NCBI GenBank assembly: GCA_015061365.1
Contig: SUWS01000002.1
Span: 22,806-86,805 of the forward strand
Source: Lentimicrobiaceae bacterium
Lineage (GTDB): Bacteria > Bacteroidota > Bacteroidia > Bacteroidales > F082
Direction of reading: 5' to 3'
Length of the DNA: 64,000 bases
The position numbers and the translations under genes were made by a program. The notes below the pieces were generated by a model, which made no database searches, was not told the origin of the DNA, and worked only from the letters and a program-made list of their open reading frames with translations. Each line of letters starts with the position of its first letter. Position 1 is the first letter of the stretch. This document shows, one piece after another, positions 1-64,000 of this stretch.

Positions 1-2
1 AT

Positions 3-341
3 GGAGCGAGAAAAGCCGTCGTAAGCGTCTATGAGTTTGACAAGGAACTTCTGAATGATACGGCATACAAGGTTTTACAATATGAAGGACCTTCTAAGGA
101 ATGGTTAGATTTCGTTGTGAGCAACAGAAAAGGTTTTGACTTACATCAATATGATTACGTCATGGGACCGGTGGCAAATGACCAATTATATACTACTATC
201 TCGTTATACGAACAAGGTTCGCTAAGCGTTGAAGCCGCCATCATACAGTTGAAATCACATCTTTTATTCGACCAACTCTCCTGTCACACAGAGAAAGCGA
301 TAAAGAACATAGAGTATATTGAAAGTAAAGAAATAATTTGA
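3..341 (+). CDS. DUF3990-like protein, 5' end outside window
   Basis: Frame 3 is open from the window edge (...VYEFDKELLNDTAYKVLQYEGPSKEWLDFVVSNRKGFDL...GPVANDQLY...). This pattern recalls the DUF3990 family. The track ORF 117..341 is only the GTG-initiated tail. Confidence 0.45.
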   Translation, partial: GARKAVVSVYEFDKELLNDTAYKVLQYEGPSKEWLDFVVSNRKGFDLHQYDYVMGPVANDQLYTTISLYEQGSLSVEAAIIQLKSHLLFDQLSCHTEKAIKNIEYIESKEII

Positions 342-384
342 AAATCTATACAACCTCCACTTTAAGGTTTAAGGCTGGATTACG

Positions 385-457
385 ATAAACTTACAACTCA
401 AAACTCTCAACTTTAAAACTACTCTAAACTATAAACTTTGAACTATAAACTATATAA
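385..457 (+). repeat. G-poor leader element, copy F1, ending at the ATG of the next ORF
   Basis: ataaacttacaactcaaaactctcaactttaaaactac...aactttgaactataaac is shared with copies at 2831, 4484 and 6146. Confidence 0.85.
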
Positions 458-748
458 ATGAAAAACTTCTCTTCCAATCTTTTTTGGGATGTAGATCCAA
501 ATGATATAGACATGGAAAGGCACGCATCTTTTATAGTTCAGCGAGTTCTTGAATATGGTTTGATGGAAGATTGGAATTATATACTTTCATATTACGGAAT
601 ATCGCGTATATTATCTATGGTATTGCAATTCCGTAGTTTAGACCCCAAAGCCTTAGCGTTTATATCTGCTATTACAAAAACTCCAAGAGAAAATTTCAGA
701 TGTTACACTACTAAACAGCAAGGCACTGAAAAGCATCATGTATTTTGA
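458..748 (+). CDS. Hypothetical protein, probably a truncated gene (DUF6922-like N-terminus)
   Basis: 96-aa ORF (LFWDVDPNDIDMERHASFIVQRVLEYG...). After its stop, a shifted frame reads FDDAAQDPMPYMLKE..., which looks like the displaced tail of a longer protein. Confidence 0.3.
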   Translation: MKNFSSNLFWDVDPNDIDMERHASFIVQRVLEYGLMEDWNYILSYYGISRILSMVLQFRSLDPKALAFISAITKTPRENFRCYTTKQQGTEKHHVF

Positions 749-848
749 CGATGCAGCACAAGATCCGATGCCGTATATGTTGAAAGAGAGGTCGGGGATG
801 ATATTAAGGAGAGAATTCTAAAAGAAACATAAATTTCTCAATAACTAA

Positions 849-917
849 GAATGGATGGATAACATCACATCTGGCGAGTATGAGAAGTATTATGGGGAGA
901 TGTATAAAGGAAGATAG
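849..917 (+). pseudogene. 3' fragment of dTDP-glucose 4,6-dehydratase (rfbB-type C-terminus)
   Basis: Translates EWMDNITSGEYEKYYGEMYKGR*, preceded by an in-frame stop. About 90% nucleotide identity to 2709-2769. Confidence 0.55.
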
Positions 918-951
918 TTGAAAATCAGAGGAACCTAAAATAACAATAAAT

Positions 952-2442
952 ATGAAGACAAAATATTATCCGATACAATTGTTGCAAAATGACTCTAGTG
1001 AACTGAACGAGTTAGTAGAACAATTGTTATTTGGGGATTGGTCTTCTGCTGAGATTGATAAGGTTAAAGAAAATTTAAAATACTTTTTCTGTACATTCCG
1101 TAGTGATTTACATCTTATTGTTGAAAGTAATTATGTAGACTCAGTCTATAGAGATAGTTATTACAATTACTACTCAACTAAAAGAAAAAATTATAGTAGA
1201 TATTGTTTGAAAATATCATTTTTTGATACGGATTTCAATTATAATATTGATTTTAATGATGTAGATAATATTCAAAAGAACTACCTAGGGTATTTAATTG
1301 TCAGACCTCTACTGAAATGTATTGGTAAAAACATAATAAAACCAGAAGCAAAAGTAAATTATTGCAAGGATATAAAAATATGTAGAGTCAATTTGGAGAC
1401 ATCATGTTTTGGCGTTAAGTTAAAAGCAGAAGGGTTCCCTCATGCATCACAGGATAGTGAAACAATGACATGCGCCGAAACTACATTATGGTCATTGCTT
1501 GAATATTACGGCAATAAATATAATTTGTATAAACCGATAAATCATTCTGAAATCAGAAGAGCCATTGAACCTTTTTCATATGAAAGAATGTTACCTTCCA
1601 AAGGTCTGACTTATAATCAAATATCTGTAGCATTACGTGAATTTGGATTTGGTCCAAAGATATATCTGAAGAATAATTATAGCAATAAAAATAAGTTTTT
1701 CGAATTGATAGCTTGTTATATTGAAAGTGGAATACCGTTAGCATTGGCATTAACCAATAGCAAATTAGGACATGCTGTGGTATGTATTGGTAGAAAAGAT
1801 GTGAATAAGCAGGATGTTACCAATTATTCCTTCAATACAGAAATTAATAATAAGAAATTATACAATTGGAATCTTGCAGTTGCTCACGGTGAAATTGTGT
1901 TTAATGATGATAATTATCCCAACTATCAACTTACGATATTAACTAAACCGTGCTCATATTACACTTCTAATGAGTGGGATACCATGGAAGTAACTCAGTT
2001 TATAGCTCCACTGTACAATAAAGTGTATATGGAAGCTGATTCTGCCATCGAATTATCTAAATCAATTGTTGATATGATAATACCTGGTGGCAATAATAAT
2101 ATTATTAAAACATTTCTTACTTCATGTCGTTCTTATAGGGAGTATATCACCAAATCAAAATCGTTATCAAACGACGAAAAAGCGGCACTACTACAAATTG
2201 AAATGCCGAAATTTGTATGGATAACAGAATTGAGTACAATAGATGAACTTAATGAAAATAAAATAAATACACTTTTAATATTAGATGCAACAGGAAGTAG
2301 ATCATCAAATATATATGCCAATATTATATTATTAGTTTCCGAGGGTATCTTTTACAAATACGATTATATTGATAAGGTATTAAAAGGGTATAAGACGTCA
2401 TTCCCAAAAACATTTGATGCATTTAAAGGTAATTTAAAATAA
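952..2442 (+). CDS. Papain-fold (C39-like) cysteine peptidase domain protein with unknown flanking domains
   Basis: 496-aa ORF. HASQDSETMTCAETTLWSLLEYYG gives Gln plus a nucleophile Cys followed by an aromatic residue. About 105 aa downstream, KLGHAVVCIGR gives the His. Confidence 0.5.
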   Translation: MKTKYYPIQLLQNDSSELNELVEQLLFGDWSSAEIDKVKENLKYFFCTFRSDLHLIVESNYVDSVYRDSYYNYYSTKRKNYSRYCLKISFFDTDFNYNIDFNDVDNIQKNYLGYLIVRPLLKCIGKNIIKPEAKVNYCKDIKICRVNLETSCFGVKLKAEGFPHASQDSETMTCAETTLWSLLEYYGNKYNLYKPINHSEIRRAIEPFSYERMLPSKGLTYNQISVALREFGFGPKIYLKNNYSNKNKFFELIACYIESGIPLALALTNSKLGHAVVCIGRKDVNKQDVTNYSFNTEINNKKLYNWNLAVAHGEIVFNDDNYPNYQLTILTKPCSYYTSNEWDTMEVTQFIAPLYNKVYMEADSAIELSKSIVDMIIPGGNNNIIKTFLTSCRSYREYITKSKSLSNDEKAALLQIEMPKFVWITELSTIDELNENKINTLLILDATGSRSSNIYANIILLVSEGIFYKYDYIDKVLKGYKTSFPKTFDAFKGNLK

Positions 2443-2447
2443 TTGAT

Positions 2448-2615
2448 ATGTACACAACAATTGATGAATTAATTACAGATAATAAAAATATTGTTGAAAT
2501 AGATAACAGTGTGGAAAAGAGATTATTACAACACATGGAAAAATATATGGCAGATGTGGAACATAATGAAACACAAGCATACAATTACGCCACACAAATT
2601 ATTTTAAATTGTTAG
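2448..2615 (+). CDS. Small hypothetical protein (55 aa)
   Basis: The ATG lies 5 nt after the stop of 952..2442. Translates MYTTIDELITDNKNIVEIDNSVEKRLLQHMEKYMADVEHNETQAYNYATQIILNC. Too short for the ORF track; hand-translated. Confidence 0.3.
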   Translation: MYTTIDELITDNKNIVEIDNSVEKRLLQHMEKYMADVEHNETQAYNYATQIILNC

Positions 2616-2619
2616 TTGA

Positions 2620-2796
2620 TATTCTGAAGACCTTGTTTGGGAGAAACTCTCACTTCAATTTGAAGAAGGAATCGAAAAGACAGTTCGCTGGTACTTAGAC
2701 AACCAAGAATGGATGGATAATATCACATCTGGCGAATATGAGAAGTATTACGAGGAGATGTACCATTCAAATGGAAAATTGAAAACTGAAAACTGA
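2620..2796 (+). pseudogene. 3' fragment of dTDP-glucose 4,6-dehydratase (rfbB-type C-terminus)
   Basis: Translates ...FEEGIEKTVRWYLDNQEWMDNITSGEYEKYYEEMYHSNGKLKTEN*. There is an in-frame stop directly upstream and no N-terminal part. Confidence 0.7.
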
Positions 2797-2830
2797 AAGT
2801 TGAAAACTGAAAAAATTTAAACATAAAATA

Positions 2831-2904
2831 ATAAACTTACAACTCAAAACTCCCAACTTTCAAACTACTATAAACTATTAACTTTGAACTCTAAACTTTA
2901 AAAA
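2831..2904 (+). repeat. G-poor leader element, copy F2
   Basis: Same about 75-bp element, ending at ATG 2905. Confidence 0.85.
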
Positions 2905-4455
2905 ATGAAATACCCTATCGGCATACAACAATTCGAGAAGCTACGGGAAGAGAACTGGATCTATATAGATAAGACAGCTCATATCCATCGGCTTGCCTCG
3001 AGGGGAACATATTTCTTCCTCAGCCGACCAAGACGTTTCGGCAAGAGTTTGTTGATGTCGACGATAGAAGCGTATTTCAAGGGCAAGAGACATCTCTTTG
3101 AAGGCTTGGCGATAGAGAAGCTGGAAAAAGATTGGATTGAATATCCCGTGTTGCATTTTGATCTCAATGCCAAGAAATTTGATCAGGCTAAAGACCTGGA
3201 CGAGATTCTTAATGCTCAGCTCAGCGAGTATGAACAAATATATAACAGTGTAGCTGTCGATAAAAGTATTGAGGGAAGATTCAAGCAACTTATCAAATCC
3301 GCCAAAGAGAAAACCGGACGTAACGTGGTTGTTCTCATAGACGAATACGACAAGCCTATGCTTCAAGCCATAGGCAACGAAGATCTCCAGATACAGTTCC
3401 GCAACATGCTCAAGGCGTTCTACGGCACATTGAAGAGCACCGACGGATATCTGAGGTTCGTGCTTCTCACAGGTGTCACCAAGTTCAGCAAGCTCAGCAT
3501 CTTCAGCGACCTTAACAATATCGAGGACATCTCGATGGAGAAACAATATTGCGATATCTGCGGTATCACTGAAGAAGAACTGCACAACGTCTTTGACAAT
3601 GAAGTGGCGTTGTTGGCGGAAAATAACGAGCAGACAAAGGAGGAAGCATACAAGGAATTGAAGAAACGTTACGACGGTTATCATTTCAGTGAGAACTCAG
3701 TAGGAATATACAATCCGTTCAGCATACTGCTCTGCCTTAAAAACTCAAATTACGGCAGCTATTGGTTCAGCACAGGGACACCGACATATTTGGTGGAGTT
3801 GCTCAAACGCTTCGATTTTAATCTCGAGAATCTATCTGGTTACGAAGCCTCGGCAACGACTTTAGACAGCATACAACTCAATGTTGACAACCCGATACCT
3901 GTTCTATATCAAAGCGGTTATCTGACCATCAAAGGATATGACAAGGAATTTAGATTATATACATTAGACTTTCCAAACGAAGAGGTTGAAGAAGGATTCA
4001 TCAATTTCCTTGTCCCGATGTACACCTCAGTATCAGAGACCGACTCGCCTGCATTTATAGGGAAGTTTGTGAGGGAGGTGCGCGCAGGTAAGGTCGATGA
4101 TTTCATGAGACGCTTGCAGTCGCTTATGGCAGACACGCCTTACGAGATAATAAAAGACTTGGAGAACCACTATCAGAACGTGATGTTCATCCTCACGAAA
4201 CTGATGGGATTTTACGTACAGGCTGAGTACAAGACCTCATACGGACGTATTGATTTGCTCATCGCGACTGACAAATACGTCTATGTCATAGAGATAAAAT
4301 TAGACGGAAGTGCGGAGGACGCCCTGAAGCAGATCAACGACAAGGAATATTCACTGTCATTTGAAGCAGGTAGCCGTCAGGTCATCAAGATAGGAGCCAA
4401 CGTCTCACGAGAAAAGAGAAACCTTGAGAACTGGATAGTTGAAATTGAAAATTGA
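2905..4455 (+). CDS. AAA-ATPase-like / PD-(D/E)XK (PDDEXK_9-type) family protein
   Basis: 516 aa. N-terminus MKYPIGIQQFEKLRE..YIDKT..I..L...G.YFFLSRPRRFGKSL and C-terminus GRIDLLI...YVIEIKLDGSAEDAL.QI..K.Y are characteristic of this Bacteroides family. Confidence 0.8.
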   Translation: MKYPIGIQQFEKLREENWIYIDKTAHIHRLASRGTYFFLSRPRRFGKSLLMSTIEAYFKGKRHLFEGLAIEKLEKDWIEYPVLHFDLNAKKFDQAKDLDEILNAQLSEYEQIYNSVAVDKSIEGRFKQLIKSAKEKTGRNVVVLIDEYDKPMLQAIGNEDLQIQFRNMLKAFYGTLKSTDGYLRFVLLTGVTKFSKLSIFSDLNNIEDISMEKQYCDICGITEEELHNVFDNEVALLAENNEQTKEEAYKELKKRYDGYHFSENSVGIYNPFSILLCLKNSNYGSYWFSTGTPTYLVELLKRFDFNLENLSGYEASATTLDSIQLNVDNPIPVLYQSGYLTIKGYDKEFRLYTLDFPNEEVEEGFINFLVPMYTSVSETDSPAFIGKFVREVRAGKVDDFMRRLQSLMADTPYEIIKDLENHYQNVMFILTKLMGFYVQAEYKTSYGRIDLLIATDKYVYVIEIKLDGSAEDALKQINDKEYSLSFEAGSRQVIKIGANVSREKRNLENWIVEIEN

Positions 4456-4483
4456 AAACTGAAAATACTTTAAACACAGAATA

Positions 4484-4557
4484 ATAAACTTACAACTCAA
4501 AACTCTCAACTTTAAAACTACTATAAACTATTAACTTTGAACTTTAAACTTTAAAAA
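4484..4557 (+). repeat. G-poor leader element, copy F3
   Basis: Same element, ending at ATG 4558. Confidence 0.85.
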
Positions 4558-6111
4558 ATGAAATACCCTATCGGCATACAACAATTCGAGAAGCTGCGGG
4601 AAGAGGGTTGGATCTATATAGATAAGACAGCTCATATCCATCGGCTTGCCTCGAGGGGAACATATTTCTTCCTCAGCCGACCAAGACGTTTCGGCAAGAG
4701 TTTGTTGATGTCGACGATAGAAGCGTATTTCAAAGGAAAGAGACATCTCTTTGAAGGCTTGGCGATAGAGAAGCTGGAGAAAGACTGGATTGAATATCCC
4801 GTGCTGCATATAGATCTTAATGCGGAAAGATATGCTAAAGCTGAAGAGTTGAGCAATATATTAGATACCTATCTCCGCGAGTGGGAAAAGTTATACGGCT
4901 CAGATGAAAGCAATAATGAAAGTCTTTCAAGACGTTTTCTTAATGTAATCAAATCCGCCAAAGAGAAGACCGGACGTAACGTGGTTGTTCTCATCGACGA
5001 ATACGACAAGCCTATGCTTCAAGCCATAGGCAACGAAGAACTTCAGATACAGTTCCGCAATATGCTCAAGGCGTTTTACGGGACATTGAAGAGTGCCGAC
5101 GGATATCTGAGGTTCGTGCTTCTCACAGGTGTCACCAAGTTCAGCAAGGTAAGCGTTTTCAGTGATTTGAATAATCTGAATGACATCTCAATGGACGCTG
5201 AGTATAGCGACATCTGTGGCATAACAGAAGAAGAACTGCATGAGGTATTCGATGGAGAAGTCGCCCGGTTGGCGGAGAAAAACAATCAGACAAAAGAAGA
5301 AGCTTATATAGAACTGAAGAGACGTTACGACGGCTATCATTTCAGTGAAGATTCTGTCGGTATGTACAATCCATTCAGCATACTGAATACCCTGCTGAAA
5401 AAGGTATACAGGAATTATTGGTTCAGCACGGGAACACCGACGTATTTAGTTGAACTCCTGAAACGTTTCGACTTCGATCTTCAGAACTTGTCGGGATATG
5501 AGACGACCGCAGATGCACTCGACAGTATTCAGATAAGAGTGGACAATCCCATACCAGTTCTGTACCAAAGCGGATATCTCACCATCAGCAACTATGACGA
5601 AGAGTTGGGTTTATATACGTTGGATTTTCCTAATGAGGAAGTGGAGGAGAGTTTCATAAGATTTCTCATTCCGATGTATTCACCCATTTCAGAGACCGAC
5701 TCGCCGGCATTCATCGGCAAGTTCGTCAGGGAGGTGAGAGCAGGCAAGGTGGATGATTTCATGCGCCGCCTTCAGAGTATGATGGCAGACACTCCTTACG
5801 AGATAATAAAAGACTTGGAGAACCATTATCAGAACGTCATGTTCATCCTCACGAAACTGATGGGACTTTACGTTCAGGCGGAGTACAAGACCTCCCGTGG
5901 ACGCATCGACCTTCTCATCGCGACGGACAAATACGTCTATGTCATAGAGATAAAATTAGACGGAAGCGCGGAGGACGCCCTGAGGCAGATCAACGACAAG
6001 GAATATTCACTGCCGTTTGAAGCAGGCAGCCGCCAGGTCATCAAGATAGGAGCCAAGGTCTCACGAGAAAAGAGAAACCTTGAGAACTGGATAGTTGAAA
6101 TTGAAAATTGA
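4558..6111 (+). CDS. AAA-ATPase-like / PD-(D/E)XK family protein, tandem paralogue
   Basis: 517 aa, collinear with 2905..4455. Blocks of near-identity alternate with diverged patches. Confidence 0.8.
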   Translation: MKYPIGIQQFEKLREEGWIYIDKTAHIHRLASRGTYFFLSRPRRFGKSLLMSTIEAYFKGKRHLFEGLAIEKLEKDWIEYPVLHIDLNAERYAKAEELSNILDTYLREWEKLYGSDESNNESLSRRFLNVIKSAKEKTGRNVVVLIDEYDKPMLQAIGNEELQIQFRNMLKAFYGTLKSADGYLRFVLLTGVTKFSKVSVFSDLNNLNDISMDAEYSDICGITEEELHEVFDGEVARLAEKNNQTKEEAYIELKRRYDGYHFSEDSVGMYNPFSILNTLLKKVYRNYWFSTGTPTYLVELLKRFDFDLQNLSGYETTADALDSIQIRVDNPIPVLYQSGYLTISNYDEELGLYTLDFPNEEVEESFIRFLIPMYSPISETDSPAFIGKFVREVRAGKVDDFMRRLQSMMADTPYEIIKDLENHYQNVMFILTKLMGLYVQAEYKTSRGRIDLLIATDKYVYVIEIKLDGSAEDALRQINDKEYSLPFEAGSRQVIKIGAKVSREKRNLENWIVEIEN

Positions 6112-6145
6112 AAACTGAAAATTGAAAGATTTTAAACATAAAATA

Positions 6146-6217
6146 ATAAACTTACAACTCAAAACTCTCAACTTTAAAACTACTATAAACTATTAACTTT
6201 GAACTATAAACTTTAAA
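6146..6217 (+). repeat. G-poor leader element, copy F4, followed only by a 9-codon ORF
   Basis: Same element. The ATG at 6218 opens only MWALLSIVH*. Confidence 0.8.
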
Positions 6218-6262
6218 ATGTGGGCACTATTGTCCATTGTACATTGAATTAAAGAATATATC

Positions 6263-6322
6263 ATGAAAATATCAGTAGCAGGAACAGGGTATGTCGGACT
6301 TACTGTTGTTAATTTAGTATAA
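6263..6322 (+). pseudogene. 5' fragment of a UDP-glucose 6-dehydrogenase-type gene
   Basis: MKISVAGTGYVGLTVVNLV* carries the Rossmann GxGxxG N-terminus typical of Ugd, then terminates after 19 aa. Confidence 0.45.
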
Positions 6323-6327
6323 GTTAT

Positions 6328-7482
6328 ATGAAACTCACTTTTTTAACGAATTTGGTTAATCATCATCAAATTCCATTAGCGGATGAATTTTACAAATTAT
6401 TAGGTTGTAATTATACATATGTAGCTTTTGAACCACTGCCTAACTGGCTTAAAGAGGGGGGGTATCAAGAAATAGATAGGCCTTACATAATTCGAGCCTA
6501 TGAGAATAAAGAAAGTTTAGAGAGAGTAGAAGAATTAATGAATATTTCTGATGTTGTAATTATAGGACAAGCATCAGACAAGTATATATTGAATAGAGTT
6601 AAAGAATGTAAATTAACATTTAGATATAACGAACGATGGTTTAAATCAAAACCTTGGTATCTATCTGGACCAAAGGCTTGGGCGAATTTTTATAGGAACC
6701 ACATACGGTTTAAAAATAAACCTCTTTATATGCTTGCTGCCAGCGCATATACTGCCAATGATGTGTATGCTATAGGAGCATATAAGGAAAAAGTGTATAA
6801 ATGGGGATACTTTACCGCTGTTCAAGAAAAAAATGAAGTTGAAGCACCTGAGTTGAGTGTTTCCACTTCAGAAATCACACCACATATTATGTGGTGTAGT
6901 AGATTTCTGAAGTGGAAACACCCAGAGTTACCGGTTCAACTAGCAGCTAGGTTGAAGTCTGAAGGGTATAGGTTTGTACTCAATATGTACGGTGGTGGCG
7001 AAGAACTAGAGTCTACTAAAGCATTGGTACGAGAATTAAATGTTGAGGATGTGGTTACATTCTGTGGAAACTATCCTAATCAAGAGATTCTTGCTGCAAT
7101 GCGGAGGCATCATATTTTCTTATTCACTAGTGACAAGAATGAAGGTTGGGGGGCTGTGTTGAATGAATCGATGAGTAATGGATGTGCTGTTGTTGCTTCT
7201 AATCGTATCGGGGCCACACCTTTCTTAGTAAAGGATGGTGAAAATGGGCTGATATTCGAGTCTGAAAATTTAGATTCCTTGTATGAGAAAGTAAAGTCCT
7301 TGTTGGACGATGAGGATTTGCGAAAGCATCTTTCGATTAATGCGTATAAGACTATGTCTGAGATGTGGAATCCTAAAAATGCTGCTGTTCGCTTTATACA
7401 GTTAGTGGAGAACTTGCAGAGAGGTATAGACACTCCATTTACAGATGGTCCATGTTCGAAAGCTTATCCCTGCAAATATTGA
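6328..7482 (+). CDS. Glycosyltransferase family 4 (GT-B)
   Basis: C-terminal EGWGAVLNESMSNGCAVVASNRIGATPFLVKDGENGLIF matches the E-x7-E region typical of GT4. Confidence 0.8.
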   Translation: MKLTFLTNLVNHHQIPLADEFYKLLGCNYTYVAFEPLPNWLKEGGYQEIDRPYIIRAYENKESLERVEELMNISDVVIIGQASDKYILNRVKECKLTFRYNERWFKSKPWYLSGPKAWANFYRNHIRFKNKPLYMLAASAYTANDVYAIGAYKEKVYKWGYFTAVQEKNEVEAPELSVSTSEITPHIMWCSRFLKWKHPELPVQLAARLKSEGYRFVLNMYGGGEELESTKALVRELNVEDVVTFCGNYPNQEILAAMRRHHIFLFTSDKNEGWGAVLNESMSNGCAVVASNRIGATPFLVKDGENGLIFESENLDSLYEKVKSLLDDEDLRKHLSINAYKTMSEMWNPKNAAVRFIQLVENLQRGIDTPFTDGPCSKAYPCKY

Positions 7483-7515
7483 TATAGTAAAAGAAGAATA
7501 CAAGACTAATGCAGT

Positions 7516-8268
7516 ATGAAAAAGTTATTAAATAAAGTAAGAGCTATTTTCATAGCATTTAAAACAAAAAGAGTTCTTTATACCATTTATTTTAATTTTA
7601 AATATTTACCAATCCATCAAGCAAAATTACTCCCCATTATATTCTATAAACATGCTTATGCGACTATTTCAAATGGTGGAAAAATAATCCTTTCCGATGA
7701 TATGGTAGCTCGTAATTGTAAAGTGCATATTGGTATGCATACGCTTGATTTTGAATATCAATGTGAAAAGACTCATCTCAATGTATCTTATGGAACTTTA
7801 TTCGTTAATGGTAAATTGGAGTTTCGCCGAGGGTGTATTATTGACATAAAAGGCACAATGGAATGTGGTAATGACGTCTTGTTTGGTCCAAGATGTCGTG
7901 TCCGTGTTCATAATAAAGCATCTTTGGGAGATTATATTCGAATTGCCCACGAGACTCAATTGTTTGATTCTAATTTTCATTTTTCAGAGAAGGTTGATGA
8001 ACCTGGCTTTTATCCTATTTCAAAGCCGATAACTATTGGTTCCTATTGCTGGGTTGGGAATCGCAGTACATTAAGTCCAGGGGTGGTTCTTCCAGATTAT
8101 ACAATAGTCGCATCAAACTCTCTTGTTAATAAAGATTTTTCATCATTGGCAAAATATTCAACTGTCGGTGGTGTCCCCGCTAAGTTTTTGCGTGAGGGAT
8201 ATACGCGAGTGTGGGATACTAATAGAGAGTTGGAGTATCATAAGCGTGAGTTTAGCTGGTTGAGATAA
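7516..8268 (+). CDS. Left-handed beta-helix (hexapeptide) acyltransferase
   Basis: Hexapeptide-like repeats (IGSYCWVGNRSTLSPGVVLPDYTIVASNSLV) in a polysaccharide locus context. Confidence 0.6.
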   Translation: MKKLLNKVRAIFIAFKTKRVLYTIYFNFKYLPIHQAKLLPIIFYKHAYATISNGGKIILSDDMVARNCKVHIGMHTLDFEYQCEKTHLNVSYGTLFVNGKLEFRRGCIIDIKGTMECGNDVLFGPRCRVRVHNKASLGDYIRIAHETQLFDSNFHFSEKVDEPGFYPISKPITIGSYCWVGNRSTLSPGVVLPDYTIVASNSLVNKDFSSLAKYSTVGGVPAKFLREGYTRVWDTNRELEYHKREFSWLR

Positions 8269-8290
8269 TTGTATAGAATAGATTAAGAAT

Positions 8291-9523
8291 ATGAATATAA
8301 TTAAGAAGTATCTTCCATATATAAAGAACTTAGGATTATATTTTACATCCAGCATTATTGTAGCATTGGTGGGGATTTTGTTGAATCCCATTTATGCAAT
8401 GAATCTTTCTCACGAAGATTATGCCATAATTGGTTACTATTCTTCTTTTAATTTATTGTTACTTCCATTACTAAATTTTTCATTATATTCTTTTTACTCG
8501 CGCCATTATTATTTTACCCCTGAAGATAAACGAGAGAGTTTGGGAAATACCGTCTTGCTAAGTTCAATGATGATTGGTTTTGTTTCGTTATTCTTGTTTG
8601 TTGGCTTTTTTTATTTTTTGCACAGGTCTACAGAAAATAGCTTTCCGTTTTTTCCTTATGCAATATTGACATTCGTACAGGTTTATATCGGCAATATCGC
8701 TTCATTTTATTTGATAAAGCTTCGTATTACCAGACAAGCTAAAAAATATGCGTGGTTTTCCATTATACAGTGTTTGTTGACAGCTTTTTTCTCTTTGATA
8801 TTTGTTGTTTACTATAAACATGGTGCAACGGGTAAATTATGTGGAACATTGATAGCTACTATTATTGTTTCTACATATGCTTTATTCTATTCAGTATCTG
8901 AACTGAAAATAGATAAAGATATTTTAAGCAGTGCTATAAAATTCTGTACACCTTTGGTCATCTCTGCTATCTTCTGGTATTTTTTGACAGGAGTAGATAG
9001 AGTCTTTTTGGAACGCATAGGAGATACTTATACATTTGGCCTATATAGTGTAGGACTGCAAATGGCCGGTTATCTTACAATTTTTTATACAACAATCTCT
9101 AACACATTTGAACCCGATATTTATCAATCTATAGCTCAAGGTCGAAAGAAGAAATTGGTGGGGACAATTGGAATTATAATAGGATTTACGGCTATTGTGA
9201 ATCTTGCTTTTATCATTCTTGCTCCTCAAGTTATAGGAATTTTAACTGCCAATAGGTATATAGAATCAGCACCATTCGCGCAGATACTAGCAGTACATAA
9301 CATTGCAATGGCTTGTTATTATATGGTAGTAAAGTTGTTGATAGGCTATGGTTTCGTGAAACAAGAATTATATGTTCGTGTTTCTGGTGCATTACTGTCA
9401 ATTGCTATGTTCTACGTCTTGATCGATAAGTATAAGTTTATAGGTGCAGCATGGGGACAGTCTATATCATTTTTAATAATGACGATTATAGGAATAATTG
9501 TATTATGTATTAAAAACAAATAA
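8291..9523 (+). CDS. wzx: Oligosaccharide flippase (Wzx / MOP superfamily)
   Basis: 410 aa and multi-pass hydrophobic throughout. Typical size and position in a Wzy-dependent locus. Confidence 0.7.
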   Translation: MNIIKKYLPYIKNLGLYFTSSIIVALVGILLNPIYAMNLSHEDYAIIGYYSSFNLLLLPLLNFSLYSFYSRHYYFTPEDKRESLGNTVLLSSMMIGFVSLFLFVGFFYFLHRSTENSFPFFPYAILTFVQVYIGNIASFYLIKLRITRQAKKYAWFSIIQCLLTAFFSLIFVVYYKHGATGKLCGTLIATIIVSTYALFYSVSELKIDKDILSSAIKFCTPLVISAIFWYFLTGVDRVFLERIGDTYTFGLYSVGLQMAGYLTIFYTTISNTFEPDIYQSIAQGRKKKLVGTIGIIIGFTAIVNLAFIILAPQVIGILTANRYIESAPFAQILAVHNIAMACYYMVVKLLIGYGFVKQELYVRVSGALLSIAMFYVLIDKYKFIGAAWGQSISFLIMTIIGIIVLCIKNK

Positions 9524-10774
9524 ATGAAAATACTTTGGATAACTAATTTATTATTTCCAGAAGCAATGTCACGTATGACTGGGAATTGTGAATTAAAAAC
9601 AACAGGTGGTTGGATGTTAGGGTTGTCTGATATATTGGTTGAACAGAGTGGTGTCTGTCTGTCTGTTGCTACAGTATCAAACCTAGTAAAATCGCTAACA
9701 AGAATAAAGGGTAAGAATATAACCTATTATGTAATCCCTTTAGGAAAAGGGAATATAGTATATAACAAAACATACGAATTGTATTGGAAGCAGATAAAAA
9801 AAGAGGTTCAACCAGATGTTGTACATATACATGGAACCGAATTTACCCATGGTTTAGCATATGTTAATGCATGTGGGAATGAGAAGATTGTCGTGTCGAT
9901 ACAAGGATTAAAATATGGTATAGCTCCATACTATTGCGCAGGATTGACATGGAAAGAAATCTATAGAAACATTACATTTCACGATATTTTTAAAGGAGGA
10001 ATATACAAAGAGCAACGCAGATTCTATCGAACTGCTAAACTAGAAATAGATATTCTTCGTAAGGTGAATCATATTATAGGTAGAACTTCATGGGATATGG
10101 CATACGTACGAGCAATAAATCCAGATGCAACATATCACTGTTGTAATGAAATCCTTAGAAAAGAATTTTATGACAATGATTATTGGGAATATGAAAAATG
10201 TACAAAACATTCTATATTCCTCAGTCAAGCAGGCTATCCTGTAAAAGGACTACATCAAGTTATAAATGCTTTACCTTTTGTACAACATTATTATCCTGAT
10301 ACAACTATCCGCATAGCAGGTCGTGATATAACATACAATAAAGGATTATGGGGAATATTACATTTTACTGGATATGGTAAAATTATAAAGGATTTGATAA
10401 GAAAATACCATATGGAACATAAGATTATTTTCTTAGGTCATCTTAATGCAAAACAAATGAAACAAGAATACCTACATTGCAATCTTTTTATATGTCCGTC
10501 ATCAATAGAGAACTCTCCTAATTCATTGGGAGAAGCTCAAATATTGGGCGTTCCGTGTATTGCTAGTTATGTTGGAGGCATACCTGATATGATGCAAAAT
10601 AATGAAAATGGATTATATAGATTTGAAGAAATTGAGATGTTAGCAAATAAAATATGTAGTGTGTTTGATAATGTAGATATGGATATGATTGGTGCAATGA
10701 GAGTTCAAGCAAAAGAACGTCATAATGCTAATAACAATGTATTACAATTATTATCAATATACAATCATTTATAA
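9524..10774 (+). CDS. Glycosyltransferase family 4 (GT-B)
   Basis: C-terminal NSPNSLGEAQILGVPCIASYVGGIPDMMQNNENGLY motif. Confidence 0.75.
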   Translation: MKILWITNLLFPEAMSRMTGNCELKTTGGWMLGLSDILVEQSGVCLSVATVSNLVKSLTRIKGKNITYYVIPLGKGNIVYNKTYELYWKQIKKEVQPDVVHIHGTEFTHGLAYVNACGNEKIVVSIQGLKYGIAPYYCAGLTWKEIYRNITFHDIFKGGIYKEQRRFYRTAKLEIDILRKVNHIIGRTSWDMAYVRAINPDATYHCCNEILRKEFYDNDYWEYEKCTKHSIFLSQAGYPVKGLHQVINALPFVQHYYPDTTIRIAGRDITYNKGLWGILHFTGYGKIIKDLIRKYHMEHKIIFLGHLNAKQMKQEYLHCNLFICPSSIENSPNSLGEAQILGVPCIASYVGGIPDMMQNNENGLYRFEEIEMLANKICSVFDNVDMDMIGAMRVQAKERHNANNNVLQLLSIYNHL

Positions 10775-10826
10775 TGCTATATAGACAATCTATATAATTA
10801 TTTGGTAAACTATTTAAAACTGAATA

Positions 10827-12014
10827 ATGGTTAATAAAATTCATAATAACAAATCGAGATACAAACTATTGCTATTTGCTTATTTTTGTGTAATCTTTAC
10901 TTCCCTATGGGAGAATAATATATACACATTATTTGTTTTTTCTTGTATCTGCTGGTTTGTTTTACCTTATAAAAAATATTGGGATAACATAACTATATCA
11001 TTACTTTTTTTCTCATTATTTTATACACTTATGGTATATATTAATGGCAAAAGCAACAGTTATTTTGTGTTACTTTCATATATGATTGCACCTACTGTGT
11101 TTTATCGTTTTGGAAAATTTCTAATGGATTTTATACGGCAAGATATATCACGGCAGATATTTCTAATTTGCAGTATTGTGCTATATTTGGTATATTTGTA
11201 CATATTGACTTTTAGAGATGTGGCATTAGTTGGTCTTGTTAATGAAAGTCGCATATTATTAAACAATGATTCTGAGATGTCTTTTTCAATGAGAGGAATT
11301 GGTGCCACTATGTATGGAATGATGTCATCTATTGGTATAGGTTGTATTAGTAGTATTTTTATAAAGAAACAAAATTTAAGCTTAAAGATCTGCTTTATTG
11401 TTATTACTATATTGTCGATGCTGTGTGTTATACATTTGGTTAATCGTACAGGCATCGTTGTTTTTGCAACTTGCATAGTCATGTCGTTATTGATACATAG
11501 TAAGATGAATCCATACAAAGTGTTTAGTGGATTATTGATAATTGCCGCAGTAGTTTTTATCATAGTTAAGACAGAAATGGTTAATCAAGATATAATTGAT
11601 GCATATGTGTATAGGGAAAGTAGTTCATCAACATCAGATTCAAGTGAATTAGGAGGCCGCTTGGATAATTGGCAAGGTGCTATTGCTGATATGTTTATTC
11701 ATCCATTTGGGTGGACATCTCATGAGTACAATTACGTACATAATTTGTGGATGGATATTGCTCGTGTTGGCGGAATACTTCCATTGATACCGTTTTTATT
11801 TGCTACATTTATATACATAAAAAAAATTATACGATTATCTTTAAAAAAATACTTATCTCATTTCGCGATAATTATCATATCCGTTAATATTGCGATATTC
11901 CTTTCAGTATTCGTTGAACCCGTAATTGAAGCATCGCTTTTATATTTTTGCATAATGATGATGATTTGGGGAATTACAAGTAACTTATCAAGAGAGAATA
12001 TAGCAACTATATAA
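10827..12014 (+). CDS. O-antigen polymerase-like membrane protein (Wzy_C type)
   Basis: Multi-pass membrane protein with NRTGIVVF... and a HNLWMDIARVGGI motif (the HN...G.G loop of the Wzy_C family). Confidence 0.6.
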   Translation: MVNKIHNNKSRYKLLLFAYFCVIFTSLWENNIYTLFVFSCICWFVLPYKKYWDNITISLLFFSLFYTLMVYINGKSNSYFVLLSYMIAPTVFYRFGKFLMDFIRQDISRQIFLICSIVLYLVYLYILTFRDVALVGLVNESRILLNNDSEMSFSMRGIGATMYGMMSSIGIGCISSIFIKKQNLSLKICFIVITILSMLCVIHLVNRTGIVVFATCIVMSLLIHSKMNPYKVFSGLLIIAAVVFIIVKTEMVNQDIIDAYVYRESSSSTSDSSELGGRLDNWQGAIADMFIHPFGWTSHEYNYVHNLWMDIARVGGILPLIPFLFATFIYIKKIIRLSLKKYLSHFAIIIISVNIAIFLSVFVEPVIEASLLYFCIMMMIWGITSNLSRENIATI

Positions 12015-12445
12015 TAAATGAGACAATAAGAATGTTACATTGATTATAGATAAAATGACAATCATACTAAAATACACTTGGATATATTCGCACTCTACTA
12101 ATAAAGATGAGTATGGAAGATCTTTATAGGGGATTTCTATAAATTACTTTGTAGGTGGTTGGTGAATTTTTATCAGAAGATTTTTATTTTTCTTGAAAGA
12201 GCATAGCGAGTTATGTGATTGAATGAAGGACGAAAAGATTTCGATAATAAGCAGAAAGCACGCAAAAGTTTGATTTTCATTGTTAAAGTTAATTTAAATG
12301 GGGAATTTATAGAAGTTCTCTATGTTACTAATACATACAAAAGAAAATTTTAATGGTAAAGATTATAGTGTAAGTTTACCAATATATTATAATGTCATCT
12401 TATGCAGAATAAGTATAATTACACAAATATATTACAACAACATAT

Positions 12446-13348
12446 ATGAAAATAGCAGTTCTTTTGACTTGTTTTAATCGTAAATTCAAAACGTTAAATT
12501 GTTTAAGATCACTATATCATGCACTAGATCTATACAATAAAGATGTAGAAAGTAGGATAGAATTATATATTTACTTAACCGATGATGGTTGCACGGATGG
12601 AACTGGAGAAGAAATTAGAAATAACTATTCTGATAAGAATATAACAATTCTCCAAGGCACGGGAGATCTATATTGGGCTGGCGGGATGCGATTAGCATGG
12701 AATGAAGCCCTTAAAAAACATAATGAATGGGATTTTTATTTATTGTTGAATGATGATGTTGATCTACTTGATAATCTTTTTAGTGAATTGTTAAATACAC
12801 ACAAATATTGTATAGATAATTATAATGAATTAGGAATATACTCTGGGATCACATCATCTAGAACAGACCATGACAAAATGACTTATGGAGGATGTTTGTG
12901 GAAAAATAAATTTTTAGGTTTGTGTACAAGACTTCATCCTAATAACAAGCCACAATTGTGTGATATGACACATGCTAATATTTTATTAGTTTCAAAAAAT
13001 GTAGTTGAAAAAATAGGTATTTTTTATGAGGGATATTGTCATGGAAGTGCTGATTATGACTATTCTATTAAAGCTAAAAATAAAGGAATACCAGTATTAC
13101 TAACTGCCAATTTCTGTGGTAGATGTGATGATGATCATTATTCTGCATCAGAAGTGGAAAATAAAATAAAAAGGATGTCTTCTTCTGAAAGAAAAGAATA
13201 CTTTTTATCCCCTATTCATTCAAGAAAGGATTATCTTATATACATTAGAAGAAATATTCCATTAAAATATCCTTTCGTATATGTATGCCGTATTTTAAAT
13301 GAAAAATGTCCAAAATTATATTATTGGCTAAGTCATCTTGTTAGATAA
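12446..13348 (+). CDS. Glycosyltransferase family 2
   Basis: N-terminus KIAVLLTCFNRK...DDGCTDGT with the LLNDD (DXD) region. Confidence 0.7.
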   Translation: MKIAVLLTCFNRKFKTLNCLRSLYHALDLYNKDVESRIELYIYLTDDGCTDGTGEEIRNNYSDKNITILQGTGDLYWAGGMRLAWNEALKKHNEWDFYLLLNDDVDLLDNLFSELLNTHKYCIDNYNELGIYSGITSSRTDHDKMTYGGCLWKNKFLGLCTRLHPNNKPQLCDMTHANILLVSKNVVEKIGIFYEGYCHGSADYDYSIKAKNKGIPVLLTANFCGRCDDDHYSASEVENKIKRMSSSERKEYFLSPIHSRKDYLIYIRRNIPLKYPFVYVCRILNEKCPKLYYWLSHLVR

Positions 13349-13435
13349 TTCTATAATTCATGTAATATATGCATTATTAAGAGAAAAATTATTCTGATAA
13401 TTATATCTTATTTATTTTGTAACTATATAGATAGT

Positions 13436-14407
13436 ATGAAAAAGAATATAAAGATAGCTTTTGTTGATTTTGCCTCAGATTTTGACATTAGAAATAATGA
13501 ATTCTCAACACTGCTATCAGAACGTTATAACGTAATTATTGACGACGTTTCTCCAGATTACTTATTTTATTCAAATTTTGGACGAGAATATCTCAAATAT
13601 GATTGCGTGAAAATCTTTTATACAGGAGAGTGTATCGTTCCAGATTTTAATTTGTGTGATTATGCAATAGCATTTGATAATTTAACATTTGGAGATAGAT
13701 ATATAAGAGTACCTTTATACGAATTGTTTCAATATGGACAGAGGTATCGAACACTATTGGATAATTCATATAAACGAATAAAAGATAAAAGTGCTTTTTG
13801 TGGATTTGTTGTTTCTAACGATCAAGGTATGCCTGAACGAGAAGAAATGTTTAAGTTGCTTTCTAAATACAAGAAGGTAGATTCTGGAGGTAGATATAAA
13901 AATAACATTGGAGGGGCTGTCAATAATAAATTAGAATTCGACAGACAACATAAGTTTAGCATAGTCTTTGAAAATTGTGCATATCCCAGCTATACAACAG
14001 AAAAGATTGTAGATGCATTTGTTGCTGATACAATACCCATATACTATGGAAATCCTATGATAGGCAAAGAATTTAATACGAAATCTTTTATTAATGTTCA
14101 TGAATTTTCATCATTCGAAAATGCTGTTAAAAGAGTTATTGAAATAGACAATGATCCAGAATTATACGATTCTATAAAATCTGAACCAAAATTAACCGAA
14201 GCTCGTACTAATTGTGAAGAATTAAAATCATTTCTCTATAATATTTTTGATCAAGAAATAGAATGTGCTCGTAGAAGACCCGTAAATACAAGAACTGCTG
14301 AAAAAGAGGAAGAGCAGAAAATTTATGATTGCTACTTGAGAATATTAGGCAGAAAAATAAAAAAAATAAAATCAATAATAAGGAGATTTAAAAATAAGGC
14401 TCTATAA
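13436..14407 (+). CDS. Glycosyltransferase family 10, alpha-1,3/4-fucosyltransferase-like
   Basis: FCGFVVSN..., VDSGGRYKNNIGG, and KFSIVFENCAYPSYTTEKIVDAF...IPIYYG match the conserved FucT motif. Confidence 0.85.
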   Translation: MKKNIKIAFVDFASDFDIRNNEFSTLLSERYNVIIDDVSPDYLFYSNFGREYLKYDCVKIFYTGECIVPDFNLCDYAIAFDNLTFGDRYIRVPLYELFQYGQRYRTLLDNSYKRIKDKSAFCGFVVSNDQGMPEREEMFKLLSKYKKVDSGGRYKNNIGGAVNNKLEFDRQHKFSIVFENCAYPSYTTEKIVDAFVADTIPIYYGNPMIGKEFNTKSFINVHEFSSFENAVKRVIEIDNDPELYDSIKSEPKLTEARTNCEELKSFLYNIFDQEIECARRRPVNTRTAEKEEEQKIYDCYLRILGRKIKKIKSIIRRFKNKAL

Positions 14408-14409
14408 AT

Positions 14410-15003
14410 ATGATTAGAAAATTTTTATACAAAATTATATATTTATACTATCGTATATTGAATATGCCCTCCATCATATTGAATAATGTTAAAATTGGGA
14501 GGTCTTTACATCTCAGAGGTATTTTATATATTAAAAAAGCAAGATGTAAAACAAAGGAATGCATATACATAGGTGATAATGTAAATATTAATAGTTCATT
14601 TAATTCTGACCCTATTGGTGGAGATGGTAGAACTATCTTCTATACTCGATATGGTGGAAAGATAGAAATTGGAAACAATTGTGGAATTTCAAATTCCACA
14701 ATTGTATCTGAAAGTTTGGTTAGAATTGGAGACTACACAAATATAGGGGGAGGAACTAAAATATATGATACTGATTTTCATTCAATAGATCCAGATGTTA
14801 GGTTGCAAGGTGATACAGATATTAAAACGAGACCCATAGTTATAGGCAAAAAAGTATTTATTGGTGGACATTGTATTATTCTAAAAGGAGTAACAGTGGG
14901 AGATGGATCAGTCATTGGTGCTGGTTCTGTTGTTTCTAGAAGTGTTCCTGCAAACGAAATTTGGGCAGGAAATCCTGCAAGGTTCATCAGAAAAGTTAAA
15001 TAA
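14410..15003 (+). CDS. Hexapeptide-repeat O-acetyltransferase
   Basis: IGNNCGISNSTIV, IGDYTNIGGGTKI, IGKKVFIGGHCIILKGVTVGDGSVIGAGSVV. Confidence 0.8.
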   Translation: MIRKFLYKIIYLYYRILNMPSIILNNVKIGRSLHLRGILYIKKARCKTKECIYIGDNVNINSSFNSDPIGGDGRTIFYTRYGGKIEIGNNCGISNSTIVSESLVRIGDYTNIGGGTKIYDTDFHSIDPDVRLQGDTDIKTRPIVIGKKVFIGGHCIILKGVTVGDGSVIGAGSVVSRSVPANEIWAGNPARFIRKVK

Positions 15004-15004
15004 A

Positions 15005-15841
15005 ATGAAGATTTCAGTAATAATTCCCACATATAAGCCTGGTAATTATTTGTGGGAATGTTTGAATTCATTATTGGTACAAACATTCTCAAAAAAAGAT
15101 TTTGAGATCATACTAGTTCTTAATGGATGTAACGACCCATATAAAAGTGAAATACAAAATTATATAGACACTAAAATGCATGGAATAAATATAATTTTTA
15201 TTCATACAATGCAAGGGGGTGTTTCCAACGCACGAAATATTGGTTTAGATAATGCGAAAGGTGAATATGTTACATTTATTGATGATGATGATTTTGTATC
15301 ACCTAAATTTCTTCAAGAGTTATATGATAACGTAACACCCAGTACTATTTCACTCTGTTATCCTTTTGCGTTTAATGATAGTGATAGTGCTACACAAATA
15401 CCATACAGAATAACTGAGGCATACGACTATTGTGTAAAACACAATAAAACCACTTTAATTTCTAAAGTACGTAAATTCTTTTCTGGGCCATGCATGAAAC
15501 TAATTCCTATAAACTTCATTCAAAATCGTCGATATGATGTTAGATTCAAAAATGGGGAAGATTCTCTATTTATGTTTTTAATATCCGATAAAATTAATAA
15601 GGTAAGTTTTACTTCAAAGAATGCCGTGTACTACAGAAGGAATAGGAAAAATAGTGCCATTACACAAAAAAGAAAAGTTCTTGATATCTTAAGAACAGGA
15701 ATAGATTTAATGCTTGAATATTCGAAAATATGGATGTCATCTCCGATACAATATAATTTATCATACTATTTATGTATGATATTTGCAACTATAAAAAATA
15801 TATTATTAAATCTATTCAGAAGTTTAACATTCAAATCGTAA
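15005..15841 (+). CDS. Glycosyltransferase family 2
   Basis: MKISVIIPTYKPGNYL...NARNIGLDNAKGEYVTFIDDDD. I chose the internal ATG at 15005, 2 nt after the upstream stop, rather than the track start 14903, which overlaps the previous gene. Confidence 0.8.
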   Translation: MKISVIIPTYKPGNYLWECLNSLLVQTFSKKDFEIILVLNGCNDPYKSEIQNYIDTKMHGINIIFIHTMQGGVSNARNIGLDNAKGEYVTFIDDDDFVSPKFLQELYDNVTPSTISLCYPFAFNDSDSATQIPYRITEAYDYCVKHNKTTLISKVRKFFSGPCMKLIPINFIQNRRYDVRFKNGEDSLFMFLISDKINKVSFTSKNAVYYRRNRKNSAITQKRKVLDILRTGIDLMLEYSKIWMSSPIQYNLSYYLCMIFATIKNILLNLFRSLTFKS

Positions 15842-15854
15842 ATATCGTATATAA

Positions 15855-16679
15855 ATGACTGATTTCAGTTTTTCTGTTTGCATGTCCGTTTATAAGAATG
15901 ATAATGCGGACGATTTTTTAGTAGCAGTACGTAGTATATATAATCAATCCAAGAAACCGAATGATATAGTCTTGGTTGTTGATGGGCCTATTGGAGAATC
16001 TTTACACAATGCTGTCAATACATTAAAAGATGAAATATCAATCTTAAATGTAATATGGTTACCTGAAAATATGGGACATGCCATTGCCAGACAAACTGGA
16101 TTAGATGCTGCTAAGAATGAATTAATTGCTATTATGGATAGCGACGATATATCTGTATATGACCGGTTTGAAAGACAAATAGCTGCATTTGAACAACATC
16201 CAGAAGTCACTGTGATAGGTGGACTGATAAATGAATTTATAGGCGAGACAAGCAATATTGTGGGTACTCGTATAGTTCCAGAACACGATGACGAGATAAA
16301 AGAATATATGAGGTCACGTTGTCCCATGAACCTGGTCACTGTAATGATGCGTAAGTCACACATACAGAAGGTAGGTGGTTATATAGACTGGTATTGTGAG
16401 GAGGATTATTATCTATGGATTCGTTTGGCTTTAGCAGGATATAGATTCTATAATATTCAAGACAACCTGGTTGATGTACGCACTGGTAAAGGGATGTATC
16501 AGCGACGCGGCGGGTGGAGATATTTCAAGAGCGAAGCAAGCCTGCAATTTTATATGTTCAAAAATGGGGTAATAGGATTTGCTCGATATATTTATAATGT
16601 ATTAATTCGTTTTGCCGTACAGGTTATGATGCCAAACAGACTTCGCGGTTGGGTTTTCAAAACATTTGCAAGAAGCTAA
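15855..16679 (+). CDS. Glycosyltransferase family 2
   Basis: FSVCMSVYKNDN...VLVVDGP...IAIMDSDDIS motif set. Confidence 0.85.
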   Translation: MTDFSFSVCMSVYKNDNADDFLVAVRSIYNQSKKPNDIVLVVDGPIGESLHNAVNTLKDEISILNVIWLPENMGHAIARQTGLDAAKNELIAIMDSDDISVYDRFERQIAAFEQHPEVTVIGGLINEFIGETSNIVGTRIVPEHDDEIKEYMRSRCPMNLVTVMMRKSHIQKVGGYIDWYCEEDYYLWIRLALAGYRFYNIQDNLVDVRTGKGMYQRRGGWRYFKSEASLQFYMFKNGVIGFARYIYNVLIRFAVQVMMPNRLRGWVFKTFARS

Positions 16680-16684
16680 TTATT

Positions 16685-17518
16685 ATGTTTTACTTTAGAA
16701 ATTGGGATTTATTTTGTTGTAAGCTTAGTAAAAGTGGTATATTATTGTGTACTGCTGAACAATCATTAAGGCTTCCCAAAGAAACACGTTTTATTGTTTT
16801 AAAACATGATGTTGAAACTTCTGTCCCCAAAGCATATAGGTTAGCAAAAATAGAGCATAAGCATGGAATATGTGGTTCATACTACGTTCAAGCATATTTG
16901 TTAGAAGACGGTAACAATGTAAGGTTACTGAGAGAGATGCAAGAATGGGGCCATGAAATATCATATCATTATGATGTATTGGATGCACATTCTGGAAACT
17001 ATGAGGCTGCTGAAAAAGATTTCATAAAAAACAGTAACCTATTTATGAAAGAAGGATTCCTTTATGGCACAATATGCCAACACGGAAATCCCATAAAGAA
17101 TCGTGTTGGATATACCTCCAATCGCGATTTCTTTAGGCATAAAGAAATAAGAAATAGATATCCTCAATGGGTTGATGTAGTAGTTGATTATAGCCAATAT
17201 GCCATTAGTGAATATAAGTATATAAGTGATGCCAGTTATAGATGGAACGTTATAACAGAACCTGAAACGAATGACCTGCATCCCTATATCAAAAATGTTA
17301 AAATTGGAAATTTTAGAAATCTCATAGAGCTAATTACGACAGAAGGTTATAGTTTTATTATAAGTACACATCCTCATCGTTGGATGGACAAAGCTTGGAA
17401 AATTTATTCTAAAATTGTACTATTTAGAATTATCCGAAATACTGTTATTGTTATACAAAAAGTACCAGTTTTTAAATGGTTCCTTAATAAGTTTTATTTT
17501 ATAGCAAAAAAAATATGA
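16685..17518 (+). CDS. Polysaccharide deacetylase-like protein (tentative)
   Basis: VLKHDVE...GICGSYYV...WGHEISYHYD resembles CE4-type metal-binding motifs. Start placed at the first ATG after the upstream stop. Confidence 0.4.
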   Translation: MFYFRNWDLFCCKLSKSGILLCTAEQSLRLPKETRFIVLKHDVETSVPKAYRLAKIEHKHGICGSYYVQAYLLEDGNNVRLLREMQEWGHEISYHYDVLDAHSGNYEAAEKDFIKNSNLFMKEGFLYGTICQHGNPIKNRVGYTSNRDFFRHKEIRNRYPQWVDVVVDYSQYAISEYKYISDASYRWNVITEPETNDLHPYIKNVKIGNFRNLIELITTEGYSFIISTHPHRWMDKAWKIYSKIVLFRIIRNTVIVIQKVPVFKWFLNKFYFIAKKI

Positions 17519-17565
17519 AACTACTAATCGTATCTGTCAATGTATCATTTTGAAATTTAACAACT

Positions 17566-18399
17566 ATGAACCAGCAACAATCTGTTCGTGATGTTCAGAT
17601 GAAAATTTTGGATATCATGAAATTTATTGATAATGTATGTAGAAAGAATGGCATTGTCTATTTTATCATGGGCGGTACAGCCTTGGGAGCTGTAAGACAC
17701 GGTGGTTTTATTCCCTGGGATGATGATCTCGACATATTTATGACTCCTACGGAGTATGCAAAATTTAAACATGCCATGGAAAAAGAGGCACATCCTGATT
17801 TTGTAATTCAAGAATGGCGTACTACCGATAAGTATCTTGAATATGCAAAGGTAAGAATGAATGGTACAACTTTCATAGAAGAAAGTCTGAAAGACAGAAA
17901 AAATATGCATCATGGCATATATGTTGACATCATGATGCTTCATAAAGTTCCAACCAATAAGCTTATGCAAAAGATAGTCTATCTTGAAAGTAAATTTGTA
18001 ACGCTCTATGGATTATCATTACATGATTGGAAACCTAAAACGACCTCTCAAAAGATAATACTTAATACTCTCAAGATACTTCCTTGTAATTTTATCGCAA
18101 GAAAGTGTTATCAAAGAATTTATAAATATGAGAATCAAAATGATAAATTTATGTATTGCTATTGGATTACACCTGCCAAGTTCCGTGCAGGATTGTTTGA
18201 ACCAAAGTTCTTCACCGAACCTGTAGATATACCATTTGAAGATACGATATTGCTTGGCTCTAAGTATATTAAAGAATATTTGACATATAGGTATGGTAAT
18301 TATATGAAGCTTCCATCTGAAGAACAACAAAAAGCCGCTGTCCATGCAATGATATACGACACCGAAAAAGATTATAAAGAATACTTAAATAGGATATAA
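17566..18399 (+). CDS. licD: LicD family phosphotransferase
   Basis: MKILDIMKFIDNVCRKNGIVYFIMGGTALGAVRHGGFIPWDDDLDIFM is the LicD signature. Confidence 0.85.
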   Translation: MNQQQSVRDVQMKILDIMKFIDNVCRKNGIVYFIMGGTALGAVRHGGFIPWDDDLDIFMTPTEYAKFKHAMEKEAHPDFVIQEWRTTDKYLEYAKVRMNGTTFIEESLKDRKNMHHGIYVDIMMLHKVPTNKLMQKIVYLESKFVTLYGLSLHDWKPKTTSQKIILNTLKILPCNFIARKCYQRIYKYENQNDKFMYCYWITPAKFRAGLFEPKFFTEPVDIPFEDTILLGSKYIKEYLTYRYGNYMKLPSEEQQKAAVHAMIYDTEKDYKEYLNRI

Positions 18400-18401
18400 A
18401 A

Positions 18402-18824
18402 ATGGATAAAAAATATAAGATAGGATATACGACTGGGGTTTATGATATGTTTCATATTGGTCATTTAAATATTCTACGTAAAGCAAAAGAACAGTGCGAA
18501 ATGCTAATAGTAGGTGTTACAACTGATGAGTTGTGTTATAAGAGAAAAAATAAATATCCTATCATATGTGAGAAAGATCGTATGGAAATAGTTGAGGCAA
18601 TAAAATATGTTGATAAAGTAGTCGCTCAATCTGATATGGAAAAAATACGTCCTGTCAAAGAATTGAACGCAGATGCAGTCTTTGTCGGTTCCGATTGGAA
18701 AGGGACTGAGACATGGAATCAATATGAAAAGGAATTTGCTGAAGTAGGCTGTACCGTTGTCTATTTGGATCACACTGATGGAATTTCATCAACAATTTTA
18801 AGAGAAAAACTAAATAATCAATAA
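18402..18824 (+). CDS. Glycerol-3-phosphate cytidylyltransferase-like (TagD-type) enzyme
   Basis: 140 aa. GYTTGVYDMFHIGHLNILRKAKE carries the HxGH nucleotidyltransferase motif. Confidence 0.8.
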   Translation: MDKKYKIGYTTGVYDMFHIGHLNILRKAKEQCEMLIVGVTTDELCYKRKNKYPIICEKDRMEIVEAIKYVDKVVAQSDMEKIRPVKELNADAVFVGSDWKGTETWNQYEKEFAEVGCTVVYLDHTDGISSTILREKLNNQ

Positions 18825-18830
18825 ATTCAA

Positions 18831-19523
18831 ATGTTTCTCAAATACATCTTCGATCGTATAGTATCATTAATAGGCCTGATTTTTCTATGGCCTATTATGC
18901 TAATAACAGCTATACTTATAAAAATTAAAATGCCTGGTGGTCCGGCATTTTTTGTACAAAAACGAGTAGGGAAGGACGGGAAATTATTTAATTGTCACAA
19001 ATTCCGTTCTATGACGGTTTCTCATAACGGTTCAACTGTATCTGTCGCTGGAGATTCTCGTATAACTCCATTAGGTGCAAAACTACGACATTATAAAATA
19101 GATGAACTTCCGGGTTTATGGGATGTATTTGTAGGCAACATGAGTTTCGTTGGACCAAGACCAGACGTCCCAGGTTATGCAGATAAATTAAAAGGAGAAG
19201 ATCGTGATGTATTAAAACTACGTCCTGGCATTACTGGTCCTGCAACGTTAAAGTATCGTTTGGAAGATGAAATGATTGCACAATTTATTAAGGAAATCAA
19301 AAATGGTAACAATAGTGCCATAAAATCATTCGGTAATCTTCCGGATTTTTCCTCAATGAGTAATCAAGAAATAGCTGTATGGTATAATGATAATATCATA
19401 TATCCAGATAAAGTTCGTATAAATTGTTATTATTACAACAACTATAGTTTTATTAAAGATATTCAGATGATATTTGCTACAGTTTTAGGAAAGAGAATCA
19501 GGTACGGTGAAGAGATAATTTAA
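18831..19523 (+). CDS. Initiating phosphoglycosyl transferase (bacterial sugar transferase family)
   Basis: KRVGKDGKLFNCHKFRSM...DELPGLWDVFVGNMSFVGPRPD...RPGITGPA. Confidence 0.85.
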   Translation: MFLKYIFDRIVSLIGLIFLWPIMLITAILIKIKMPGGPAFFVQKRVGKDGKLFNCHKFRSMTVSHNGSTVSVAGDSRITPLGAKLRHYKIDELPGLWDVFVGNMSFVGPRPDVPGYADKLKGEDRDVLKLRPGITGPATLKYRLEDEMIAQFIKEIKNGNNSAIKSFGNLPDFSSMSNQEIAVWYNDNIIYPDKVRINCYYYNNYSFIKDIQMIFATVLGKRIRYGEEII

Positions 19524-19596
19524 GTCAATTATTTCTCAAATAAAGCCTATACAATACGAAATAACCGCTAAAAGAAATACCTTAATACCCAAAAAT

Positions 19597-20511
19597 ATGA
19601 AACCCTCTAACGAAATCACATCATCACCATCAAACGAAAAAGGTGAGATAGTTCTTTATCAGCCTGATGAAAGCATCCGCTTGGAGGTGCGAATAGAAGA
19701 TGAAACAGTTTGGCTGACGCAACAGCAAATTGCGGATTTATTTGGAGTGAAGCAACCTGCTATCTCTAAACATCTGAAAAACATATTTAAAGATGGTGAA
19801 TTGGATGAAAATTCAGTGTATTCCATTTTGGAATATACTGCAACAGATGGTAAGAAATATGCCACAAAATTCTATAATTTAGATGCTATTCTTTCTGTAG
19901 GCTACCGCGTCAACAGTATAAATGCTACAACTTTTAGAAGATGGGCTAATAATGTTCTGAAGCAATATCTTCTTAGGGGATATGCGGTTCACCCTACTCT
20001 TCAACAAGTGGAATATCATCTTTCAAAGCAGATTGAATGCCAGCGAGAGGAATTGTTTCTTCTGCAACAACAAATACAAAACCACGAACAAAAAATAGAT
20101 TTCCTTATCCAGAAAGAACAACCTGTTACAGAGCAACTTTTTTCTACGGGCTGTGTATGGGACGCTTATACTTTCGTCTCTAATCTCGTTCGTTCTGCGA
20201 CAAAGAGAATAATTCTCATAGATTCCTTCGTTGATGAACGCACTCTGATGATCTTGGATAAACGTGCCGATGGCGTGAATTGTGATATATATACCCGATT
20301 CAACTACAAACTACAACTCGACCTTCAGAAACATGAACAGCAATGCAGACGTATTGTCGTAACTCAATTTTCTAAGGCTATCCATGACCGCTATCTCATT
20401 ATAGATGATGAGGTATGGCTCATGGGTGCTTCTATGAAAGATATGGGAAGAGGGTTATGCACTGTCATCAAACTGGGATTTAGTCCTGAAGAAATTTTGA
20501 AAAGAATTTAA
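19597..20511 (+). CDS. RhuM-family protein with a conserved C-terminal HDRYLIID domain
   Basis: GEIVLYQPDESIRLEVRIEDETVWLTQQQIADLF...NLDAILSVGYRVNS...FRRWA is the RhuM pattern. The C-terminal 150 aa are near-identical to the paralogue at 20566..21450. Confidence 0.7.
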   Translation: MKPSNEITSSPSNEKGEIVLYQPDESIRLEVRIEDETVWLTQQQIADLFGVKQPAISKHLKNIFKDGELDENSVYSILEYTATDGKKYATKFYNLDAILSVGYRVNSINATTFRRWANNVLKQYLLRGYAVHPTLQQVEYHLSKQIECQREELFLLQQQIQNHEQKIDFLIQKEQPVTEQLFSTGCVWDAYTFVSNLVRSATKRIILIDSFVDERTLMILDKRADGVNCDIYTRFNYKLQLDLQKHEQQCRRIVVTQFSKAIHDRYLIIDDEVWLMGASMKDMGRGLCTVIKLGFSPEEILKRI

Positions 20512-20565
20512 TTTAAAGATAAACCAGTTCAGAGCTCATGGCTCGGTGCCCATAGTCAAAAACAA

Positions 20566-21450
20566 ATGGAACCTAAAAATAAAAGCACATTATTACCGAC
20601 AGGCGAAAAAGGAGAGATAGTTCTTTATCAGCCTGATGAAAGCATCCGCTTGGAGGTGCGAATAGAAAACGAAACCGTTTGGCTGACGCAAGCTCAGATG
20701 GCTGAGTTGTTTAGCAAAGACATATCCGTTATCTCAAGACATATATCTCGAATATTCAAAGATGGTGAATTGGATAAAAATAGCAATTTGCAAAAAATGC
20801 AAATTCCTAATTCTGACAAACCTATCAGTATCTATTCTTTGGATATGATTATTTCAGTTGGTTATAGAGTCAATAGCCGTCAAGGTGTTGCGTTTAGGCG
20901 TTGGGCTACTCGCGTGTTGAAAGAATATATGCTCAGAGGCTTTTCTGTCAATCAGCATCTTATATCTTTACAAGAACATATCGACAACCGTTTCTATTCT
21001 CTTGAATCACGCGTTGATGATCACGAACAAAAAATAGATTTCCTTATCCAGAAAGAACAACCTGTTACAGAGCAACTCTTTTCTACGGGCTGTGTATGGG
21101 ACGCTTATACTTTCGTCTCTAATCTCGTTCGTTCTGCGACAAAGAGAATAATTCTCATAGATTCATTCGTTGATGAACGCACTCTGATGATCTTGGATAA
21201 ACGTGCCGATGGCGTGAATTGTGATATATATACCCGATTCAACTACAAACTACAACTCGACCTTCAGAAACATGAACAGCAATGCAGACGTATTGTCGTA
21301 ACTCAATTTTCTAAGGCTATCCATGACCGTTATCTTATTATAGATGATGAGGTATGGCTCTTGGGTGCATCTGTAAAAGATATGGGAAGAGGGTTATGCA
21401 CTGTCATCAAACTGGGATTTTGTCCTGAGGAAATTTTGAAAAGAATTTAA
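20566..21450 (+). CDS. RhuM-family protein, paralogue
   Basis: Same architecture. The N-terminal core is diverged and the C-terminal half is near-identical at nucleotide level to 20083-20511. Confidence 0.7.
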   Translation: MEPKNKSTLLPTGEKGEIVLYQPDESIRLEVRIENETVWLTQAQMAELFSKDISVISRHISRIFKDGELDKNSNLQKMQIPNSDKPISIYSLDMIISVGYRVNSRQGVAFRRWATRVLKEYMLRGFSVNQHLISLQEHIDNRFYSLESRVDDHEQKIDFLIQKEQPVTEQLFSTGCVWDAYTFVSNLVRSATKRIILIDSFVDERTLMILDKRADGVNCDIYTRFNYKLQLDLQKHEQQCRRIVVTQFSKAIHDRYLIIDDEVWLLGASVKDMGRGLCTVIKLGFCPEEILKRI

Positions 21451-21495
21451 TTAACATAACAAACGCTGACAACTAATAACTTAAACCAAAATATT

Positions 21496-22920
21496 GTGAA
21501 TTTCAATGAAATAATAGAGTTGATCTCAAATAACGAGTCTCTGACTTTAGAACTGAAGAAAAGCACAGGAGAACTGAAAGATGCCATGCATTCGGCTTGT
21601 GCGTTCTTAAATTCAGAAGGTGGTATGCTGATTTTCGGTGTAACACCAAAGTCATTGAGAATTGTCGGACAAGAAGTCAGTGATAACACTAAGCAAGAAA
21701 TCGCAAATGCTCTATCTAATATAGAACCAGCTGTGGATGTCCGTATTGAGTATATAAGCATACCTGATAATCTAAAAAATAAGATTATCGTACTGAGATT
21801 CGAGCCTTTTGCCTGGGGAAAGCGACCATATACTTATAACGGCCGTCCTTATTACAGAATAGAAAGTACGACTAAGGTTATGCCTCGAGAAATGTTCGAG
21901 GAACGTCTGAAGGCCGCTAAACCCAACTTCTACTCGTGGGAACGACAAAAAGCCGAGGGTGTAAATTTAACAGATTTAAATGAGAATCGTCTAAGAGGTG
22001 CAATTCGTTTGGGAGTTGAGCGCGGCAGAATGTTAGAGACGACACTTACTGAAAATATAGAAATCATATTAGACAAATTACATCTTCTGACAGATGGTGC
22101 TCCTAACAACGCTGCTGCGGCTCTATTTACAACCAATATCAACGAATATCCACAATTCAAGTTGCGCATGGCTCGTTTTGTCGGGACAAACAAGAATGAG
22201 TTTATCGACAATGTCAGGGTAGAGGGAAACATTTTTGATTTGTTAGATGCTGGTATGTCGTTTTTTTTCAAGCATCTTTCACAAAATGGTAAGATAGTAG
22301 GATTTGAAAGAAAAGAACAATTGGAAATACCGGCTGAAGCTCTTAGAGAAGCACTTATAAATGCTATATGTCATCGACAGTATGAAAAATACAATCTTAC
22401 GATAGGCATATCGATATATGATGATCGTGTTGAAATTGAGAATCCTGGTGAATTCCCGAAGCAGCTAACAATAAAGACTATTAGAGAGCCACATCTTTCA
22501 TATCCGTACAATCCAATAATTGCAGAGGTGTTATTCAAAACCACATTCTTAGAAAATTGGGGATCTGGGATAGGCAGAATAATAGAAAAATGTAAAGAAT
22601 GTAATTTGCCAGAACCGGAATGGAACATTAATGGTGGTTTTGTTATAGTAACATTTAGAAGACCTATAACTGTTTCTCCCATAAATGAGCCCATAAATGA
22701 GCCCATAAATGAGCCCATAAATGAGCCCATAAATAAAAGGCAAAAAATGATAATTGAATTAATGAGATCCGAACCTCATATTACAAGACAATTGTTAAGC
22801 CAGAGATTAGAAGTTTCTCTTGCAACTATTAAGAGAGATATACAGATTCTGAATAGCAAGCAGATAGTCAGATATGTTGGTGATAAAAAAAATGGATACT
22901 GGAAAATCATAAAGAATTGA
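21496..22920 (+). CDS. AlbA_2 (Schlafen-like) / ATPase-like / wHTH putative regulator
   Basis: ESLTLELKKSTGELKDAMHSACAFLNSEGGMLIFGV (AlbA_2 N-terminus), ALINAICHRQYE (HATPase_c_4-like) and a C-terminal HTH-like tail. GTG start. Confidence 0.7.
   Translation: MNFNEIIELISNNESLTLELKKSTGELKDAMHSACAFLNSEGGMLIFGVTPKSLRIVGQEVSDNTKQEIANALSNIEPAVDVRIEYISIPDNLKNKIIVLRFEPFAWGKRPYTYNGRPYYRIESTTKVMPREMFEERLKAAKPNFYSWERQKAEGVNLTDLNENRLRGAIRLGVERGRMLETTLTENIEIILDKLHLLTDGAPNNAAAALFTTNINEYPQFKLRMARFVGTNKNEFIDNVRVEGNIFDLLDAGMSFFFKHLSQNGKIVGFERKEQLEIPAEALREALINAICHRQYEKYNLTIGISIYDDRVEIENPGEFPKQLTIKTIREPHLSYPYNPIIAEVLFKTTFLENWGSGIGRIIEKCKECNLPEPEWNINGGFVIVTFRRPITVSPINEPINEPINEPINEPINKRQKMIIELMRSEPHITRQLLSQRLEVSLATIKRDIQILNSKQIVRYVGDKKNGYWKIIKN
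22678..22735 (+). repeat. In-frame tandem 12-mer (cccataaatgag x about 4.8) encoding (PINE)n
   Basis: Direct reading: four perfect 12-bp units plus a partial fifth, located in the linker before the C-terminal HTH-like region. Confidence 0.95.
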
Positions 22921-22950
22921 ATTATTTGATTGATTAAAGATATAACAACT

Positions 22951-24195
22951 ATGTCACAAAATCGCATTTATCTCTGTCTCGCTCACATGAGTGGCAACGA
23001 GCAGAAATTCATACAAGAGGCTTTTGATACCAATTGGGTTGTGCCTCTCGGTCCTAATGTCAACGGATTTGAAGCTGACCTCGAAGCTTTCGTTGGTAAA
23101 AATAAAAAAGTAGTCGCTTTATCGGCTGGCACTGCTGCCGTTCATCTCGCATTACTCGCATGTGGAGTAGGTCAAGGTGATGAGGTAATTGTGCAATCGT
23201 TTACATTCTGTGCTTCTTCAAATCCAATAACTTATCTCGGTGCAACGCCAGTCTTCGTCGATTCAGAACACGAGACATGGAACATGGATCCTCAGCTTCT
23301 CGAGGAAGCAATAAAAGACCGCATCGCTAAGACTGGCAAGAAACCTAAAGCGATAATTCCGGTCGCTCTTTATGGTATGCCATACAAAATCGAGGAGATA
23401 ATGGGAATAGCAAACAGATACGAAATTCCTGTAATAGAAGACGCAGCTGAAGGATTTGGTTCCAAATATAAAGGTCAGGTTCTCGGAACTTTCGGTAAGT
23501 TTGGTATTCTTTCTTTCAATGGTAATAAGATGATTACGACTTCCGGAGGCGGTGCTCTGGTATGTGAAAATGATGCAGCTAAACAGGAGATGATGTTCTA
23601 TGCTACTCAGGCTCGCGAGAATTATCCTTATTATCAACACGAAAAGATTGGCTACAACTATCGTATGTCTAATATCTGTGCTGGTATAGGTCGTGGACAG
23701 ATGACTGTGGCTGACGTGCATATCAAACATCATCAGCATGTTTGTCAGCTTTATAAAGAACTACTGAAAGATATTGAAGGAATTAAGTTGCAAGAGAATC
23801 CTTCTACAGATTATGATAGTAACTATTGGCTTAACACTATAATCATAGAACCTTGTGTTAAGGTTAAAGGCGAGGAAAACGCGTACGCTCAGACTATTCA
23901 AGGTGCTGTGGGCGGAGCTGGTAGCGTGACTCACATAGCTTCTACATTAACGACAGATTGTCAGCCTAATAATAATGTCGAGGCTATGCGTATAGCATTA
24001 GATAAAGCTGGCATAGAAGCTCGTCCTCTTTGGAAACCAATGCATAAACAACCAGTTTATAAAAATAATCCTGCTTACATCAATGGCGTAAGTGAAGAAT
24101 TATTCAAAAAAGGATTATGTCTTCCATCAGGACCTTGTGTAAGTGATGATGATGTGAGATATATTGTTAAAAATATAGTTGAGAGTTTAATATGA
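22951..24195 (+). CDS. DegT/DnrJ/EryC1/StrS family sugar aminotransferase
   Basis: [25 protein letters not shown]..., [16 protein letters not shown] (PLP Lys region). ATG at 22951 preferred over the TTG at 22930. Confidence 0.85.
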
Positions 24196-25268
24196 AAAAA
24201 GTAGCATTAATTACAGGTATTACTGGTCAGGATGGTTCTTTCTTGGCTGAGTTTTTATTAGAGAAGGGTTATGAAGTACACGGTGTTATTCGTCGTTCTT
24301 CTTCCTTCAATACTGGTCGTATAGAGCATCTTTATTTAGATGAATGGGTGCGTGATATGCACAACAAGCGTTTAGTCAATCTTCACTATGGTGATATGAC
24401 TGATTCAAGTTCTTTGATTAATATTCTCCGTAAGACAAATCCGGATGAGATTTATAACTTGGCAGCTCAAAGTCACGTTAAAGTGAGTTTCGATGTTCCG
24501 GAATATACGGCAGATGCTGATGCTATCGGTGTCTTGAGACTTCTTGAGGCTGTACGTATTCTCGGTATGGAAAAGAAGACAAGAATATATCAGGCTTCTA
24601 CTTCAGAGCTTTATGGTTTGGTACAAGAGGTTCCTCAGAAAGAGACTACTCCTTTCTATCCTCGTTCTCCTTACGGCGTAGCTAAACAATATGGATTCTG
24701 GATAACAAAGAATTATCGTGAAAGTTACGGTATGTTCGCTGTTAACGGCATCCTCTTCAATCATGAATCTGAGCGTAGAGGTGAGACTTTCGTAACTCGT
24801 AAGATTACCTTGGCAGCTGCTCGTATCGCTCAAGGTTTTCAAGATAAATTGTATCTCGGTAACTTAAATGCTCTTCGCGACTGGGGTTATGCTAAAGATT
24901 ATGTGGAATGTATGTGGCTAATCTTACAACATGAGACACCAGAAGATTTCGTTATCGCAACAGGTGAATATCATACAGTTAGAGAATTCACTACTCTTGC
25001 ATTCAAAGAAGTGGGTATTAACTTGAGATGGGAAGGTGAAGGTGTTGATGAAAGAGGTATTGATATTGCAACAGGAAAAGAACTCGTTGCTGTTGATCCT
25101 CGTTTCTTCCGTCCTGCCGAAGTTGAGCAGCTCCTCGGTGATCCGACAAAAGCGAAACAGCTTCTCGGATGGAATCCTCGTAAAACGTCGTTTGAGGAAT
25201 TAGTTCGCATCATGATCGAACATGATATGAAGTTCGTGAAGAAGATACATCTTAAAGCTCAGATATGA
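24192..25268 (+). CDS. gmd: GDP-mannose 4,6-dehydratase
   Basis: [29 protein letters not shown]...SELYG...[11 protein letters not shown]...[19 protein letters not shown]. Confidence 0.95.
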
Positions 25269-26338
25269 ATATAAACACAAAAATATATATCGCAGGTCAT
25301 AAAGGCTTAGTCGGTTCTGCCATCTGGAATAATCTTATGTCGAGAGGTTATACTAATTTGGTTGGTCGTACTCATCAGGAGCTCGACCTTCTTGATGCTG
25401 CTGCTGTTAAAAAGTTCTTCGATGAGGAGAAACCTGAAGCGGTTGTTCTTGCTGCTGCTCATGTCGGCGGTATCATGGCAAATAATATTTATCGTGCAGA
25501 CTTCATATATAATAACTTACAGATACAACAAAATGTCATAGGTGAAAGTTTTCGCCATAATGTTAAGAAATTGTTATTTTTAGGTAGTACTTGCATCTAT
25601 CCTCGTGAGGCTCCTCAGCCGATGAAAGAGGATTGTTTGTTGACAGATACTTTAGAATATACGAATGAACCATACGCTATCGCTAAGATTGCTGGTCTCA
25701 AGATGTGCGAGAGTTTTAATATTCAATATGGAACTAACTACATCGCAGTGATGCCTACTAATCTTTATGGTCCTAACGATAATTTTCATCTTGAGAAGAG
25801 TCACGTTCTTCCTGCTATGATTCGTAAGATTCATCTCGCAAAATGTCTTAACGAGAATGATTGGGAATCGGTTAGAAAAGACTTGAATCTTCGTCCTGTC
25901 GAAGGAATAGACGGAAATAATTCTGATGAAGAAATTTTAAAGGTTCTTGCCAAGTATGGTATATTTCCTGAGGCTGTAACATTATGGGGAACAGGAACTC
26001 CGATGCGTGAATTCTTATGGAGTGAGGAGATGGCTGATGCCAGTGTCCATGTTTTGCTCAACGTTGATTTCAAAGACACTTACGATGCTTCACAAAAAGA
26101 GATTCGTAATTGTCATATCAATGTAGGTACCGGTAAGGAAGTCTCGATTCGTCAAGCTGCTGAGATGATTGTAAAAGAAATTGATTTTAAAGGCGAACTT
26201 CGCTGGGATTCTACAAAACCTGACGGTACAATGAGAAAGCTTACAGATGTTACTAAACTGCATAATTTAGGTTGGCATCATAAGATAGAAATAGATGAAG
26301 GTATTCACAGAATGTATAAGTGGTATTTGAATAATTAA
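25265..26338 (+). CDS. fcl: GDP-L-fucose synthase
   Basis: [14 protein letters not shown]...[12 protein letters not shown]...LGSTCIYPR...[11 protein letters not shown]...[11 protein letters not shown]. Has a 4-nt ATGA overlap with gmd. Confidence 0.95.
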
Positions 26339-26662
26339 AGTTAATAGTTGATAGTTTATAGTTAATAGTAGTTTGCAAGTTGAAAGTTAATAAGTCTTAA
26401 AGTTTATATAGTACCAACTTATCAACTTCAAAACTATAAACTATGAACTTTAAACTATGAACATTTGAATAATTAAAGTTAATAGTTGATAGTTTATAGT
26501 TAATAGTAGTTTGCAAGTTGAAAGTTAATAAGTTTTAAAGTTTATCATAGTACTAACTTATCAACTTTAAACCATAAACTTTACAACCACTATAAACTAT
26601 GAACTTTAAACTATAAACTTTATAACTACTATAAACTATGAACTTTAAACTATAAACTTTAT
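26339..26662. repeat. Composite palindromic low-complexity spacer (C-poor arm + G-poor arm, about 2.5 units)
   Basis: aaagttaatagttgatagtttatagttaatagtagtttgcaagttgaaagttaataagt... is followed by its imperfect reverse complement. It includes a second copy of the last 14 nt of fcl at 26463-26476. Confidence 0.85.
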
Positions 26663-27835
26663 ATGAAAAAAGTATTCGTCTCAGGTTGCTATGACCTTCT
26701 TCATAGCGGTCATGTCGAGTTTTTCCGTCAAGCAGCTCAATATGGTGAGTTGTATGTAGGTATAGGTTCTGACAAGACCATATTACATTATAAAAATCAT
26801 AAGACTGTTTATTCTGAACAGGAGCGTCTCTTTATGGTGAAGAGCATCAAATACGTGAAAGATGCTTTTATTAATTCTGGACGCGGTATCTTGGATTTTA
26901 TTCCTACTTTGGATATTGTAAAACCTGATATTCTTGTCGTGAATAGCGATGGTGGCTCTGACTCAAAACGTAAAGTCTGCGAAGAAAGAGGCATAGAATA
27001 TATAGTTCTTGAACGCGACCCGCACGAAGGTCTTGAAGCTCGTAGTAGCACCGAATTGAAAAAGAGTCCTTGTAAACTTCCAACAAGATTAGATTTAGCT
27101 GGTACATGGATCGATCAGCCATACGTCAGTTGTCATGCTCCGGGATGGGCTTTGACAATAAGTCTTGAACCTTCTTTCGAAATTCGTGAACGTTGTGGAT
27201 TGAGTACTTCAACTCGTAATATAATCAAACGTATATGGCCTTACCAACTTCCGAATATGGATCCTGAGACTTTGGCTCGTTTGGTTTTCTGCTTTGAAAA
27301 TCATCCTGAGAGAGAAGACGGTATCATTAGCGGAGCTCAAGATGCAATAGGTATCTGTGTCCCTGGTCTGTGTCGTCATTATTATGACAATCACTTTTGG
27401 CCCGACAGAATCGAGACTTGTGAAGATGAGGATGTGTTATGTTGGTTAGAGAATCATCTTTGCATGATTCCGATGGAACCTCGTCGTCCTGGTTGCTCTG
27501 TGATTGAAGGGATGGATATTACAAAGACAAAAGTTGAAACTCTTGCAAAAGCTGCCGATGATTGTTGGTATGCTATAATGAATACTGATTTAGAATTATT
27601 TGCAAAGGCATATAAGGATTCTTTCAACGCACAAGTGGCTATGTTCCCTGCTATGATTCAAGGTTGTGTACAAGAATATATTGACAAATATTCTGTTATG
27701 GACGATGTACTTGCATGGAAGATGCCAGGTGCTGGCGGCGGCGGTTACTTGGCTTGCGTTGTGAAAGATACAGACGCTTTCTGTGAAAAACATAATGAGG
27801 TTATTAAATTAAAGATAAGAAGATCAGGATTTTAG
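26663..27835 (+). CDS. Fusion of a cytidylyltransferase-like domain and a GHMP (fucokinase-like) sugar kinase domain
   Basis: N-terminus VFVSGCYDLLHSGHVEFFRQAAQYGELYVGIGSD (HxGH). C-terminus LDLAGTWIDQPY, GLSTST, GAQDAIG and MPGAGGGGY, which are GHMP/fucokinase-type motifs. Confidence 0.6.
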   Translation: MKKVFVSGCYDLLHSGHVEFFRQAAQYGELYVGIGSDKTILHYKNHKTVYSEQERLFMVKSIKYVKDAFINSGRGILDFIPTLDIVKPDILVVNSDGGSDSKRKVCEERGIEYIVLERDPHEGLEARSSTELKKSPCKLPTRLDLAGTWIDQPYVSCHAPGWALTISLEPSFEIRERCGLSTSTRNIIKRIWPYQLPNMDPETLARLVFCFENHPEREDGIISGAQDAIGICVPGLCRHYYDNHFWPDRIETCEDEDVLCWLENHLCMIPMEPRRPGCSVIEGMDITKTKVETLAKAADDCWYAIMNTDLELFAKAYKDSFNAQVAMFPAMIQGCVQEYIDKYSVMDDVLAWKMPGAGGGGYLACVVKDTDAFCEKHNEVIKLKIRRSGF

Positions 27836-27983
27836 GAAAAGTTCATAGTTAATAGTTTATAGTTAATAGAAGTTCGCAAGTTGAAAGTTGTTAAGTTTAA
27901 AAGTTTATCTTAGCAGCAACTTATCAACTATAAACTTTACAACTACTATAAACTATCAACTATACACTATAAACTTTAAAAAT
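27836..27983. repeat. Palindromic low-complexity spacer
   Basis: The C-poor arm starts right after the stop and the G-poor arm runs to ATG 27984. The inner stem agttgttaagtt / aacttatcaact is visible. Confidence 0.8.
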
Positions 27984-28307
27984 ATGAAACGTTATTGCCA
28001 AACCCTAACGCTCGTCAATGACACAGAATTGATAGAGAAATATGTAGAGGTTCATTCTCATGTTTGGCCTGAGATAATAGAAGGTCAACATGAGGTGGGA
28101 ATCTTGGATATGCAGATTTTTATTAAAGACAATCTGCTTTTTATGATATGCGACACCGTCGATGATTTCGACTGGGAACGTGATATGGCTCGACTTGCTA
28201 CTCTTCCTCGTCAGGCTGAATGGGAAGCTTATGTGGCGCAGTTTCAAGGATGTCGTGCCGACGCTCGCTCCGATGAGAAATGGCAAAGGATGGAAAGAAT
28301 ATTTTAG
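27984..28307 (+). CDS. L-rhamnose/L-fucose mutarotase-like protein (RhaM family)
   Basis: MKRYCQTLTLVNDTELIEKYVEVHSHVWPEIIEG...GILDMQIF.. matches the RhaM-type pattern. The start is placed after the repeat element rather than at track start 27888. Confidence 0.65.
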   Translation: MKRYCQTLTLVNDTELIEKYVEVHSHVWPEIIEGQHEVGILDMQIFIKDNLLFMICDTVDDFDWERDMARLATLPRQAEWEAYVAQFQGCRADARSDEKWQRMERIF

Positions 28308-28617
28308 TTGATAGTTTATAGTTCATAGTTGATAGTTTATAGTTGATAGTAGTTTACAAGTTGAGAGTTGTTAAGTTTTAAAGTTTATATAGTACCAACT
28401 TATCAACTTCAAAACTATAAACTATGAACTTTAAACTATGAACATTTGAATAATTAAAGTTAATAGTTGATAGTTTATAGTTAATAGTAGTTCGCAAGTT
28501 GAAAGTTAATAAGTTTTAAAGTTTATCATAGTACTATCTTATCAACTTCAAAACTATAAACTTTCCAACTACTATGAACTATTAACTATGAACTTAAAAC
28601 CTTACTAACCAAATATT
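28308..28617. repeat. Composite palindromic low-complexity spacer with a third copy of the fcl tail
   Basis: 28386-28535 is near-identical to 26407-26555 and includes atttgaataattaa at 28444-28457. Confidence 0.85.
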
Positions 28618-28974
28618 ATGGAACTTTTTGGATATAGAAAATTAATTGCTTATCAAAAATCAAAAGAGCTAGTTCGTCATACATATAAATTATTAGATAA
28701 ATTCCCTACTACAGAAAGATATGCATTGTGTGATCAACTACGTAGATCTAGTATATCAATCACATCGAATATAGCAGAAGGTGTGAATCGTTTTTCGTTG
28801 AAAGAGAAACTGCATTTTATCGAAATATCTTTTGCGTCATTGATGGAGGTGTCAAGTCAATTTGAAATAGCTGAGGATTTGGGATATATTTCTACTGAAG
28901 AGAGATTAAATGTTGATGTATTGATAGAAGAAATCGCAAGATTATTATCTGGATTAAGAAAATCGTTTAAATAG
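28618..28974 (+). CDS. Four-helix-bundle protein (23S rRNA intervening-sequence protein family)
   Basis: YQKSKELVRHTYKLLDKFPTTERYALCDQLRRSSISITSNIAEG is the signature. Confidence 0.85.
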   Translation: MELFGYRKLIAYQKSKELVRHTYKLLDKFPTTERYALCDQLRRSSISITSNIAEGVNRFSLKEKLHFIEISFASLMEVSSQFEIAEDLGYISTEERLNVDVLIEEIARLLSGLRKSFK

Positions 28975-29200
28975 TTGTTTATTGGTTTATAGTTCATAGT
29001 TGATAGTAGTCTACAAGTTGAGAGTTGGAAGTTTAAAAGTTTATAGAAGTTCATGGAATCAATAGGATACAGTGTGAACGTCGAGCAAATAAACTTTAAA
29101 CTAAACTATAAACTTTCCAACTACTATGAACTATTAACTATTAACTATGAACTTTAAAACTACTCTACACCCTAAACTCTACACTCTAAACTTAAAAAAA
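28975..29200. repeat. Palindromic low-complexity spacer
   Basis: Same element family, ending at ATG 29201. Confidence 0.75.
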
Positions 29201-30280
29201 ATGAACAAAAATCACCTTATTATTATGGCTGGCGGCGTCGGCTCTCGTTTTTGGCCTATGAGCACGCCTGAAAAACCTAAACAGTTTATCGATGTTCTCG
29301 GTATCGGTAAATCTCTTATACAACTTACAGTTGAACGTTTTGATACTGTCATTCCTATTGAAAATGTATGGATTGTTACTTCAGAAAAATATAAATCTAT
29401 AGTCAGAGAACAACTTCCTGGTGTTCCGGAAACTCAGATTTTGTTGGAGCCTTGCATGAGAAATACCGCTCCTTGTATCGAATATGTGAGTCGTAAGATT
29501 TATGCAAAATATCCAGAAGCAAATCTCGTTTTCTCTCCGGCAGACCATATCGTCCTTGATGTTAATAGATTCAGAGAAGTAATAAAAGATTCTTTGGAGT
29601 TTACAGAAAACCGTGATGCTATCTTGACATTGGGTATGATGCCTACAAGACCAGAAACTGGTTATGGATACATTAAATCCTGCGGATGTCAACAGTCAAC
29701 AGAAACTCACGTAGAGGCACACGAACGTGTATCTGATATCCATAAAGTTGAAGCATTTAAAGAGAAACCGAATTTAGAAACAGCAAAATCATATCTCGCA
29801 GATGGCGGTTATTATTGGAATGCTGGTATCTTCATTTGGAGTGCTAAGATGGTTGTCAATACAATAGCTTCTTTAGTCCCGGATTTGGCATCAGTTTTCG
29901 ATAAGATTGAACCTTATTTCTACACGGAACAAGAACAGGAAATCATAAACCAATATTTCCCGACTTGTCCTAACATCTCCATCGATTATGCCGTAATGGA
30001 AAAATCTAAGGATGTGTTCGTTTATCCCGCTAACTTCGGATGGAGCGACCTCGGTACTTGGGGTAGTCTCTATACTCATCTCGAACAAGATGAAAACAAT
30101 AACGCCGTTGTCGGTCAGAATGTGAATATGGTAGACTGTAAGAATTGCGTAGTTCACACTCCATCAGAACGTAAAGTCGTTATACAAGGTCTGGATAATT
30201 ATATCGTCGCGGAAAGCGATAATACTCTTCTGATATGCAAAAAAGAAGAAGAGCAACATATAAAAGATTGGCAAAAATAA
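29201..30280 (+). CDS. Mannose-1-phosphate guanylyltransferase (ManC-type)
   Basis: HLIIMAGGVGSRFWPMSTPEKPKQFIDVLG...PADH...GYGYI..., and FGWSDLGTWGSLY. Confidence 0.85.
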   Translation: MNKNHLIIMAGGVGSRFWPMSTPEKPKQFIDVLGIGKSLIQLTVERFDTVIPIENVWIVTSEKYKSIVREQLPGVPETQILLEPCMRNTAPCIEYVSRKIYAKYPEANLVFSPADHIVLDVNRFREVIKDSLEFTENRDAILTLGMMPTRPETGYGYIKSCGCQQSTETHVEAHERVSDIHKVEAFKEKPNLETAKSYLADGGYYWNAGIFIWSAKMVVNTIASLVPDLASVFDKIEPYFYTEQEQEIINQYFPTCPNISIDYAVMEKSKDVFVYPANFGWSDLGTWGSLYTHLEQDENNNAVVGQNVNMVDCKNCVVHTPSERKVVIQGLDNYIVAESDNTLLICKKEEEQHIKDWQK

Positions 30281-30343
30281 AACTACGATAAATGCGGATA
30301 AAGACAGTTGACTGTTGTCTGTTATCCTCCAAAACAAAGTAAT

Positions 30344-32278
30344 ATGAGAAGATTATTTAAGAATTTAGCGTTGGCATTATTCAGGGGTAGATATGCGTCG
30401 CGCTCATTTTCAAAATGGTTAGTACTGCTATTTGACAGTATGTTATTTTTCGTGTCGTTTTGGATATATATATTAGTGAAGTATATATATCATTTGAGCG
30501 ACTTGAACATCGTTGCCGAAATACCTCATCTGGTGACTTTGTTTTTGGCATTCCTTATAAACTCGTTTATCTTCGACTCATACAAAGGACTTGTCCGTTA
30601 CAGCGGATTCGGCGATATAAAGAAGATAGGGTTTGTGTGCTTGGGAATGTTTATCATGGTGTTTATGGCTAAATATATATGTGTAAGATATACAGCTATC
30701 CCAATTAACTACTGGTTTGTGTCGTATACCGAAACGATATTCGTAGCGATGCTTACATTTATCTCGATGACATTTTCTCGTTTGATTATCAGACGTATCT
30801 ATAACGAGAATATTAGTCATAAGCAAGAACCGATAAACACAATTATCTACGGTGCTGGAGATGCTGGTATTGTAACAAAGAAAGCCGTCGAACAAGATAC
30901 TTCATGCTATTATAACATAATTGCTTTTGTTGATGATTCCAACAATAAAGTAGGTAAAATGATAAATGGAGTGCCTGTGTACAAACCGTATAAGGTTATT
31001 AATAAGGAATTTATTGATAAGTATGATATAAAGATGTTTATCTTCGCTATTCCGAGCCTCGATTATAAAAAAAGAAGAATAATCATTAATGAGATAGTCG
31101 ATTTGGGCGTTGATGTGAAATCGGTTCCTTTCCTTAACAATTGGATAGATAATAACCTTACGGCGGATCAGATTGAAGAAATTAAAATAGAAGATTTGTT
31201 AGGAAGAGAACCTATAGTTCTTGGAAAGGAAAATGTCACAGAAGGTCTCAAAGGTAAAGTCATTATGGTGACAGGTGCAGCTGGTTCGATAGGTAGCGAG
31301 ATTTGCCGTCAGGTTCTTCATTATAAACCTAAGAAGCTGATTCTTGTAGATCAGGCAGAGTCGCCATTATATGACATTCAGTTTGAACTTAGAAATAATG
31401 AGCCTTATCGTTCGTTCAATGTCCCGATGGAATTTGTGATTGGAAATGTGAAGGACTCCATCAAGATGAGAGAGGTGTTCTCTAAACATCAGCCTCAGAT
31501 TGTATATCATGCGGCTGCATACAAACATGTTCCTCTTATGGAAGAGTTTCCTTACGAAGCTGTGTTTGTCAATGTTTTGGGAACTAAGAACGTAGCTGAT
31601 TTGGCAATAGAATTCGGTGTAGAAAAGTTCGTTATGGTTTCTACAGATAAAGCTGTTAACCCGACAAACGTAATGGGCGCAACAAAACGTATCGCTGAGA
31701 TTTATACACAAAGCCGTAAAGCGGAAAAGACAGCATTTGTTACAACACGCTTCGGTAATGTGCTGGGTTCTAATGGTTCGGTTATCCCATTGTTTAAAAA
31801 GCAGTTGGCGAACGGTGGTCCTCTTACAGTTACTGACAGAAATATCATCCGCTATTTTATGACAATCCCTGAAGCTTGTAGTCTCGTTCTTGAAGCAGGT
31901 GTTATGGGTGAAAGAGAAGATATTTTCGTTTTCGACATGGGTGAACCTGTTAAGATTTACGATCTTGCTAAGAAAATGATTAAATTATCACATAAACAAA
32001 ATATTGAAATTGAGATAACAGGGTTGAGACCTGGCGAAAAACTATATGAAGAATTGCTCTCTACCAAAGAAAATACAATACCGACAGAACATGCTAAGAT
32101 TATGAGAGCAAAGGTGCGCCGCTATACGGAAGAGGAAGTGAACGAAAAAATAGACACTCTCATCAACCTGATACCAACCTGCGATGATTTCAAAATCGTG
32201 GCTCAGATGAAAAACATCGTCCCTGAATTCATCAGCAATAATTCAGTTTACTCTTGCTTAGATAAGAAAGAAAATTAA
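30344..32278 (+). CDS. Membrane-anchored polysaccharide biosynthesis protein CapD/WbpM/PglF-like (NDP-sugar 4,6-dehydratase)
   Basis: N-terminal TM segments, VMVTGAAGSIGSE, YHAAAYKHVP and MGATKRIAE motifs. Confidence 0.85.
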   Translation: MRRLFKNLALALFRGRYASRSFSKWLVLLFDSMLFFVSFWIYILVKYIYHLSDLNIVAEIPHLVTLFLAFLINSFIFDSYKGLVRYSGFGDIKKIGFVCLGMFIMVFMAKYICVRYTAIPINYWFVSYTETIFVAMLTFISMTFSRLIIRRIYNENISHKQEPINTIIYGAGDAGIVTKKAVEQDTSCYYNIIAFVDDSNNKVGKMINGVPVYKPYKVINKEFIDKYDIKMFIFAIPSLDYKKRRIIINEIVDLGVDVKSVPFLNNWIDNNLTADQIEEIKIEDLLGREPIVLGKENVTEGLKGKVIMVTGAAGSIGSEICRQVLHYKPKKLILVDQAESPLYDIQFELRNNEPYRSFNVPMEFVIGNVKDSIKMREVFSKHQPQIVYHAAAYKHVPLMEEFPYEAVFVNVLGTKNVADLAIEFGVEKFVMVSTDKAVNPTNVMGATKRIAEIYTQSRKAEKTAFVTTRFGNVLGSNGSVIPLFKKQLANGGPLTVTDRNIIRYFMTIPEACSLVLEAGVMGEREDIFVFDMGEPVKIYDLAKKMIKLSHKQNIEIEITGLRPGEKLYEELLSTKENTIPTEHAKIMRAKVRRYTEEEVNEKIDTLINLIPTCDDFKIVAQMKNIVPEFISNNSVYSCLDKKEN

Positions 32279-32281
32279 ACT

Positions 32282-33925
32282 ATGAAGAAAATTATTTACA
32301 CACTATTAATATGTCTGCTTGCCGCAACATATTCTTACGCACAAGAACTTCTTATCCCTCTCAACGATGATTATGAGATGGAGATACAGACGGCAGCATA
32401 CAGTTCCGACTATCGTTTTCATACCGCAATGAAGTCATGGTCGGAATATCAGTTTAAAGATATTCTTGATTTGGACAGCCTTAATAAATCGCAGTTTATA
32501 GTTAAGAATTATAATAAGAAATGGAAAAACATAGTCTGGAATTCCGTTTTTAACACAGATTTTATCGGCGCAAGGACCGATGATTTTTATATCGGTATCA
32601 ATCCTATCGTTGATTTTCAAGTCGGTAAAGACGGAAGCAAAAGCACTTGGGTAAATACTCGCGGTGCTGAAGTGAAAGGAACTATTGGAGATAACTTCGC
32701 TTTCTATACTAACCTAAGGGAGAATCAAGCCGTATTTCCAGATTATATTACAGATTTTGCGAATGTAAATAGAGTTGTTCCTGGACAAGGTCACGCCAGA
32801 ACATTTAAAGAAACAGGCTTCGATTATGCCAACGCTTCTGCATATATTTCATTACGTCCTATGTATTGGCTTAATGGAACTCTCGGCTACGGTAAGAACT
32901 TCATCGGCGACGGCTATCGTTCTTTGATATTGTCGGATAATGCTTTCGCCTATCCTTACGTAAAACTCACTGCCGATGTTTGGAATATTCAATATACATG
33001 TCTTTATTCGCAGATGTCGGATAAAAACAGAGTCCTTGATGACGATACTTTCGCGAGAAAAAATGTTGTGATACATTATTTAGATTGGGCCGTTACCAAA
33101 CGTCTTAACTTAGGACTTTTCGACGCTATGGTTTGTAAAGGTCAGGATGAGAATGGCGTGAGAAGAGGTCTGGATTTTCAATATATAAATCCAATTATCT
33201 TCTTGAGAACGACAGACTATTATGTCGGCGACTCTCCTGATAACGCACTGCTTGGAGCAACAGCGAGTTTCATCGCTGGAAAACATACTACCTTCTATGC
33301 GCAATTTGTTTTAGACGAAATGACAGTGAAGGAATTTATTGGAGGCAATGGCTATTGGGCTAATAAACAATCTTATCAGTTCGGTGTGAAAAGCTTCGAT
33401 TGTTTCAATGTGAAGAATCTTTTCCTTCAGGGAGAATTTAATATGGTGAGACCTTATATGTATTCACATTATGACGGAGAAGATAATTATGCGCATCTCA
33501 ACCAGCCGCTCGCACATCCTTGGGGAGCTAACTTCTATGAAATAGTAGCGAGAGCGCAATACAACTACAAGCGTTTCTATTTCCAATATAAGATGAACTT
33601 CGGTCAATGGGGAGATGACATTACAACAGAAGATGGTGAGTTCCAATATTACGGTCATGACATTTATCATAACTATTACGATTATTACCAGATTGAAGGA
33701 TATGAAAAACCATATTACGGACATTATATGCTGACTGGAGAACTGAATACATTGATGATGAATAATTTTGTTGTCTCATGGTTGGTTAATCCTTCATATA
33801 ATCTCAATGTCTTTGCTGAGGTCACACATAGAAATCAGAGGATTGAAGGACTTGATGATATAAACGACTTTATTATCAGTTTTGGAATCAGAACGACATT
33901 AGACAGAAAATATTACGATTTTTAA
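32282..33925 (+). CDS. Outer-membrane beta-barrel protein, Wzi/RemB-like (tentative)
   Basis: Signal peptide MKKIIYTLLICLLAATYSYAQ, aromatic-rich alternating pattern and a terminal ...YYDF. Polysaccharide locus context. Confidence 0.4.
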   Translation: MKKIIYTLLICLLAATYSYAQELLIPLNDDYEMEIQTAAYSSDYRFHTAMKSWSEYQFKDILDLDSLNKSQFIVKNYNKKWKNIVWNSVFNTDFIGARTDDFYIGINPIVDFQVGKDGSKSTWVNTRGAEVKGTIGDNFAFYTNLRENQAVFPDYITDFANVNRVVPGQGHARTFKETGFDYANASAYISLRPMYWLNGTLGYGKNFIGDGYRSLILSDNAFAYPYVKLTADVWNIQYTCLYSQMSDKNRVLDDDTFARKNVVIHYLDWAVTKRLNLGLFDAMVCKGQDENGVRRGLDFQYINPIIFLRTTDYYVGDSPDNALLGATASFIAGKHTTFYAQFVLDEMTVKEFIGGNGYWANKQSYQFGVKSFDCFNVKNLFLQGEFNMVRPYMYSHYDGEDNYAHLNQPLAHPWGANFYEIVARAQYNYKRFYFQYKMNFGQWGDDITTEDGEFQYYGHDIYHNYYDYYQIEGYEKPYYGHYMLTGELNTLMMNNFVVSWLVNPSYNLNVFAEVTHRNQRIEGLDDINDFIISFGIRTTLDRKYYDF

Positions 33926-33928
33926 GAG

Positions 33929-35410
33929 ATGTTATTGTCATTTAAAGGTTTGAAACCATTTCAACTAAGCGAATATATTTTTTTAGTATTATTCGCTTTT
34001 TTCGTTCCTATGTCATGGCGAATTGCGACATACGCTATGATAGGACTTTTTGTATGTACAATCTTAAAAGGAATCTTTGAAGAAGGCTTTAAGACAAATG
34101 AATTACAATACAGAAACAAATTCGCATATTTTATCTTCATCGCATTTTGGATAATTTATGCGATAAGTTTTTTATATTCAGAAAATACTGCCGAAGCAAG
34201 AGTGCAGATAGGAAAGAAGCTGTCGTTCTTGCTTTTTCCATTATTCTTCATGACCTCAAATTTATCATATCTGACAAAAGACAGAGTCAGAACCGTAATG
34301 TATTGTTTTGTCATAGGAATATTGACATTGTTCGTGATAAATCTATTTTGGGCTGGGTATGATGTGATATTTGAAGGAGCGAAAGTAAGTCGTTTTTATG
34401 AACCAGATTTGTTAAAAAAAGGTACTGGATATATTCATCATTCTTACACATCTATATATTCTTGCTTAGGAATAAGTTTCTGCTTTTATGAATTATTTAA
34501 TGAAAATAAAATAGGATTAAAGTTGTTCAACATTATTACTGTAATCACATTGATACTTTTTATTGCTCTCTCAAGTTCAAGAGCAGGTCTGCTGTGTGTC
34601 ACAATAATATTTGTCACTACATGGTTTTGGCTTACTTTCGTTAAAAAAGAAACGAAATTAGGAGTAAGTGTCGGTGTGATAATTCTGTGCATAGTGATTA
34701 CTTGTTCCATCGTTTTTAATAAAAGCATCAAAAGAATTACAGAAACCATTACAAATCTTGATAATATTGAAAGACAAGACAGAAGAATCGGTATAACCAT
34801 AGGATATAAAGATTTGCTGATAGACAAATTCTGGTTTGGAGTAGGTGCTGGCGACAGAAGTGAAGAAACATTAAATAGTTATTTAAGAAAAAAAGAGGAT
34901 ATAATACAGAAAATAAAACCAGTAAAAACTTCTGACTGTTTTGATCAGGAAAGAAGAACATGCCTTGACAGTATTAATAAGAAATCAGGAGGCAGTCTTA
35001 ATAATTCAACATTTAAATATGCAGAAGAATTGGCTGAAAAATATAATTGTGATTATAATTCTGTCAGAGAAAATTTGGCAACATATATAAATATAAATGT
35101 TGCAATAAATAGTGATTGCAACGCCCACAACCAATTCTCCGACACTATAATAGCTGTCGGTGTTATAGGACTGATTCTGCTGCTTTCTTTCTTCATATAT
35201 CCTATCTTTCTTTGGATTAAGAATAAAAACTTCGACATAGTATTTTTCTCATTATTGCTGATCATCGCTTTTAACTCATTGTTTGAGTCGGTGCTTGAAC
35301 GCCAGATGGGAATTATGTTCTTCGTGTTTTTCTACTTCTTGTTGTTCCATGGGAACTTTTGTCAACAGACAACTGAAAATAGTCAACAGACCTTGTCCAA
35401 TTTAAAATAA
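33929..35410 (+). CDS. O-antigen ligase/polymerase family membrane protein (Wzy_C)
   Basis: SSSRAGLLCV..., and AHNQFSDTIIAVGVIGL (Wzy_C loop motif). Multi-pass membrane protein. Confidence 0.7.
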   Translation: MLLSFKGLKPFQLSEYIFLVLFAFFVPMSWRIATYAMIGLFVCTILKGIFEEGFKTNELQYRNKFAYFIFIAFWIIYAISFLYSENTAEARVQIGKKLSFLLFPLFFMTSNLSYLTKDRVRTVMYCFVIGILTLFVINLFWAGYDVIFEGAKVSRFYEPDLLKKGTGYIHHSYTSIYSCLGISFCFYELFNENKIGLKLFNIITVITLILFIALSSSRAGLLCVTIIFVTTWFWLTFVKKETKLGVSVGVIILCIVITCSIVFNKSIKRITETITNLDNIERQDRRIGITIGYKDLLIDKFWFGVGAGDRSEETLNSYLRKKEDIIQKIKPVKTSDCFDQERRTCLDSINKKSGGSLNNSTFKYAEELAEKYNCDYNSVRENLATYININVAINSDCNAHNQFSDTIIAVGVIGLILLLSFFIYPIFLWIKNKNFDIVFFSLLLIIAFNSLFESVLERQMGIMFFVFFYFLLFHGNFCQQTTENSQQTLSNLK

Positions 35411-35420
35411 AGATTTTTAA

Positions 35421-36023
35421 ATGAGTAAGGGTTCTCTTTTCATAAAATATCTGTTTGATAAAATAATGGCATTAATTGGAATGGCAATTCTATTTCCTTT
35501 TATGTTTATAATTTTTATTATTCATAAGATTGTCATGCCTAAAGGCAAATTCCTTTTTTTACAAGAAAGAATCGGTCAATATGGAAAGCCGTTTTGGATT
35601 TACAAAATAAGAACGATGAAAGATGATGTCGATGATAATAATGTTTTTGTCACAACAGCTAATGATAAGAGAATTCTGCCTTTTGGCAGGTTTTTGAGAA
35701 AAACGAAACTTGATGAAATAGTTGAACTCGTCAATGTGTTAAAAGGAGAGATGAGTCTCGTTGGACCTCGTCCAGATGTTGCAGGTTATGCTGATAAACT
35801 TACAGGTGATGATAGAAAAATCCTCGAACTCCGTCCTGGAATAACGGGACCTGCTTCCCTAAAATATATCAATGAAGAAGAATTGTTGGCAAAAGTAGAT
35901 GACTCTAAAAAATATAACGACGAAATGATATATCCCGATAAAGTTAAAATTAATTTAGAATACTATTACAATAGAACTTTCTGGGGAGATATTAAGATAA
36001 TTTTCAAGACAATATTTAGGTGA
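35421..36023 (+). CDS. Initiating phosphoglycosyl transferase (second copy)
   Basis: ERIGQYGKPFWIYKIRTM...DEIVELVNVLKGEMSLVGPRPD...RPGITGPA. Confidence 0.85.
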   Translation: MSKGSLFIKYLFDKIMALIGMAILFPFMFIIFIIHKIVMPKGKFLFLQERIGQYGKPFWIYKIRTMKDDVDDNNVFVTTANDKRILPFGRFLRKTKLDEIVELVNVLKGEMSLVGPRPDVAGYADKLTGDDRKILELRPGITGPASLKYINEEELLAKVDDSKKYNDEMIYPDKVKINLEYYYNRTFWGDIKIIFKTIFR

Positions 36024-36061
36024 AATTGAAAGTTGGAAATTGAGAATTGGAAGTTATAGTT

Positions 36062-36886
36062 ATGAATTCCCAAATATTTTCGGCAAACTCTAAAGATTTA
36101 GTTTCGGTGATAACTCCAGCATTTAATAGCGGAAGATTTATTGCTGAGACGATAAATTCTGTATTGTCGCAGACTTATCGGAATTGGGAATTGATAATTG
36201 TTGATGACGGATCAACAGACGAAACCGTAAGGATTGTCAAATCGTTTCAAGAGAAAGATAATAGAATCCAACTATTCGAAAACGAATCCAATAAAGGATC
36301 TGCGTTCTCTCGTAATTTAGCGTTGAGAAATGCAAAAGGAAAATGGATAGCATTCTTGGATAGTGATGATGTATGGCATCCTGAAAAACTTGAAAAACAA
36401 ATCAAGTTTATGACTGAGAACAATTGTCATTTTTCATATACTAACTATTCTGAGATTGACGAAGATTCTGACGAAACAGGAGTTTTACTAACAGGTCCGA
36501 AAATAATTACTAGAAATAAGATGCTCGCCTATTGCTGGCCGGGTTGTTTGACAATAATGTATGATGCTGTATCTGTAGGAGTAATACAAACAATCGACAT
36601 AAGGATAAATGAAGAATATGCTCTTTGGATAAATGTTTCAAAAAAAACAGATTGTTATTTGCTTGATGAAAATTTGGCAAAATATCGCAGGCATTCTGAT
36701 TCTTTAAGCCATCAATCTTATTTTAAATTAATAAAATGGCATTATCTGATGTTTAGAGAATTAGATAATAATGTCGTTGCTTCATTATTTTTAACCGCTG
36801 GAAATCTTATTTTTGGTGTTTGTAAAAAGATAGTGTACCGTAGGAAAGTTAGTAAGGGTGAAATGAGTGAAAGGGTGAAAGGATGA
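36062..36886 (+). CDS. Glycosyltransferase family 2
   Basis: VSVITPAFNSGRFI...IIVDDGSTDET...WIAFLDSDDVW. Confidence 0.85.
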   Translation: MNSQIFSANSKDLVSVITPAFNSGRFIAETINSVLSQTYRNWELIIVDDGSTDETVRIVKSFQEKDNRIQLFENESNKGSAFSRNLALRNAKGKWIAFLDSDDVWHPEKLEKQIKFMTENNCHFSYTNYSEIDEDSDETGVLLTGPKIITRNKMLAYCWPGCLTIMYDAVSVGVIQTIDIRINEEYALWINVSKKTDCYLLDENLAKYRRHSDSLSHQSYFKLIKWHYLMFRELDNNVVASLFLTAGNLIFGVCKKIVYRRKVSKGEMSERVKG

Positions 36887-37698
36887 AAGGTTTAGAGAGA
36901 AAGTGTTTGTGGCGTTTGTATAAAAATGCTTGGATATTTTTAGAAGAGAGCAGGGAAAATCTACTTTCCAAAGAAGAAGCTAAATCTATTCTGAAAGATA
37001 AAGGTTGGATGATTCGTAATACTTACGATTTTGATACAAAGGAAGAAACATCGTTTTGGTTTATTATAAAGGATAAATTAGAAGATATATCTGAATTGCC
37101 ATTTTCGTCAAGAAGAAACATCAGGATTTCTCAAAGAAAATATTATTTCAATATAATAGATAAAGATCGTTTTGTAGAATCAGCATATCCGATATATGTT
37201 AAACAGCAGAAATCATTTGGGAATAGAATAGGGTCGAAAGATGATTTTAGGCAAATGATAGAAGAGTATGACAATGAAAGTCAGATTGATTTTTGGGTTG
37301 TTAATGATAAGGTGAATCAAGAAGTTGTTGCTTTCTCTATTAATAGAATAAAAGAAAACTCCTGCGAATACGATTTCATGGCTTGTGATCCCGAAGCTCT
37401 TCGTAATAGAACACATCCGTACTACGGCTTAATTTACACAATGAACCAATATTATCTCGGCGAAAAAAAACTGAAATATGTGTGCGACGGCTCTCGTTCC
37501 ATAACAGAACATTCCAATATACAGCCTTTTTTAGAGCATAATTTTAAGTTCAGAAAAGCTTACTGTAAACTCAGTATTCACTACAAATGGTGGCTTGGCG
37601 TCGTCGTAAAACTGCTTTTTCCGTTCAGAAATATCATCCCATTTAGAAAAGTAAAGGCTGTTTTGAAGATGGAAGCGTATTCTCGTGGGTTAAGATAA
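36883..37698 (+). CDS. Hypothetical protein, possibly GNAT/FemAB-like
   Basis: 271-aa ORF with a 4-nt overlap with the upstream GT2. There is only weak resemblance (SSRRNIRISQRK..., FWVV...VVAFSI) to FemAB-type acyl/aminoacyl transferases. Confidence 0.3.
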   Translation: MKGLERKCLWRLYKNAWIFLEESRENLLSKEEAKSILKDKGWMIRNTYDFDTKEETSFWFIIKDKLEDISELPFSSRRNIRISQRKYYFNIIDKDRFVESAYPIYVKQQKSFGNRIGSKDDFRQMIEEYDNESQIDFWVVNDKVNQEVVAFSINRIKENSCEYDFMACDPEALRNRTHPYYGLIYTMNQYYLGEKKLKYVCDGSRSITEHSNIQPFLEHNFKFRKAYCKLSIHYKWWLGVVVKLLFPFRNIIPFRKVKAVLKMEAYSRGLR

Positions 37699-37780
37699 AT
37701 TGATAATCAATTGTTTAAAATAAAAATAAAAATAATTTAAAAAAAATTAAAAAAATGTTTGCGTGTAAAGAAAAAAGATG

Positions 37781-37788
37781 TACCTTTG
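37781..37788 (+). promoter_or_regulatory. Bacteroidota -7 box TAccTTTG (with TTTG at 37758-37761)
   Basis: Exact TAnnTTTG 33 nt upstream of the tRNA, with an upstream TTTG at the appropriate spacing. Confidence 0.7.
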
Positions 37789-37820
37789 CAATCGCAATAC
37801 GGAGATAAAACGTAGCAAAC

Positions 37821-37894
37821 GCCTCCTTAGCTCAGTTGGTTAGAGCATCTGACTGTTAATCAGGGGGTCTCAGGTTCAAGTCCTGAAGGGGGCG
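37821..37894 (+). tRNA. tRNA-Asn (anticodon GTT)
   Basis: Hand-folded cloverleaf. Acceptor GCCTCCT/AGGGGGC, D arm GCTC..GAGC, anticodon loop CTGTTAA, T arm TCAGG TTCAAGT CCTGA. Confidence 0.9.
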
Positions 37895-37905
37895 CAAAGA
37901 GAGAG

Positions 37906-37927
37906 ATTACAAAGTGTAATTTTTTTA
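37906..37927 (+). terminator. Short hairpin plus T-tract after the tRNA
   Basis: attaca-aag-tgtaat followed by ttttttt. Confidence 0.5.
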
Positions 37928-38123
37928 TGTTTCATGTTATTAATTGAAGAAGATGGTTGCAGCTCACGCAATCATTTTCTTTTTTTGTCTGATCGGATTA
38001 AAGTTTAATGCTTAAGGTTTAAGGTTGTGAGATGATGATCGTATTTGGCAGATCGTTGTTTGGATAACTAAAGCCATTAAGTTAAAATTATGTGGATAAA
38101 GTTGGCATTCAAATAAGTTATAT

Positions 38124-39092
38124 ATGAAAAACGTAATAGGAATAGGAAGTGCATTGGTTGATATATTGACTCGTATCGATAATGATGACATACTTAAAGA
38201 GTTAGATATCCGCAAGGGTTCGATGCATCTTGTTGATGAGAAATCGACTGCAATAATTGAAAAGAGATTAGAGAATTATGAAAGTTCGATGGCTCCTGGC
38301 GGATCTGCTGCAAATACGATTCATGCTTTGTCGAAAATGGGTATCGAAAGCGGATTCATTTCTTTTATTGGGAAAGATGAAATTGGAAAGTTCTTTGAGA
38401 ATTCAATGAGCTCCGTAGGAGTGAAATCGTATCTTTTTCATACAGACACTGCTTCGGGTACGGCTCGCACAATTATTTCGGCGGATGGAGAACGTACCTT
38501 CGCTACAAACCTCGGCGCATCTCTCGAACTTAATGAAAGGGTAATTACATCCGATATATTTAAACAGTGGGACTATTGTTATGTTGAAGGTTATCTCATC
38601 GCAAATAAACCTGTATTCGTAAAAACCATCTCTACAGCAAAGGCTTGTGGCTGTAAGGTGGTTCTTGACCTCGCAAGTTTTAATGTTGTTGAAGAGAATC
38701 GTGATTTCTTGAATGAGCTGCTTCCGCAAATCGATATTATATTTGCAAATGAAGAAGAAGCTAAGGCTTTGACATTGATGAGCGCGGAAGAATCGTTACA
38801 TTATATAGCGGAAAAAGTGGAAATAGCAGTCGTTAAAGTCGGTAAGAATGGCTCGCTCATAAAAAGAGGAAATGAAGTCGTTCAAATTGGATGTAATAAG
38901 ATTGACGTTGTGGATACGACGGGAGCCGGTGATATGTATGCCGCAGGATTTCTCTATGGACTTATCAATGATTATGATTTGGAAAGTTGCGGAATTATAG
39001 GAAACCACTTGGCTGAAAGCATTATTCAGGTCATAGGAGCAAAGATGGATGAGGAACGTTGGGAGATGTTTAAGAAGAATTTGAGAAATTGA
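38124..39092 (+). CDS. PfkB-family carbohydrate/adenosine kinase
   Basis: GGSAANT... and the C-terminal DTTGAGDMYAAGFLYG motif. Confidence 0.85.
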   Translation: MKNVIGIGSALVDILTRIDNDDILKELDIRKGSMHLVDEKSTAIIEKRLENYESSMAPGGSAANTIHALSKMGIESGFISFIGKDEIGKFFENSMSSVGVKSYLFHTDTASGTARTIISADGERTFATNLGASLELNERVITSDIFKQWDYCYVEGYLIANKPVFVKTISTAKACGCKVVLDLASFNVVEENRDFLNELLPQIDIIFANEEEAKALTLMSAEESLHYIAEKVEIAVVKVGKNGSLIKRGNEVVQIGCNKIDVVDTTGAGDMYAAGFLYGLINDYDLESCGIIGNHLAESIIQVIGAKMDEERWEMFKKNLRN

Positions 39093-39249
39093 AAATCTGA
39101 AAATCTGAGAATCTGAAAACTTGAGAAATTGAGGATTTCTTCAGCTCGGGATTATTACTCAGACTCGTAGTTTATCAGGTTCTCAGTTTATAAATTCAAA
39201 CTTCTCATATTTTACTAAAAAATGTATTGCATTATTTAATTGAAATATG

Positions 39250-39257
39250 TATCTTTG
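39250..39257 (+). promoter_or_regulatory. -7 box TAtcTTTG upstream of the EF-G paralogue
   Basis: Exact TAnnTTTG about 80 nt upstream of ATG 39339. Confidence 0.6.
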
Positions 39258-39338
39258 CACTCCAAATTGGAAGAGTATACTTAGGGCGCGATAATTCACG
39301 TCCTTACGATTTAACAAAGAATTAATTTTAAAATAAAC

Positions 39339-41474
39339 ATGAAGATATTCCAGACAGAAGACATTCGGAACGTCGCTCTCATAGGAGCTGCTAAATCCGG
39401 TAAGACAACGCTTGCTGAAAACATGGTTTTCGAAGGTAAGCTCATCAACAGAAAAGGCACTACAGAAGGTAAAAACACAGTATCTGACTATCGTCCAATA
39501 GAAACAGAACGCGGTATATCTGTAAACGCCAGTTTGTTATACACAATCTATAACGACAAGAAAATAAATATTTTAGATACTCCAGGTTTTAGCGACTTCT
39601 CAGGCGACATCGTTGCTTGTTTGACAGCTGCTGATATGGCTGTTTTCACAGTCAACGCTCAAGCAGGTGTTGAAGCAACAACAGAAAATGCATGGAAATA
39701 CGCTACAAAAACAAACAAACCTGTAGTGTTCTTCATGAACCAATTGGATCACAGCAACGCTAATTTCGATGACACAGTACGTCAATTGAAAGAATATTTC
39801 GGCGATAAAGTTACTCCAGTTCAATTCCCAGTAGCAACAGGTGAAGGTTTCAACTCAGTCATCGACCTTATTACAATGAAGATGTTAGTCTTCAAGAATG
39901 GTAACGGTGCTCCTGAAGTACAAGACATTCCTGCTAACTTAGCAGACAAAGCTGAGGAATTACACAACGAACTCATCGAACACGCAGCTGAAGGTGACGA
40001 TGCTCTTATGGAGAAATTCTTCGAAGAAGGTACACTTTCAGAAGAAGACATGGAAAAAGGTCTCCACCTCGGTATCATCAACCGTGATATGTTCCCAGTA
40101 TTGTGTGGTGCAGCTAAATCAGGTGCCGGTGTTACACGTCTCTTAGAATTCCTTATCAACGCTTGTCCTTCACCAGCTCACGTACATACTACAAAAGCTG
40201 TAAACGGTACAGAATTCCATAACAGCACAGAAGAAGCTCCAGCAATGTTCTTCTTCAAGATCTCTAACGAACAAAACGTTGGTGACGTCGCTATGGCTCG
40301 TATCTACGGTGGTACAATCGCTGAATCACAAGATATGGTTAACCCACGTACAGGCAACAAAGAACGTATTTCTCAACTTTTGGTTTCAAACGGTAAGACA
40401 CGTGAGAGAGTTGAAAAAGCCTGCGCTGGTGATATCATCTCTACAATCAAATTGAAAGACGTTCGCGTCAACGACAGCTTGGTAGATGCTAAGATCTCTG
40501 ACACAGCATTCGAAGGCGTTCCATTCCCAGCTCCAATTTTCTCTACAGCTATCAAAGCCGTTAACTCACAAGAAGACGAAAAACTCGGCGGTATCCTCGC
40601 TGACTTCCATAAGATCGACCCAACAGTCATCACTTCAATGTCACGTGAGTTAAGACAAAATATCCTTCAATGTCAAGGTGAATATCACCTCAATACAATC
40701 AAATGGTATCTCGATAACGTACATAAAATCGCTGTTGAATTTGCAGCTCCTAAGGTTCCTTATCGCGAAACTATCACCAAGACAGCTAACGCTGACTACC
40801 GTCACAAGAAACAATCAGGTGGTTCAGGTCAGTTCGGTGAAGTCCACATGAGATTAGCTCCTTATTATGAAGGTTACACAGATCCATCAGACCTCCAAGT
40901 TCGTGGTAAAGATGAATACGATCTCCCATGGGGCGGTAAACTCATCTTCTGCAACTGTATCGTCGGTGGTTCTATCGATGCTCGTTTCATGCCAGCTATC
41001 TTGAAAGGTATCAACGAACGTTTGGAAGAAGGTCCTCTTACAGGTTCATACGCTCGCGACATCATCTGCTACATCTATGATGGTAAGATGCACCCAGTTG
41101 ACTCAAACGAAATGGCATTTAAGATCGCAGGTCGTATGGCATTCTCAGCAGCATTTAAAAACGCTGGTCCTAAGATCATGGAACCTATCTACGACTTGAC
41201 AGTTCGTATGCCAGAAGATATGATGGGCGCTGTTAACACCGACCTCCAAAGCCGTCGTGCTATCATCATGGGTATGGATGCTGACCGCAACTACCAAATC
41301 ATCCGCGCAAGAGTCCCATTGGCAGAAATGGACAGATATTCAACTTCATTGAGTTCTTTGACATCAGGCCGTGGTACATTCACAATGGAATATGCAGAAT
41401 ACGCACAAGTTCCAACTGACGTTCAAACAAAACTCTTGAAAGCTTACGAAGAAAGCAAGAAAGACGAAGATTGA
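39339..41474 (+). CDS. Elongation factor G paralogue (EF-G2-like)
   Basis: 711 aa with full EF-G domain order. G1 reads GAAKSGKTT and switch II reads DTPGFSDF (no His). Confidence 0.9.
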   Translation: MKIFQTEDIRNVALIGAAKSGKTTLAENMVFEGKLINRKGTTEGKNTVSDYRPIETERGISVNASLLYTIYNDKKINILDTPGFSDFSGDIVACLTAADMAVFTVNAQAGVEATTENAWKYATKTNKPVVFFMNQLDHSNANFDDTVRQLKEYFGDKVTPVQFPVATGEGFNSVIDLITMKMLVFKNGNGAPEVQDIPANLADKAEELHNELIEHAAEGDDALMEKFFEEGTLSEEDMEKGLHLGIINRDMFPVLCGAAKSGAGVTRLLEFLINACPSPAHVHTTKAVNGTEFHNSTEEAPAMFFFKISNEQNVGDVAMARIYGGTIAESQDMVNPRTGNKERISQLLVSNGKTRERVEKACAGDIISTIKLKDVRVNDSLVDAKISDTAFEGVPFPAPIFSTAIKAVNSQEDEKLGGILADFHKIDPTVITSMSRELRQNILQCQGEYHLNTIKWYLDNVHKIAVEFAAPKVPYRETITKTANADYRHKKQSGGSGQFGEVHMRLAPYYEGYTDPSDLQVRGKDEYDLPWGGKLIFCNCIVGGSIDARFMPAILKGINERLEEGPLTGSYARDIICYIYDGKMHPVDSNEMAFKIAGRMAFSAAFKNAGPKIMEPIYDLTVRMPEDMMGAVNTDLQSRRAIIMGMDADRNYQIIRARVPLAEMDRYSTSLSSLTSGRGTFTMEYAEYAQVPTDVQTKLLKAYEESKKDED

Positions 41475-41497
41475 TAAAATCTCCACTAAATACGAAG

Positions 41498-41530
41498 ACT
41501 CCCGCGAAGAAATTCACGGGAGTTTTTTTT
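41498..41530 (+). terminator. Rho-independent terminator
   Basis: actcccg-(12 nt)-cgggagt followed by eight T. Confidence 0.85.
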
Positions 41531-41610
41531 GTCCACTAATTGGCATGAATTTGCGCTAATATTATTAAAAAAGGTATTTTCTGAAAATTCAACGTAATAA
41601 AAATAAATGT

Positions 41611-42528
41611 ATGAATATGTCAGAAAATAGAAAAAAGAAAAGCACATTCTTTGTGTTTATGGAAGATGTCTATGTAAATTTAAAAGCATTAGGAAAAATC
41701 AGGACATCTGAGACCTACAAATCGTCATTGGATAGCTTCAGAAAGTTTAGAAAAGGTAAAGACTTGACCTTCAATAAATTTAATCATGAGATGATGATTG
41801 AATATGAAGCATATCTTAAAGCAAAAGGAATTTCAAAAAACACGTCTTCTTTTTATATGCGAACGTTGCGTGCTGTATACAACAGAGCCGTAAACAAAGG
41901 TCTCACTCTTCAGAAATATCCGTTCAAATATGTCTATACCGGCATTGACAAAACACGGAAAAGAGCAGTCTCGGTTCAGATAATGAAGCAGATTAAAAGT
42001 CTGGATTTATCATCGGAATGGAAATTAGATTTTGCGAAAGATATGTTTCTGTTTTCATTTTACACGAGAGGAATGTCATTTGTCGACATGTCATATCTTC
42101 GTAGAAAAGATTTAAGCAATGGAATATTGACCTACCGACGGCACAAGACAGGACAGCTGCTACATATAAAATGGGAAGCCTGTATGCAGGAAATTGTCAA
42201 TAAATATAAAAACGAGCAATCTACATTTCTATTACCTATTATTAATACTGATGAAGTAGAAGAGCAACGCAAGCAATATATTTATTCTGCGCATAATATT
42301 AATAGGTGTCTAAAGAAGATTGGAGCAATGTTAGGCTTATCGTTGCCATTAACGATGTATGTTGCCCGGCACACATGGGCAAGTATTGCAAAACAAAAGA
42401 ATATCCCGTTATCAGTCATCAGCGATGGGTTAGGCCATGACTCAGAATTAACAACGAGAATCTATTTGTCTTCATTGGATAATGTAGAGATAGATAAGGC
42501 TAACAGAATGATTCTTAATCTTTTATAA
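41611..42528 (+). CDS. Tyrosine site-specific recombinase (Bacteroides small integrase/invertase type)
   Basis: 305 aa. SAM-like N-terminal domain, ARHTWASIA (R-H) and LGHDSELTTRIYL (H...Y) catalytic motifs. Confidence 0.9.
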   Translation: MNMSENRKKKSTFFVFMEDVYVNLKALGKIRTSETYKSSLDSFRKFRKGKDLTFNKFNHEMMIEYEAYLKAKGISKNTSSFYMRTLRAVYNRAVNKGLTLQKYPFKYVYTGIDKTRKRAVSVQIMKQIKSLDLSSEWKLDFAKDMFLFSFYTRGMSFVDMSYLRRKDLSNGILTYRRHKTGQLLHIKWEACMQEIVNKYKNEQSTFLLPIINTDEVEEQRKQYIYSAHNINRCLKKIGAMLGLSLPLTMYVARHTWASIAKQKNIPLSVISDGLGHDSELTTRIYLSSLDNVEIDKANRMILNLL

Positions 42529-42541
42529 GCTCTTATCTGTA

Positions 42542-42701
42542 ACATCTCTTCCCAAGAGATTTATAACTACTTGCAAAGTAAATAAAAATATTGATATAAA
42601 ATACATTATATATAAAATTTTTTTTCTGACACTTTTTAACTAATCTTAAAGACCTGATTTTCAATAATATAACTTCAAAATATTCTCTTGGGAAGAGATG
42701 T
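42542..42701. promoter_or_regulatory. Candidate invertible DNA segment: perfect 18-bp inverted repeats flanking 124 bp
   Basis: acatctcttcccaagaga (42542-42559) and tctcttgggaagagatgt (42684-42701) are exact reverse complements. The left repeat starts 14 nt after the recombinase stop and the right repeat ends 94 nt before ATG 42796. Confidence 0.5.
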
Positions 42702-42795
42702 ACTCGGGAAATGCATTAATTTTTTATTAAATATTATTTGATTTCTCTATCATAGCCCAAAATAAATTAAACAAACTCTACTAAAATAAAATAAT

Positions 42796-43593
42796 ATGAA
42801 ATTAATAATTCCAAACGGATGTTTAGCAGCAGAAAATGATGCTGCTGCAAAAATCAGAGCAAGTCTCGCTAAAGATCTTAAAGATGGTAAACCTGTAGAA
42901 ATTGCTTCTTCAGGAGATGTCATGGGACAAAATGGTGAACAAAAGAAACTTGAAATCCAACCTGGCAAATTGGCAGCAGAAAATGATGCGGCTGCACGAA
43001 TACGAGCAAGTCTCGCTAAAGATCTTAAAGACGGTAAACCTGTAGAAATTGCTTCTTCAGGAGATGTTATGGGACAAAATGGTGAACAAAAGAAACTTGA
43101 AATTCAACCTGGTAAATTGGCAAACTATCAATGGTATGAAAGAGAGCCTCAAAGACTCCGAGGTGAAATTGAAGGAATGAATGAGTTCTTTCCTCAATTT
43201 AAATTGTATAAAATGAATGACGGACGATATTATTGGAGAGGAACTTTGCGTCCAAATGTTTTGCCTAATGGTTGGGCTTGGGAAGTTGCTGCAATTTACA
43301 ATAATGACCACCCAGCGCCACAAATGGGAGGTTCGGTGCGTGTAGTTCTTTTAAATCCTGATATTGATACAGTGATCAATGCATTGGGATGGAGACCTCA
43401 TCATCTTTTATATTGTCCTACAGATGGTACATATCTTTGTACAACACGCGCACAAGATATGAGTTATGGTACTCAATACGAAACTACAGCTGTTCAAACT
43501 TTAACTTGGGCAGTTAAATGGTTAACTGCTCTTGAGTTGGTATTGACTGGTGATTTATCTAAAGAATTGTTTAATAATCCTGTTGGAATATAA
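42796..43593 (+). CDS. Two tandem 49-aa modules fused to an E2/UBC-like domain (tentative)
   Basis: The C-terminal 155 aa show an E2-like order: a helix (QRLRGEIEGMNEFF), YYWRGTL, EVAAIYNNDHPAPQ...VRVVLLNP, then PHHLLYCPTDGTYLC (HPN-like position plus a G-x-Y-L-C candidate catalytic Cys), then a helix (TLTWAVKWLTALE). Confidence 0.5.
   Translation: MKLIIPNGCLAAENDAAAKIRASLAKDLKDGKPVEIASSGDVMGQNGEQKKLEIQPGKLAAENDAAARIRASLAKDLKDGKPVEIASSGDVMGQNGEQKKLEIQPGKLANYQWYEREPQRLRGEIEGMNEFFPQFKLYKMNDGRYYWRGTLRPNVLPNGWAWEVAAIYNNDHPAPQMGGSVRVVLLNPDIDTVINALGWRPHHLLYCPTDGTYLCTTRAQDMSYGTQYETTAVQTLTWAVKWLTALELVLTGDLSKELFNNPVGI
42826..43119 (+). repeat. Tandem in-frame duplication, 2 x 147 bp
   Basis: Units 42826-42972 and 42973-43119 differ at only a handful of positions. 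Each encodes AAENDAAA(K/R)IRASLAKDLKDGKPVEIASSGDVMGQNGEQKKLEIQPGKL. Confidence 0.95.
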
Positions 43594-43601
43594 GTTGTGT
43601 T

Positions 43602-44303
43602 ATGATTTCACACGTAGTTTTTACCAAAAGAGCATTTAATGCAATTGTTACAGAGACAATAGATAAGAATCCTGTAGAAACTGGCGGTATCTTTATAGGA
43701 TATTTGCTAAATAATGGGATTGCCATAGTTGTAGAAACAATTCCCCCAGGCATTAGAACAATAAATCAACGTGCATATTTCGAATATGATGCTGATTTTG
43801 TCAATTACCTATCTAACGTTATTGCAAAACAATATGTAGGCAACCTTCATGTATTAGGATTATGGCACCGCCATCCAGGAAGTATGGATACATTCTCAAT
43901 GACAGATAATGGAACCAATATCAAGTTCGCCGTAAACAATGGAAATTACGGAGCTATATCTGCATTGGTAAATTGTGACCCTAAATTGCGATTAACAATG
44001 TATCATGTTAATCCAGATTGTACTTATACACCTATTGAATGGAGTGTCGATGACGGTATAATTCCAGAAGATCTATTAAAACTTCATTATGAAGATGCGT
44101 CAAATCTTCCAATTTTAGGTGAGCACTCTTATAATATGAGTCCAGCTACCTCTGTATCACCCAACAACAATAACAGCGGTAGTGAGCATATTGTGGATTC
44201 TATTTGTGAATCTCCAGAAACAGGATCTAGCAAATATACAATTGCAGATGCAATAGATGACTTTTCTAAAATAATTCGCAAACTCATTAATAATGCAAAT
44301 TGA
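43602..44303 (+). CDS. JAB/MPN (JAMM) metallopeptidase
   Basis: NPVETGGIFIGY (Glu) plus GLWHRHPGSMDTFSMTD, an exact H-x-H-x7-S-x2-D JAMM motif. Confidence 0.85.
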   Translation: MISHVVFTKRAFNAIVTETIDKNPVETGGIFIGYLLNNGIAIVVETIPPGIRTINQRAYFEYDADFVNYLSNVIAKQYVGNLHVLGLWHRHPGSMDTFSMTDNGTNIKFAVNNGNYGAISALVNCDPKLRLTMYHVNPDCTYTPIEWSVDDGIIPEDLLKLHYEDASNLPILGEHSYNMSPATSVSPNNNNSGSEHIVDSICESPETGSSKYTIADAIDDFSKIIRKLINNAN

Positions 44304-44395
44304 GTAGTCTTTCTATACTAATTTATCATAATAACATTTCCGATATAGATTTAAGTAAAATGGAATTAGTTTACAAACTATAATACTTGTCAAAT

Positions 44396-45829
44396 ATGAA
44401 TTCACACATTATAGAATCTGCAAACTTGTATTTAAAAACAAAGCCAGAAGGCAAAATTATTTTCCCTTCACAAATTTATGAAGAAAAATACATCGGTCCA
44501 CTCAATGGCTATTATGTTCCCGAAACAAATATTTTTAATGTCATTCCTACAGATACTCTTCATATAAATAATGGAAAGTGTTCATTGTTAGGATTCATAT
44601 TACCATTAAATCCTCTAAGATATATTGAAGAGAAAACGCCAGAAAAAGATCCCCTTTCAATAATTAAAGAAAAAATGGGATTAAGCAATGAACATAAAAA
44701 AACATTAACAATACAACCATCAAAACCAATTCCTTTTGATGGAGATGGAATAGCTATTAACAATGACATTTCATTAAGCATCAAAGAAAAATTCATCCCA
44801 GAATTAATACGATTATTAAAATACGAAAGTTTTTTAATTGATTCAATACAAGAATGGGTGGAATATATATTTAAATCAAGGGAAGAAGACTTACTATTAG
44901 GATATTGGGAAGATAATCGCATATACTTTCATCATATAAAATGGCATTTTATAAATAAATACATAAATCCAACTCCATTGATACAAGAAACTTATTCTTT
45001 AAAATTAGATGTATTTTCACGGAATACTGGTATTCTTGAGTCTGATATAATGCTAACTAAAGGTGCTGTATTTATTGGATGTGGTTCCGTGGGTAGTTTA
45101 TTTGCTTTAGAATTGGCTCGTGCTGGTGTTGGTCGCTTTATGCTGATAGATAGCGATATTTTAGGATATCATAATATTTGCAGACATCAGTGTGGAATAT
45201 TTGATGTTGGTAGATATAAAACAGATGCAGTAAAAGATAGAATCCTGCAAATAAATCCTTATGCAGAAGTTGTTACGTATAATATGAGAATTCAAGAAGT
45301 TCCATTAGATGATTTGATGAAATTTTGTGATGTAAATACTATTGTTATTGGTGGAGCTGATAATCGAGAAGGTGATTTGTATGCTAATAGCATTGCACAA
45401 CATGTGGGTATGCCATTTATGTCTATTGGATGTTGGGAAAGAGCATTTGCTGGTGAAATATTTTATTGTTTGCCTACAGGTATGCCAACATATAAAGATT
45501 TCATGGAAGTTACAGGACATATGTCTGCACGAGTGACTCAAAATAGAAGATTTTACACAACTGAAGCAGAGCTTGAAAAAGTATCTTTTGAACCAGGTAT
45601 ATCAGTAGATATAAATTTTGTTACAACTATTGCTGTAAAACTAGCCATTGATTTGCTCAATAGAGATAATGAAAATTATACCCAAAGGTTATTACCTCAT
45701 TTGACACAATATACATTGGTATGCAATACGAATAACACAAAAGTCGGAGGAGAAATGGCAGAGATATTCTCTTATCCATTGCAGGTAACTACAAGTATTA
45801 TTGTACCATACTCAAATAAGGAAGAATAA
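44396..45829 (+). CDS. E1-like ThiF/MoeB-family adenylyltransferase with an unknown N-terminal region of about 215 aa
   Basis: FIGCGSVGSLFALELARAGVGRFMLIDSDILGYHNICRHQ and GGADNREGDLYAN match the Rossmann GxGxxG, D.D...N..R and DN..R motifs of ThiF. ATG at 44396 preferred to TTG 44387. Confidence 0.85.
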   Translation: MNSHIIESANLYLKTKPEGKIIFPSQIYEEKYIGPLNGYYVPETNIFNVIPTDTLHINNGKCSLLGFILPLNPLRYIEEKTPEKDPLSIIKEKMGLSNEHKKTLTIQPSKPIPFDGDGIAINNDISLSIKEKFIPELIRLLKYESFLIDSIQEWVEYIFKSREEDLLLGYWEDNRIYFHHIKWHFINKYINPTPLIQETYSLKLDVFSRNTGILESDIMLTKGAVFIGCGSVGSLFALELARAGVGRFMLIDSDILGYHNICRHQCGIFDVGRYKTDAVKDRILQINPYAEVVTYNMRIQEVPLDDLMKFCDVNTIVIGGADNREGDLYANSIAQHVGMPFMSIGCWERAFAGEIFYCLPTGMPTYKDFMEVTGHMSARVTQNRRFYTTEAELEKVSFEPGISVDINFVTTIAVKLAIDLLNRDNENYTQRLLPHLTQYTLVCNTNNTKVGGEMAEIFSYPLQVTTSIIVPYSNKEE

Positions 45830-45830
45830 T

Positions 45831-46472
45831 ATGGCTGAATTTGATCAATATGGGCGTCTAAAAAATCCGAATTTTCGCCAGTCTCGTCCTGTTTCTAGCT
45901 TTGTACCATCAGCAACATATAGCAGAGAATCTGGGTGGCAAAGATTCAATGGCTTTATAAGTGATATAGGGCAATGGTTAAGAGACAATTGCAGTGCTCT
46001 AGCTAACAATATATCAATTGGAGGATTTTTTATTGCATGTATAGCAATTATAATAGGAGCCATCTATACATGGATTGATGATGGTTTTGTGGAATTTATT
46101 ATATATGCTATTGTCGCAGCTCTTGTTATGTATTTTGGAGGTTTGTTAGTAACAGGATTAATGATGATAGTATTAAACATCCCAATATACATATTGGGGA
46201 TTATATTTCATAGTGCATATTCTCTGATAATAACAATACTATTAGCATTAGGTATAATAATATATTGTAATTATGATAACAATAGTTATTCATCTTCTCA
46301 TAATAAGTATACACCTATAGCAGAAGAAACTGTCAAAACAAATACAGAAAATACACCTGCTACCACCCAATATGTATGTACTGCAAAATCAACGTTGAAC
46401 GTACGTAGATCTCCTGATATTAATTCACAAGGATTAACAGAGGTTTTTTCGGGTCTTTATTCGACAAATTAA
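45831..46472 (+). CDS. Small membrane protein (about 4 TM) with a low-complexity tail
   Basis: The ATG lies 2 nt after the E1-like stop. Hydrophobic stretches FFIACIAIIIGAIY, IIYAIVAALVMYFGGLLVTGLMMIVL, ILGIIFHSAYSLIITILLALGIIIY. Confidence 0.55.
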   Translation: MAEFDQYGRLKNPNFRQSRPVSSFVPSATYSRESGWQRFNGFISDIGQWLRDNCSALANNISIGGFFIACIAIIIGAIYTWIDDGFVEFIIYAIVAALVMYFGGLLVTGLMMIVLNIPIYILGIIFHSAYSLIITILLALGIIIYCNYDNNSYSSSHNKYTPIAEETVKTNTENTPATTQYVCTAKSTLNVRRSPDINSQGLTEVFSGLYSTN

Positions 46473-46507
46473 GAAATCTATTTGGGTAAAATTAAGGAGA
46501 AATAATC

Positions 46508-46903
46508 ATGGACTTAGGAATAATAGGAATAATTATCGCTATTGTAATAGTTGTAATAATTGTAATATCATTAAGAGCCTTACGCGAAAAGTATGTGTGG
46601 ATGGATGGTGTTGTAGCTTTTATTATGATTGGAGCAGTTATAGCAGGTTGGATTATTGGTGGATTTTGGATGGGTGTAGCGACATTTATTGGTTCATTAT
46701 TGGTTATAGGTTTATTATTCGGTTTAGGAAATGATTATACTGAGGTCCGGATAGATGTTCATACTACAGCTAAGATTAAATGCCCTCAGTGTAACTATGG
46801 CGGAATGGATATAATTTCTAGTAGATATGATTCAGAGCAAAAAGTTACAAGTATAGATGCTAAGTGTAAACGTTGTGGTAAAGTAACTAATTTTATAGGT
46901 TAA
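46508..46903 (+). CDS. Small membrane protein (about 3 TM) with a C-terminal CxxC...CxxC zinc ribbon, ending in Gly
   Basis: GIIGIIIAIVIVVIIVI, VVAFIMIGAVIAGWIIGGFWMGVATFIGSLLVIGLLFGL, then KCPQCNYGG...KCKRCGKVTNFIG*. Confidence 0.55.
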   Translation: MDLGIIGIIIAIVIVVIIVISLRALREKYVWMDGVVAFIMIGAVIAGWIIGGFWMGVATFIGSLLVIGLLFGLGNDYTEVRIDVHTTAKIKCPQCNYGGMDIISSRYDSEQKVTSIDAKCKRCGKVTNFIG

Positions 46904-46934
46904 TAAATTATAGTTTAATTTTAATATAGTAATC

Positions 46935-48101
46935 ATGCAGAAAATGTGTTTTGTGATGTTAACATATAAATGCAACCTCAATTGCATCTATTGTTATCAA
47001 AAGTATAAAACTTCACAAAGAATGACTTTAGAAACAGCCAAGTCTGTGGTTTCAAGGGAAGTTCAGTTAGCCAGAGAGTCTAATAATAAGGATGGTGTAA
47101 GATTTGACCTATTTGGTGGTGAGCCATTGCTTCAATTTAATCTGATTAAAGAATTATGTGCTTGGATATGGGAGACTATTACAGATGTGAAAGTTGATAT
47201 TTACATAACAACCAATGGAACACTGCTTGATGATGAGAAAAAAGAATGGTTTAAGTCTCATAAAGAAAGAATCAATCTTATTATGTCTGTCGATGGCAAA
47301 GATGATGTACAAGTAGGTAATAGAGGCTGTCAGCTCTCCGATTTACCTATAAAGTGGGTAATAGACACATTGCCAAATTATCTGTTAAGTATGACTATTT
47401 CGAGAAAATCTCTTGCGAATTTTGCAGATGATCTCATATATTTTCATGAACAGAATTATAGCATAGATGCAAAACCAGCCCAAGGTGAAGATTGGCGGGA
47501 CGGAGACGGTCAAATATATGAAAATCAATTGTATAAACTATCAGATTATTATTTGGCACACCCTGAGATAAGACCAATGTACATCTTCAAGGAAAGCTCA
47601 TATGTTCATTTGCTTAACAATGAGCCAAACGAAAAATATGGCAAAACATGCGGTGTCGCAGAAGATCTTGTAGCTTATGATGTAGAAGGTCGATTGTTTC
47701 CTTGTCATCATTTTCTGCCTAATGTAAACGGTAAAACCGATATACTGGATTATCTGAACAAGCTTGATTTCTCTGATTCATCAAAATTTGTTGATGAGGA
47801 ATGTATAAAGTGTGATATATTGAAACTTTGCAGGACCTGTTCTGCTCGCAATTTCAATGAAAGAGGAGATGTTAGTCGGAGGGATAAACGAGCCTGTCAA
47901 ATAATGCTTGCTGAAGCTAAAGTAGTAAGCCAGTTCCAAATTAAGAAACTGATGCAAAATAAAGATAACTTAAGTGCACACGATTTATTGAACCTAAAGG
48001 CCGCTATCAAGTGTCAACAGCTCTGTAGTGACTTTGAGAAGAAATTTTGTGCACATAAAAAACAAAATGGAGAAGCCGATAGCCATAAAGTGGAGGCATA
48101 A
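46935..48101 (+). CDS. Radical SAM enzyme with a SPASM/twitch C-terminal domain (anSME-like peptide maturase)
   Basis: YKCNLNCIYCY (CxxxCxxC). C-terminal CGVAEDLVAYDVEGRLFPC (C...G-x4-C) and CIKCDILKLCRTC (CxxCx5CxxC). Confidence 0.85.
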   Translation: MQKMCFVMLTYKCNLNCIYCYQKYKTSQRMTLETAKSVVSREVQLARESNNKDGVRFDLFGGEPLLQFNLIKELCAWIWETITDVKVDIYITTNGTLLDDEKKEWFKSHKERINLIMSVDGKDDVQVGNRGCQLSDLPIKWVIDTLPNYLLSMTISRKSLANFADDLIYFHEQNYSIDAKPAQGEDWRDGDGQIYENQLYKLSDYYLAHPEIRPMYIFKESSYVHLLNNEPNEKYGKTCGVAEDLVAYDVEGRLFPCHHFLPNVNGKTDILDYLNKLDFSDSSKFVDEECIKCDILKLCRTCSARNFNERGDVSRRDKRACQIMLAEAKVVSQFQIKKLMQNKDNLSAHDLLNLKAAIKCQQLCSDFEKKFCAHKKQNGEADSHKVEA

Positions 48102-48120
48102 TTTATTAATACATTTCATT

Positions 48121-48249
48121 ATGTTAAACAATGAATTGCTTATGGAAGCTGCCGCATTGGTAAACTCAAATGAGGCAAAGATCGCTCAACTTCAAGCTGA
48201 TGTTGAATGCGCATCTGGTTGTGGAATATGTGGTTACGGTAGTAACTAA
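48121..48249 (+). CDS. Candidate RiPP precursor peptide (42 aa)
   Basis: MLNNELLMEAAALVNSNEAKIAQLQADVECASGCGICGYGSN has a helical leader-like N-terminus and a Cys/Gly-rich C-terminal 13 aa. It starts 19 nt after the SPASM enzyme stop. It is the internal ATG of track ORF 48028..48249. Confidence 0.5.
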   Translation: MLNNELLMEAAALVNSNEAKIAQLQADVECASGCGICGYGSN

Positions 48250-48264
48250 TATTCTTTAAACACT

Positions 48265-48299
48265 GTAGGCTGACTAAAAATACTTTTTGGTCAGCCTAC
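48265..48299 (+). promoter_or_regulatory. Perfect 10-bp stem-loop directly after the precursor ORF
   Basis: gtaggctgac-(15 nt)-gtcagcctac with no T-tract after it. Possibly a partial terminator or an mRNA stabiliser. Confidence 0.45.
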
Positions 48300-48332
48300 T
48301 CATTTATCAAGGAAATTGAATATATTGACTTT

Positions 48333-50132
48333 ATGCTAAATTCAAACAACTCACAAGAAAACAAGAAAGTAGATGCATTACTTGTTCAATTATCTGCAAA
48401 TCCATATTTTGACATGCTTTCATCGTATAGCATAGGACAATTAGGATTATATTATTTAGCCGAATATGCAGATAGATTTGGTTGCCTTGTAAAGGTTAAG
48501 TATTACAATTCATTTGATGAAGTCTCAATGTTACTTCCTGAATTAATACGAAATACATCTTGTCGTATTATAGGATTTTATGTAGATAGTGATAATATTT
48601 GGTCATTAAGAGCATTAATGCCCAAATTATATCAATGTTGTCCCAATATTAACATCATTATAGGTGGGCCTCAGGTAACAGGTGACCCACATGGAACTAT
48701 GCAATTAATTCCCAATGTTACTTGCGGTGTTATCGGGGAAGGTGAAGTTCCATTTCTTAAACTATTACAATCAGATACACTTAATGAAGATGTGTTAAAT
48801 TGTATTGATGGTCTGATTTATAATTCCACTAATGGATTAATAACAACAAAACCTCAAAAACAAGATCCAAATATTGATGAATTCGGTTATCCTAAAAGAG
48901 AAAAATATTGCTTAGATCCAAACAAAGTAACATTCTCACAATTAATAACAGGAAGAGGTTGTATGGGACAATGCGCATTCTGTTACGAAGGCGGAAAAGA
49001 ACATACTAACTTACGTGTACGCAACGTAGATTCTTGTTTAGAGGAAATTGATTATTTAGTAGATACTTACGGAGTTAAGTATATTAATATAGTGGATGAC
49101 ACATTCATTTTAAATAGGAAACGAACGGAGGAGTTTTGTAATAGATTGATCAATAAATATAATGGTAGTATTAAATGGTACTGTGAAGCAAGAGCTGATA
49201 TATTGTCTAAAAACATTGATATTCTGCCATTATTAAAAAAAGCAGGATTAGTTAAAATACAATTAGGAGGCGAGTCTGGATGCCAAGAAATTTTAGATGC
49301 ATACAAAAAAGGGGTAACTATAAAGCAATTAGAGTTTGTTACACAAAAGATAGTAGATGCAGGTATTCCATATATCTATGCCAACTTCATAATAGGTGGA
49401 GCATTTGAGACAGAATCAACTTTTAACCGGACATTAAACTTCGCTAAAAAACTAATGCGTACCGCACCTGGTCACGTTGAAGTTAGTTCATCGGTCTTTA
49501 CTCCAACACCAGGTTCTCCAATGTATAATAATCCAGAAGAGTATGGTTTGAAGATAATAGATAAGAGAAGCATAAGAGGAGCTAATTGTTCTTTTGTATT
49601 TGCAGAAACCGAACAACTGAATCAGTATAAGATTTGGCAATTACGTAATAGATTTAACAATGAAATAAAAAATGAATACGCTTCATTATTAGATGATATA
49701 TCACTTGAACAGTTAAAAAATATATTCTATCTATCAACAAAATTCTCTATAGACACACCATGGTCAAATCTGCTAAAAAGTAAGGCACATTATAGAAATT
49801 ATATAGAACCTTTAGTAAGAGGCGGCTTCTATTCTTTTAGCGAAATACCTATCGACAATATATTTTCTGCTATTCCTTTAAGAACCACTCATCTAAGTTC
49901 TGATGGAGTAGCATTTTATAGGATTAAACGGTCAGGTGAATATGTAAAAAACAGTAATTTAGAAAATGCTCTGATCACATTATCCGCAGGAAAATTAACA
50001 TTCTTGGATATTTTTAATATGATAAAATCTAATCCTGCTTTTATTACAAGTAGGACCGATATACTTGATGAATGCCTATCTATATATAGAGAATTTGAAC
50101 GTGAATTTTCTGTTGTATGGAAAAAAATTTAA
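48333..50132 (+). CDS. B12-binding-domain radical SAM enzyme (class B type)
   Basis: N-terminal Rossmann-like B12-domain region, then ITGRGCMGQCAFCYEG (CxxxCxxC). Confidence 0.8.
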   Translation: MLNSNNSQENKKVDALLVQLSANPYFDMLSSYSIGQLGLYYLAEYADRFGCLVKVKYYNSFDEVSMLLPELIRNTSCRIIGFYVDSDNIWSLRALMPKLYQCCPNINIIIGGPQVTGDPHGTMQLIPNVTCGVIGEGEVPFLKLLQSDTLNEDVLNCIDGLIYNSTNGLITTKPQKQDPNIDEFGYPKREKYCLDPNKVTFSQLITGRGCMGQCAFCYEGGKEHTNLRVRNVDSCLEEIDYLVDTYGVKYINIVDDTFILNRKRTEEFCNRLINKYNGSIKWYCEARADILSKNIDILPLLKKAGLVKIQLGGESGCQEILDAYKKGVTIKQLEFVTQKIVDAGIPYIYANFIIGGAFETESTFNRTLNFAKKLMRTAPGHVEVSSSVFTPTPGSPMYNNPEEYGLKIIDKRSIRGANCSFVFAETEQLNQYKIWQLRNRFNNEIKNEYASLLDDISLEQLKNIFYLSTKFSIDTPWSNLLKSKAHYRNYIEPLVRGGFYSFSEIPIDNIFSAIPLRTTHLSSDGVAFYRIKRSGEYVKNSNLENALITLSAGKLTFLDIFNMIKSNPAFITSRTDILDECLSIYREFEREFSVVWKKI

Positions 50133-51077
50133 ATGTTAAAACACATTATTAAACTAATGCAATATACAGACACTTTACATATAGTTAAAGATACTCTTTT
50201 GGATGAGGAGCATCTCAGGATGATACAAGAGTTTACACAAAAAACAGCTTCCAACACAGCTTTTAGTTTTTGGCGTGAAGCAGATTTCTGGGAGTATTTG
50301 GCAATAGGTCTATCATTTTTAGCGATCGTGTTAGCTGTTGTTACTGCAATCTTACAATGGAAAACTGAAAGAAATACAAGAATGTCTTTAAGTATGAAAA
50401 ACCAAGTTTATGAATCTATATTCAAGTTATTACTCAATGATCTTTATAGAATACAATGTGATATTTTATCACTGCAAATTATTTTAATAGAAAATGATTT
50501 TCAATCATATCCGACAAAACGATATCTAAAAAAAATGATGATTAAATTTGATGATTCTAATCTTGATTCTTTTTTAGTTGTCTTTAATAAAGAAGATAAA
50601 GGCGAAGCTGAAGAGCATTATCTTAAAATGAGGGAAATCAATAGGTTAATTCATAATTATAATGTTAACCTTGAAATATTAATGGAACATTTAAAAGACT
50701 CATCAGTAGATACAAGCACCAAATTATTTGATTTCTCAATCATAAATAATAATATATGTTTTCTAAGTAAAAAGATAATTCAAACTGCTGAATCTATTTA
50801 TGGAAAGAATTCTGATGTTGGTACTTCTCTGCTGCATTATGTAAAAAAAGCTTTAGAATTTTATCAATCAAGTGAGACTAATATAACCTCTATAGATAGT
50901 TATACAAACCTAAAAAAATACGAAGATATTATCAATCCAGTTCTTAACAACTATTTCGAATATACCAATACCATATCTACAAATGAAGCAATGTTATTGG
51001 CATATAGACTAATATCAAACGAAATAGACAAGAACGATTCTGATGTAAAAAACAACTTAATAAGGTTTAAGACATAA
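50133..51077 (+). CDS. Hypothetical single-pass membrane protein, helical
   Basis: The ATG abuts the upstream stop. One TM (FWEYLAIGLSFLAIVLAVVTAILQW). No recognisable motif. Confidence 0.45.
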   Translation: MLKHIIKLMQYTDTLHIVKDTLLDEEHLRMIQEFTQKTASNTAFSFWREADFWEYLAIGLSFLAIVLAVVTAILQWKTERNTRMSLSMKNQVYESIFKLLLNDLYRIQCDILSLQIILIENDFQSYPTKRYLKKMMIKFDDSNLDSFLVVFNKEDKGEAEEHYLKMREINRLIHNYNVNLEILMEHLKDSSVDTSTKLFDFSIINNNICFLSKKIIQTAESIYGKNSDVGTSLLHYVKKALEFYQSSETNITSIDSYTNLKKYEDIINPVLNNYFEYTNTISTNEAMLLAYRLISNEIDKNDSDVKNNLIRFKT

Positions 51078-51148
51078 TCATCAAAATATCTTAAAATCAG
51101 ATGATAAAGTTCTAATGAAATTTTCAGTTTAATGTAAAAAGAATCAAT

Positions 51149-52213
51149 ATGGACGTAAATTTTTTAAATAAAATTTTGAACACTCATAGTGTTTCTGGAT
51201 TTGAAGACAAAACTGGCAAGCTATTTATAGATTATATTACACCTTATGTTGATTCCGCTTATACCGATATTATGGGGAATTGCTATGCTAATATCGGCTA
51301 TGTACCAGAAGACAATTTATTTCCGAAAATTCTGATAGAGGCTCATATTGATGAAATAGGATTTCAGGTTATATATATTGATGATAATGGATTTATATAT
51401 ATTCGTAAGAATGGAGGAGTGGATATACAATGTATTCCTGGTTCACAGGTAATTATACAAACATTATCGGGCGAAGAACTATTCGGAATTATTGGTAAGA
51501 AACCTATACATTTGACTGCGCCAGAAGATAGAAACAAAAATATTGAATTACATTCTTTATGGATTGATACAGGATTATCCCCCGATGAGGTAAAGAAAAA
51601 GATTTCCATTGGAGATGTTGTAGCTTGGAAATCTAACATGATGTACTTATCAGATAAAAGAATCTCATCTAAAGCTTTAGATGATAAAGTTGGAGTATAT
51701 ATAATAAGTCAGGTCTTGAAAAAATTATCAATAAATAAAATTTGTAATGCTCAAGTATGCGGTGTCGCTTCTGTTCAAGAGGAAGTTGGTCATCGAGGAG
51801 CGATGGTATGTTGTCACAAATTAAATCCAGATATAGCAATTAGTATAGATGTTGACTTTGCAACTGATGTCCCTGACTGTCCTAAAACAAAATTTGGAGA
51901 TATTTCATTAGGTAATGGCGTTGTAATTCATAAAAGTATTGACAATACTAAATCTATTACATTATTAGCTGAAAAAATCGCAAAAGAGAATAATATAAAA
52001 TATCAAATTTCTGCACGACCAACTTCTGTAGGAGGCACCAATGCTGCAGTTTTACAACAAACACAAAATGGTATAAGAACAATAAGTTTAGGAATACCTT
52101 GTAGGTATATGCATACACCTGTTGAATTATGCGACTTAGATGATATAAAAGATGCTATTGAGTTGTTATATCATATGATTATAAACATAATTCATGTAAC
52201 CAAAATTGATTAG
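51149..52213 (+). CDS. M42 family metallo-aminopeptidase
   Basis: IEAHIDEIGF, SKALDDKVGV, QEEVGHRGA and the DVDFATD pattern of M42 (FrvX/PepA-like). Confidence 0.85.
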   Translation: MDVNFLNKILNTHSVSGFEDKTGKLFIDYITPYVDSAYTDIMGNCYANIGYVPEDNLFPKILIEAHIDEIGFQVIYIDDNGFIYIRKNGGVDIQCIPGSQVIIQTLSGEELFGIIGKKPIHLTAPEDRNKNIELHSLWIDTGLSPDEVKKKISIGDVVAWKSNMMYLSDKRISSKALDDKVGVYIISQVLKKLSINKICNAQVCGVASVQEEVGHRGAMVCCHKLNPDIAISIDVDFATDVPDCPKTKFGDISLGNGVVIHKSIDNTKSITLLAEKIAKENNIKYQISARPTSVGGTNAAVLQQTQNGIRTISLGIPCRYMHTPVELCDLDDIKDAIELLYHMIINIIHVTKID

Positions 52214-52308
52214 TATTTATATAAAAAGCAATATTATCTTTCCCTCACCCTATCACCCCACTGCCCAGCACCACCGGTTCTGTCTCGTGATAGATGATGT
52301 TAGCATTA

Positions 52309-53343
52309 TTACAATTCAAGACTGTCCGTATTTAAAAGAAAATCTATGACACTTATGTAAAGTACACCTTGCTCATTGAACCAAGGTTTTGTCGCTGTCC
52401 GCTGAATGACAATCTTTCTGAAAGAATCATCTATATTGCGAAAAGATTGTAATTCTTGCTTCATTTTTTCTTCATCGGATATTTCATATGCCGATTGTAT
52501 GTAATAACGCTTATCACCCTTATTAGCTATGAAATCCACCTCTAATTGTTTCTTCACATATTTGTCGTCTTTCTTTTCATTTACGATAACAACACCAACA
52601 TCAACGCTATATCTTCTTCTTAAAAGCTCGTTATAGATAATATTTCCCATAATGTGATTCTCTTCCTGCTGACGGAAATTGAGTCGGGCATTACGCAAGC
52701 CAACATCAACGAAATAATATTTCATTGGAGTTCCTATATACTTACGACCCTTGACATCGAATCTGTGAGCTCGTTCAATTAAAAAGGAATCAACGAGATA
52801 GTCGATATATGACGAGATGGTGAACTGCGAAAGCTTCATATTATTTGACGATTGAAATGTATTTGCCAAACGCTGAGGATTGGTGAGAGAGCCAATAGAC
52901 GACGCCAAGACATTTGTCAGAACTCCAATCTCCTCACGACCTTTCAGCTTATATTGATTTATTATGTCGGAAAGATAAACCTGCTCAAACAAGTTTCTAA
53001 GATACGACTCTCTTTCATCGTCAAAGTCCATGCTCCAAATCAATGGCATCCCTCCGTAACGACAATACAATGTCCATAATTTTTCCTTGTCTATATCTGA
53101 GATACTACAAACCTCAGAAAAACTGAAAGGATATACTCTTATCTCATCGCCTCTGCCTCTGAATTCTGTTATTATGTCGCTCGAGAGAAACTTTGAATTG
53201 CTACCCGTAACATAAACATCCACATTTGACAAATGCAAAAAACCATTCAACACAGGAACAAAATCCTCAACCAACTGAATCTCATCTAAAAGAATGTAAT
53301 ACTTCCCGTCATCGGTAATTCTGTTTTTGACGTAATTATACAA
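52309..53343 (-). pseudogene. 5'-truncated AAA_14/DUF4143-type ATPase
   Basis: Begins at ...LYNYVKNRITDDGKYYILLDEIQ (Walker B). The Walker A part, about 75 aa, is absent. The open frame runs back only to the stop codon of the adjacent ROK gene. Confidence 0.65.
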
Positions 53344-53358
53344 CTCGTCGGGATTTTT

Positions 53359-54444
53359 TTATCTGTTCATCGCATAGGCGTAAGCCCCTATACATACAGC
53401 TGATGACGTTCCTAATTTTGTTGCTGTAATGCCGATTTTCTTTGAAGGATCATACCATACCTCTTGGTCGCTGAATGGTACCTTAATCATCTTTCCTGAT
53501 GTTGTGGTGAATGCCTCGCGTCCTTCTTCATCTTCTAAGTTATAGGCTGATATTTCCATTCTAGGACCTTTCTTTCCGTCCAATCCTGGATAGTCCGTGT
53601 TGAGAAGTTCTACAACCTTTGGCAGGAATATCTTTGAAGCTCCTGACAATCCGCCGCCGAGTACGATGATGCCGTCTACTACCGTTGCTATGTTAGCGAT
53701 GATGTCGGCTAATACTATTGCGAACTCGTCCCAGGCTTTGAGAGCAGCCTCCTTATTACCTTCTTTATTTCCCATTGCTATCTCGTATATGTCGAAAGGT
53801 TGTGGAGCATCGTCAAACTCTATCCCAGCCTCACGAGCATATACACGATGTACACCTCTGATACTGATGGAGTCTTCGGCGCACGTTTCAGGATAGAGGA
53901 TATTTCTCATGCACCACACTTCTGCGCCTGCTGAATTGTCGCCTTCGAGGAGACTTCCGTTGAGTACTACGCCGCCACCGAATCCGGTTCCGAGAGTTAA
54001 TCCAACCAAATTCTTATATCTTTTGGGGTTGCTGTTTTTTTCGAGCATGGCGTTGATTTCTGGAAGCACGCCGCCTAAAGCCTCACCGTAAGCGAAAAGG
54101 TCGCCGTCGTTATTGATATATACCGGAACCTTGAACTCGTTCTCCAACATAGCCTTCAATGCGACACCGCCTCTGAATAACGGCAGGTTGACCAAGTCGC
54201 AGATGATGCCGTTAGGATAGTCGGCGGGACCAGGAAAACAGAAACTTATCGCATCAGGTTTGCTGCCACACAACTCCTCTGTGCGACGGAATCCTTCAAT
54301 AATCTTGTTGAGTTGTTCCTCTAATGTTTCGGAAGCGGTCTTGATAGTGAACGCTTCAATTATTTCTTTATAGTCTTGTACTGCCGAGAATTTGAATCCT
54401 GTGCCGCCGGCATCGAGGACGAAAATAATGCTTTTTGAATCCAT
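53359..54444 (-). CDS. ROK-family sugar kinase
   Basis: IFVLDAGGTGFKFS and LTLGTGFGGGVVLNG motifs. Confidence 0.8.
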   Translation of the reverse strand: MDSKSIIFVLDAGGTGFKFSAVQDYKEIIEAFTIKTASETLEEQLNKIIEGFRRTEELCGSKPDAISFCFPGPADYPNGIICDLVNLPLFRGGVALKAMLENEFKVPVYINNDGDLFAYGEALGGVLPEINAMLEKNSNPKRYKNLVGLTLGTGFGGGVVLNGSLLEGDNSAGAEVWCMRNILYPETCAEDSISIRGVHRVYAREAGIEFDDAPQPFDIYEIAMGNKEGNKEAALKAWDEFAIVLADIIANIATVVDGIIVLGGGLSGASKIFLPKVVELLNTDYPGLDGKKGPRMEISAYNLEDEEGREAFTTTSGKMIKVPFSDQEVWYDPSKKIGITATKLGTSSAVCIGAYAYAMNR

Positions 54445-54449
54445 AGTAT

Positions 54450-55040
54450 TTAATTTTTAATTTTTTCTTTTTTATGTAAAAATTTCTCCACCCAGATAAC
54501 CCACATTATAAATATGAAGAGGTAGAACATTGTCTTGAAGACGTAGTCGTGGAAAAAATCGAAATGACCCGGGAAAGGAATCATGCAAAGTGTGATGCCT
54601 ACAACCCTGATAACGTTAACCCATTCGATGATAACAAGACCTAACGGAATGTACCATAGTTTATGTTTCCACGGACCCGGAAATAATAACATCAGAAACA
54701 CCCAGTGAAGCCATTGTTTCAAACTTGTACATTCTGGAGCCACATTAACGTAGGAATATGTTTCATTGCAATTAATTACGCCAATGATATGTTCGTGTGT
54801 TATTATGTCAATTCTAAAAATATGTTCGAGAACCCAGCAGCTTTGGTTGAATAGAAGCTCAGATGCGGAGTCGAAAAGTCTGTTTATAAGATCTTGAATT
54901 GGAAAGTAATTCAGTGCCTGCCATCCGAGATACAGAAAGTGAAAGCTGAAGATAAGTACTATAAACAAACCAACGTCTATGGTTGATGTGTACTTCTTGT
55001 CTTTATAAAGTTCTTTAATCTTTTTTATATTTAAATCCAT
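54450..55040 (-). CDS. Exosortase/archaeosortase-family membrane protein (XrtF-like, tentative)
   Basis: Multi-pass membrane protein with VAPECTS (Cys), NVIRV (Arg) and FFHD (His), in the order of the exosortase catalytic residues. Confidence 0.45.
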   Translation of the reverse strand: MDLNIKKIKELYKDKKYTSTIDVGLFIVLIFSFHFLYLGWQALNYFPIQDLINRLFDSASELLFNQSCWVLEHIFRIDIITHEHIIGVINCNETYSYVNVAPECTSLKQWLHWVFLMLLFPGPWKHKLWYIPLGLVIIEWVNVIRVVGITLCMIPFPGHFDFFHDYVFKTMFYLFIFIMWVIWVEKFLHKKEKIKN

Positions 55041-55107
55041 AGTTTATATTTTTGAACTTGATAATCTGAGAGTCTGAGATTTTTTAAGTTTTCAGTTTTT
55101 CAGATTA

Positions 55108-56910
55108 TTAATCGTCGGAGATTTCTTTCAGTGTCGCTTGATAAGTGGTGAATATCAGGGCTCGCGATATATAACCGAGATATTTTTTCCCGTCGACGAC
55201 GGCGATGTTATAATTGCCGGAACGTTCGAATTTCTTTACCACTTCTTCTGCGCTATCTTCCGTTGTCACGAGATAGTCGGGCAGAAGCATAATATCTTCT
55301 ATCAAAGTGTCATATTGTTCAGGGTCGAAGATAATTTTGCGAATGGAGTCGAAGAGGACATGGCCTTTGAAGTTGCCTTTCTCATCAACGACGGGATATA
55401 TGTTTCTTGTTGAGGTGGATATTATCGGGAGCAGATCTCTCAATGTTTGTTCTGGACGTATAGTCTTGAAATTGGTCTCAATAAGTCTGTTAACGGTTAT
55501 CATGTTAAGAATACTGATGTCTTTGTTGTGAGAGACACGTACACCCTTGTCTCTTACAGGTTTTGTGTAAATAGAGTCTTTAAAGAAAGCTCTGTTGATT
55601 GCGTAAGAGAGAGCCGACACGATCATCAGAGGTACCATAAGTGAATATCCGTTAGTTATCTCTGCGATGAGGAATATCCCTGTTAGTGGAGCATGGAGCA
55701 TACCTGCGATAACGCCACCCATTCCTACGAGAGCGAAGTTTGTGATGTTTAGATGTCCCAATCCTAATGTGTTTATTAATGTGGCGAAAAACATTCCGGA
55801 GAATGCGCCGATAAACAGAGCTGGTGCAAACGTTCCTCCCACGCCGCCAGCCGCAAAGGTAAATGATGTGGCGAAAGCTTTCAATAATATTATCAATAAC
55901 ATCATAACCAAGATTATCCAAATATTATCTTGGAAACATTCAAAAATACTGTTTTCAAACAGAATCGACTGGTCGTTGTTGAGTGCGGCGTTTATGGCTT
56001 CATAACCTTCTCCATACAATGCGGGAAAAATGAAGATTAATATTCCTAATCCGCTTACTCCCATCCCGAATCTGATCCAAGGCGATTTCACCTTTTTGAA
56101 TTTCTTGTCGACTTTGAAATACACATACATGAAATAAGCCGACATCAATCCGACGAAAAGACCTAATCCGATATAGAAAATTGAGTTTGAAGGCATGAAT
56201 GCAGTACTTGTCGTGATAGTGTATTCGAAAACTCTACCTAAGAAATGATAGGAAGTCAATATCGCCACAAATGACGATACTATGATTGGTATCAGCGATG
56301 CCATCGAGATGTCTATCATAAACACTTCAATGGCGAAGATAATGCCGGTGATAGGTGCCTGGAAGATAGAGGCTAAGGCGGCGGCGCATCCCATGCCTAT
56401 TAGCACCACTATGTTTTTCTGGTTAAGTCGTAGCAATTGTCCGATATTGGAACCTATAGCTGAACCTGTCGAGACCGACGGACCTTCAAGTCCGACAGAA
56501 CCTCCGAAACCTACTGTCAGTGAACTTGTGATGATAGACGCGAATGTATTGTATGGCTTGACAGCTCCTTTGTTTTTTTGTATGGCGTATAAGATCCCAG
56601 GTATTCCATGCCCTACATCACGTTTAAGAAAATATCGGCAGAAAATGATGGTAAGCAGGATTCCTATCGCAGGAAGTATGAAAAACAACAAACCATAATG
56701 GTCGTCGTGCGTCGCTATGTTATAGAAATAATCTCTGATATAATGAGCTAATTTCTTGATAACTATAGCGGACAATCCTGCCAAAAAACCAGTAGGTACG
56801 CTGAGTAGTAGCATGAACTGTTTTTCGGACATGTGAGAATGACGCCATTTATTGATTTTTTGCGCCATCAATATTAATCGAGCTTTTATTCTTTTTCTCA
56901 CTGTAATCAT
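55108..56910 (-). CDS. ClC-family chloride channel/antiporter with C-terminal CBS pair
   Basis: GHGIPG, GLEGPSV, GIIFAIE and GTFAP motifs plus a CBS-like tail. The true start may be an internal Met (residue 15 or 27), given how close the promoter box is. Confidence 0.9.
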   Translation of the reverse strand: MITVRKRIKARLILMAQKINKWRHSHMSEKQFMLLLSVPTGFLAGLSAIVIKKLAHYIRDYFYNIATHDDHYGLLFFILPAIGILLTIIFCRYFLKRDVGHGIPGILYAIQKNKGAVKPYNTFASIITSSLTVGFGGSVGLEGPSVSTGSAIGSNIGQLLRLNQKNIVVLIGMGCAAALASIFQAPITGIIFAIEVFMIDISMASLIPIIVSSFVAILTSYHFLGRVFEYTITTSTAFMPSNSIFYIGLGLFVGLMSAYFMYVYFKVDKKFKKVKSPWIRFGMGVSGLGILIFIFPALYGEGYEAINAALNNDQSILFENSIFECFQDNIWIILVMMLLIILLKAFATSFTFAAGGVGGTFAPALFIGAFSGMFFATLINTLGLGHLNITNFALVGMGGVIAGMLHAPLTGIFLIAEITNGYSLMVPLMIVSALSYAINRAFFKDSIYTKPVRDKGVRVSHNKDISILNMITVNRLIETNFKTIRPEQTLRDLLPIISTSTRNIYPVVDEKGNFKGHVLFDSIRKIIFDPEQYDTLIEDIMLLPDYLVTTEDSAEEVVKKFERSGNYNIAVVDGKKYLGYISRALIFTTYQATLKEISDD

Positions 56911-56926
56911 TTTTGTTTTCGACTTC

Positions 56927-56934
56927 CAAAGATA
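56927..56934 (-). promoter_or_regulatory. -7 box TAtcTTTG (minus strand) for the ClC gene
   Basis: The plus strand reads caaagata. Confidence 0.55.
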
Positions 56935-57106
56935 AAAAAATGAATTTATAGTACGGATATTTTTGTCAATATTTTTTTTATGTTCTATCTTTTAGGAATC
57001 TTATTACAGAACAGTCACTTATAATATTATTTTAACTGTTTTTAAACTTTTATAAAAAAAATTAAGATTTAACTTAATTTTTATTAAGTACTAAAGAAAA
57101 AAGTAT

Positions 57107-57114
57107 TATCTTTG
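57107..57114 (+). promoter_or_regulatory. Orphan -7 box TAtcTTTG
   Basis: Exact consensus on the plus strand with no plus-strand ORF downstream. Confidence 0.55.
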
Positions 57115-57120
57115 CAGTGC

Positions 57121-57215
57121 GAATGATGTAAATCCATATAACATTATTCGTAAGGTTTCATAAATTTTGGTTTTTGGTTCTCGAGACCGTCCTGCTCAGG
57201 GACGGTCTCTTTTTT
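57121..57215 (+). ncRNA. Candidate small RNA of about 95 nt
   Basis: Bounded by the promoter box at 57107 and a strong terminator. There is an internal 9-bp hairpin cgaatgatg/cattattcg. It contains no ORF. Confidence 0.4.
57183..57215 (+). terminator. Rho-independent terminator
   Basis: gagaccgtcc-tgctcag-ggacggtctc (perfect 10-bp stem) followed by tttttt. Confidence 0.85.
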
Positions 57216-57313
57216 ATATATAGAATGTAGATCAACTGATTGACAGTTTATTAAAACACACCAATTACATATTGTTTATTTTCAATTTTCAACTTTCAAC
57301 TTTCAATTCAATT

Positions 57314-57370
57314 GAGACGCAACAATTACATATTGTTTATTTTCATCGGTGTAATTGGTACGTCTCTACA
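57314..57370 (+). repeat. Conserved hairpin element, copy 1
   Basis: gagacgcaacaattaca-(19 nt)-tgtaattggtacgtctc taca. About 90% identical to 61321-61376. There is a partial left half at 57260-57284. Confidence 0.8.
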
Positions 57371-57459
57371 TTAATTTTCAATTTTCAACTTTCAATTTTC
57401 AATTAATAAAAAACCCCACCTCTACTCGAAAGGCGGGGAAAAACAATATAAAGATTATG

Positions 57460-57502
57460 AAAAAAATTTCGGCGTCACGAAACATTATCAAAACGCCGAA
57501 AT
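57460..57502 (-). terminator. Rho-independent terminator (minus strand) downstream of the PHP phosphatase gene
   Basis: 10-bp stem atttcggcgt/acgccgaaat. A T-tract follows on the minus strand. A second hairpin plus T-tract lies at about 57408-57438. Confidence 0.7.
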
Positions 57503-57595
57503 CTCCTTAATATTATGTAATACATTATTTTTTCGTAAGAAAGAATATATGCATTCGTTTATAATATCATTAAATAAATTGAAACAATATCATTT

Positions 57596-58435
57596 TTACA
57601 AACTCACATACCTAAATTCTCCACTTCTAAAACATACGGTCTCCTTATATCCGGCAGTTCGCAACGCCTCTTCCGCTTCATTGAAACATAAGGTCAACTC
57701 TTCGGCTTTATGCGAATCTGAACTGATGACAACAGGAATATCCATCTCCTTCATAACAGGAAGTATCCATGTCGAAGGATAAAAATCATCGCTGCGTTTC
57801 TTATAAATGCCTCGGGTATTAACCTCAACAATCAACGACTTCTCTTTAATCAAGGTGAGTGTCTCCATCAGATAGTCGCGATACCATTTGTCTTCTTCGC
57901 TGAAATATCGTCCGCGATTGTGCATCTTGATCTTGTCAAAATGACCTACAATGTCGAATTCCTCGGTCTCTATCATTTCATTATATTGATGGAAAAACGC
58001 CCTCACACCTTTCTTAATATCTCCGTCAAAATAACTGAAAAGTCCCTCATCGTAAGTCTCGTATTTGGATCCGTCAATAAACCATAATCTGTCGATGTCA
58101 TTTCCTACAAGATGAACAGATCCGATAAGATAATCCAAGCCGAGAGTTTCTTTTGTTTCTTTAAAATTATTAACGATACCTGGTATGAAGTCCATCTCCA
58201 TCGAACAATATATCTCGATCTCGTCCTTGTATTTTTCTTTCAATGACTTTATTGTCGAGATATAATTATCGACCTCACCATTCTTTATCGCAAAGGTATT
58301 CTCGAAAGGAACTGGTGAATGGTCTGAGAATCCAAGCACTTCCATTCCTTGGTTGATGGCCTCGACAACGACTTCCTCCGGTGTTGATTTACCGTCGGAG
58401 AAGATGCTGTGTGTATGTAAATTGAATTTCTGCAT
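57596..58435 (-). CDS. PHP-domain histidinol-phosphatase (HisJ family)
   Basis: MQKFNLHTHSIFSDGKSTPEE..., GFSDHSP, GSVH and ISSDSH metal-ligand motifs. Confidence 0.8.
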   Translation of the reverse strand: MQKFNLHTHSIFSDGKSTPEEVVVEAINQGMEVLGFSDHSPVPFENTFAIKNGEVDNYISTIKSLKEKYKDEIEIYCSMEMDFIPGIVNNFKETKETLGLDYLIGSVHLVGNDIDRLWFIDGSKYETYDEGLFSYFDGDIKKGVRAFFHQYNEMIETEEFDIVGHFDKIKMHNRGRYFSEEDKWYRDYLMETLTLIKEKSLIVEVNTRGIYKKRSDDFYPSTWILPVMKEMDIPVVISSDSHKAEELTLCFNEAEEALRTAGYKETVCFRSGEFRYVSL

Positions 58436-58449
58436 TATGTTAATGAATA

Positions 58450-59700
58450 TTAAGATTCGGCATCTATGACCTTATATACTTTATCGCCACGGCGTATCAC
58501 ATCTTTTACAGGTATAGAGCAGAGTTCGCCTTTTTCTGTGGATTCGACAGGTTTGAGGTCGACGCGGATCTCTGACACCTTATCTTCATAGACGCCAGTC
58601 GTAGGACCGATAATCATGATGTCGTCGCCAACCTTAAGGTCTTGAGTCTCCATTCTGATTTCCGCGACGTTGATCTTGGCGAAGAAATTGGTAACTGTTC
58701 CGACGAAGATCTTTGTCTTGGTAGCTTGAGATCCGTAACGCTGTGTCCATTCGCCCATTTTTCTTCCGAGATAATAGCCGTCCCAGAAGTCACGGTTATA
58801 GACGCTGCGCAGACGTTCAGTCCATTGAGCTATTTTCTCTTCTGTGAACTCGCCGTTTTGAATGGCTTTTACCGCTTCGCTATAAACACCAACCGTCACT
58901 TTTGTATATTCTGGCGAACGTCCGCGTCCTTCAATCTTAAGGATTTTCACGCCGGCATCAAGAACCTTGTCCAAGAACGGAAGTGTGCATAAGTCTTTTG
59001 GCGACATGATATATTCGTTTTCGATGGCGAGCGTTATCTCCTTGTCGCGATCTTGTACGGTATAACCTCTGCGGCAAGGTTGTACGCAGGCACCTCTGTT
59101 TGCGGAAGTGTTGAAGTTATCTAAGCTGAGATAACATTTGCCGGAGACAGCCATACATAATGCGCCGTGGCAGAACACCTCAATTCTGATGAGTTCGCCC
59201 TTAGGACCTCTGATATTCTGTTCCTCGATTTTCCTTGTGATATTCTTAACTTGATTTACAGAGACTTCACGTGCTGTCACCATCACATCCGCAAATTGGG
59301 AATAATATTTTATCGCCTCGATATTCGTGATGTTACATTGTGTCGACATGTGAACCTCTACACCGATCTGGCGGGCGTATTGGATCACGCTTTGGTCGGA
59401 GGCGATGATAGCTGATATCCCGTTAGCTTTAACGGCGTCGACGAGTTGCCGCATCTCATCAAGTTCTTCATCGAAAACGACAGTGTTAATTGTGACGTAG
59501 CTTTTAACATTATTCTCGTTACATATCGTAGCGATTTTGTTGAGGTCGTCTAATGTGAAGTTCTTTGCTGATTTGGAGCGCATATTAAGGCGTCCGATGC
59601 CGAAATACACCGAACCTGCTCCGGCTTGAATGGCAGCCGATAAGGCCTCGTAAGAGCCTACCGGCGCCATTATCTCGATGTCATTATAATTCCTTTCCAA
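58450..59700 (-). CDS. Peptidase U32 family protein
   Basis: IEIMAPVGSYEALSAAIQAGAGSVYFG..., CHGALCMAVSGKCYLS. Typical U32. Confidence 0.85.
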   Translation of the reverse strand: MERNYNDIEIMAPVGSYEALSAAIQAGAGSVYFGIGRLNMRSKSAKNFTLDDLNKIATICNENNVKSYVTINTVVFDEELDEMRQLVDAVKANGISAIIASDQSVIQYARQIGVEVHMSTQCNITNIEAIKYYSQFADVMVTAREVSVNQVKNITRKIEEQNIRGPKGELIRIEVFCHGALCMAVSGKCYLSLDNFNTSANRGACVQPCRRGYTVQDRDKEITLAIENEYIMSPKDLCTLPFLDKVLDAGVKILKIEGRGRSPEYTKVTVGVYSEAVKAIQNGEFTEEKIAQWTERLRSVYNRDFWDGYYLGRKMGEWTQRYGSQATKTKIFVGTVTNFFAKINVAEIRMETQDLKVGDDIMIIGPTTGVYEDKVSEIRVDLKPVESTEKGELCSIPVKDVIRRGDKVYKVIDAES

Positions 59701-59721
59701 ATTAATTTTTATTAAGAGATG

Positions 59722-61065
59722 TTATTCAATTCTTTTTCTGAGATCTTCAGCTCTTTCCTCGAATCCTTTTTTGCCGAGGAGAGCGAACATGTTTTTCTTG
59801 TAAGCCTCAACGCCTGGTTGGTCGAAAGGATTAACTTCCAACATATAGCCGCTCAAGGCGCATCCCATTTCGAAGAAATAGATAAGTTCGCCTATTGTAG
59901 AAGCCGAGATCTCCGGAATCTGTATTATGATGTTAGGCACTCCGCCGTCGACGTGAGCGAGGATTGTAGCTGTCTCCGCGGTACGATTCACCTCAGAGAG
60001 TCGTTTGCCCGCGATATAATTCAGCTGGTCGAGGTCGTTGTCGGCGAGAGGTATTCTGATTTCTTTAGTAGGTTTCTCCACAGATATAATCGTCTCGAAC
60101 AAGTTGCGTAGTCCTTCCTGAATATATTGACCCATGGAGTGCAAGTCGGTGGTGAAGGTGTCGGAAGCAGGGAAGATGCCCTTACCCTCTTTGCCTTCGC
60201 TCTCGCCGTAGAGCTGCTTCCACCATTCTGCGATATAATGCAGACGAGGCTCGTAGCTTACTAAAATCTCATTTGTCTTTCCGTCGTGATATAAAGCCTG
60301 GCGAGCCATGGCATACTGTGCCACTACGTTATCGCAGTTCTGGTTTTCCTTGCAGTAGGTCTCCATTGCGAGTGCACCGTTGACGAGTTCTTCGATGTCG
60401 ATGCCTGCCACAGCTATAGGAAGAAGACCGACAGGTGTCAATACCGAATAACGGCCGCCCACGTTATCAGGGACGATGTATGTTTTGTAACCTTCTTCGT
60501 TGGCCAAGGTCTTGAGTGCGCCTTTTGCCTTGTCGGTGATAGCGACGATACGAGTTCTCGCTTCTTCTTTACCGTATTTATTTTCAAGATGATTCTTCAG
60601 GATTCTGAAGGCTACGGCTGGTTCTGTCGTGGTTCCGGATTTGGATATTACTGCCATTGAGTAATCTTTTTGGTCGAGGAGTTCCAAGAGTTCGACCATA
60701 TATTCTTCACTCATATTATGACCGGCATAGACTATCTGTGTGTCGTCGGCTCTGTTGAGCAAGGAACCGAACTGATGAGATATAGCCTCGATGACTGCTC
60801 TCGCTCCGAGGTAAGAACCGCCGATGCCTACTACTACAAAGACTTGAGATTTCTTACGTAACAATTCAGCTTGATCCTTAATATCTTTTATGAATTCTTT
60901 TGTCATTTCGGAGGGAAGTGTTGTCCATCCTAAGAAATCGTTACCTGCTCCTCGTTTCTCATATATGGTTGTGAAAGTTTCTTTGATTTTGTTTTTGTAT
61001 ACAAGAAGTTGATCTTCAGAGATGAAATTCTTAATGTGCTTTAGGTTTGTGCTTGTTTGTATCAT
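59722..61065 (-). CDS. pgi: Glucose-6-phosphate isomerase
   Basis: VVVGIGGSYLGARA, ISKSGTTTEP, GGRYSVL and GESEGK motifs. Confidence 0.95.
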   Translation of the reverse strand: MIQTSTNLKHIKNFISEDQLLVYKNKIKETFTTIYEKRGAGNDFLGWTTLPSEMTKEFIKDIKDQAELLRKKSQVFVVVGIGGSYLGARAVIEAISHQFGSLLNRADDTQIVYAGHNMSEEYMVELLELLDQKDYSMAVISKSGTTTEPAVAFRILKNHLENKYGKEEARTRIVAITDKAKGALKTLANEEGYKTYIVPDNVGGRYSVLTPVGLLPIAVAGIDIEELVNGALAMETYCKENQNCDNVVAQYAMARQALYHDGKTNEILVSYEPRLHYIAEWWKQLYGESEGKEGKGIFPASDTFTTDLHSMGQYIQEGLRNLFETIISVEKPTKEIRIPLADNDLDQLNYIAGKRLSEVNRTAETATILAHVDGGVPNIIIQIPEISASTIGELIYFFEMGCALSGYMLEVNPFDQPGVEAYKKNMFALLGKKGFEERAEDLRKRIE

Positions 61066-61089
61066 GATATTATGTTTTTATAATTTCTA

Positions 61090-61097
61090 CAAAGATA
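61090..61097 (-). promoter_or_regulatory. -7 box TAtcTTTG (minus strand) for pgi
   Basis: The plus strand reads caaagata, 25 nt upstream of the pgi ATG. Confidence 0.6.
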
Positions 61098-61320
61098 GAA
61101 AAAAGACAACAGACAACAGACAGCGGACAACAGATTTTTTTTAAAATCTGAGAAACTGAGAAAACTTTTGGCTTTTGAACTAAGACTATTGAACTAAGGC
61201 TATTGAACTAAGGCTATTGAACTTTAGCTCATGGCTCAAAGCTCAACGTTCAAGGTTCAAAGTTCAAGGCTCAAAACTTTTCTCAGATTCTCAGGTTCTC
61301 AGATTTTCAGATTCAAAAAA

Positions 61321-61376
61321 AGACGTATCAATTACATATTGTTAATTTTCAATGGTGTAATTGGTACGTCTCTACA
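61321..61376 (+). repeat. Conserved hairpin element, copy 2
   Basis: agacgtatcaattaca-(19 nt)-tgtaattggtacgtct ctaca. 16-bp stem with one mismatch. Confidence 0.8.
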
Positions 61377-61450
61377 GATGACGAATTTTAGAATTCTGGA
61401 ACTATAGAACTTTAGAAGCAAAATTCCAAAATTCTAAGAAAGACTCCTGA

Positions 61451-61879
61451 TTATTCAGAGAACATCTCATCTGTGACTCCTAAGAAATATTTGGCTTCAT
61501 ATATTCCCATAAAATAATCAAAAATTATTGGCAAATCATCAGCCTCATCATAACAATGTTTTGGTAGGTATTGGACACTATCACTGATTTTTCTGTATAT
61601 TTTTATGTGTTGTAACTTTTGAGAAATATCAAAAACAGACGGATAGTCTTCTCCATCTTCCCGATCTACATATCCTAAATCTATACCATACAGCTCATCG
61701 GATTTAACAATTTGTGTAGAATTATCATTTAGCGTATAATCGATATAAATATCTCTATCTGTATAGTTTCTTGTCACTAAAATGCATCTGTACTCTGATT
61801 TATTAGAGCAACTTGCCATACATATTGCGACATAGACAACCAAAGCAAGCTTTTGGAACAATATTCTAATTGTTTTCAT
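61451..61879 (-). CDS. Hypothetical lipoprotein
   Basis: MKTIRILFQKLALVVYVAICMASCSNK has a signal peptide plus a lipobox-like Cys. The track ORF extends 9 codons further upstream. Confidence 0.4.
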   Translation of the reverse strand: MKTIRILFQKLALVVYVAICMASCSNKSEYRCILVTRNYTDRDIYIDYTLNDNSTQIVKSDELYGIDLGYVDREDGEDYPSVFDISQKLQHIKIYRKISDSVQYLPKHCYDEADDLPIIFDYFMGIYEAKYFLGVTDEMFSE

Positions 61880-62007
61880 AGTAATATTCTTAAAACAGAC
61901 TTTCATGTAAATAAATATAAGGCAGGTTCTATTTATTAACTTTTTATCCTTAATCGTGGGCAGAACCGCATTGTTCCCATGATTGAAGATTTATATTAAG
62001 AGGATTT

Positions 62008-62745
62008 TCATAAATTGCCAGAGATACGATAGTGATGTATTTTACCGGCACGTAATGACAACAATATATAGATAAACACCATACTTATTACTATCGAAGA
62101 ATGATCGCCATCAATAACAGATGTAACAAGTCTTATTATTTGCAATGACAGGAATAAACAAAACAGACATTCCCATATAATGTAACCTTTGTATTTTGCA
62201 TGTTTTAGCAGCAAAGATGTTTTAAGATCTGACTTTCTTAATGCTAAAAATAAGAATACATTCAATGGTATTATGCCTAATACGCACATATTCATAGTGA
62301 TGGAAATAGGAATCCCTATACTATCTGAAAAAGGAGGATAATATCCTCTCGACAATCTAATACCATAATATAAAAAACTTCCTGCTATTTCTAACAACAA
62401 CATGATATTGGACAAGCAGACTATGCCGACTTTCTTCATCGCTTTTAATTTTAAGAAGTCGTGCCAACGATTTATTCTTTTAACATACAAGAACAACAAG
62501 ATAAATGCTGAAGACACAATTAATCCGTTTCCAATATCCATTATTGGATTTATATTATCATATAGTTCTTCGTAATATTTTTCTTCGCTGATTTCTCCGT
62601 TATAATATTTCTCGTTGAGCACTTCATATTCTTTCGTTTCCGAATATTTCGGCATTCTTAATGATAGAAACAGCATAAATAATCCTACTATCAGCATTAA
62701 GAAAAACAATATCTTAGGACTATAACATTTTGTTATTTTTACCAT
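62008..62745 (-). CDS. Multi-pass membrane protein, candidate immunity protein for the upstream RHS toxin
   Basis: Its ATG overlaps the RHS stop by 7 nt (ATGGTAA). About 6 hydrophobic segments. Confidence 0.45.
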   Translation of the reverse strand: MVKITKCYSPKILFFLMLIVGLFMLFLSLRMPKYSETKEYEVLNEKYYNGEISEEKYYEELYDNINPIMDIGNGLIVSSAFILLFLYVKRINRWHDFLKLKAMKKVGIVCLSNIMLLLEIAGSFLYYGIRLSRGYYPPFSDSIGIPISITMNMCVLGIIPLNVFLFLALRKSDLKTSLLLKHAKYKGYIIWECLFCLFLSLQIIRLVTSVIDGDHSSIVISMVFIYILLSLRAGKIHHYRISGNL

Positions 62746-63821
62746 GGTGTATGTATTTTAGGATTGTCACCCCATCCGTAAATTTTAAATGGAGTACCAT
62801 TACCAACTATTATTTTTGCTACTCTTGTTGCTATATTTCTCATCATACTTCCTCCTGAATTAAAATCATAGGTATCTATATATGCGCTATTAGAATTTCC
62901 TAACTTTACTTCTCCTATATCATGATCAATCATATGAAGTGTAAGTGTTCCATAAACTCTTCCAACATCTTTGTCAGATTCCATGTCAAAGAAAAAATTA
63001 TGTGTTATACGATTTTGCCCATTAAAATCAATTATGGATAATGGAGATAAGTCCATTAAGGATTGATTAACATACAACGCTTCACCATTTCCATTTCTCC
63101 ACCATTCCCTTGCTTCTAAATCAGTCAAATATCCGTCCCAATCCGGACGATTTTTTAGATTAGAGTAGTGCGTCTTCATCTTTAGTTGTGCCATCTCTAA
63201 ATTTTTTTCATTCAGAGATGTAGATAATGCCAAAGCATCCTCATGAGACATTCCCTGTACAAAATCATTTACGTTCATTACAATGGCATCACCCTGCAAT
63301 CCTTCGTCATCAGTGCCAAGGAAGTTCCCATCTTCATCATAAATTGGAGATGGCGATCCCTCAACAATATCGGTATTGAAAGAATTTCCGTTTTTTGAGT
63401 TGGAAGATTTCAACCAGATAAAATACTGCGGATTAAGAACATCATTTCTTCCTCTCACCACATACCCGCTCGGGTCGGTAAATCTCAGCGGGTTGTTGAA
63501 GCAGTAGGAGTAGCGGTTGTAGGATTGGGAGTATTCCGGGTCTTGTATCACAATGTCGGGTGAGAGCATACGCCCGACGAGAGGGTCGTATAATCTGCCG
63601 TTCATGTTTATGAGATTGAAGTCGCGGTAGTGTTCGTGCATGCAGAAGCCTCTGTCGAAGGCGGTGTTTATGTTGTCGTATTGGAGCGTATTATGATTTC
63701 TCTCGCGTCCCCAGGCATCAAAGCTGTAATATTCCACCTCGCCATCGGTAACGGTGGCATACAAACTTCCTATATGGTCTTTCAAAACGTAGCTCATGGC
63801 GGAGGTGTCGTTATGAGTCAC
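62739..63821 (-). CDS. Orphan RHS repeat-associated core C-terminus plus a variable toxin domain
   Basis: LKDHIGSLYA..., YYSFDAWGRE, NGRLYDPLVGRMLSPD and YSYCFNNPLRFTDPSGY (the core-terminating motif), followed by about 245 aa of unrelated sequence. The frame is closed by a stop a few codons upstream, so the large N-terminal RHS body is absent. Confidence 0.75.
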   Translation of the reverse strand: MTHNDTSAMSYVLKDHIGSLYATVTDGEVEYYSFDAWGRERNHNTLQYDNINTAFDRGFCMHEHYRDFNLINMNGRLYDPLVGRMLSPDIVIQDPEYSQSYNRYSYCFNNPLRFTDPSGYVVRGRNDVLNPQYFIWLKSSNSKNGNSFNTDIVEGSPSPIYDEDGNFLGTDDEGLQGDAIVMNVNDFVQGMSHEDALALSTSLNEKNLEMAQLKMKTHYSNLKNRPDWDGYLTDLEAREWWRNGNGEALYVNQSLMDLSPLSIIDFNGQNRITHNFFFDMESDKDVGRVYGTLTLHMIDHDIGEVKLGNSNSAYIDTYDFNSGGSMMRNIATRVAKIIVGNGTPFKIYGWGDNPKIHTPW

Positions 63822-64000
63822 AAAGATAGCGAATAATAATAAATCACATCAAAGAATTTCATAATCTTTTTCATGGCTGGTAATTTTTATAAAATTCATT
63901 CCATAGATATTCATTACTTTCGGAAGGTGCTCTATCTAAAGGAACAGACTATTGGCAATAATACAAACAATGGAATTAAACTGAGTATAATAAAGACAAT

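Follow-up and report, generated by a model that had tools for sequence, protein, structure and literature searches.

In gut Bacteroidales, invertible promoters are well known for generating heterogeneity between cells; most of them belong to capsules, fimbriae and surface proteins. In the fimS switch of E. coli, the tyrosine recombinases FimB and FimE act on a short invertible element with an outward promoter, and the OFF state predominates. The fimS element is 314 bp long, has 9-bp repeats, needs IHF and Lrp and is served by two recombinases with a directional bias. The locus analysed here lies in a 64-kb window, by which we mean the whole stretch of DNA under study. It shares with fimS a recombinase gene adjoining a short element that is bounded by inverted repeats and carries a putative outward promoter, as well as the predominance of the OFF state. 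In contrast to fimS, it has a single adjacent recombinase, a 124-nt segment, palindromic sites with a 3-nt asymmetric centre and a promoter that would be of the Bacteroidetes type.

For the Tsr systems of B. fragilis and P. vulgatus a layout has been proven experimentally in which the tsr gene lies directly upstream of the promoter, flanked by inverted repeats, of a fimbrial or EPS operon (PMC12940148, PMC13139388). B. fragilis Tsr15, Tsr16 and BF2766 with IVp-I/II as well as P. vulgatus BVU2677/BVU2684 were used for comparison. As in these systems, a small tyrosine recombinase gene is located here upstream of a short segment that is flanked by inverted repeats, carries a putative promoter and would switch a co-oriented operon. 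Moreover, two relatives of the window recombinase, in contigs L112 and L078, precede Mfa-like fimbrial operons, which are the classic Tsr cargo (PMC12940148, PMC13139388). The repeats, however, have the form TCTCTT-nnn-AAGAGA (nTCTCTTnnnAAGAGAn) instead of the TACTTNNNANGTAANNGAA of the BF2766/BVU sites (PMC12940148), and the window repeats thus fall outside the BF2766/BVU2684 specificity group, which has the latter motif. The cargo also differs, being an E1/E2/JAB and RiPP-like radical-SAM operon and not a surface structure, and the locus belongs to an uncultured member of the Paludibacteraceae from the ruminant gut. Judged by its inverted repeats, the adjacent recombinase, the occurrence of both orientations among orthologues and an outward-reading box at the motif level, the locus appears to fit the Tsr-type inverton class.

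The capsule promoters controlled by B. fragilis Mpi are likewise invertible, flanked by inverted repeats and placed at phase-variable operons (PMC13139388). Mpi, however, is a serine recombinase that acts globally and from a distance, whereas the candidate enzyme here is a tyrosine recombinase in cis. In rAID-1, a conserved XerD-like recombinase is located 5' of a variable array of co-oriented low-GC genes (10.1101/471110; PMC12247911). The present locus has in common with rAID-1 a Bacteroidales tyrosine recombinase, a conserved motif after its stop codon and strain-variable, co-oriented cargo (10.1101/471110). Unlike in rAID-1, the cargo does not consist of immunity genes, and neither a repeated intergenic motif nor a GC-skewed cargo was found (the site core occurs twice in the window; GC content of 32.5% vs 35%). 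Furthermore, homologues of the rAID recombinase with more than 50% identity were reported to be restricted to rAID (10.1101/471110; PMC12247911), whereas homologues of the window recombinase with more than 60% identity occur in fimbrial contexts. In the literature we found no paper tying rAID to inversion and none in which an inverton precedes an E1/E2/JAB or RiPP cluster. The comparison supports a known kind of switch, whose site structure is clearly defined and whose cargo is unusual; the locus is probably a tyrosine-recombinase inverton that acts as a phase-variation switch.

Inverted repeats and structure of the recombination site

An earlier reading of the window, made from the sequence alone, had proposed two perfect 18-bp inverted repeats separated by 124 bp. 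The inverted-repeat search of the window returned exactly these two arms, which are 100% complementary, at the same two pairs of coordinates (Table 1). The distances given in that sequence-only reading were correct as well: the left arm is located 13 nt past the end of the recombinase ORF (it starts at the 14th nucleotide after the stop) and the right arm ends 94 nt before the ATG at 42796. Shuffling the 267-nt intergenic region 300 times produced no perfect inverted repeat longer than 14 nt. No other copy of the 18-mer with up to 3 mismatches was found in the 64-kb window, where 0.08 copies are expected by chance, and an Rfam search of positions 41400-43000 gave no match. Each arm is itself a 7-3-7 palindrome; apart from the direction of the central triplet, the two arms are the same. 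The palindromic nature of the arms had been missed by the sequence-only reading.

Table 1. Features of the candidate switch and its cargo (positions refer to the window)
Feature	Position	Strand	Basis or remark
Tyrosine site-specific recombinase, 305 aa, presumed invertase	41611-42528	+	Pfam Phage_int_SAM_5 2.8e-20, Phage_integrase 6.3e-08
Putative left recombination site (IRL), ACATCTCTTCCCAAGAGA	42542-42559		Perfect 18-bp inverted-repeat arm, core alignment; core TCTCTT-CCC-AAGAGA at 42545-42559
7-3-7 palindrome of IRL, ATCTCTT-CCC-AAGAGAT	42544-42560		
Predicted invertible segment, A+T-rich, 124 nt	42560-42683		Orthologous segments from different assemblies match as exact or near-exact reverse complements
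Putative Bacteroidetes -7 box TTACTTTG, 7/8 of TAnnTTTG	42574-42581	-	Positional conservation
T8 run (A8 when flipped)	42618-42625	+	Invariant in the 8-lineage alignment
Putative right recombination site (IRR), TCTCTTGGGAAGAGATGT	42684-42701		Inverted-repeat search, core alignment; core TCTCTT-GGG-AAGAGA at 42684-42698
Fixed leader, IRR to E2 start codon, 94 nt	42702-42795	+	No exact TAnnTTTG; near-match TATTATTTG
E2-like protein	42796-43593	+	PADLOC E2 models 1.8e-10; part of the optional block
Tandem repeat, 2 x 49 aa, N-terminus of the E2-like protein	42826-43122		
JAB/JAMM peptidase	43602-44303	+	Pfam Prok-JAB; PADLOC JAB 2.8e-13
E1-like ThiF-family adenylyltransferase	44396-45829	+	Pfam ThiF 8.7e-25; PADLOC E1-E2 models
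Multi-pass membrane protein, 213 aa	45831-46472	+	Last gene of the optional block (42702-46434)
RiPP-like operon, conserved cargo block of the switch	46508-51077	+	Pfam and NCBIfam matches
Small membrane protein	46508-46903	+	Conserved cargo block
SPASM radical-SAM maturase	46935-48101	+	Conserved cargo block
Cys-rich precursor peptide, 42 aa	48121-48249	+	Identical in L018
B12 radical-SAM enzyme	48333-50132	+	Conserved cargo block
314-aa unknown protein	50133-51077	+	Conserved cargo block

Related loci were collected from about 60 contigs of ruminant and other gut metagenomes by exact-protein look-ups and one genome scan. The closest named genome among these contigs is a Paludibacteraceae MAG from yak cecum. 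In all related contigs the gene order is PfkB, EF-G-like gene, recombinase, repeats and cargo, and the position of the repeat is fixed at 13-17 nt after the recombinase stop. The central triplet of the site varies between the loci: it is CCC/GGG in the window, L004 and L020, TTC/GAA in L084, L091 and L107, TAC/GTA in L087, and TTT/AAA in L018, L085, L099 and L118. Across all 8 aligned lineages, whose recombinases are 77-100% identical, the 15-nt core is 100% complementary. The three central columns of this alignment change on both arms in 2, 2 and 3 sequences, respectively, with no unpaired cell.

The core site of a tyrosine recombinase consists of two symmetric binding half-sites around a short asymmetric crossover region. 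This crossover region must match between the partner sites and sets their relative orientation. Invariant half-sites together with a covarying asymmetric triplet are the pattern predicted by this established mechanism, from which we infer that each site is composed of two palindromic half-sites around an asymmetric 3-nt centre. A palindromic site defined in this way, with its covarying centre, is directly searchable in genomes.

The adjacent recombinase

The assignment of the upstream gene to the tyrosine recombinases, already made in the sequence-only reading for a 305-aa protein, agrees with both Pfam domains found in it. Three C-terminal motifs, RHTW, GH and the nucleophile Y, can be aligned with those of XerA (4a8e/5hxy). 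In the same alignment the Arg-I column is occupied by Ser, and an Arg is present two residues upstream. An atypical Arg-I is known for IntDOT-like Bacteroides enzymes.

Relatives of the recombinase with at least 63% identity number more than 8000 across the Bacteroidales, and relatives at 60-67% identity bear the same site core. L078 alone among the metagenome contigs carries the window 18-mer twice, as an inverted pair that encloses the gene of a 60% identical recombinase plus 155 nt; the cargo after these sites comprises DUF3575-like and Mfa-like fimbrial genes. In L112, which encodes a 67% identical recombinase, TCTCTTTATAAGAGAAGT and ACTTCTCTTATAAAGAGA are located 615 nt apart and are followed by a DUF3575/DUF5119/Mfa-like operon. 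The sites of L112 and of L108-L111 are TCTCTT-TAT-AAGAGA (recombinases 66-67% identical). L108-L111 carry a 66% identical, 402-aa form of the recombinase with 1 or 2 tandem site copies per side, the number varying by assembly, and one of these contigs ends at the site. The site core recurs at fimbrial operons whose adjoining recombinases are 60-67% identical, which indicates that this recombinase family is a general group of Bacteroidales invertases. P. vulgatus Tsr enzymes act also on distant sites (PMC12940148); for the present locus, the co-occurrence of site and recombinase across different contexts suggests that the adjacent recombinase acts as the invertase.

Inversion of orthologous loci

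Orthologous loci flip. Contigs L118 (OFF) and L119 (ON), which originate from different samples, have an identical recombinase (P0022, 80% identical to that of the window), identical flanks and identical sites, and their interiors are exact reverse complements of each other (0/123 mismatches). The interior of L087 (recombinase 91% identical) matches that of L084 at 121 of 125 positions as the reverse complement and at 79 in the forward direction. L106 is the reverse of L099 (0/39 mismatches) with the same recombinase protein. Both L087 and L106 are also in the flipped (ON) state, and the breakpoints of all three pairs fall exactly at the repeats.

Moreover, nine contigs from separate runs (L017, L086, L095, L098, L102, L104, L105, L120 and L121) break off precisely at the final base that the inverted repeats have in common; one of them, L095, is 78.6 kb long. 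Runs that yielded contigs ending at the repeat include SRR12529138, SRR12529375, SRR12711071, SRR12711327 and SRR12529112. The fold-back contig L103 and the chimera L100 each join an OFF-type to an ON-type junction. Since the 24-bp shared repeat is shorter than the k used by the assemblers, a stop at the repeat represents a branch of the graph with both junctions among the reads, and contigs stopping at the last shared base therefore demonstrate that both orientations coexist within samples. The contig breaks of L006-L008, which are located at a SNP inside the segment and not at the repeat, were left out of this evidence. The claim of an invertible switch is thus supported by the orthologous loci, in which both orientations occur, the breakpoints coincide with the repeats and the repeats covary. 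Public assemblies alone reveal the flipping of this switch family in ruminant-gut Paludibacteraceae.

Orientation in the lineage of the window

The contigs with the CCC-type 18-bp repeat are the window, L001-3, L020, L022, L004-10 and L122. L008-L010 derive from the runs SRR14556448, SRR14556444 and SRR24653642, and further sources of the CCC-type locus are the ERZ272483xx/ERZ27248446 assemblies and JGI 3300024268/3300022601. All 14 contigs of this type are OFF and none breaks at the repeat, where an assembly reports the majority orientation only. Evidence for inversion was obtained in 13/32 cases from the other lineages against 0/14 of the CCC type (Fisher p = 0.004, calculated on samples that are not independent). 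None of the contigs compared showed the ON state ahead of an E2/JAB/E1 block, and contig L017, which ends at the repeat, gave the only hint of inversion in front of such a block. The OFF state also predominates in the lineages that do flip.

The uniform OFF state and the absence of repeat breaks in the 14 CCC-type contigs, as opposed to the 13/32 cases with inversion evidence elsewhere, would be expected if the family were an inverton but the lineage of the window flipped no longer or only very rarely. The switch would then be decayed or locked, and the operon would be either permanently silent or run from another promoter. The shorter shared repeat, 18 bp in the window type vs 24 bp in the lineages that flip, points in the same direction; window-type arms lack the 6-7 nt inner extension (GTATAAT) common to the arms of the lineages seen flipping. 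The near-match box TATTATTTG in the fixed leader would also be in line with a locked switch. On the other hand, the two sites remain perfect, and so does the ORF of the recombinase remain intact. L078, from another organism, has kept the same CCC site alongside a recombinase of 60% identity, an argument for a functional type of site. Finally, minority orientations are not visible in assemblies, and OFF dominates in flipping lineages too. A locked switch in the window's lineage is for these reasons rather improbable in our view, and the state of its sites and of its recombinase gene suggests that this particular copy may still flip.

Putative promoter box and interior of the segment

The sequence-only reading had located the TTTG strings of the segment on the minus strand only, which is correct, and had named two of them as possible -7 boxes. 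The first one, tttactttg on the minus strand, recurs throughout the family at a constant distance from the site. In 11/11 family members examined, a TAnnTTTG-like 8-mer is directed outward and ends 13-15 nt inside one of the sites, and no TTTG was found at the other end of the segment in these members. The box of the window ends 14 nt from the site core and reads leftward as assembled. Perfect TAnnTTTG boxes are present in L112 (TATATTTG), in L108 (TAACTTTG) and in L004 (TACTTTTG), which is the closest relative (recombinase 97% identical) and has the same CCC site as the window. Boxes with 7/8 matches are present in the window (TTACTTTG), in the L084/L091/L099/L087 types (TTTCTTTG), in L018 (TTTATTTG) and in L078 (TAAATTCG). 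The box faces the downstream operon in L087, L119, L108 and L078, and it faces the recombinase gene in the window and in most other assemblies.

This conserved position suggests that the TTACTTTG box is a promoter element. As the box points back to the recombinase gene, the switch would be OFF for the cluster as assembled, and inversion would aim the box at 42796; the earlier proposal to this effect is upheld by the conservation of the box at a fixed distance from the site. The second candidate, atattttgaag, which is located next to IRR and reads inward, was rejected, as it does not appear as a conserved element in the alignments of the relatives.

A clear -33 TTTG was not found for the window box, and no exact TAnnTTTG is present between 39257 and 43432. 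In consensus scans for sigma-70 promoters and terminators the region scored no better than shuffles, and no terminator was found in the segment. The statement of the sequence-only reading that no consensus promoter lies between the right repeat and the ATG holds for exact TAnnTTTG boxes, but the near-match TATTATTTG is present there. Either this near-consensus leader box or read-through from the recombinase gene could give expression that is independent of the orientation. The leader is not conserved in L084-type loci, in which it has a length of about 45 nt.

The T8/A8 run lies about 45 nt upstream of the box, and a weak A/U hairpin precedes the T8 run (z-scores of -1.9 and -2.5 in RNA folding). 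The run may function as a terminator of the recombinase transcript in the OFF state or, at this distance from the box, as an UP-like A-tract in the ON state. The invariance of the T8 run in 8 lineages and the weak hairpins before it would also accord with a model in which the segment is an orientation-dependent terminator and not a promoter: transcription from the recombinase promoter would be stopped by the T8 run with its hairpin, and flipping would lift the block. These hairpins, however, consist of A/U pairs only and are barely above shuffles, the consensus terminator scan found none at this place, and the model was demoted because of the marginal folding z-scores. It also leaves unexplained why a TAnnTTTG box is found 13-15 nt from the site across relatives whose interiors are otherwise unalignable, and we consider it very unlikely. 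The terminator and promoter mechanisms are not mutually exclusive.

Proposed mechanism of switching

In the model of an invertible promoter, each repeat would represent a complete recombination site with the half-sites nTCTCTT / AAGAGAn, and the two sites would face each other. The recombinase would synapse both sites and exchange strands in their shared centre, by which the 124-nt segment would be flipped. The segment would bear one outward-reading Bacteroidetes-type promoter with the -7 box TTACTTTG. In the OFF state, this promoter would drive leftward transcription that enters the 3' end of the recombinase gene in antisense, and the right-hand operon would be silent. After inversion to the ON state, the box would be located at about 42662-42669 on the + strand. 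Transcription would then start a few nt before IRR and proceed through IRR and the 94-nt leader into the genes for E2, JAB, E1 and the membrane protein and into the RiPP-like radical-SAM genes. The inverted junctions of the CCC-type locus are predicted to read …CCCAAGAGA joined to ATATTTTGAAG… and …TTATAAA joined to TCTCTTGGG…; they would also read as ...CTTCCCAAGAGA joined to ATATTTTGAAGTTAT... or ...AGTAGTTATAAA joined to TCTCTTGGGAAGAG.... If expression is truly phase-variable, bulk cultures and metatranscriptomes would find such systems mostly silent.

Cargo of the switch

The cargo genes are all located on the + strand and are tightly spaced, and the upstream neighbours of the recombinase are a PfkB kinase gene and an EF-G-like gene. 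E1, E2 and JAB domains are all present in the cargo, as found with Pfam (ThiF, Prok-JAB) and with the E2, JAB and E1-E2 models of PADLOC. A ubiquitin-like protein or a CD-NTase partner, in the style of Bil or type II CBASS, was not found among the ORFs at 42796-51077 with Pfam, PADLOC and NCBIfam. In the identical locus L020 the E1-like gene is called as 477 aa. The fusion of an E1/E2/JAB conjugation module with a RiPP-like radical-SAM operon is an unusual cargo for such a switch.

The optional block is absent in L018, L087, L099 and L118. In these contigs IRR is followed by about 40 nt, after which homology resumes at position 46435 of the window with the final 37 nt of the membrane-protein gene and continues into the RiPP-like operon. 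L091-L093 have a wholly different cargo right of IRR. Since the E2/JAB/E1 block is dispensable and the cargo variable, the switch belongs to the chromosomal site and its recombinase and not to the ubiquitin-like module. The sequence-only reading had presented it as a switch for the E2/JAB/E1 cluster; the switch does sit in front of this cluster, but it is not specific for it, the block being optional and the conserved cargo being the RiPP-like radical-SAM operon.

A cargo that differs by lineage right of IRR, where some loci have and others lack the E2-JAB-E1-TM block within about 10-50 nt of IRR and where L091 has unrelated genes, could also result from an integron-like or rAID-like capture site or from the end of a mobile element. 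The repeats would then serve the insertion and excision of cargo and not the switching of expression. In rAID-1, too, a Bacteroidales tyrosine recombinase is paired with variable co-oriented genes and with a conserved motif 3' of the recombinase (10.1101/471110). The site core, however, occurs only twice in the window and is lacking both from the distal border of the optional block and from the spaces between cargo genes, and the GC content of the cargo (32.5%) is close to that of the remainder of the window (35%). The 18-mer is moreover not a dispersed repeat, and inversion itself was directly observed in the orthologues, which leaves the capture site as a hardly credible explanation.

The sequence-only reading had named the ends of a MITE found elsewhere as a further origin of the repeats; a MITE or dispersed repeat was ruled out, as the window holds no second copy at up to 3 mismatches and the 61 matches in the metagenome scan are unrelated single chance copies, except for L078. 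A metagenome scan for the arrangement site-gap-site (15+15 nt) gave 0 matches. The collection searched with the 18-mer does not contain this locus, although JGI contigs carrying it exist.

Within the inverton reading, recombinase and switch may constitute a fixed "expression dock" at a conserved place in the chromosome, downstream of the PfkB and EF-G-like genes, in which the cargo is swapped and is co-expressed as a form of bet-hedging, and the sites may represent a new group. We put forward this joint reading only tentatively. The dock would accept the RiPP operon alone, the RiPP operon preceded by the E1/E2/JAB module, or unrelated genes. If this holds true, a bacterial ubiquitination-like system and a peptide natural product would be expressed together in a minority of cells, and TCTCTT-nnn-AAGAGA with its 3-nt asymmetric centre would define an undescribed specificity group of Bacteroidales invertases. 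In this arrangement, the E2 of the E1/E2/JAB module carries a 49-aa repeat that is variable in copy number.

Conserved cargo of the switch

As cargo of the switch, the RiPP-like module is conserved and the E2/JAB/E1 genes are not. The 42-aa peptide of this module, MLNNELLMEAAALVNSNEAKIAQLQADVECASGCGICGYGSN, is encoded between a SPASM radical-SAM maturase, which gave a weak PapB-family match, and a B12-binding radical-SAM enzyme. An identical peptide is encoded at 6810-6938 of the related locus L018; the recombinase of the L018 lineage is 79% identical to that of the window. The E2-JAB-E1-membrane-protein block is an indel relative to two other recombinase loci (L087, 6081-6121; L099, 4083-4123), starting approximately 10-50 nt from the right site. 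Loci without the block retain the final 37 nt of the membrane-protein gene, and no third copy of the site was found at the far boundary of the block.

Features of the recombinase locus and its cargo (window coordinates)
Feature	Position	Part within feature
Recombinase	41611-42528	
E2-JAB-E1-membrane-protein block	42702-46434	
E2-like gene	42796-43593	N-terminal tandem repeat, 42826-43122
RiPP-like module	46935-50132	precursor peptide gene, 48121-48249

The E2-like protein opens with a tandem repeat of 147-nt (49-aa) units, each closed by QPGK. Its orthologues in two loci with the same recombinase contain two units (L013, 1971-2771; 266 aa) and one unit (L012, 5133-5792; 219 aa), and the scaffold L005 has Ns at the repeat position. 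Because no ubiquitin-like gene was found as a separate ORF within the operon, it may be speculated that the 49-aa unit is itself a conjugated or processed moiety.

The recombinase and its relatives

The catalytic positions of the window recombinase were read by aligning it with archaeal XerA (4a8e). Where XerA has the first catalytic arginine, the window enzyme has a serine (YTRGMSF, residues about 150-156), with an arginine two residues upstream, and a tyrosine occupies the histidine position of the HxxR motif (MYVARH).

Among more distant relatives, a Rikenellaceae locus (L088; 55% identical recombinase) possesses a related CTTTCTATAAAAGAAA pair. No recognisable site was found at L090 (48% identity), nor in the recombinase and downstream region of L089 (341-1222, Muribaculaceae MAG; 50% identity), in which rpsL lies directly downstream. 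Judged from these sequences, the lower edge of the site-bearing recombinase group seems to lie between 50 and 55% identity.

In four loci encoding 402-aa relatives (L108, 5246-5470; L109, L110 and L111), each side carries either a single site or a tandem pair with an 8-nt spacer (GGTTGCAT/ATGCAACC). The number of sites and the right-hand flank vary from assembly to assembly, which suggests a multi-site, shufflon-like arrangement. At L078 (269-1440), the exact 18-mer pair of the window brackets the recombinase gene together with 155 nt of promoter region, and a fimbrial operon lies downstream; the invertase gene of this organism would itself flip along with the promoter.

Upstream of the recombinase, three assemblies of the window's strain (L001-L003) all start inside the EF-G-like gene, in its 3' portion, 555-626 nt from the recombinase. 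This common start region suggests a second assembly-breaking feature in that gene, either strain variation or a paralogue.

Follow-up and report, generated by a model that had tools for sequence, protein, structure and literature searches.

The window analysed here, a 64,000-nucleotide stretch of DNA from a gut Bacteroidales bacterium, carries on its + strand four genes in the order E2, JAB, E1 and a four-transmembrane (4-TM) protein. We consider it rather probable that this segment (42796-46472) is a complete, phase-variable ubiquitination-like operon whose modifier is a pair of tandem 49-aa units fused to the E2. If the unit is a tag, the operon would represent a form of ubiquitin-like protein tagging in bacteria that has not been described before. 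No description of an E2, JAB, E1, 4-TM operon was found in the literature searched, in agreement with an earlier note on this DNA, which had taken the architecture to be new.

Operon layout and the E2, JAB and E1 proteins

All five ORFs of 42796-46903 lie on the + strand (Table 1), with inter-ORF gaps of 8, 92, 1 and 35 nt (the E1 ORF has an alternative TTG start at 44387), which are so small that an extra gene cannot fit. The last two gaps, ahead of the membrane proteins, are as the earlier note gave them, and the block is indeed more A+T-rich than the EF-G gene (G+C of 0.29-0.37 versus 0.42-0.44). Gene positions and family matches also bear out the Bil-type E2-JAB-E1 order that had been proposed.

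Table 1. Features of the operon and its surroundings (window positions)
Feature	Position	Strand	Length	Basis or content
Tyrosine recombinase	41611-42528	+		Pfam Phage_int_SAM_5 2.8e-20, Phage_integrase 6.3e-8
Invertible element	42542-42701	.		18-bp perfect inverted repeats (42542-42559, 42684-42701) round 124 bp
E2 pre-protein ORF	42796-43593	+	265 aa	11-aa leader, two 49-aa candidate modifier units, E2 domain
Two tandem 147-bp repeats	42829-43122	+		Residues 12-60 and 61-109; Tandem Repeats Finder
E2/UBC-like domain	43123-43593	+		Residues 110-265; PADLOC profile, AlphaFold2 model, fold matches
JAB/JAMM metallopeptidase ORF	43602-44303	+	233 aa	
E1-like adenylyltransferase ORF	44396-45829	+	477 aa	
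TM1, 4-TM partner	45831-46472	+	213 aa	
Variable cassette, outside conjugation module	46304-52238	+		Homology breakpoints
TM2 with zinc ribbon	46508-46903	+	131 aa	In cassette
rSAM/SPASM maturase	46935-48101	+		In cassette
Precursor peptide	48121-48249	+		In cassette
B12-rSAM	48333-50132	+		In cassette
Protein without assigned family	50133-51077	+	314 aa	In cassette
M42 aminopeptidase	51149-52213	+		In cassette

The E2/JAB/E1 triad is intact. Residues 121-250 of the E2 match the PADLOC CBASS 'E2' profile PDLC00877 (E=1.8e-10), and its homologues have precomputed PF26395 E2-CBASS hits. AlphaFold2 models the C-terminal domain with pLDDT >90 across residues 110-265. Among the 50 PDB chains closest to it in fold, 49 are UBC/E2 enzymes, although the matches are weak (the top one is UFC1 9gll, E=0.036, prob 0.93). 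The segment earlier picked out as holding the catalytic cysteine does contain a suitable residue, although it is the second of two: C215 (YLCTTR; nt 43438-43440) is invariant in 68/68 E2 sequences and is the catalytic candidate, whereas the position of C206 is Asp in most homologues. The E2 also has a P201-H-H203 loop and a C-terminal N-x-P-x-G-I that is conserved to the last residue.

The JAB protein (Pfam Prok-JAB 5e-7; PADLOC JAB 2.8e-13) possesses the H-x-H-x7-S-x2-D motif and upstream Glu previously read from it, with E26, H89, H91, S99 and D102 conserved in 36/36 sequences, and ends in a low-complexity tail. Likewise, the E1 is the ThiF/E1-like adenylyltransferase it was thought to be, matching Pfam ThiF (8.7e-25) and, as its top PDB fold match, Cap2 (7to3_A, E=9.8e-14), while MccB is the top PDB sequence match of its profile (1.7e-10). 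A small beta-rich N-domain (aa 20-69) and a disordered linker (81-115) are followed by two helices with a 4-strand meander (123-200) and by the ThiF Rossmann domain from ~aa 216. Conserved residues include GCGSVG 228-233, R263, D322 and cysteines 346, 358 and 443, among which C358 (32/36) and C443 (36/36) are candidates for the catalytic Cys, with no confident choice between E1 cysteines. A homologue search found 2131 proteins at E<=1e-5, some of which may be ThiF-type proteins of other kinds; all of the 120 listed score at least 520 bits.

The ORFs of 41.6-52.2 kb gave no nucleotidyltransferase or Ubl match in Pfam, PADLOC or NCBIfam. The earlier conclusion that a free-standing Ubl gene and a CD-NTase are absent thus stands, as does, for separate genes, the broader one that the rest of a Bil or CBASS system is missing. 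The modifier itself, however, is probably present in another form.

A tandem unit as the candidate modifier

Judging from sequence, the "missing" modifier is most likely the 49-aa unit fused in tandem to the N-terminus of the E2. Tandem Repeats Finder describes the repeat as having a period of 147, 2.0 copies and 94% matches. Both window units end in Q-P-G-K-L-A (junction motifs G57-K-L-A60 and G106-K-L-A109), and P-x-G-K-L-A is the end motif of the unit (~48-49 aa) across the E2 family; the junction consensus among homologues is K-[LI]-x-[ITV]-[QP]-P-G-K-L-A, with G106, K107, L108 and A109 each at least 90% conserved. In the AlphaFold2 model, the unit/E2 junction is an exposed, low-confidence linker directly ahead of the first E2 helix.

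All fetched loci belonging to the window's operon type or to the JAB-TM sister type have the unit at the E2 N-terminus, in 1-5 near-identical copies per E2 (two in the window). Consistent with this range, the lengths of 80 E2 homologues cluster at ~170, 218, 265, 315 and 376 aa, and the shortest are likely fragments. Median unit identity is 96% within one protein and 47% between proteins (56% for the E2 domain between proteins), which is concerted evolution of the polyubiquitin kind. Copy number differs even between near-identical strains, with two in the window versus one in locus L001 (99% identity), two in L015 versus one in L014, and two in L011 versus one in L012.

The unit also occurs apart from this E2. 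A unit-profile search retrieved ~12 free-standing proteins of 60-83 aa that terminate at G-K-L-A plus 0-3 residues. In the L053/L054 and L055/L056 loci, a free-standing unit gene with a real stop codon is separated by 14-32 nt from the E2-CBASS gene that follows it; this E2 has no repeats, and JAB and ThiF come next. Elsewhere, the unit is joined via G-K-L-A to unrelated C-terminal parts, namely a TM anchor (P0227) or zinc fingers (P0250, P0280).

Several features of the unit speak against its being a modifier. Its length falls short of what a beta-grasp fold needs, its AlphaFold2 model contains only a helix plus a hairpin (pLDDT 35-67), and it has no detectable similarity to PDB chains or to ubiquitin or ThiS. 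Its tail, with Pro before Gly and a conserved K-L-A, is unlike known Ubl tails. Moreover, in the JAB-TM sister group an N-terminal half-unit (leader, helix and first strand, with the G-K-L-A end absent) also heads several other operon proteins, which a shared docking module would explain no less well than a released tag.

It is conceivable that the operon follows a CBASS-like logic with no dedicated modifier. The E1 and E2 would then activate another protein's C-terminus, in the way that Cap2 acts on the CD-NTase; candidates are the E2's own N-x-P-x-G-I tail, TM1 and a protein whose gene lies elsewhere. The repeats would draw the E2 to a partner or target by docking or avidity. The proximity of the E1 to Cap2, the CBASS profiles matching the E2, the E2 C-terminus conserved through its final residue, the predicted flexibility of the units and the half-unit heading unrelated proteins like a shared targeting motif would all suit this arrangement. 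We nonetheless regard it as somewhat unlikely: free-standing unit genes ending in G-K-L-A occupy the BilA position, fusions to unrelated domains always use the same junction, repeat homogenisation and copy-number change resemble polyubiquitin, and the C-termini of TM1 proteins are unconserved, ending in Ile, Tyr or Glu.

TM1 and the exchangeable cassette

Of the two membrane proteins that the earlier note had attached to the triad, TM1 is a conserved partner, while TM2 belongs to the radical-SAM RiPP cassette. TM1 begins with MAEFDQYGR; homologues of 147-259 aa directly follow E1 in most relatives of the window's operon type, and many carry a PF08239 SH3_3 domain. The window TM1 has lost most of this C-terminal domain because the cassette boundary at 46303 falls within its gene, and the window copy may thus be impaired. 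Homology to L001, L002, L003, L015 and L016 ends at 46303 and restarts at 52239-52249. In L057, the cassette, including TM2, sits at the same chromosomal locus with 97.5% identity and without E2, JAB, E1 or TM1.

The co-directional run into a radical-SAM module noted earlier is real and recurs, since diverse rSAM RiPP clusters lie downstream in 6-7 of ~16 lineages, but the cassette that follows the triad is swappable and not fixed. This bears on whether the triad instead serves a RiPP pathway, with an MccB-like E1 adenylating the precursor and E2, JAB and TM proteins aiding maturation, export or immunity. The precursor peptide in the window ends in Asn, as does MccA. MccB is the best sequence match of the E1 profile, and at least four different precursors occur in rSAM clusters directly downstream (the window, L001/L014/L016/L029, L004-7, L022 and L051), with no terminator predicted between TM1 and the cassette. 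Against this stand the triad-less cassette of L057, the exchange of cassettes at fixed breakpoints, with the preceding triad otherwise identical, the absence of rSAM genes from more than half of the window-type lineages and from all loci of the two sister types, and an E1 fold nearer Cap2 than MccB; a RiPP role is thus improbable.

Relatives and sister operons

A genome scan yielded 33 loci, compared only with the proteins of the window and L039 and nearly all from Bacteroidota, and the E2, JAB, E1, 4-TM order is that of a conserved, mostly Bacteroidota family. That the locus might be a decayed, non-functional Bil or type II CBASS operon could be argued from its lack of a Ubl or CD-NTase gene and from the truncated TM1, yet many Bacteroidota families have the same gene set, and its catalytic residues are all intact. 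Neither a CD-NTase nor a beta-grasp Ubl adjoins any fetched relative with Pfam-annotated neighbours. In addition, some strains share the triad at 99% identity while differing by 13% in the flanking EF-G, indicating recent spread, and decay is accordingly highly improbable.

In one sister group, JAB is fused to TM helices. Two sister groups are embedded in type VII secretion-like clusters that encode an FtsK/SpoIIIE ATPase, paired ~90-aa helical W-x-D proteins (WXG100-like; weak match, E=0.003) and a bPH-like protein; the L055 cluster also encodes a Gln_amidase toxin domain. Neither the unit repeats in the E2 nor this FtsK/WXG100 context had appeared in the earlier note, the latter being invisible within the window.

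The recombinase and DNA switch

A recombinase and a DNA switch do precede the block, as had been noticed. The tyrosine recombinase, presumably the invertase of the adjoining switch, occupies a position shared by L001-L003, L014-L016, L029, L048, L057 and L058. The switch inverts: the inner 111 bp of its orthologue in L015 are the exact reverse complement of those in L014, L016 and L029, and both orientations are thus present among relatives. No exact TAnnTTTG promoter motif was detected. On the minus strand, a relaxed Bacteroides -7-like motif, TTACTTTG, is present at 42581; it faces away from the operon, weakly suggesting that the window switch is OFF. L028, L051 and L052 have NusG/UpxY-like genes upstream.

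Proposed mechanism

With the unit taken as a tag, the recombinase would flip the 124-bp element, an inversion seen in relatives, so that a putative promoter faces the operon. JAB would then cut the pre-protein at its P-x-G-K-L-A junctions, either after Ala, where the free-standing homologues end, or after Gly, as in BubAB, freeing the units and the E2 domain. The E1 would adenylate the new unit C-terminus and hand it on, probably via a conserved Cys, to C215 of the E2, which would move the unit onto an amine of a target; JAB may also undo the conjugation. A membrane location of the target is probable, as suggested by the 4-TM fixed fourth gene, the JAB-TM fusions and the two sister groups in FtsK/WXG100 clusters. 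As to its role, the operon may regulate an envelope or secretion process or may serve in Bil-like anti-phage tagging.

Comparison with known systems

Type I Bub operons (formerly 6E.1 / DUF6527) encode BubAB, a Ubl-E2 fusion that the operon's JAB cleaves right after a conserved Gly, together with BubCD (a JAB-E1 fusion) and BubE (10.1101/2024.11.21.623953), and they provide an experimental precedent for a fused, JAB-processed modifier. The window likewise has its candidate modifier fused N-terminally to the E2, a junction with a conserved Gly and its own JAB as the putative processing enzyme. It differs in having separate JAB and E1 proteins, an E2 with the invariant C215 where BubB uses Ser, no DUF6527/BubE and, throughout its family, a 4-TM protein as the fixed fourth gene.

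With Bil (BilABCD), the window shares separate E2, JAB and E1 genes in that order, and sister operons L053 and L055 place a small unit gene at the BilA position. Unlike Bil, it has no beta-grasp BilA, it carries its candidate tag as part of the E2 protein, and its system has a link to membrane proteins; any part in phage defence is putative. The closest approach to type II CBASS Cap2/Cap3 is in the E1 fold and in the profiles matched by E2 and JAB, with NCBIfam Cap3 and cap2_3 matches falling below cut-off. In contrast to CBASS and the related Pycsar and 6A-MBL, the window lacks a CD-NTase, cyclase and MBL; compared with type II CBASS, its E2 and E1 are unfused, and a small dedicated unit takes the place of a signalling enzyme's C-terminus as the candidate substrate.

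Head-to-tail identical repeats, concerted evolution and variable copy number recall eukaryotic polyubiquitin, and unrelated fusion partners joined via one conserved junction, with a peptidase encoded alongside, recall ubiquitin-fusion precursors. The unit nevertheless has no sequence or demonstrated fold relationship to ubiquitin, its junction is P-x-G-K-L-A and not L-R-G-G, and its processing is a prediction.

The FtsK/SpoIIIE ATPase and WXG100-like pairs of sister operons resemble type VII (ESX/Ess) secretion, whereas FtsK, W-x-D, bPH-like and Gln_amidase genes are all absent from the window. Type VII systems have ubiquitin-like components of their own, YukD/EsaB and the EccD N-domain; to our knowledge, these are not conjugated and no E1, E2 or JAB accompanies them. 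Bacteroidetes solo WXG genes with YueA-like ATPases have been described as 'mobile versions of T7SS' (Zhang et al. 2012; PMC3482391).

Finally, a recombinase followed by short inverted repeats round a ~110-125-bp segment and a long co-directional operon is the layout of Bacteroidales invertible promoters, and both orientations of the present element are seen in metagenomes; the cargo here, however, comprises a conjugation module and RiPP cassettes and not a capsule or fimbrial locus.

The enzymes and their operon

The triad of E2-like, JAB (JAMM) and E1-like genes described in the earlier note is confirmed by profile matches, by UBC fold matches and by the retention of catalytic residues, and the ORF layout, together with family and fold matches, places the three as separate enzymes in the Bil-type order. 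The reported absence of a CD-NTase and of a free-standing ubiquitin-like protein (Ubl) also stands, as no match to a nucleotidyltransferase or Ubl family was found with Pfam, PADLOC or NCBIfam among the ORFs in 41.6–52.2 kb, and the gaps between genes in the ORF layout are too small for a further ORF, including a Ubl. The block is likewise as A+T-rich as had been noticed, with a G+C content of 0.29–0.37 vs. 0.42–0.44 for the upstream EF-G gene.

Features of the window's module and downstream genes (window positions), with the orthologous switch elements of two related contigs
Feature	Position	Strand	Basis or remark
Tyrosine recombinase	41611–42528	+	Pfam Phage_int_SAM_5 and Phage_integrase
E2, 265 aa	42796–43593	+	ORF
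JAB, 233 aa	43602–44303	+	ORF
E1, 477 aa	44396–45829	+	ORF
TM1, 4-TM protein, 213 aa	45831–46472	+	ORF
TM2, 131 aa, TM helices and zinc ribbon	46508–46903	+	ORF
After TM2: rSAM/SPASM maturase, precursor, B12-rSAM, unknown 314-aa protein, M42 aminopeptidase		+	Family matches
Cys-rich precursor, 42 aa, ...ECASGCGICGYGSN	48121–48249	+	Downstream of rSAM/SPASM maturase
Orthologous switch elements (related contigs L014, L015)	around 6460–6630 and 3040–3210		Inversion comparison

Residues 121–250 of the E2 match the PADLOC CBASS E2 profile (1.8e-10), and homologues of the protein carry matches to PF26395 (E2-CBASS). A UBC fold and a conserved cysteine had been expected of its C-terminal domain. In an AlphaFold2 model built from 68 sequences (pLDDT >90 at residues 110–265), 49 of the 50 best PDB fold matches are UBC enzymes, albeit with weak scores (best E = 0.036, target TM-scores 0.4–0.57), in part because the disordered N-terminus was included in the model. 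C215 is invariant among the same 68 sequences, and P201 and H203 are nearly so. C206 is not conserved. Searches of the PDB with the E2 sequence, singly or as a profile, gave nothing meaningful, and the window's own E2 had zero matches when scanned locally against Pfam. The E2 also ends in a motif, N-x-P-x-G-I (43573–43593), that is kept to the final residue among 120 unique sequences examined. Conservation up to the last residue is unusual in UBC domains, and the motif could represent a second processing or docking site.

In the JAB, residues E26, H89, H91, S99 and D102 are kept in 36 of 36 relatives; the protein matches the PADLOC JAB profile (2.8e-13) and, at a score below the cut-off of that family, NCBIfam Cap3 (5e-6), and a sequence search found no PDB match. 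The E1 matches Pfam ThiF (8.7e-25) and has an invariant GCGSVG motif, R263 and D322. Its closest fold is that of Cap2 (7to3_A; 9.8e-14 over 474 columns), with Uba5, MccB and BubCD next, and its N-terminal region comprises a helix and a four-strand meander and contains no Cys.

A repeated unit as candidate modifier

The E2 proteins of two of the three operon classes defined below, A and B, all begin with one to five copies of a 45–50-aa unit, with the consensus KLAADDDAAKKIRKELAKKLREGKPIEIGSSGDVTGKEGQTKLVIQPG and the boundary motif K-[LI]-x-[ITV]-[QP]-P-G-K-L-A. The window E2 has two copies, which derive from a 147-bp tandem repeat with 94% matches. Copy number varies among near-identical strains, and the median identity of units is 96% within a protein and 47% between proteins, compared with 56% for the E2 domain between the same proteins. 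The junction residues G106, K107, L108 and A109 are each at least 90% conserved in the 68 E2 sequences, and the last junction is modeled by AlphaFold2 as part of a flexible linker directly ahead of the first E2 helix.

A search of 1.84 billion representative proteins with a profile of the unit yielded 100 matches, about a dozen of which are free-standing proteins of 60–83 aa in which a single unit follows a short leader. These end at G-K-L-A plus 0–3 residues, with the exact Ala end in 8 of 13. In the two contigs that were read, the free-standing gene closes with a genuine TAA or TAG stop and is followed, 14–32 nt later, by a repeat-less E2-CBASS gene (155–165 aa) whose product begins ...SFYWYE. 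In other matches, the G-K-L-A junction joins the unit to a TM anchor or to zinc fingers.

Experimental precedent for such a fusion comes from Type I Bub, where the JAB domain of the same operon cuts BubAB, a Ubl-E2 fusion, immediately behind a conserved Gly, and where BubA has Gly at its C-terminal end (10.1101/2024.11.21.623953). The free-standing homologues ending in G-K-L-A lend indirect support to the predicted cleavage of the window fusion by its JAB. In the simplest reading, the unit would be the family's modifier, made in the window as a two-copy precursor fused to E2, and its mature end would be either Ala or Gly. The anatomy of the operon is solid, and the assignment of the unit as a putative modifier is well supported by comparative evidence; we consider it reasonably probable. 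The unit (about 48 aa) has no detected similarity to ubiquitin, ThiS or PDB chains, so a beta-grasp assignment is not supported, and its AlphaFold2 model contains only a helix and a hairpin, at low confidence.

A competing view is that the unit serves only for docking, in a CBASS-like manner. Other class B operon proteins also begin with the N-terminal half of the unit, lacking the G-K-L-A end, namely a 331-aa protein (L041; L numbers denote related loci or contigs), a 281-aa protein (L042) and a TM protein (L031), and for this reason the unit may be, or may also be, a docking motif. We regard a role in docking alone as rather improbable next to the modifier assignment.

Small zinc-binding modules were also observed around the system. 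In L055, a TM protein with a B-box/RING-like finger (7205–7987) lies just 5′ of the free unit gene; in two unit-profile matches (P0250 and P0280) the unit is joined to zinc fingers of the DnaJ or ribbon type; and TM2 has a zinc ribbon. All of these matches are weak, and the modules might be E3-like.

Family distribution and operon classes

A search with the E1 recovered 2131 proteins at E ≤ 1e-5, and among the 120 matches listed all score at least 520 bits. A genome scan that sampled one genome per species identified 33 loci, nearly all in Bacteroidota and two in Lachnospiraceae MAGs. The Bacteroidota hosts include Paludibacteraceae, Muribaculaceae, Bacteroides congonensis, Dysgonomonas, Prevotellaceae, Alistipes, Alloprevotella, Marinilabiliaceae, Crocinitomicaceae and Lentimicrobiaceae, and the family is frequent among Bacteroidales of the gut and rumen. 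By synteny, the window itself is placed in a Paludibacteraceae-like genome of the Bacteroidales. The E2/JAB/E1 set is a conserved family and not a remnant. The earlier note had raised the prospect that such genes always sit beside a CD-NTase; none was found in relatives whose neighbors have Pfam annotation. Bil is further characterized by protection against phage through the tagging of a phage protein; in the vicinity of some relatives of the window's operon there are genes of the TIR/TPR, type I R-M or Fic kinds. Candidate Ubls were inspected as well, and neither the 138-aa gene that separates JAB from E1 in L004 nor the additional E2-like genes of L025 and L028 look Ubl-like.

The operons are sorted here into three types, labeled classes A, B and C for the present analysis. 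Class A, to which the window belongs, has a soluble JAB, an E1 of 413–494 aa with an N-terminal insertion and, directly 3′ of E1, a 4-TM protein that often bears a C-terminal SH3_3 domain. In class B, the JAB is fused to four TM helices, the E1 is ~373 aa, and the downstream genes encode a DUF4234 membrane protein and GYF-domain proteins; ten class B loci also have, upstream, a 1000–1270-aa FtsK/SpoIIIE ATPase with GYF domains and two ~90-aa helical W-x-D proteins with a weak match to WXG100, to which L052 adds bPH-like and Hsp70-like proteins. Class C has the order small unit protein, E2, JAB, E1, equivalent to BilA-B-C-D, and continues into a 78-aa W-x-D-S-K protein, an FtsK/SpoIIIE ATPase and more WXG-like genes, with a Gln_amidase toxin domain in L055 as well.

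NusG/UpxY-like antiterminator genes were noted 5′ of the operon in L028 (2597–3202), L051 (8071–8820) and L052 (480–1067), as is likewise the case in Bacteroides capsule loci, a pattern suggestive of processive antitermination across operons of this length.

Association with FtsK/WXG100 clusters

An FtsK/SpoIIIE (EssC/EccC-type) ATPase and WXG100-type small proteins lie beside the genes in L030–L043, L052, L053 and L055. The large co-directional operons concerned (L030–L043 and L052, with JAB-TM; L053–L056, with the free unit; and L046) occur in Bacteroidota and two Lachnospiraceae MAGs, and combine E2/JAB/E1 with the GYF-domain FtsK/SpoIIIE ATPase, helical W-x-D(S-K) proteins of ~90 aa that occur in pairs, bPH-like and Hsp70-like proteins and many small TM proteins. 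Sets of WXG proteins and YueA-like ATPases have been reported in Bacteroidetes, and conjugation genes are not among them (Zhang et al. 2012, PMC3482391). In these relatives, the operons have the look of a type VII-like apparatus, as yet undescribed, into which a conjugation system is integrated. No such cluster was found in the window, where the proteins of L039, compared against all ORFs, matched only E2, JAB and E1.

TM1 and an exchangeable downstream cassette

TM1 has an invariant N-terminal motif, F-D-x-Y-G-R, and four TM helices, and is a conserved partner of the triad. The window and five related contigs are homologous up to 46303, a point inside TM1 and ahead of the SH3 domain, and again from 52239–52249 onward. 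At least three different cargoes lie between the same breakpoints in near-identical backbones: the window's RiPP cluster, a cluster of four rSAM genes (L001, L014 and L016), and a set comprising an FGE-sulfatase-like gene, a TonB-dependent receptor and an SbmA-type transporter (L015 and L048). The interval 46304–52238 is thus a swappable cassette at a cassette-exchange hot spot, and the swap has left the TM1 of the window with a truncated SH3 domain.

The earlier note had attached two small membrane proteins to the triad and had seen the whole continue into a radical-SAM/peptide module, and here its account needs revision. The first attachment holds for TM1. TM2, which has only 12 homologue clusters, lies in the contig L057 directly 3′ of the recombinase and switch, and the rSAM, precursor, B12-rSAM and M42 genes come next as in the window, in a stretch 97.5% identical to window 46661–53355, while E2, JAB, E1 and TM1 are absent. 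TM2 is therefore part of the RiPP cassette and is ruled out as a triad component, the triad and TM1 form a separable module, and the passage into the radical-SAM genes is an exchangeable part of the architecture. Even so, 6–7 of about 16 class A lineages have an rSAM RiPP cluster downstream of the module, and these clusters encode no fewer than four unrelated precursors; in the distant lineages L022 and L051, the cluster is again closed by an M42 peptidase. A direct biosynthetic role for the triad in the RiPP pathway could be proposed from this recurrence, but with the window's cassette so well preserved in L057 without the triad, we consider such a role very unlikely.

The window cluster itself is probably of the ranthipeptide type. 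Its 42-aa precursor (MLNNELLMEAAALVNSNEAKIAQLQADVECASGCGICGYGSN) is encoded between a PapB-like rSAM/SPASM maturase and the B12-rSAM gene, and the M42 aminopeptidase ends the cluster. A strong hairpin with a 16-bp stem (48265–48299) lies 3′ of the precursor gene, and no terminator-like hairpin was predicted between TM1 and the cassette. Beyond the cassette, an AAA_14/DUF4143 gene (52309–53355, minus strand) encodes 344 aa vs. 417 aa in L015 and L057, and has lost its 5′ end to a further rearrangement, since homology to these contigs stops at 53355.

Two further proposals for TM1 were set aside. It is not homologous to the class B DUF4234 protein that follows E1 (hhalign probability 0.5%), the two being positional equivalents only, and its C-termini are not conserved, as opposed to what an E1 activation site would entail. 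A separate motif, I-N-E-[FY]-G-E-I-[IV]-R, was observed in JAB-TM operons (L039 13756–14619 and relatives), at the N-termini of DUF4234 proteins and the C-termini of small GYF proteins, and occurs twice in L024. The start of TM1 (M-A-E-F-D-Q-Y-G-R, 45831–45860) resembles it, and the motif may be a docking peptide.

An invertible switch and probable recent mobility

A recombinase and candidate DNA switch had been noticed ahead of the block, and the switch is genuinely invertible. Between the recombinase and E2, 124 bp are enclosed by a perfect 18-bp inverted repeat (42542–42559 and 42684–42701), and the inner 111 bp of the orthologous switch in L015 are the exact reverse complement of those in L014, L016 and L029; the occurrence of both orientations in different metagenome assemblies directly attests inversion. 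For the sequence type of the window itself (the window and L001–L003), only one orientation was seen. The exact Bacteroides promoter motif, TAnnTTTG, is absent from the switch, where only a relaxed match occurs, and this relaxed -7-like motif weakly hints that the window switch may be in the OFF orientation.

In a comparison over window 38122–46303, the E2/JAB/E1/TM1 stretch of L001 is 99% identical to that of the window vs. 87% for the flanking PfkB and EF-G genes, which points to recent lateral exchange. Homologous recombination between related species seems to account for this recent movement of the module.

Significance and comparison with known systems

Taken together, the family can tentatively be viewed, at a little under even chance, as an undescribed ubiquitination-like system with a ~48-aa, probably non-beta-grasp modifier made in polyubiquitin style (in tandem on E2, in fusions, or from a free gene ending in G-K-L-A), whose ancestral home would be a type VII-like FtsK/WXG100 apparatus of Bacteroidota and some Firmicutes, and in which tagging would control secretion or the envelope rather than, or besides, phage defense. 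A minimal, repeated and apparently non-ubiquitin-fold modifier bears on what an E1/E2 cascade needs of its tag and on the origin of polyubiquitin-style precursors. Moreover, ties to membrane proteins and FtsK/WXG100 clusters would connect tagging with a secretion-like apparatus in Gram-negative Bacteroidota, and phase-variable control, together with the adjoining swappable RiPP cassettes, may affect strain-level competition in the microbiome.

No earlier description of the E2/JAB/E1/4-TM architecture was found in the literature, with incomplete coverage of subscription papers. The bacterial E1/E2 conjugation families worked out since 2022 are type II CBASS, Bil and Bub, and the window system would, if true, be a fourth. 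With Bil it shares gene order, separate enzymes and a Cys-type E2, whereas the defining beta-grasp Ubl, the free-standing BilA, is absent. With type II CBASS it shares an E1 fold like that of Cap2 and a JAB that qualifies as Cap3-type, but its operon lacks a CD-NTase, and its E2 and E1 are separate, with JAB between them, while Cap2 joins E2 and E1 in one polypeptide. It lacks the JAB-E1 fusion (BubCD), the Ser-type E2 and the DUF6527 protease (BubE; zero Pfam matches among the window ORFs) of Type I Bub, which is nonetheless nearest in the build of its precursor, with the candidate modifier fused N-terminally to E2 and a conserved Gly at the junction.

Follow-up and report, generated by a model that had tools for sequence, protein, structure and literature searches.

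This locus raises the question of what kind of product is made by two neighbouring radical-SAM enzymes that flank a very short open reading frame. It was studied within the window, a stretch of 64,000 nucleotides from a contig of a Lentimicrobiaceae bacterium. An earlier note on this DNA had described positions 46935-52213 as a radical-SAM peptide-maturation module, and all of the parts that it listed were found there, on the + strand (Table 1). The limits given to the module were too narrow and missed the first part of the operon, which starts about 4.4 kb further upstream at a recombinase gene and also includes an inverted-repeat segment and an E2-JAB-E1 cassette. The locus is a member of a previously undescribed gene-cluster family of gut Bacteroidales, for a small enzyme-modified peptide with a conserved 42-residue precursor. 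The region as a whole is probably a biosynthetic operon for a RiPP of a family without earlier description, with the proposed pathway and the apparently phase-variable promoter set out below.

Gene content and distribution

Related loci are referred to by L numbers, and those with the peptide type of the window as type A. The constant set in type A consists of the SPASM radical-SAM enzyme, the precursor, a hairpin and the B12 radical-SAM enzyme. The M42 aminopeptidase is a usual, not a constant, member, and the 314-aa membrane protein is lineage-specific and lies outside the conserved module. A search with the SPASM family gave 573 matches, and the pairing of precursor and SPASM enzyme was found in Paludibacteraceae, Odoribacter, Alistipes and other Bacteroidales. 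In other relatives, YcaO and a MiaB-like enzyme are added; such tailoring is typical of RiPPs.

Table 1. Features of the operon (positions in the window)
Feature	Position	Strand	Evidence
Tyrosine recombinase, ~303-305 aa, candidate invertase	41611..42528	+	Pfam
Candidate invertible promoter segment	42542..42701	.	inverted repeat
E2-like protein, N-terminal tandem repeat (49 aa, two copies)	42796..43593	+	PADLOC E2 1.8e-10
JAB/JAMM isopeptidase, Cap3-like	43602..44303	+	Pfam Prok-JAB 5e-07; PADLOC JAB 2.8e-13; NCBIfam Cap3 5e-06
E1 (ThiF-type adenylating enzyme), 220-aa N-terminal domain, Cap2-like architecture	44396..45829	+	Pfam ThiF 8.7e-25; PADLOC E1-E2 3.4e-27
Membrane protein TM1, ~four hydrophobic spans, C-terminal SH3_3-like motif cut short	45831..46472	+	hydropathy
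Small membrane protein TM2, C-terminal CxxC...CxxC zinc-ribbon-like motif	46508..46903	+	translation, hydropathy
Radical-SAM/SPASM peptide maturase, 388 aa, without N-terminal RRE domain	46935..48101	+	Pfam, NCBIfam, PDB, fold
Precursor peptide, 42 aa	48121..48249	+	conserved beside SPASM homologues
16-bp hairpin, candidate partial terminator or RNA-stabilising element	48265..48299	+	folding energy
B12-binding (class B) radical-SAM enzyme, C-terminal extension ~190 aa	48333..50132	+	Pfam
Single-pass membrane protein, 314 aa, accessory	50133..51077	+	hydropathy
M42 (TET-type) aminopeptidase, candidate leader-trimming enzyme	51149..52213	+	Pfam

Precursor peptide and hairpin

The precursor ORF follows the SPASM stop codon after exactly 19 nt (48102-48120) and encodes MLNNELLMEAAALVNSNEAKIAQLQADVECASGCGICGYGSN. 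No Pfam or NCBIfam family matches it. Its relatives form a family of 66 peptide clusters, each labelled "hypothetical protein", which adjoin SPASM homologues of 90% down to ~37% identity. The leader follows the pattern MLNNELLxEAxALVNSNE..IAQLQ and the core the pattern ..GC-x-[I/M]-CGYG-x-N. Among eight type-A precursor genes the variation at codon positions 1/2/3 is 13/9/31, an excess at the third position that gives the conserved 42-aa ORF a coding signature. The residues that are conserved sit at the very C-terminal end. The ORF had been described as Cys-rich; only two of its three core cysteines are conserved, the first, C30, being kept in only 11 of the 28 type-A clusters. The C-terminal Asn is nearly invariant. 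Between lineages the core sequence changes fast. Five or six core types are seen, CxxC being retained in every one, and every precursor type ends in a Gly-rich tail (GYGxN, IVGG, TVGG, IVG or IVGD).

The stem-loop reported after the precursor gene is present and is longer than the 10 bp noted before, with 16 pairs including one G-U. It folds with -24.8 kcal/mol of free energy (z = -6.5 relative to 200 shuffles), and no other terminator-like site on the + strand between 41.4 and 52.6 kb is as strong. A hairpin lies directly 3' of the precursor gene in seven lineages (window, L001, L081, L084, L085, L087, L089), its position kept and its sequence differing, which fits the idea that it sets the stoichiometry of precursor and enzyme.

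Maturation enzymes

The SPASM enzyme carries a Pfam Radical_SAM match (9e-11) with the cluster motif C13-x3-C17-x2-C20, and seven further cysteines: C239, G252-x4-C257, C290-x2-C293-x5-C299-x2-C302 and C321. The CxxxCxxC motif and all seven auxiliary-cluster cysteines are invariant across 26 homologues of 32-83% identity. The best HMMs are those for PapB, nif11-like, CXXX-repeat, CcpM and SCIFF maturases, among them PapB with 1.9e-39, CXXX-repeat with 1.9e-28 and SCIFF with 8e-25; the enzyme stays below every curated NCBIfam family cutoff by a wide margin. CteB is the sole full-length sequence match in the PDB (9.3e-23) and also the top fold match (E 1e-17, TM 0.63-0.67) to the AlphaFold model (pLDDT 91.9). 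Fold neighbours with other reactions are anSME (Cys oxidation; TM 0.65, nearly equal to CteB), ChlB (cyclophane), TigE (cyclopropane) and SuiB (Lys-Trp). The closest relatives are maturases that form thioethers in peptides, with PapB nearest by HMM and CteB nearest by structure; by sequence they are not sulfatase maturases.

The model of PapB and freyrasin-type ranthipeptide maturases (NF047865) aligns from end to end, with residues 7-313 against 7-327 of the 330 profile positions, at 135.8 bits against a cutoff of 340. Both enzymes have radical-SAM and SPASM domains, both start directly at CxxxCxxC and therefore have no N-terminal RRE, and each has a small Cys-containing precursor encoded next door, the one in the window being a predicted substrate. 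The precursor PapA contains a repeated CxxxD motif, whereas that of the window has only one CxxC, with an Asn at its C-terminus; the window system also differs in its Bacteroidales source and its additional B12 radical-SAM and M42 genes. With the SCIFF maturase CteB (PDB 5wgg/5why), which forms thioethers, the window enzyme shares the same SPASM domain with two auxiliary clusters. It aligns with CteB residues 100-438, and so the N-terminal leader-binding domain of CteB is missing. The SCIFF model gives 87.6 against a cutoff of 425, and the precursor differs from the six-Cys SCIFF peptide. The maturases of the CXXX-repeat system (TIGR04115) are likewise RRE-less and align over the full length, at 100 bits against a cutoff of 350, but the window precursor contains no CXXX repeats. 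More distant SPASM relatives (28-33% identity; L007, L008, L091) adjoin CxxxC-repeat peptides, and a plasmid gene 28% identical to the SPASM gene carries a CXXX-repeat maturase annotation.

The class-B assignment of the second radical-SAM enzyme was borne out by Pfam matches to B12-binding (32.8 bits, cutoff 32.1) and Radical_SAM (3.6e-17). It stays below every NCBIfam cutoff. Its only sequence matches in the PDB are the C-methyltransferases CysS (5e-14) and TokK. With these, and with RiPP examples such as PoyC and TIGR03975, it shares a B12-binding domain placed ahead of a radical-SAM domain. The window enzyme has in addition the C-terminal region of ~190 aa, and methyl transfer is its presumed activity. 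Its best NCBIfam matches are BchE, HpnJ and PhpK; BchE and HpnJ are not methyltransferases, which counts against a methylation reading. The gene adjoins the SPASM gene in all ten type-A lineages sampled (named loci: window, L001, L081, L084, L174, L177, L180, L183, L186) and in L087, but does not adjoin it in types B, C and D (L002, L089, L085). The core types that it accompanies all have Ile, Met or, occasionally, Leu ahead of the second Cys.

The membrane protein had been counted as part of the module. It begins at the base that follows the stop codon of the B12 enzyme and has one hydrophobic span (residues 50-78), as described; it is accessory, with a homologue (73%) only in L081-83 and none in L001, L084, L087, L174, L177, L180, L183 or L186. 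No Pfam, NCBIfam or PADLOC family matches it. The M42 assignment was confirmed by Pfam Peptidase_M42 (7.9e-78), and TET aminopeptidases in the PDB match the protein down to 2e-56. Of the ten type-A lineages sampled, seven have an M42 gene next to the SPASM cluster (window, L001, L081-83, L177, L180, L186), as does L087. In L007 and L023 it is present in a different gene order beside a SPASM enzyme of only 28-30% identity; an adjacent M42 gene is counted for nine lineages, these two included. M42 peptidases are not known to act as leader peptidases.

Upstream cassette and candidate invertible segment

Five genes, E2-JAB-E1-TM1-TM2, similar to Cap2/Cap3, are located between the switch and the peptide genes. 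They resemble the Cap2 (E1-E2) and Cap3 (JAB) of type II CBASS in their matches to the PADLOC E2, JAB and E1-E2 models and in the E1 fold, for which the best Foldseek match of the AF2 model (pLDDT 69) is Cap2 7to3 (477 columns, E 3.6e-13). Unlike type II CBASS, the cassette contains no CD-NTase or known effector, has E2 and E1 as separate genes and has two small membrane proteins after E1. For the identical E2 gene of L170 a weak PF26395 E2-CBASS match is recorded. In L189-193 a similar cassette, with E2 (75%, with the same repeat in L189), JAB (57%), E1 (54%), TM1 (40%) and a zinc-ribbon membrane protein, occurs without radical-SAM genes, which indicates that it is autonomous. TM1 homologues also follow E1 in L174 and L177 (27-31%, with a full SH3_3 domain), and small membrane proteins occupy the slot of TM2 in L180 (109 aa, membrane spans and zinc ribbon), L186, L081 and L085. 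The cassette is separate from the peptide module.

The recombinase (Phage_int_SAM_5 2.8e-20, Phage_integrase 6.3e-08) has a core-binding and a catalytic domain and no arm-binding domain, and the R/H-x-x-R/Y motifs are visible in its translation. Homologues of 50-60% identity are found upstream of SPASM clusters in L001, L023, L087 and L186. Downstream of the gene lies a perfect inverted repeat of 18 bp enclosing 124 nt (left arm 42542-42559, ACATCTCTTCCCAAGAGA; right arm 42684-42701, TCTCTTGGGAAGAGATGT). Each arm reads TCTCTT-N3-AAGAGA, with the spacer reversed between the arms. The same design of recombinase and inverted repeat, with different sequences, is present in five loci (window, L001, L023, L087, L186), the repeat of L186 being 27 bp long; this recurrence indicates an invertible promoter. 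The repeats of L180 are of a different type and fit ARACGTWCGT, the B. fragilis Mpi consensus.

On the minus strand, boxes similar to the Bacteroides -7 element are found next to the left arm; the near-match in the window is one base short of the consensus. The segment is apparently an invertible promoter that switches the operon on and off, and in every assembly it seems to be directed away from the operon (OFF). Four identical contigs contained no flipped copy. Like the invertible promoters of Bacteroidales capsule loci, loci of this kind have perfect inverted repeats downstream of a recombinase gene, and the repeats bound a segment of 124-235 nt that contains a -7 box of Bacteroides type. 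The gene right after the right arm in L023 is NusG/UpxY-like and resembles the UpxY/NusG-like first gene of capsule-type switches. The cargo here is a modified-peptide operon, in contrast to the surface polysaccharide, fimbria or restriction system of known invertible promoters, and the inversion is predicted.

Proposed pathway

The whole operon would be transcribed from the promoter on the 124-nt segment, and because the adjacent recombinase could invert this segment, expression is proposed to be phase-variable, with the promoter of this assembly directed away from the operon. The cassette would be an independent defence-type insertion between switch and peptide genes, driven by the same promoter. 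The hairpin may keep precursor mRNA in excess of enzyme mRNA. The helical leader, with its motif N-E/D-x-L-L-x-E-A..L-V, presumably docks the precursor on the enzymes. By analogy with its relatives, the RRE-less SPASM enzyme most likely makes intramolecular thioether cross-links through the two invariant cysteines, with the C-terminal Asn as a possible acceptor, and the B12 enzyme most likely adds methyl groups. The M42 aminopeptidase would then trim the leader from the N-terminus up to the modified core.

No RRE, exporter or immunity gene was identifiable in the window, and, as noted before, the genes examined in the operon and on either side of it included neither an ABC exporter nor a C39 peptidase. 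The suggestion that the product acts inside the cell is weakened by efflux-type genes downstream of the M42 gene in two related loci, L177 and L186. The peptide would be exported and most likely serves in competition or signalling.

Alternative readings

An unlikely reading is that the product is an intracellular cofactor or metabolite derived from the peptide, as in the mycofactocin/PQQ model, in which a SPASM enzyme alters C-terminal residues of a small peptide, a peptidase frees a small fragment and export is absent. The window without exporter, immunity gene or C39 peptidase, the cytoplasmic type of the M42 aminopeptidase, the extreme C-terminal position of the conserved residues and the location of minimal versions, of two or three genes, amid housekeeping genes (L089, L183) would agree with such a product. 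The patchy, island-like distribution of the module, the position of the operon next to mobile and defence genes and under an apparently phase-variable switch, and the efflux-type genes argue against it; no partner redox enzymes co-occur, and the fast diversification of the core is unlike PqqA or MftA. Slightly less probable still is joint action with the E2-JAB-E1 cassette, the peptide being an E1-activated mini ubiquitin-like tag or both parts forming a phase-variable anti-phage or conflict system. A very different E1/E2/JAB and TM1 version (E1 33% identical to that of the window) lies directly upstream of the SPASM gene in L174-176 and L177-179; the SPASM genes of these loci and the window are 77-79% identical. 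In favour of such joint action, neither version has an evident ubiquitin-like protein, the precursors all have Gly-rich tails, and genes adjoining the peptide loci are often of defence type (GmrSD, WYL, type I R-M, SLFN_AlbA_2). Yet L001, L081, L180, L183, L186 and L087 have the peptide module but not the cassette, and L189-193 the cassette but not the module. With 2131 matches against 573, the E1 family greatly exceeds the SPASM family in size, the C-terminus of the peptide is the same in loci with and without E1, and E1 resembles Cap2 overall and not the peptide-adenylating MccB.

A biosynthetic RiPP operon is also favoured over a very improbable reading in which the short ORF is not a substrate, the SPASM enzyme is an anSME-like maturase of a protein and the neighbours are unrelated. 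The anSME fold is nearly as close as that of CteB, both enzymes are without an RRE domain, and a gene with an FGE-sulfatase domain lies upstream of the SPASM relative in L084. The sulfatase maturase HMM matches only the N-terminal third of the window enzyme (residues 10-126; 8e-15, 54.8 bits against a cutoff of 349), and no sulfatase gene was seen beside any relative in the ~20 lineages examined. All of the computational tests that the earlier note had set against peptide maturation were run, and none refuted it: the closest relatives by sequence are thioether maturases, with anSME near by fold, and the Cys-containing short ORF, conserved as described above, is the one constant neighbour of the SPASM gene.

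Gene content and organization

The earlier note had read the genes from 46935 to 52213 as a radical-SAM peptide-maturation module, and this reading is supported by the conservation of the precursor, the co-occurrence of the genes and their family relations. All of the open reading frames that it listed are present on the plus strand at the positions given there. From 42796 to 52213 every gene lies on one strand with intergenic gaps of 0-92 nt, and judged from the sequence the operon likely begins upstream of the peptide genes, at an invertible promoter. Five further genes, which encode an E2-like protein, a JAB peptidase, an E1 and the membrane proteins TM1 and TM2, are located between this candidate switch and the SPASM gene.

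Features of the operon and its surroundings
Feature	Coordinates	Strand	Remarks
Two adjacent paralogues (516 and 517 aa)	2905-6111		each predicted AAA-ATPase (PF09820) plus PD-(D/E)XK nuclease (PF08011)
Polysaccharide biosynthesis locus	6328-37698		long, one strand; G+C 0.28-0.39
SLFN_AlbA_2/HATPase_c_4/HTH gene	21496-22920		within the polysaccharide locus
tRNA-Asn	37821-37895
EF-G-family GTPase paralogue (711 aa)	39339-41474		immediately upstream of the recombinase gene
Tyrosine recombinase	41611-42528	+	directly before the inverted repeat
Inverted repeat, 18 bp, perfect	42542-42559 and 42684-42701		124 nt enclosed; 14 nt past the recombinase stop
E2-like gene	42796-43593	+	tandem N-terminal units at about 42823-42975 and 42970-43122
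TM1	45831-46472	+	ends ...CTAKSTLNVRRSPDINSQGLTEVFSGLYSTN
SPASM radical-SAM enzyme	46935-48101	+	CxxxCxxC plus seven-Cys SPASM motif
Precursor (42 aa)	48121-48249	+	opens 19 nt past the SPASM stop codon
Hairpin	48265-48299	+	16 pairs, -24.8 kcal/mol, z = -6.5
B12 radical-SAM enzyme	48333-50132	+	PF02310 32.8 bits (cutoff 32.1, marginal); PF04055 63.5 bits
314-aa ORF	50133-51077	+	starts on the base after the B12 stop codon; one hydrophobic span
M42 peptidase	51149-52213	+	full-length, 261.9 bits (cutoff 23.2)
AAA_14/DUF4143 ATPase	52309-53343	-	convergent with the M42 gene
Membrane protein (196 aa)	54450-55040	-	weak sub-threshold exosortase EpsH match (E 4e-4)

Related loci bearing homologues of the window's genes were compared with the window (next table). 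The SPASM gene and the precursor gene form the invariant pair among them. The B12 enzyme is restricted to precursor types A (the type of the window) and E, in the cores of which the second Cys is preceded by Ile, Met or, occasionally, Leu. The M42 gene is a frequent partner of the SPASM clusters and is found in two different gene orders, which favours a functional link over inherited synteny. The locus L087 (4156-12771) is a richer relative with two SPASM paralogues and a 48-aa precursor; its MiaB-like enzyme is a radical-SAM protein of the methylthiotransferase type, and the cluster stands behind the same recombinase/inverted-repeat design. In L081, an 84%-identical relative, M42 is followed (13645-15761) by a gene of the ADP-ribosylglycohydrolase family and by a radical-SAM gene (438 aa), the third of the locus.

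Gene content, upstream repeats and precursor cores of related loci
Locus	SPASM identity	Genes	Inverted repeat	Precursor core
Window and relatives (type A)				..GC-[G/S/C]-[M/I]-CGYG-x-N
L001 (Paludibacteraceae MAG)	90%	recombinase, inverted repeats, SPASM, precursor, B12, M42; no others	TCTCT-ATGAA-AGAGA, 173 nt enclosed
L186	82%	recombinase, inverted repeats, small membrane protein, SPASM, precursor, B12, M42	27 bp, ATCCGTTTC-CTTGCAA-GAAACGGAT, 148 nt enclosed
L180	79%	small membrane protein, SPASM, precursor, B12, M42
L183	69%	just SPASM, precursor, B12, within housekeeping genes
L084 (Odoribacter)	62%	SPASM, precursor, B12
L087 (type E)	50%	second SPASM paralogue, SPASM, precursor, B12, M42, then MiaB-like enzyme and YcaO	TTCTCT-ACAAA-AGAGAA, 235 nt enclosed; a third arm copy too	..SCSMCGAGCSGIVGD
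L085 (type D)	47%	precursor, SPASM, YcaO		..EGCSFCGLGC[E/S]GIVG
L089 (type C), L002	39-41%	only SPASM and precursor		L089: ..CNIGCEFCANCSGIVGG
L007, L023	28-30%	M42 upstream of CxxxC-type precursors and SPASM gene	L023: CTCT-AGATA-AGAG, 171 nt enclosed
Alistipes (type B)				..IGCFGCG[F/L]GC[S/A]DTVGG
L090 (further type)				..HCSWCTNCAGIVGD

Precursor peptide

The short ORF behind the SPASM gene, with the 19-nt gap described earlier, is, judged from sequence comparison, a real and conserved precursor gene. In nearly all of about 20 lineages of SPASM homologues examined a short Cys-containing ORF adjoins the enzyme gene, so that a small precursor gene is the constant neighbour of the maturase. 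A search with a profile built from eight SPASM-adjacent short peptides yielded 66 peptide clusters of 42-48 aa, all of them named only "hypothetical protein"; Pfam and NCBIfam hold no family for these peptides. The conservation on which the earlier note had made its proposal depend is thus present, and in types A and E it extends to the neighbouring B12 gene. Several metagenome pipelines also call the ORF as a gene. Among eight type-A precursor genes the variable columns number 13, 9 and 31 at codon positions 1, 2 and 3, a bias that reads as the signature of a translated gene.

The precursor types follow the phylogeny of the SPASM enzyme, and all share a leader motif N-E/D-x-L-L-x-E-A..L-V and a CxxC pair. 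Within type A (28 clusters) the CxxC cysteines and both Gly flanking the Tyr are invariant, the Tyr is found in 27 clusters and the C-terminal Asn in 25. Of the Cys core proposed earlier the CxxC pair therefore stands, but its first Cys occurs in just 11 of the 28 clusters. The motif 'CG(x)SN' is seen again in distantly related precursors (L023, L093 and L096).

A hairpin follows the precursor gene and is the best terminator-like site on the plus strand between 41.4 and 52.6 kb. A stem-loop had been noted here before, but the 10 bp ascribed to it are too few. In seven lineages a hairpin is located 3' of the precursor gene; its position is conserved, but the stems are unrelated in sequence. Riboswitches or other known RNAs were not found in the 38-54 kb interval, where one chance microRNA match fell far under its cutoff.

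Predicted maturation enzymes

The translated SPASM enzyme contains the radical-SAM cluster motif C13-x3-C17-x2-C20 and, in its C-terminal part, C239, G252-x4-C257, C290-x2-C293-x5-C299-x2-C302 and C321, i.e., the motif for two auxiliary clusters that marks the radical-SAM/SPASM peptide maturases. The ten motif cysteines do not vary among 26 homologues (32-83% identity). Homologues number 573 at E <= 1e-10 and come mainly from gut and rumen Bacteroidales. A metagenome scan with the SPASM alignment gained few true relatives, most of its matches being generic SPASM enzymes at 24-28% identity; plasmid and phage collections gave distant SPASM relatives only. One of these, a 36%-identical homologue in phage record MT836223.1 (10061-11125; an 11.8-kb 'Bacteriophage sp.' from human faeces), may be carried by a phage or may stem from a bacterial fragment that was binned wrongly.

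The enzyme falls short of every curated NCBIfam cutoff by a factor of at least 2. The nearest model, that of the PapB ranthipeptide maturases (NF047865, 1.9e-39), aligns end to end, yet its score of 135.8 bits is under half of the cutoff of 340. It is followed by the nif11-like, CXXX-repeat, CcpM and SCIFF maturases. The CXXX-repeat model (TIGR04115) reaches 100 bits (cutoff 350), and the precursors of that system carry CXXX repeats, whereas that of the window has a single CxxC. The SCIFF/CteB model (TIGR03974) reaches 87.6 bits (cutoff 425) and aligns from profile position 99. CteB is also the sole full-length PDB sequence match, with an alignment that opens at CteB residue 100; the N-terminal leader-binding domain of CteB is therefore absent from the window enzyme. 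The model for maturases of Bacteroidetes GG-leader radical-SAM peptides (TIGR04148) reaches 44.9 bits (cutoff 300). Those peptides have a GG leader motif and a C39 ABC exporter, but the precursor leader contains no GG motif and no C39/ABC transporter gene was found among the operon and flank genes scanned, in agreement with the earlier note. No exporter is identifiable in the window. Elsewhere, a MacB/FtsX permease follows M42 in L177, and L186 has an OEP-MFP pair.

An AlphaFold model of the SPASM enzyme (pLDDT 91.9) has CteB as its best fold match (E 1e-17, TM 0.63-0.67), with anSME (TM 0.65), the cyclophane synthase ChlB, TigE and SuiB close behind. The fold alone does not fix the reaction; our best guess is thioether formation, because of the sequence and fold relatives of the enzyme together with the invariant Cys pair of the precursor. 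A function as a sulfatase maturase, which the earlier note had named as the outcome that would speak against a peptide substrate, was dropped on the HMM scores, as the anaerobic sulfatase maturase model (TIGR03942) reaches 54.8 bits (cutoff 349) and covers only residues 10-126, the N-terminal third, and on the neighbourhoods examined, in which no sulfatase gene lies beside the SPASM relatives. Cyclophane chemistry of the ChlB kind had been suggested by the conserved Tyr of the precursor and was set aside, the other core types having lost the aromatic residue while keeping both Cys. The module lies outside all curated families and fits best as a variant on the theme of thioether-type radical-SAM RiPPs, not as something categorically new; many uncharacterised radical-SAM peptide families exist.

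Both domains of a class B radical-SAM enzyme, an N-terminal B12-binding domain and a radical-SAM domain, are present in the B12 enzyme as previously claimed, the former just over its Pfam cutoff. The enzyme reaches no curated cutoff, those of the RiPP methyltransferases included, and its best NCBIfam models are BchE, HpnJ and PhpK. Its only PDB sequence matches are CysS and TokK, both C-methyltransferases, and these nearest structures are the only ground on which methyl transfer is suggested. The 314-aa protein has the single hydrophobic span described before, but it is found again only in L081-83 (73% identity) among the loci compared, and is accordingly classed as accessory rather than as part of the module's core. 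The identification of the last gene as an M42 aminopeptidase holds: the match is full-length and well above the cutoff, and the translation contains HIDE, DDKVG, QEEVG, DVD and YMHTP, which we take to be the metal-binding motifs of an M42 (TET) aminopeptidase.

The precursor leader would dock the peptide on the enzymes; the SPASM enzyme would then link the invariant Cys pair as thioethers, with the C-terminal Asn perhaps as acceptor, the B12 enzyme would methylate the peptide and M42 would trim the leader from the N-terminus, while the hairpin might raise the ratio of precursor to enzyme transcripts. A TET-type aminopeptidase would be an unusual leader remover, and the combination of such a peptidase with an unnamed precursor family, a SPASM enzyme that lacks an RRE and a B12 radical-SAM enzyme is unusual as well. 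Bacteroidales dominate gut communities, and to our knowledge their modified peptides are poorly known. The product could serve in competition or signalling, or could belong to a conflict system. A study of Bacteroidales RiPP mining treats a different, RRE-containing enzyme and does not mention B12 or M42 genes (PMC10352776).

Candidate invertible promoter switch

Each arm of the inverted repeat forms a short palindrome (TCTCTT-CCC-AAGAGA and TCTCTT-GGG-AAGAGA) whose spacer is asymmetric; a pair of recombinase core sites in inverted orientation has this look. In four other loci a recombinase homologue (50-60% identity) precedes the SPASM cluster, and the repeats that follow it have the same design and different sequences. 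The window thus has the arrangement of Bacteroidales invertible promoters, with inverted repeats round a short segment beside a site-specific recombinase gene. The first gene past the right arm in L023 encodes a NusG-family (UpxY-like) protein; in Bacteroides capsule operons the first gene is likewise of this family. Upstream of the type-A operon of L180 a 19-bp repeat pair containing AGACGTTCGT / ACGAACGTCT encloses 195 nt (7447-7679) and fits ARACGTWCGT, which we take to be the site consensus of the B. fragilis serine recombinase Mpi. A homologue of the window recombinase is not found directly upstream there, and the integrase encoded ~4.7 kb farther away is unrelated. This suggests that the same operon family has two kinds of switch.

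A Bacteroides-type -7 box (TAnnTTTG) is located on the minus strand by the left arm in L001, L087, L180 and L186, with near-matches only in the window and L023; a promoter at these boxes would therefore, as assembled, point towards the recombinase gene (OFF) in each of the six loci. The segment is oriented alike in four further contigs that carry the locus of the window (three of them identical to it, the fourth differing by three mismatches), and L087 and L088 are identical, so that inversion is inferred and not seen. If the switch is real, inversion of the promoter would make expression phase-variable and place a modified-peptide pathway under a control known for capsules, fimbriae and restriction systems; the cost or exposure of the product would then fall on just part of the population. 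Nothing relevant was found in the literature on invertible promoters with radical SAM. This apparent phase-variable control is one of two features that raise the interest of the module, the other being its repeated association with Cap2/Cap3-like conjugation cassettes.

E2-JAB-E1 cassette

All five cassette genes are missing from L001, so the peptide module does not need them. Conversely, the five genes stand in the same order in L189-193, next to Fic, RhuM and type I restriction genes, where radical-SAM genes are absent; the cassette is therefore autonomous. Identities to the window are 75% for E2, 57% for JAB, 54% for E1 and 40% for TM1; after TM1 comes a membrane protein that bears a zinc ribbon. 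L001 had first suggested that the E2-JAB-E1 block was a one-off insertion. This was revised, since L174-176 and L177-179 (SPASM 77-79% identical) carry a very different version at the same place, in the order JAB, E2, a 66-69-aa protein, E1 (33% identical) and a TM1 homologue with an SH3_3 domain, which counts against pure coincidence. The co-location of cassette and peptide genes is recurrent and unexplained. In L081-83 the slot is occupied by SLFN_AlbA_2, HATPase_c_4 and DUF6043 genes, which suggests that the site behind the switch gathers variable, conflict-type genes.

The E1 family gave 2131 homology matches, and the structure model of E1 matches Cap2 over its full length. Its top PDB sequence matches are MccB and PaaA, at 35.6 bits against 30.8 for ThiF and UBA5, a marginal difference. 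They would suit an MccB-like E1 that adenylates the C-terminal Asn of the peptide; against this stand the full-length match to Cap2 and the occurrence of the cassette without peptide genes, and the MccB-like function is kept as a rival of low probability. In type II CBASS a CD-NTase and an effector accompany Cap2/Cap3, but neither gave a model match in the ten proteins scanned (the operon and the adjacent recombinase). A ubiquitin-like protein is not evident in either cassette version; the 66-69-aa protein encoded in L174 and L177 shows no similarity to the repeats at the N-terminus of E2, and it lacks a GG end. Literature searches on E1/E2/JAB or Cap2/Cap3 with radical SAM found nothing relevant. 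A bolder proposal, which we regard as quite improbable, is that a radical-SAM modified peptide of gut Bacteroidales, the expression of which is switched by promoter inversion, has a functional tie to the twice-recruited Cap2/Cap3-like cassette upstream, either as a glycine-tailed peptide that is activated and conjugated like a miniature ubiquitin, or as the effector of a phase-variable conflict or anti-phage system formed by the pair. The repeated placement of E1-E2-JAB genes by the module offers a handle on the targets of such cassettes where a CD-NTase is absent.

The E2-like gene encodes a tandem 49-aa N-terminal unit, AAENDAAAKIRASLAKDLKDGKPVEIASSGDVMGQNGEQKKLEIQPGKL, the copies of which have 93% DNA identity. 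The 75%-identical E2 of L189 has the same duplication, which is thus not a recent accident. TM1 ends where an SH3_3-like domain has only begun; the homologues of L174 and L177 have this domain in full, that of L189 lacks it, and the window protein appears truncated by about 35 residues.

Genomic setting

The G+C content is 0.29-0.33 over 44-52 kb and 0.39-0.40 on the right flank. The AAA_14/DUF4143 gene marks the right edge of the low-G+C block; its AAA_14 profile match starts at position 52 of 129, and the protein may be N-terminally truncated. No link to the operon is evident for the EF-G paralogue or the tRNA-Asn gene. The polysaccharide locus contains group 1 and 2 glycosyltransferase, Wzy-like, Polysacc_synt_2 and cytidylyltransferase genes, and the SLFN_AlbA_2/HATPase_c_4/HTH gene within it belongs to the same family as the switch cargo of L081.
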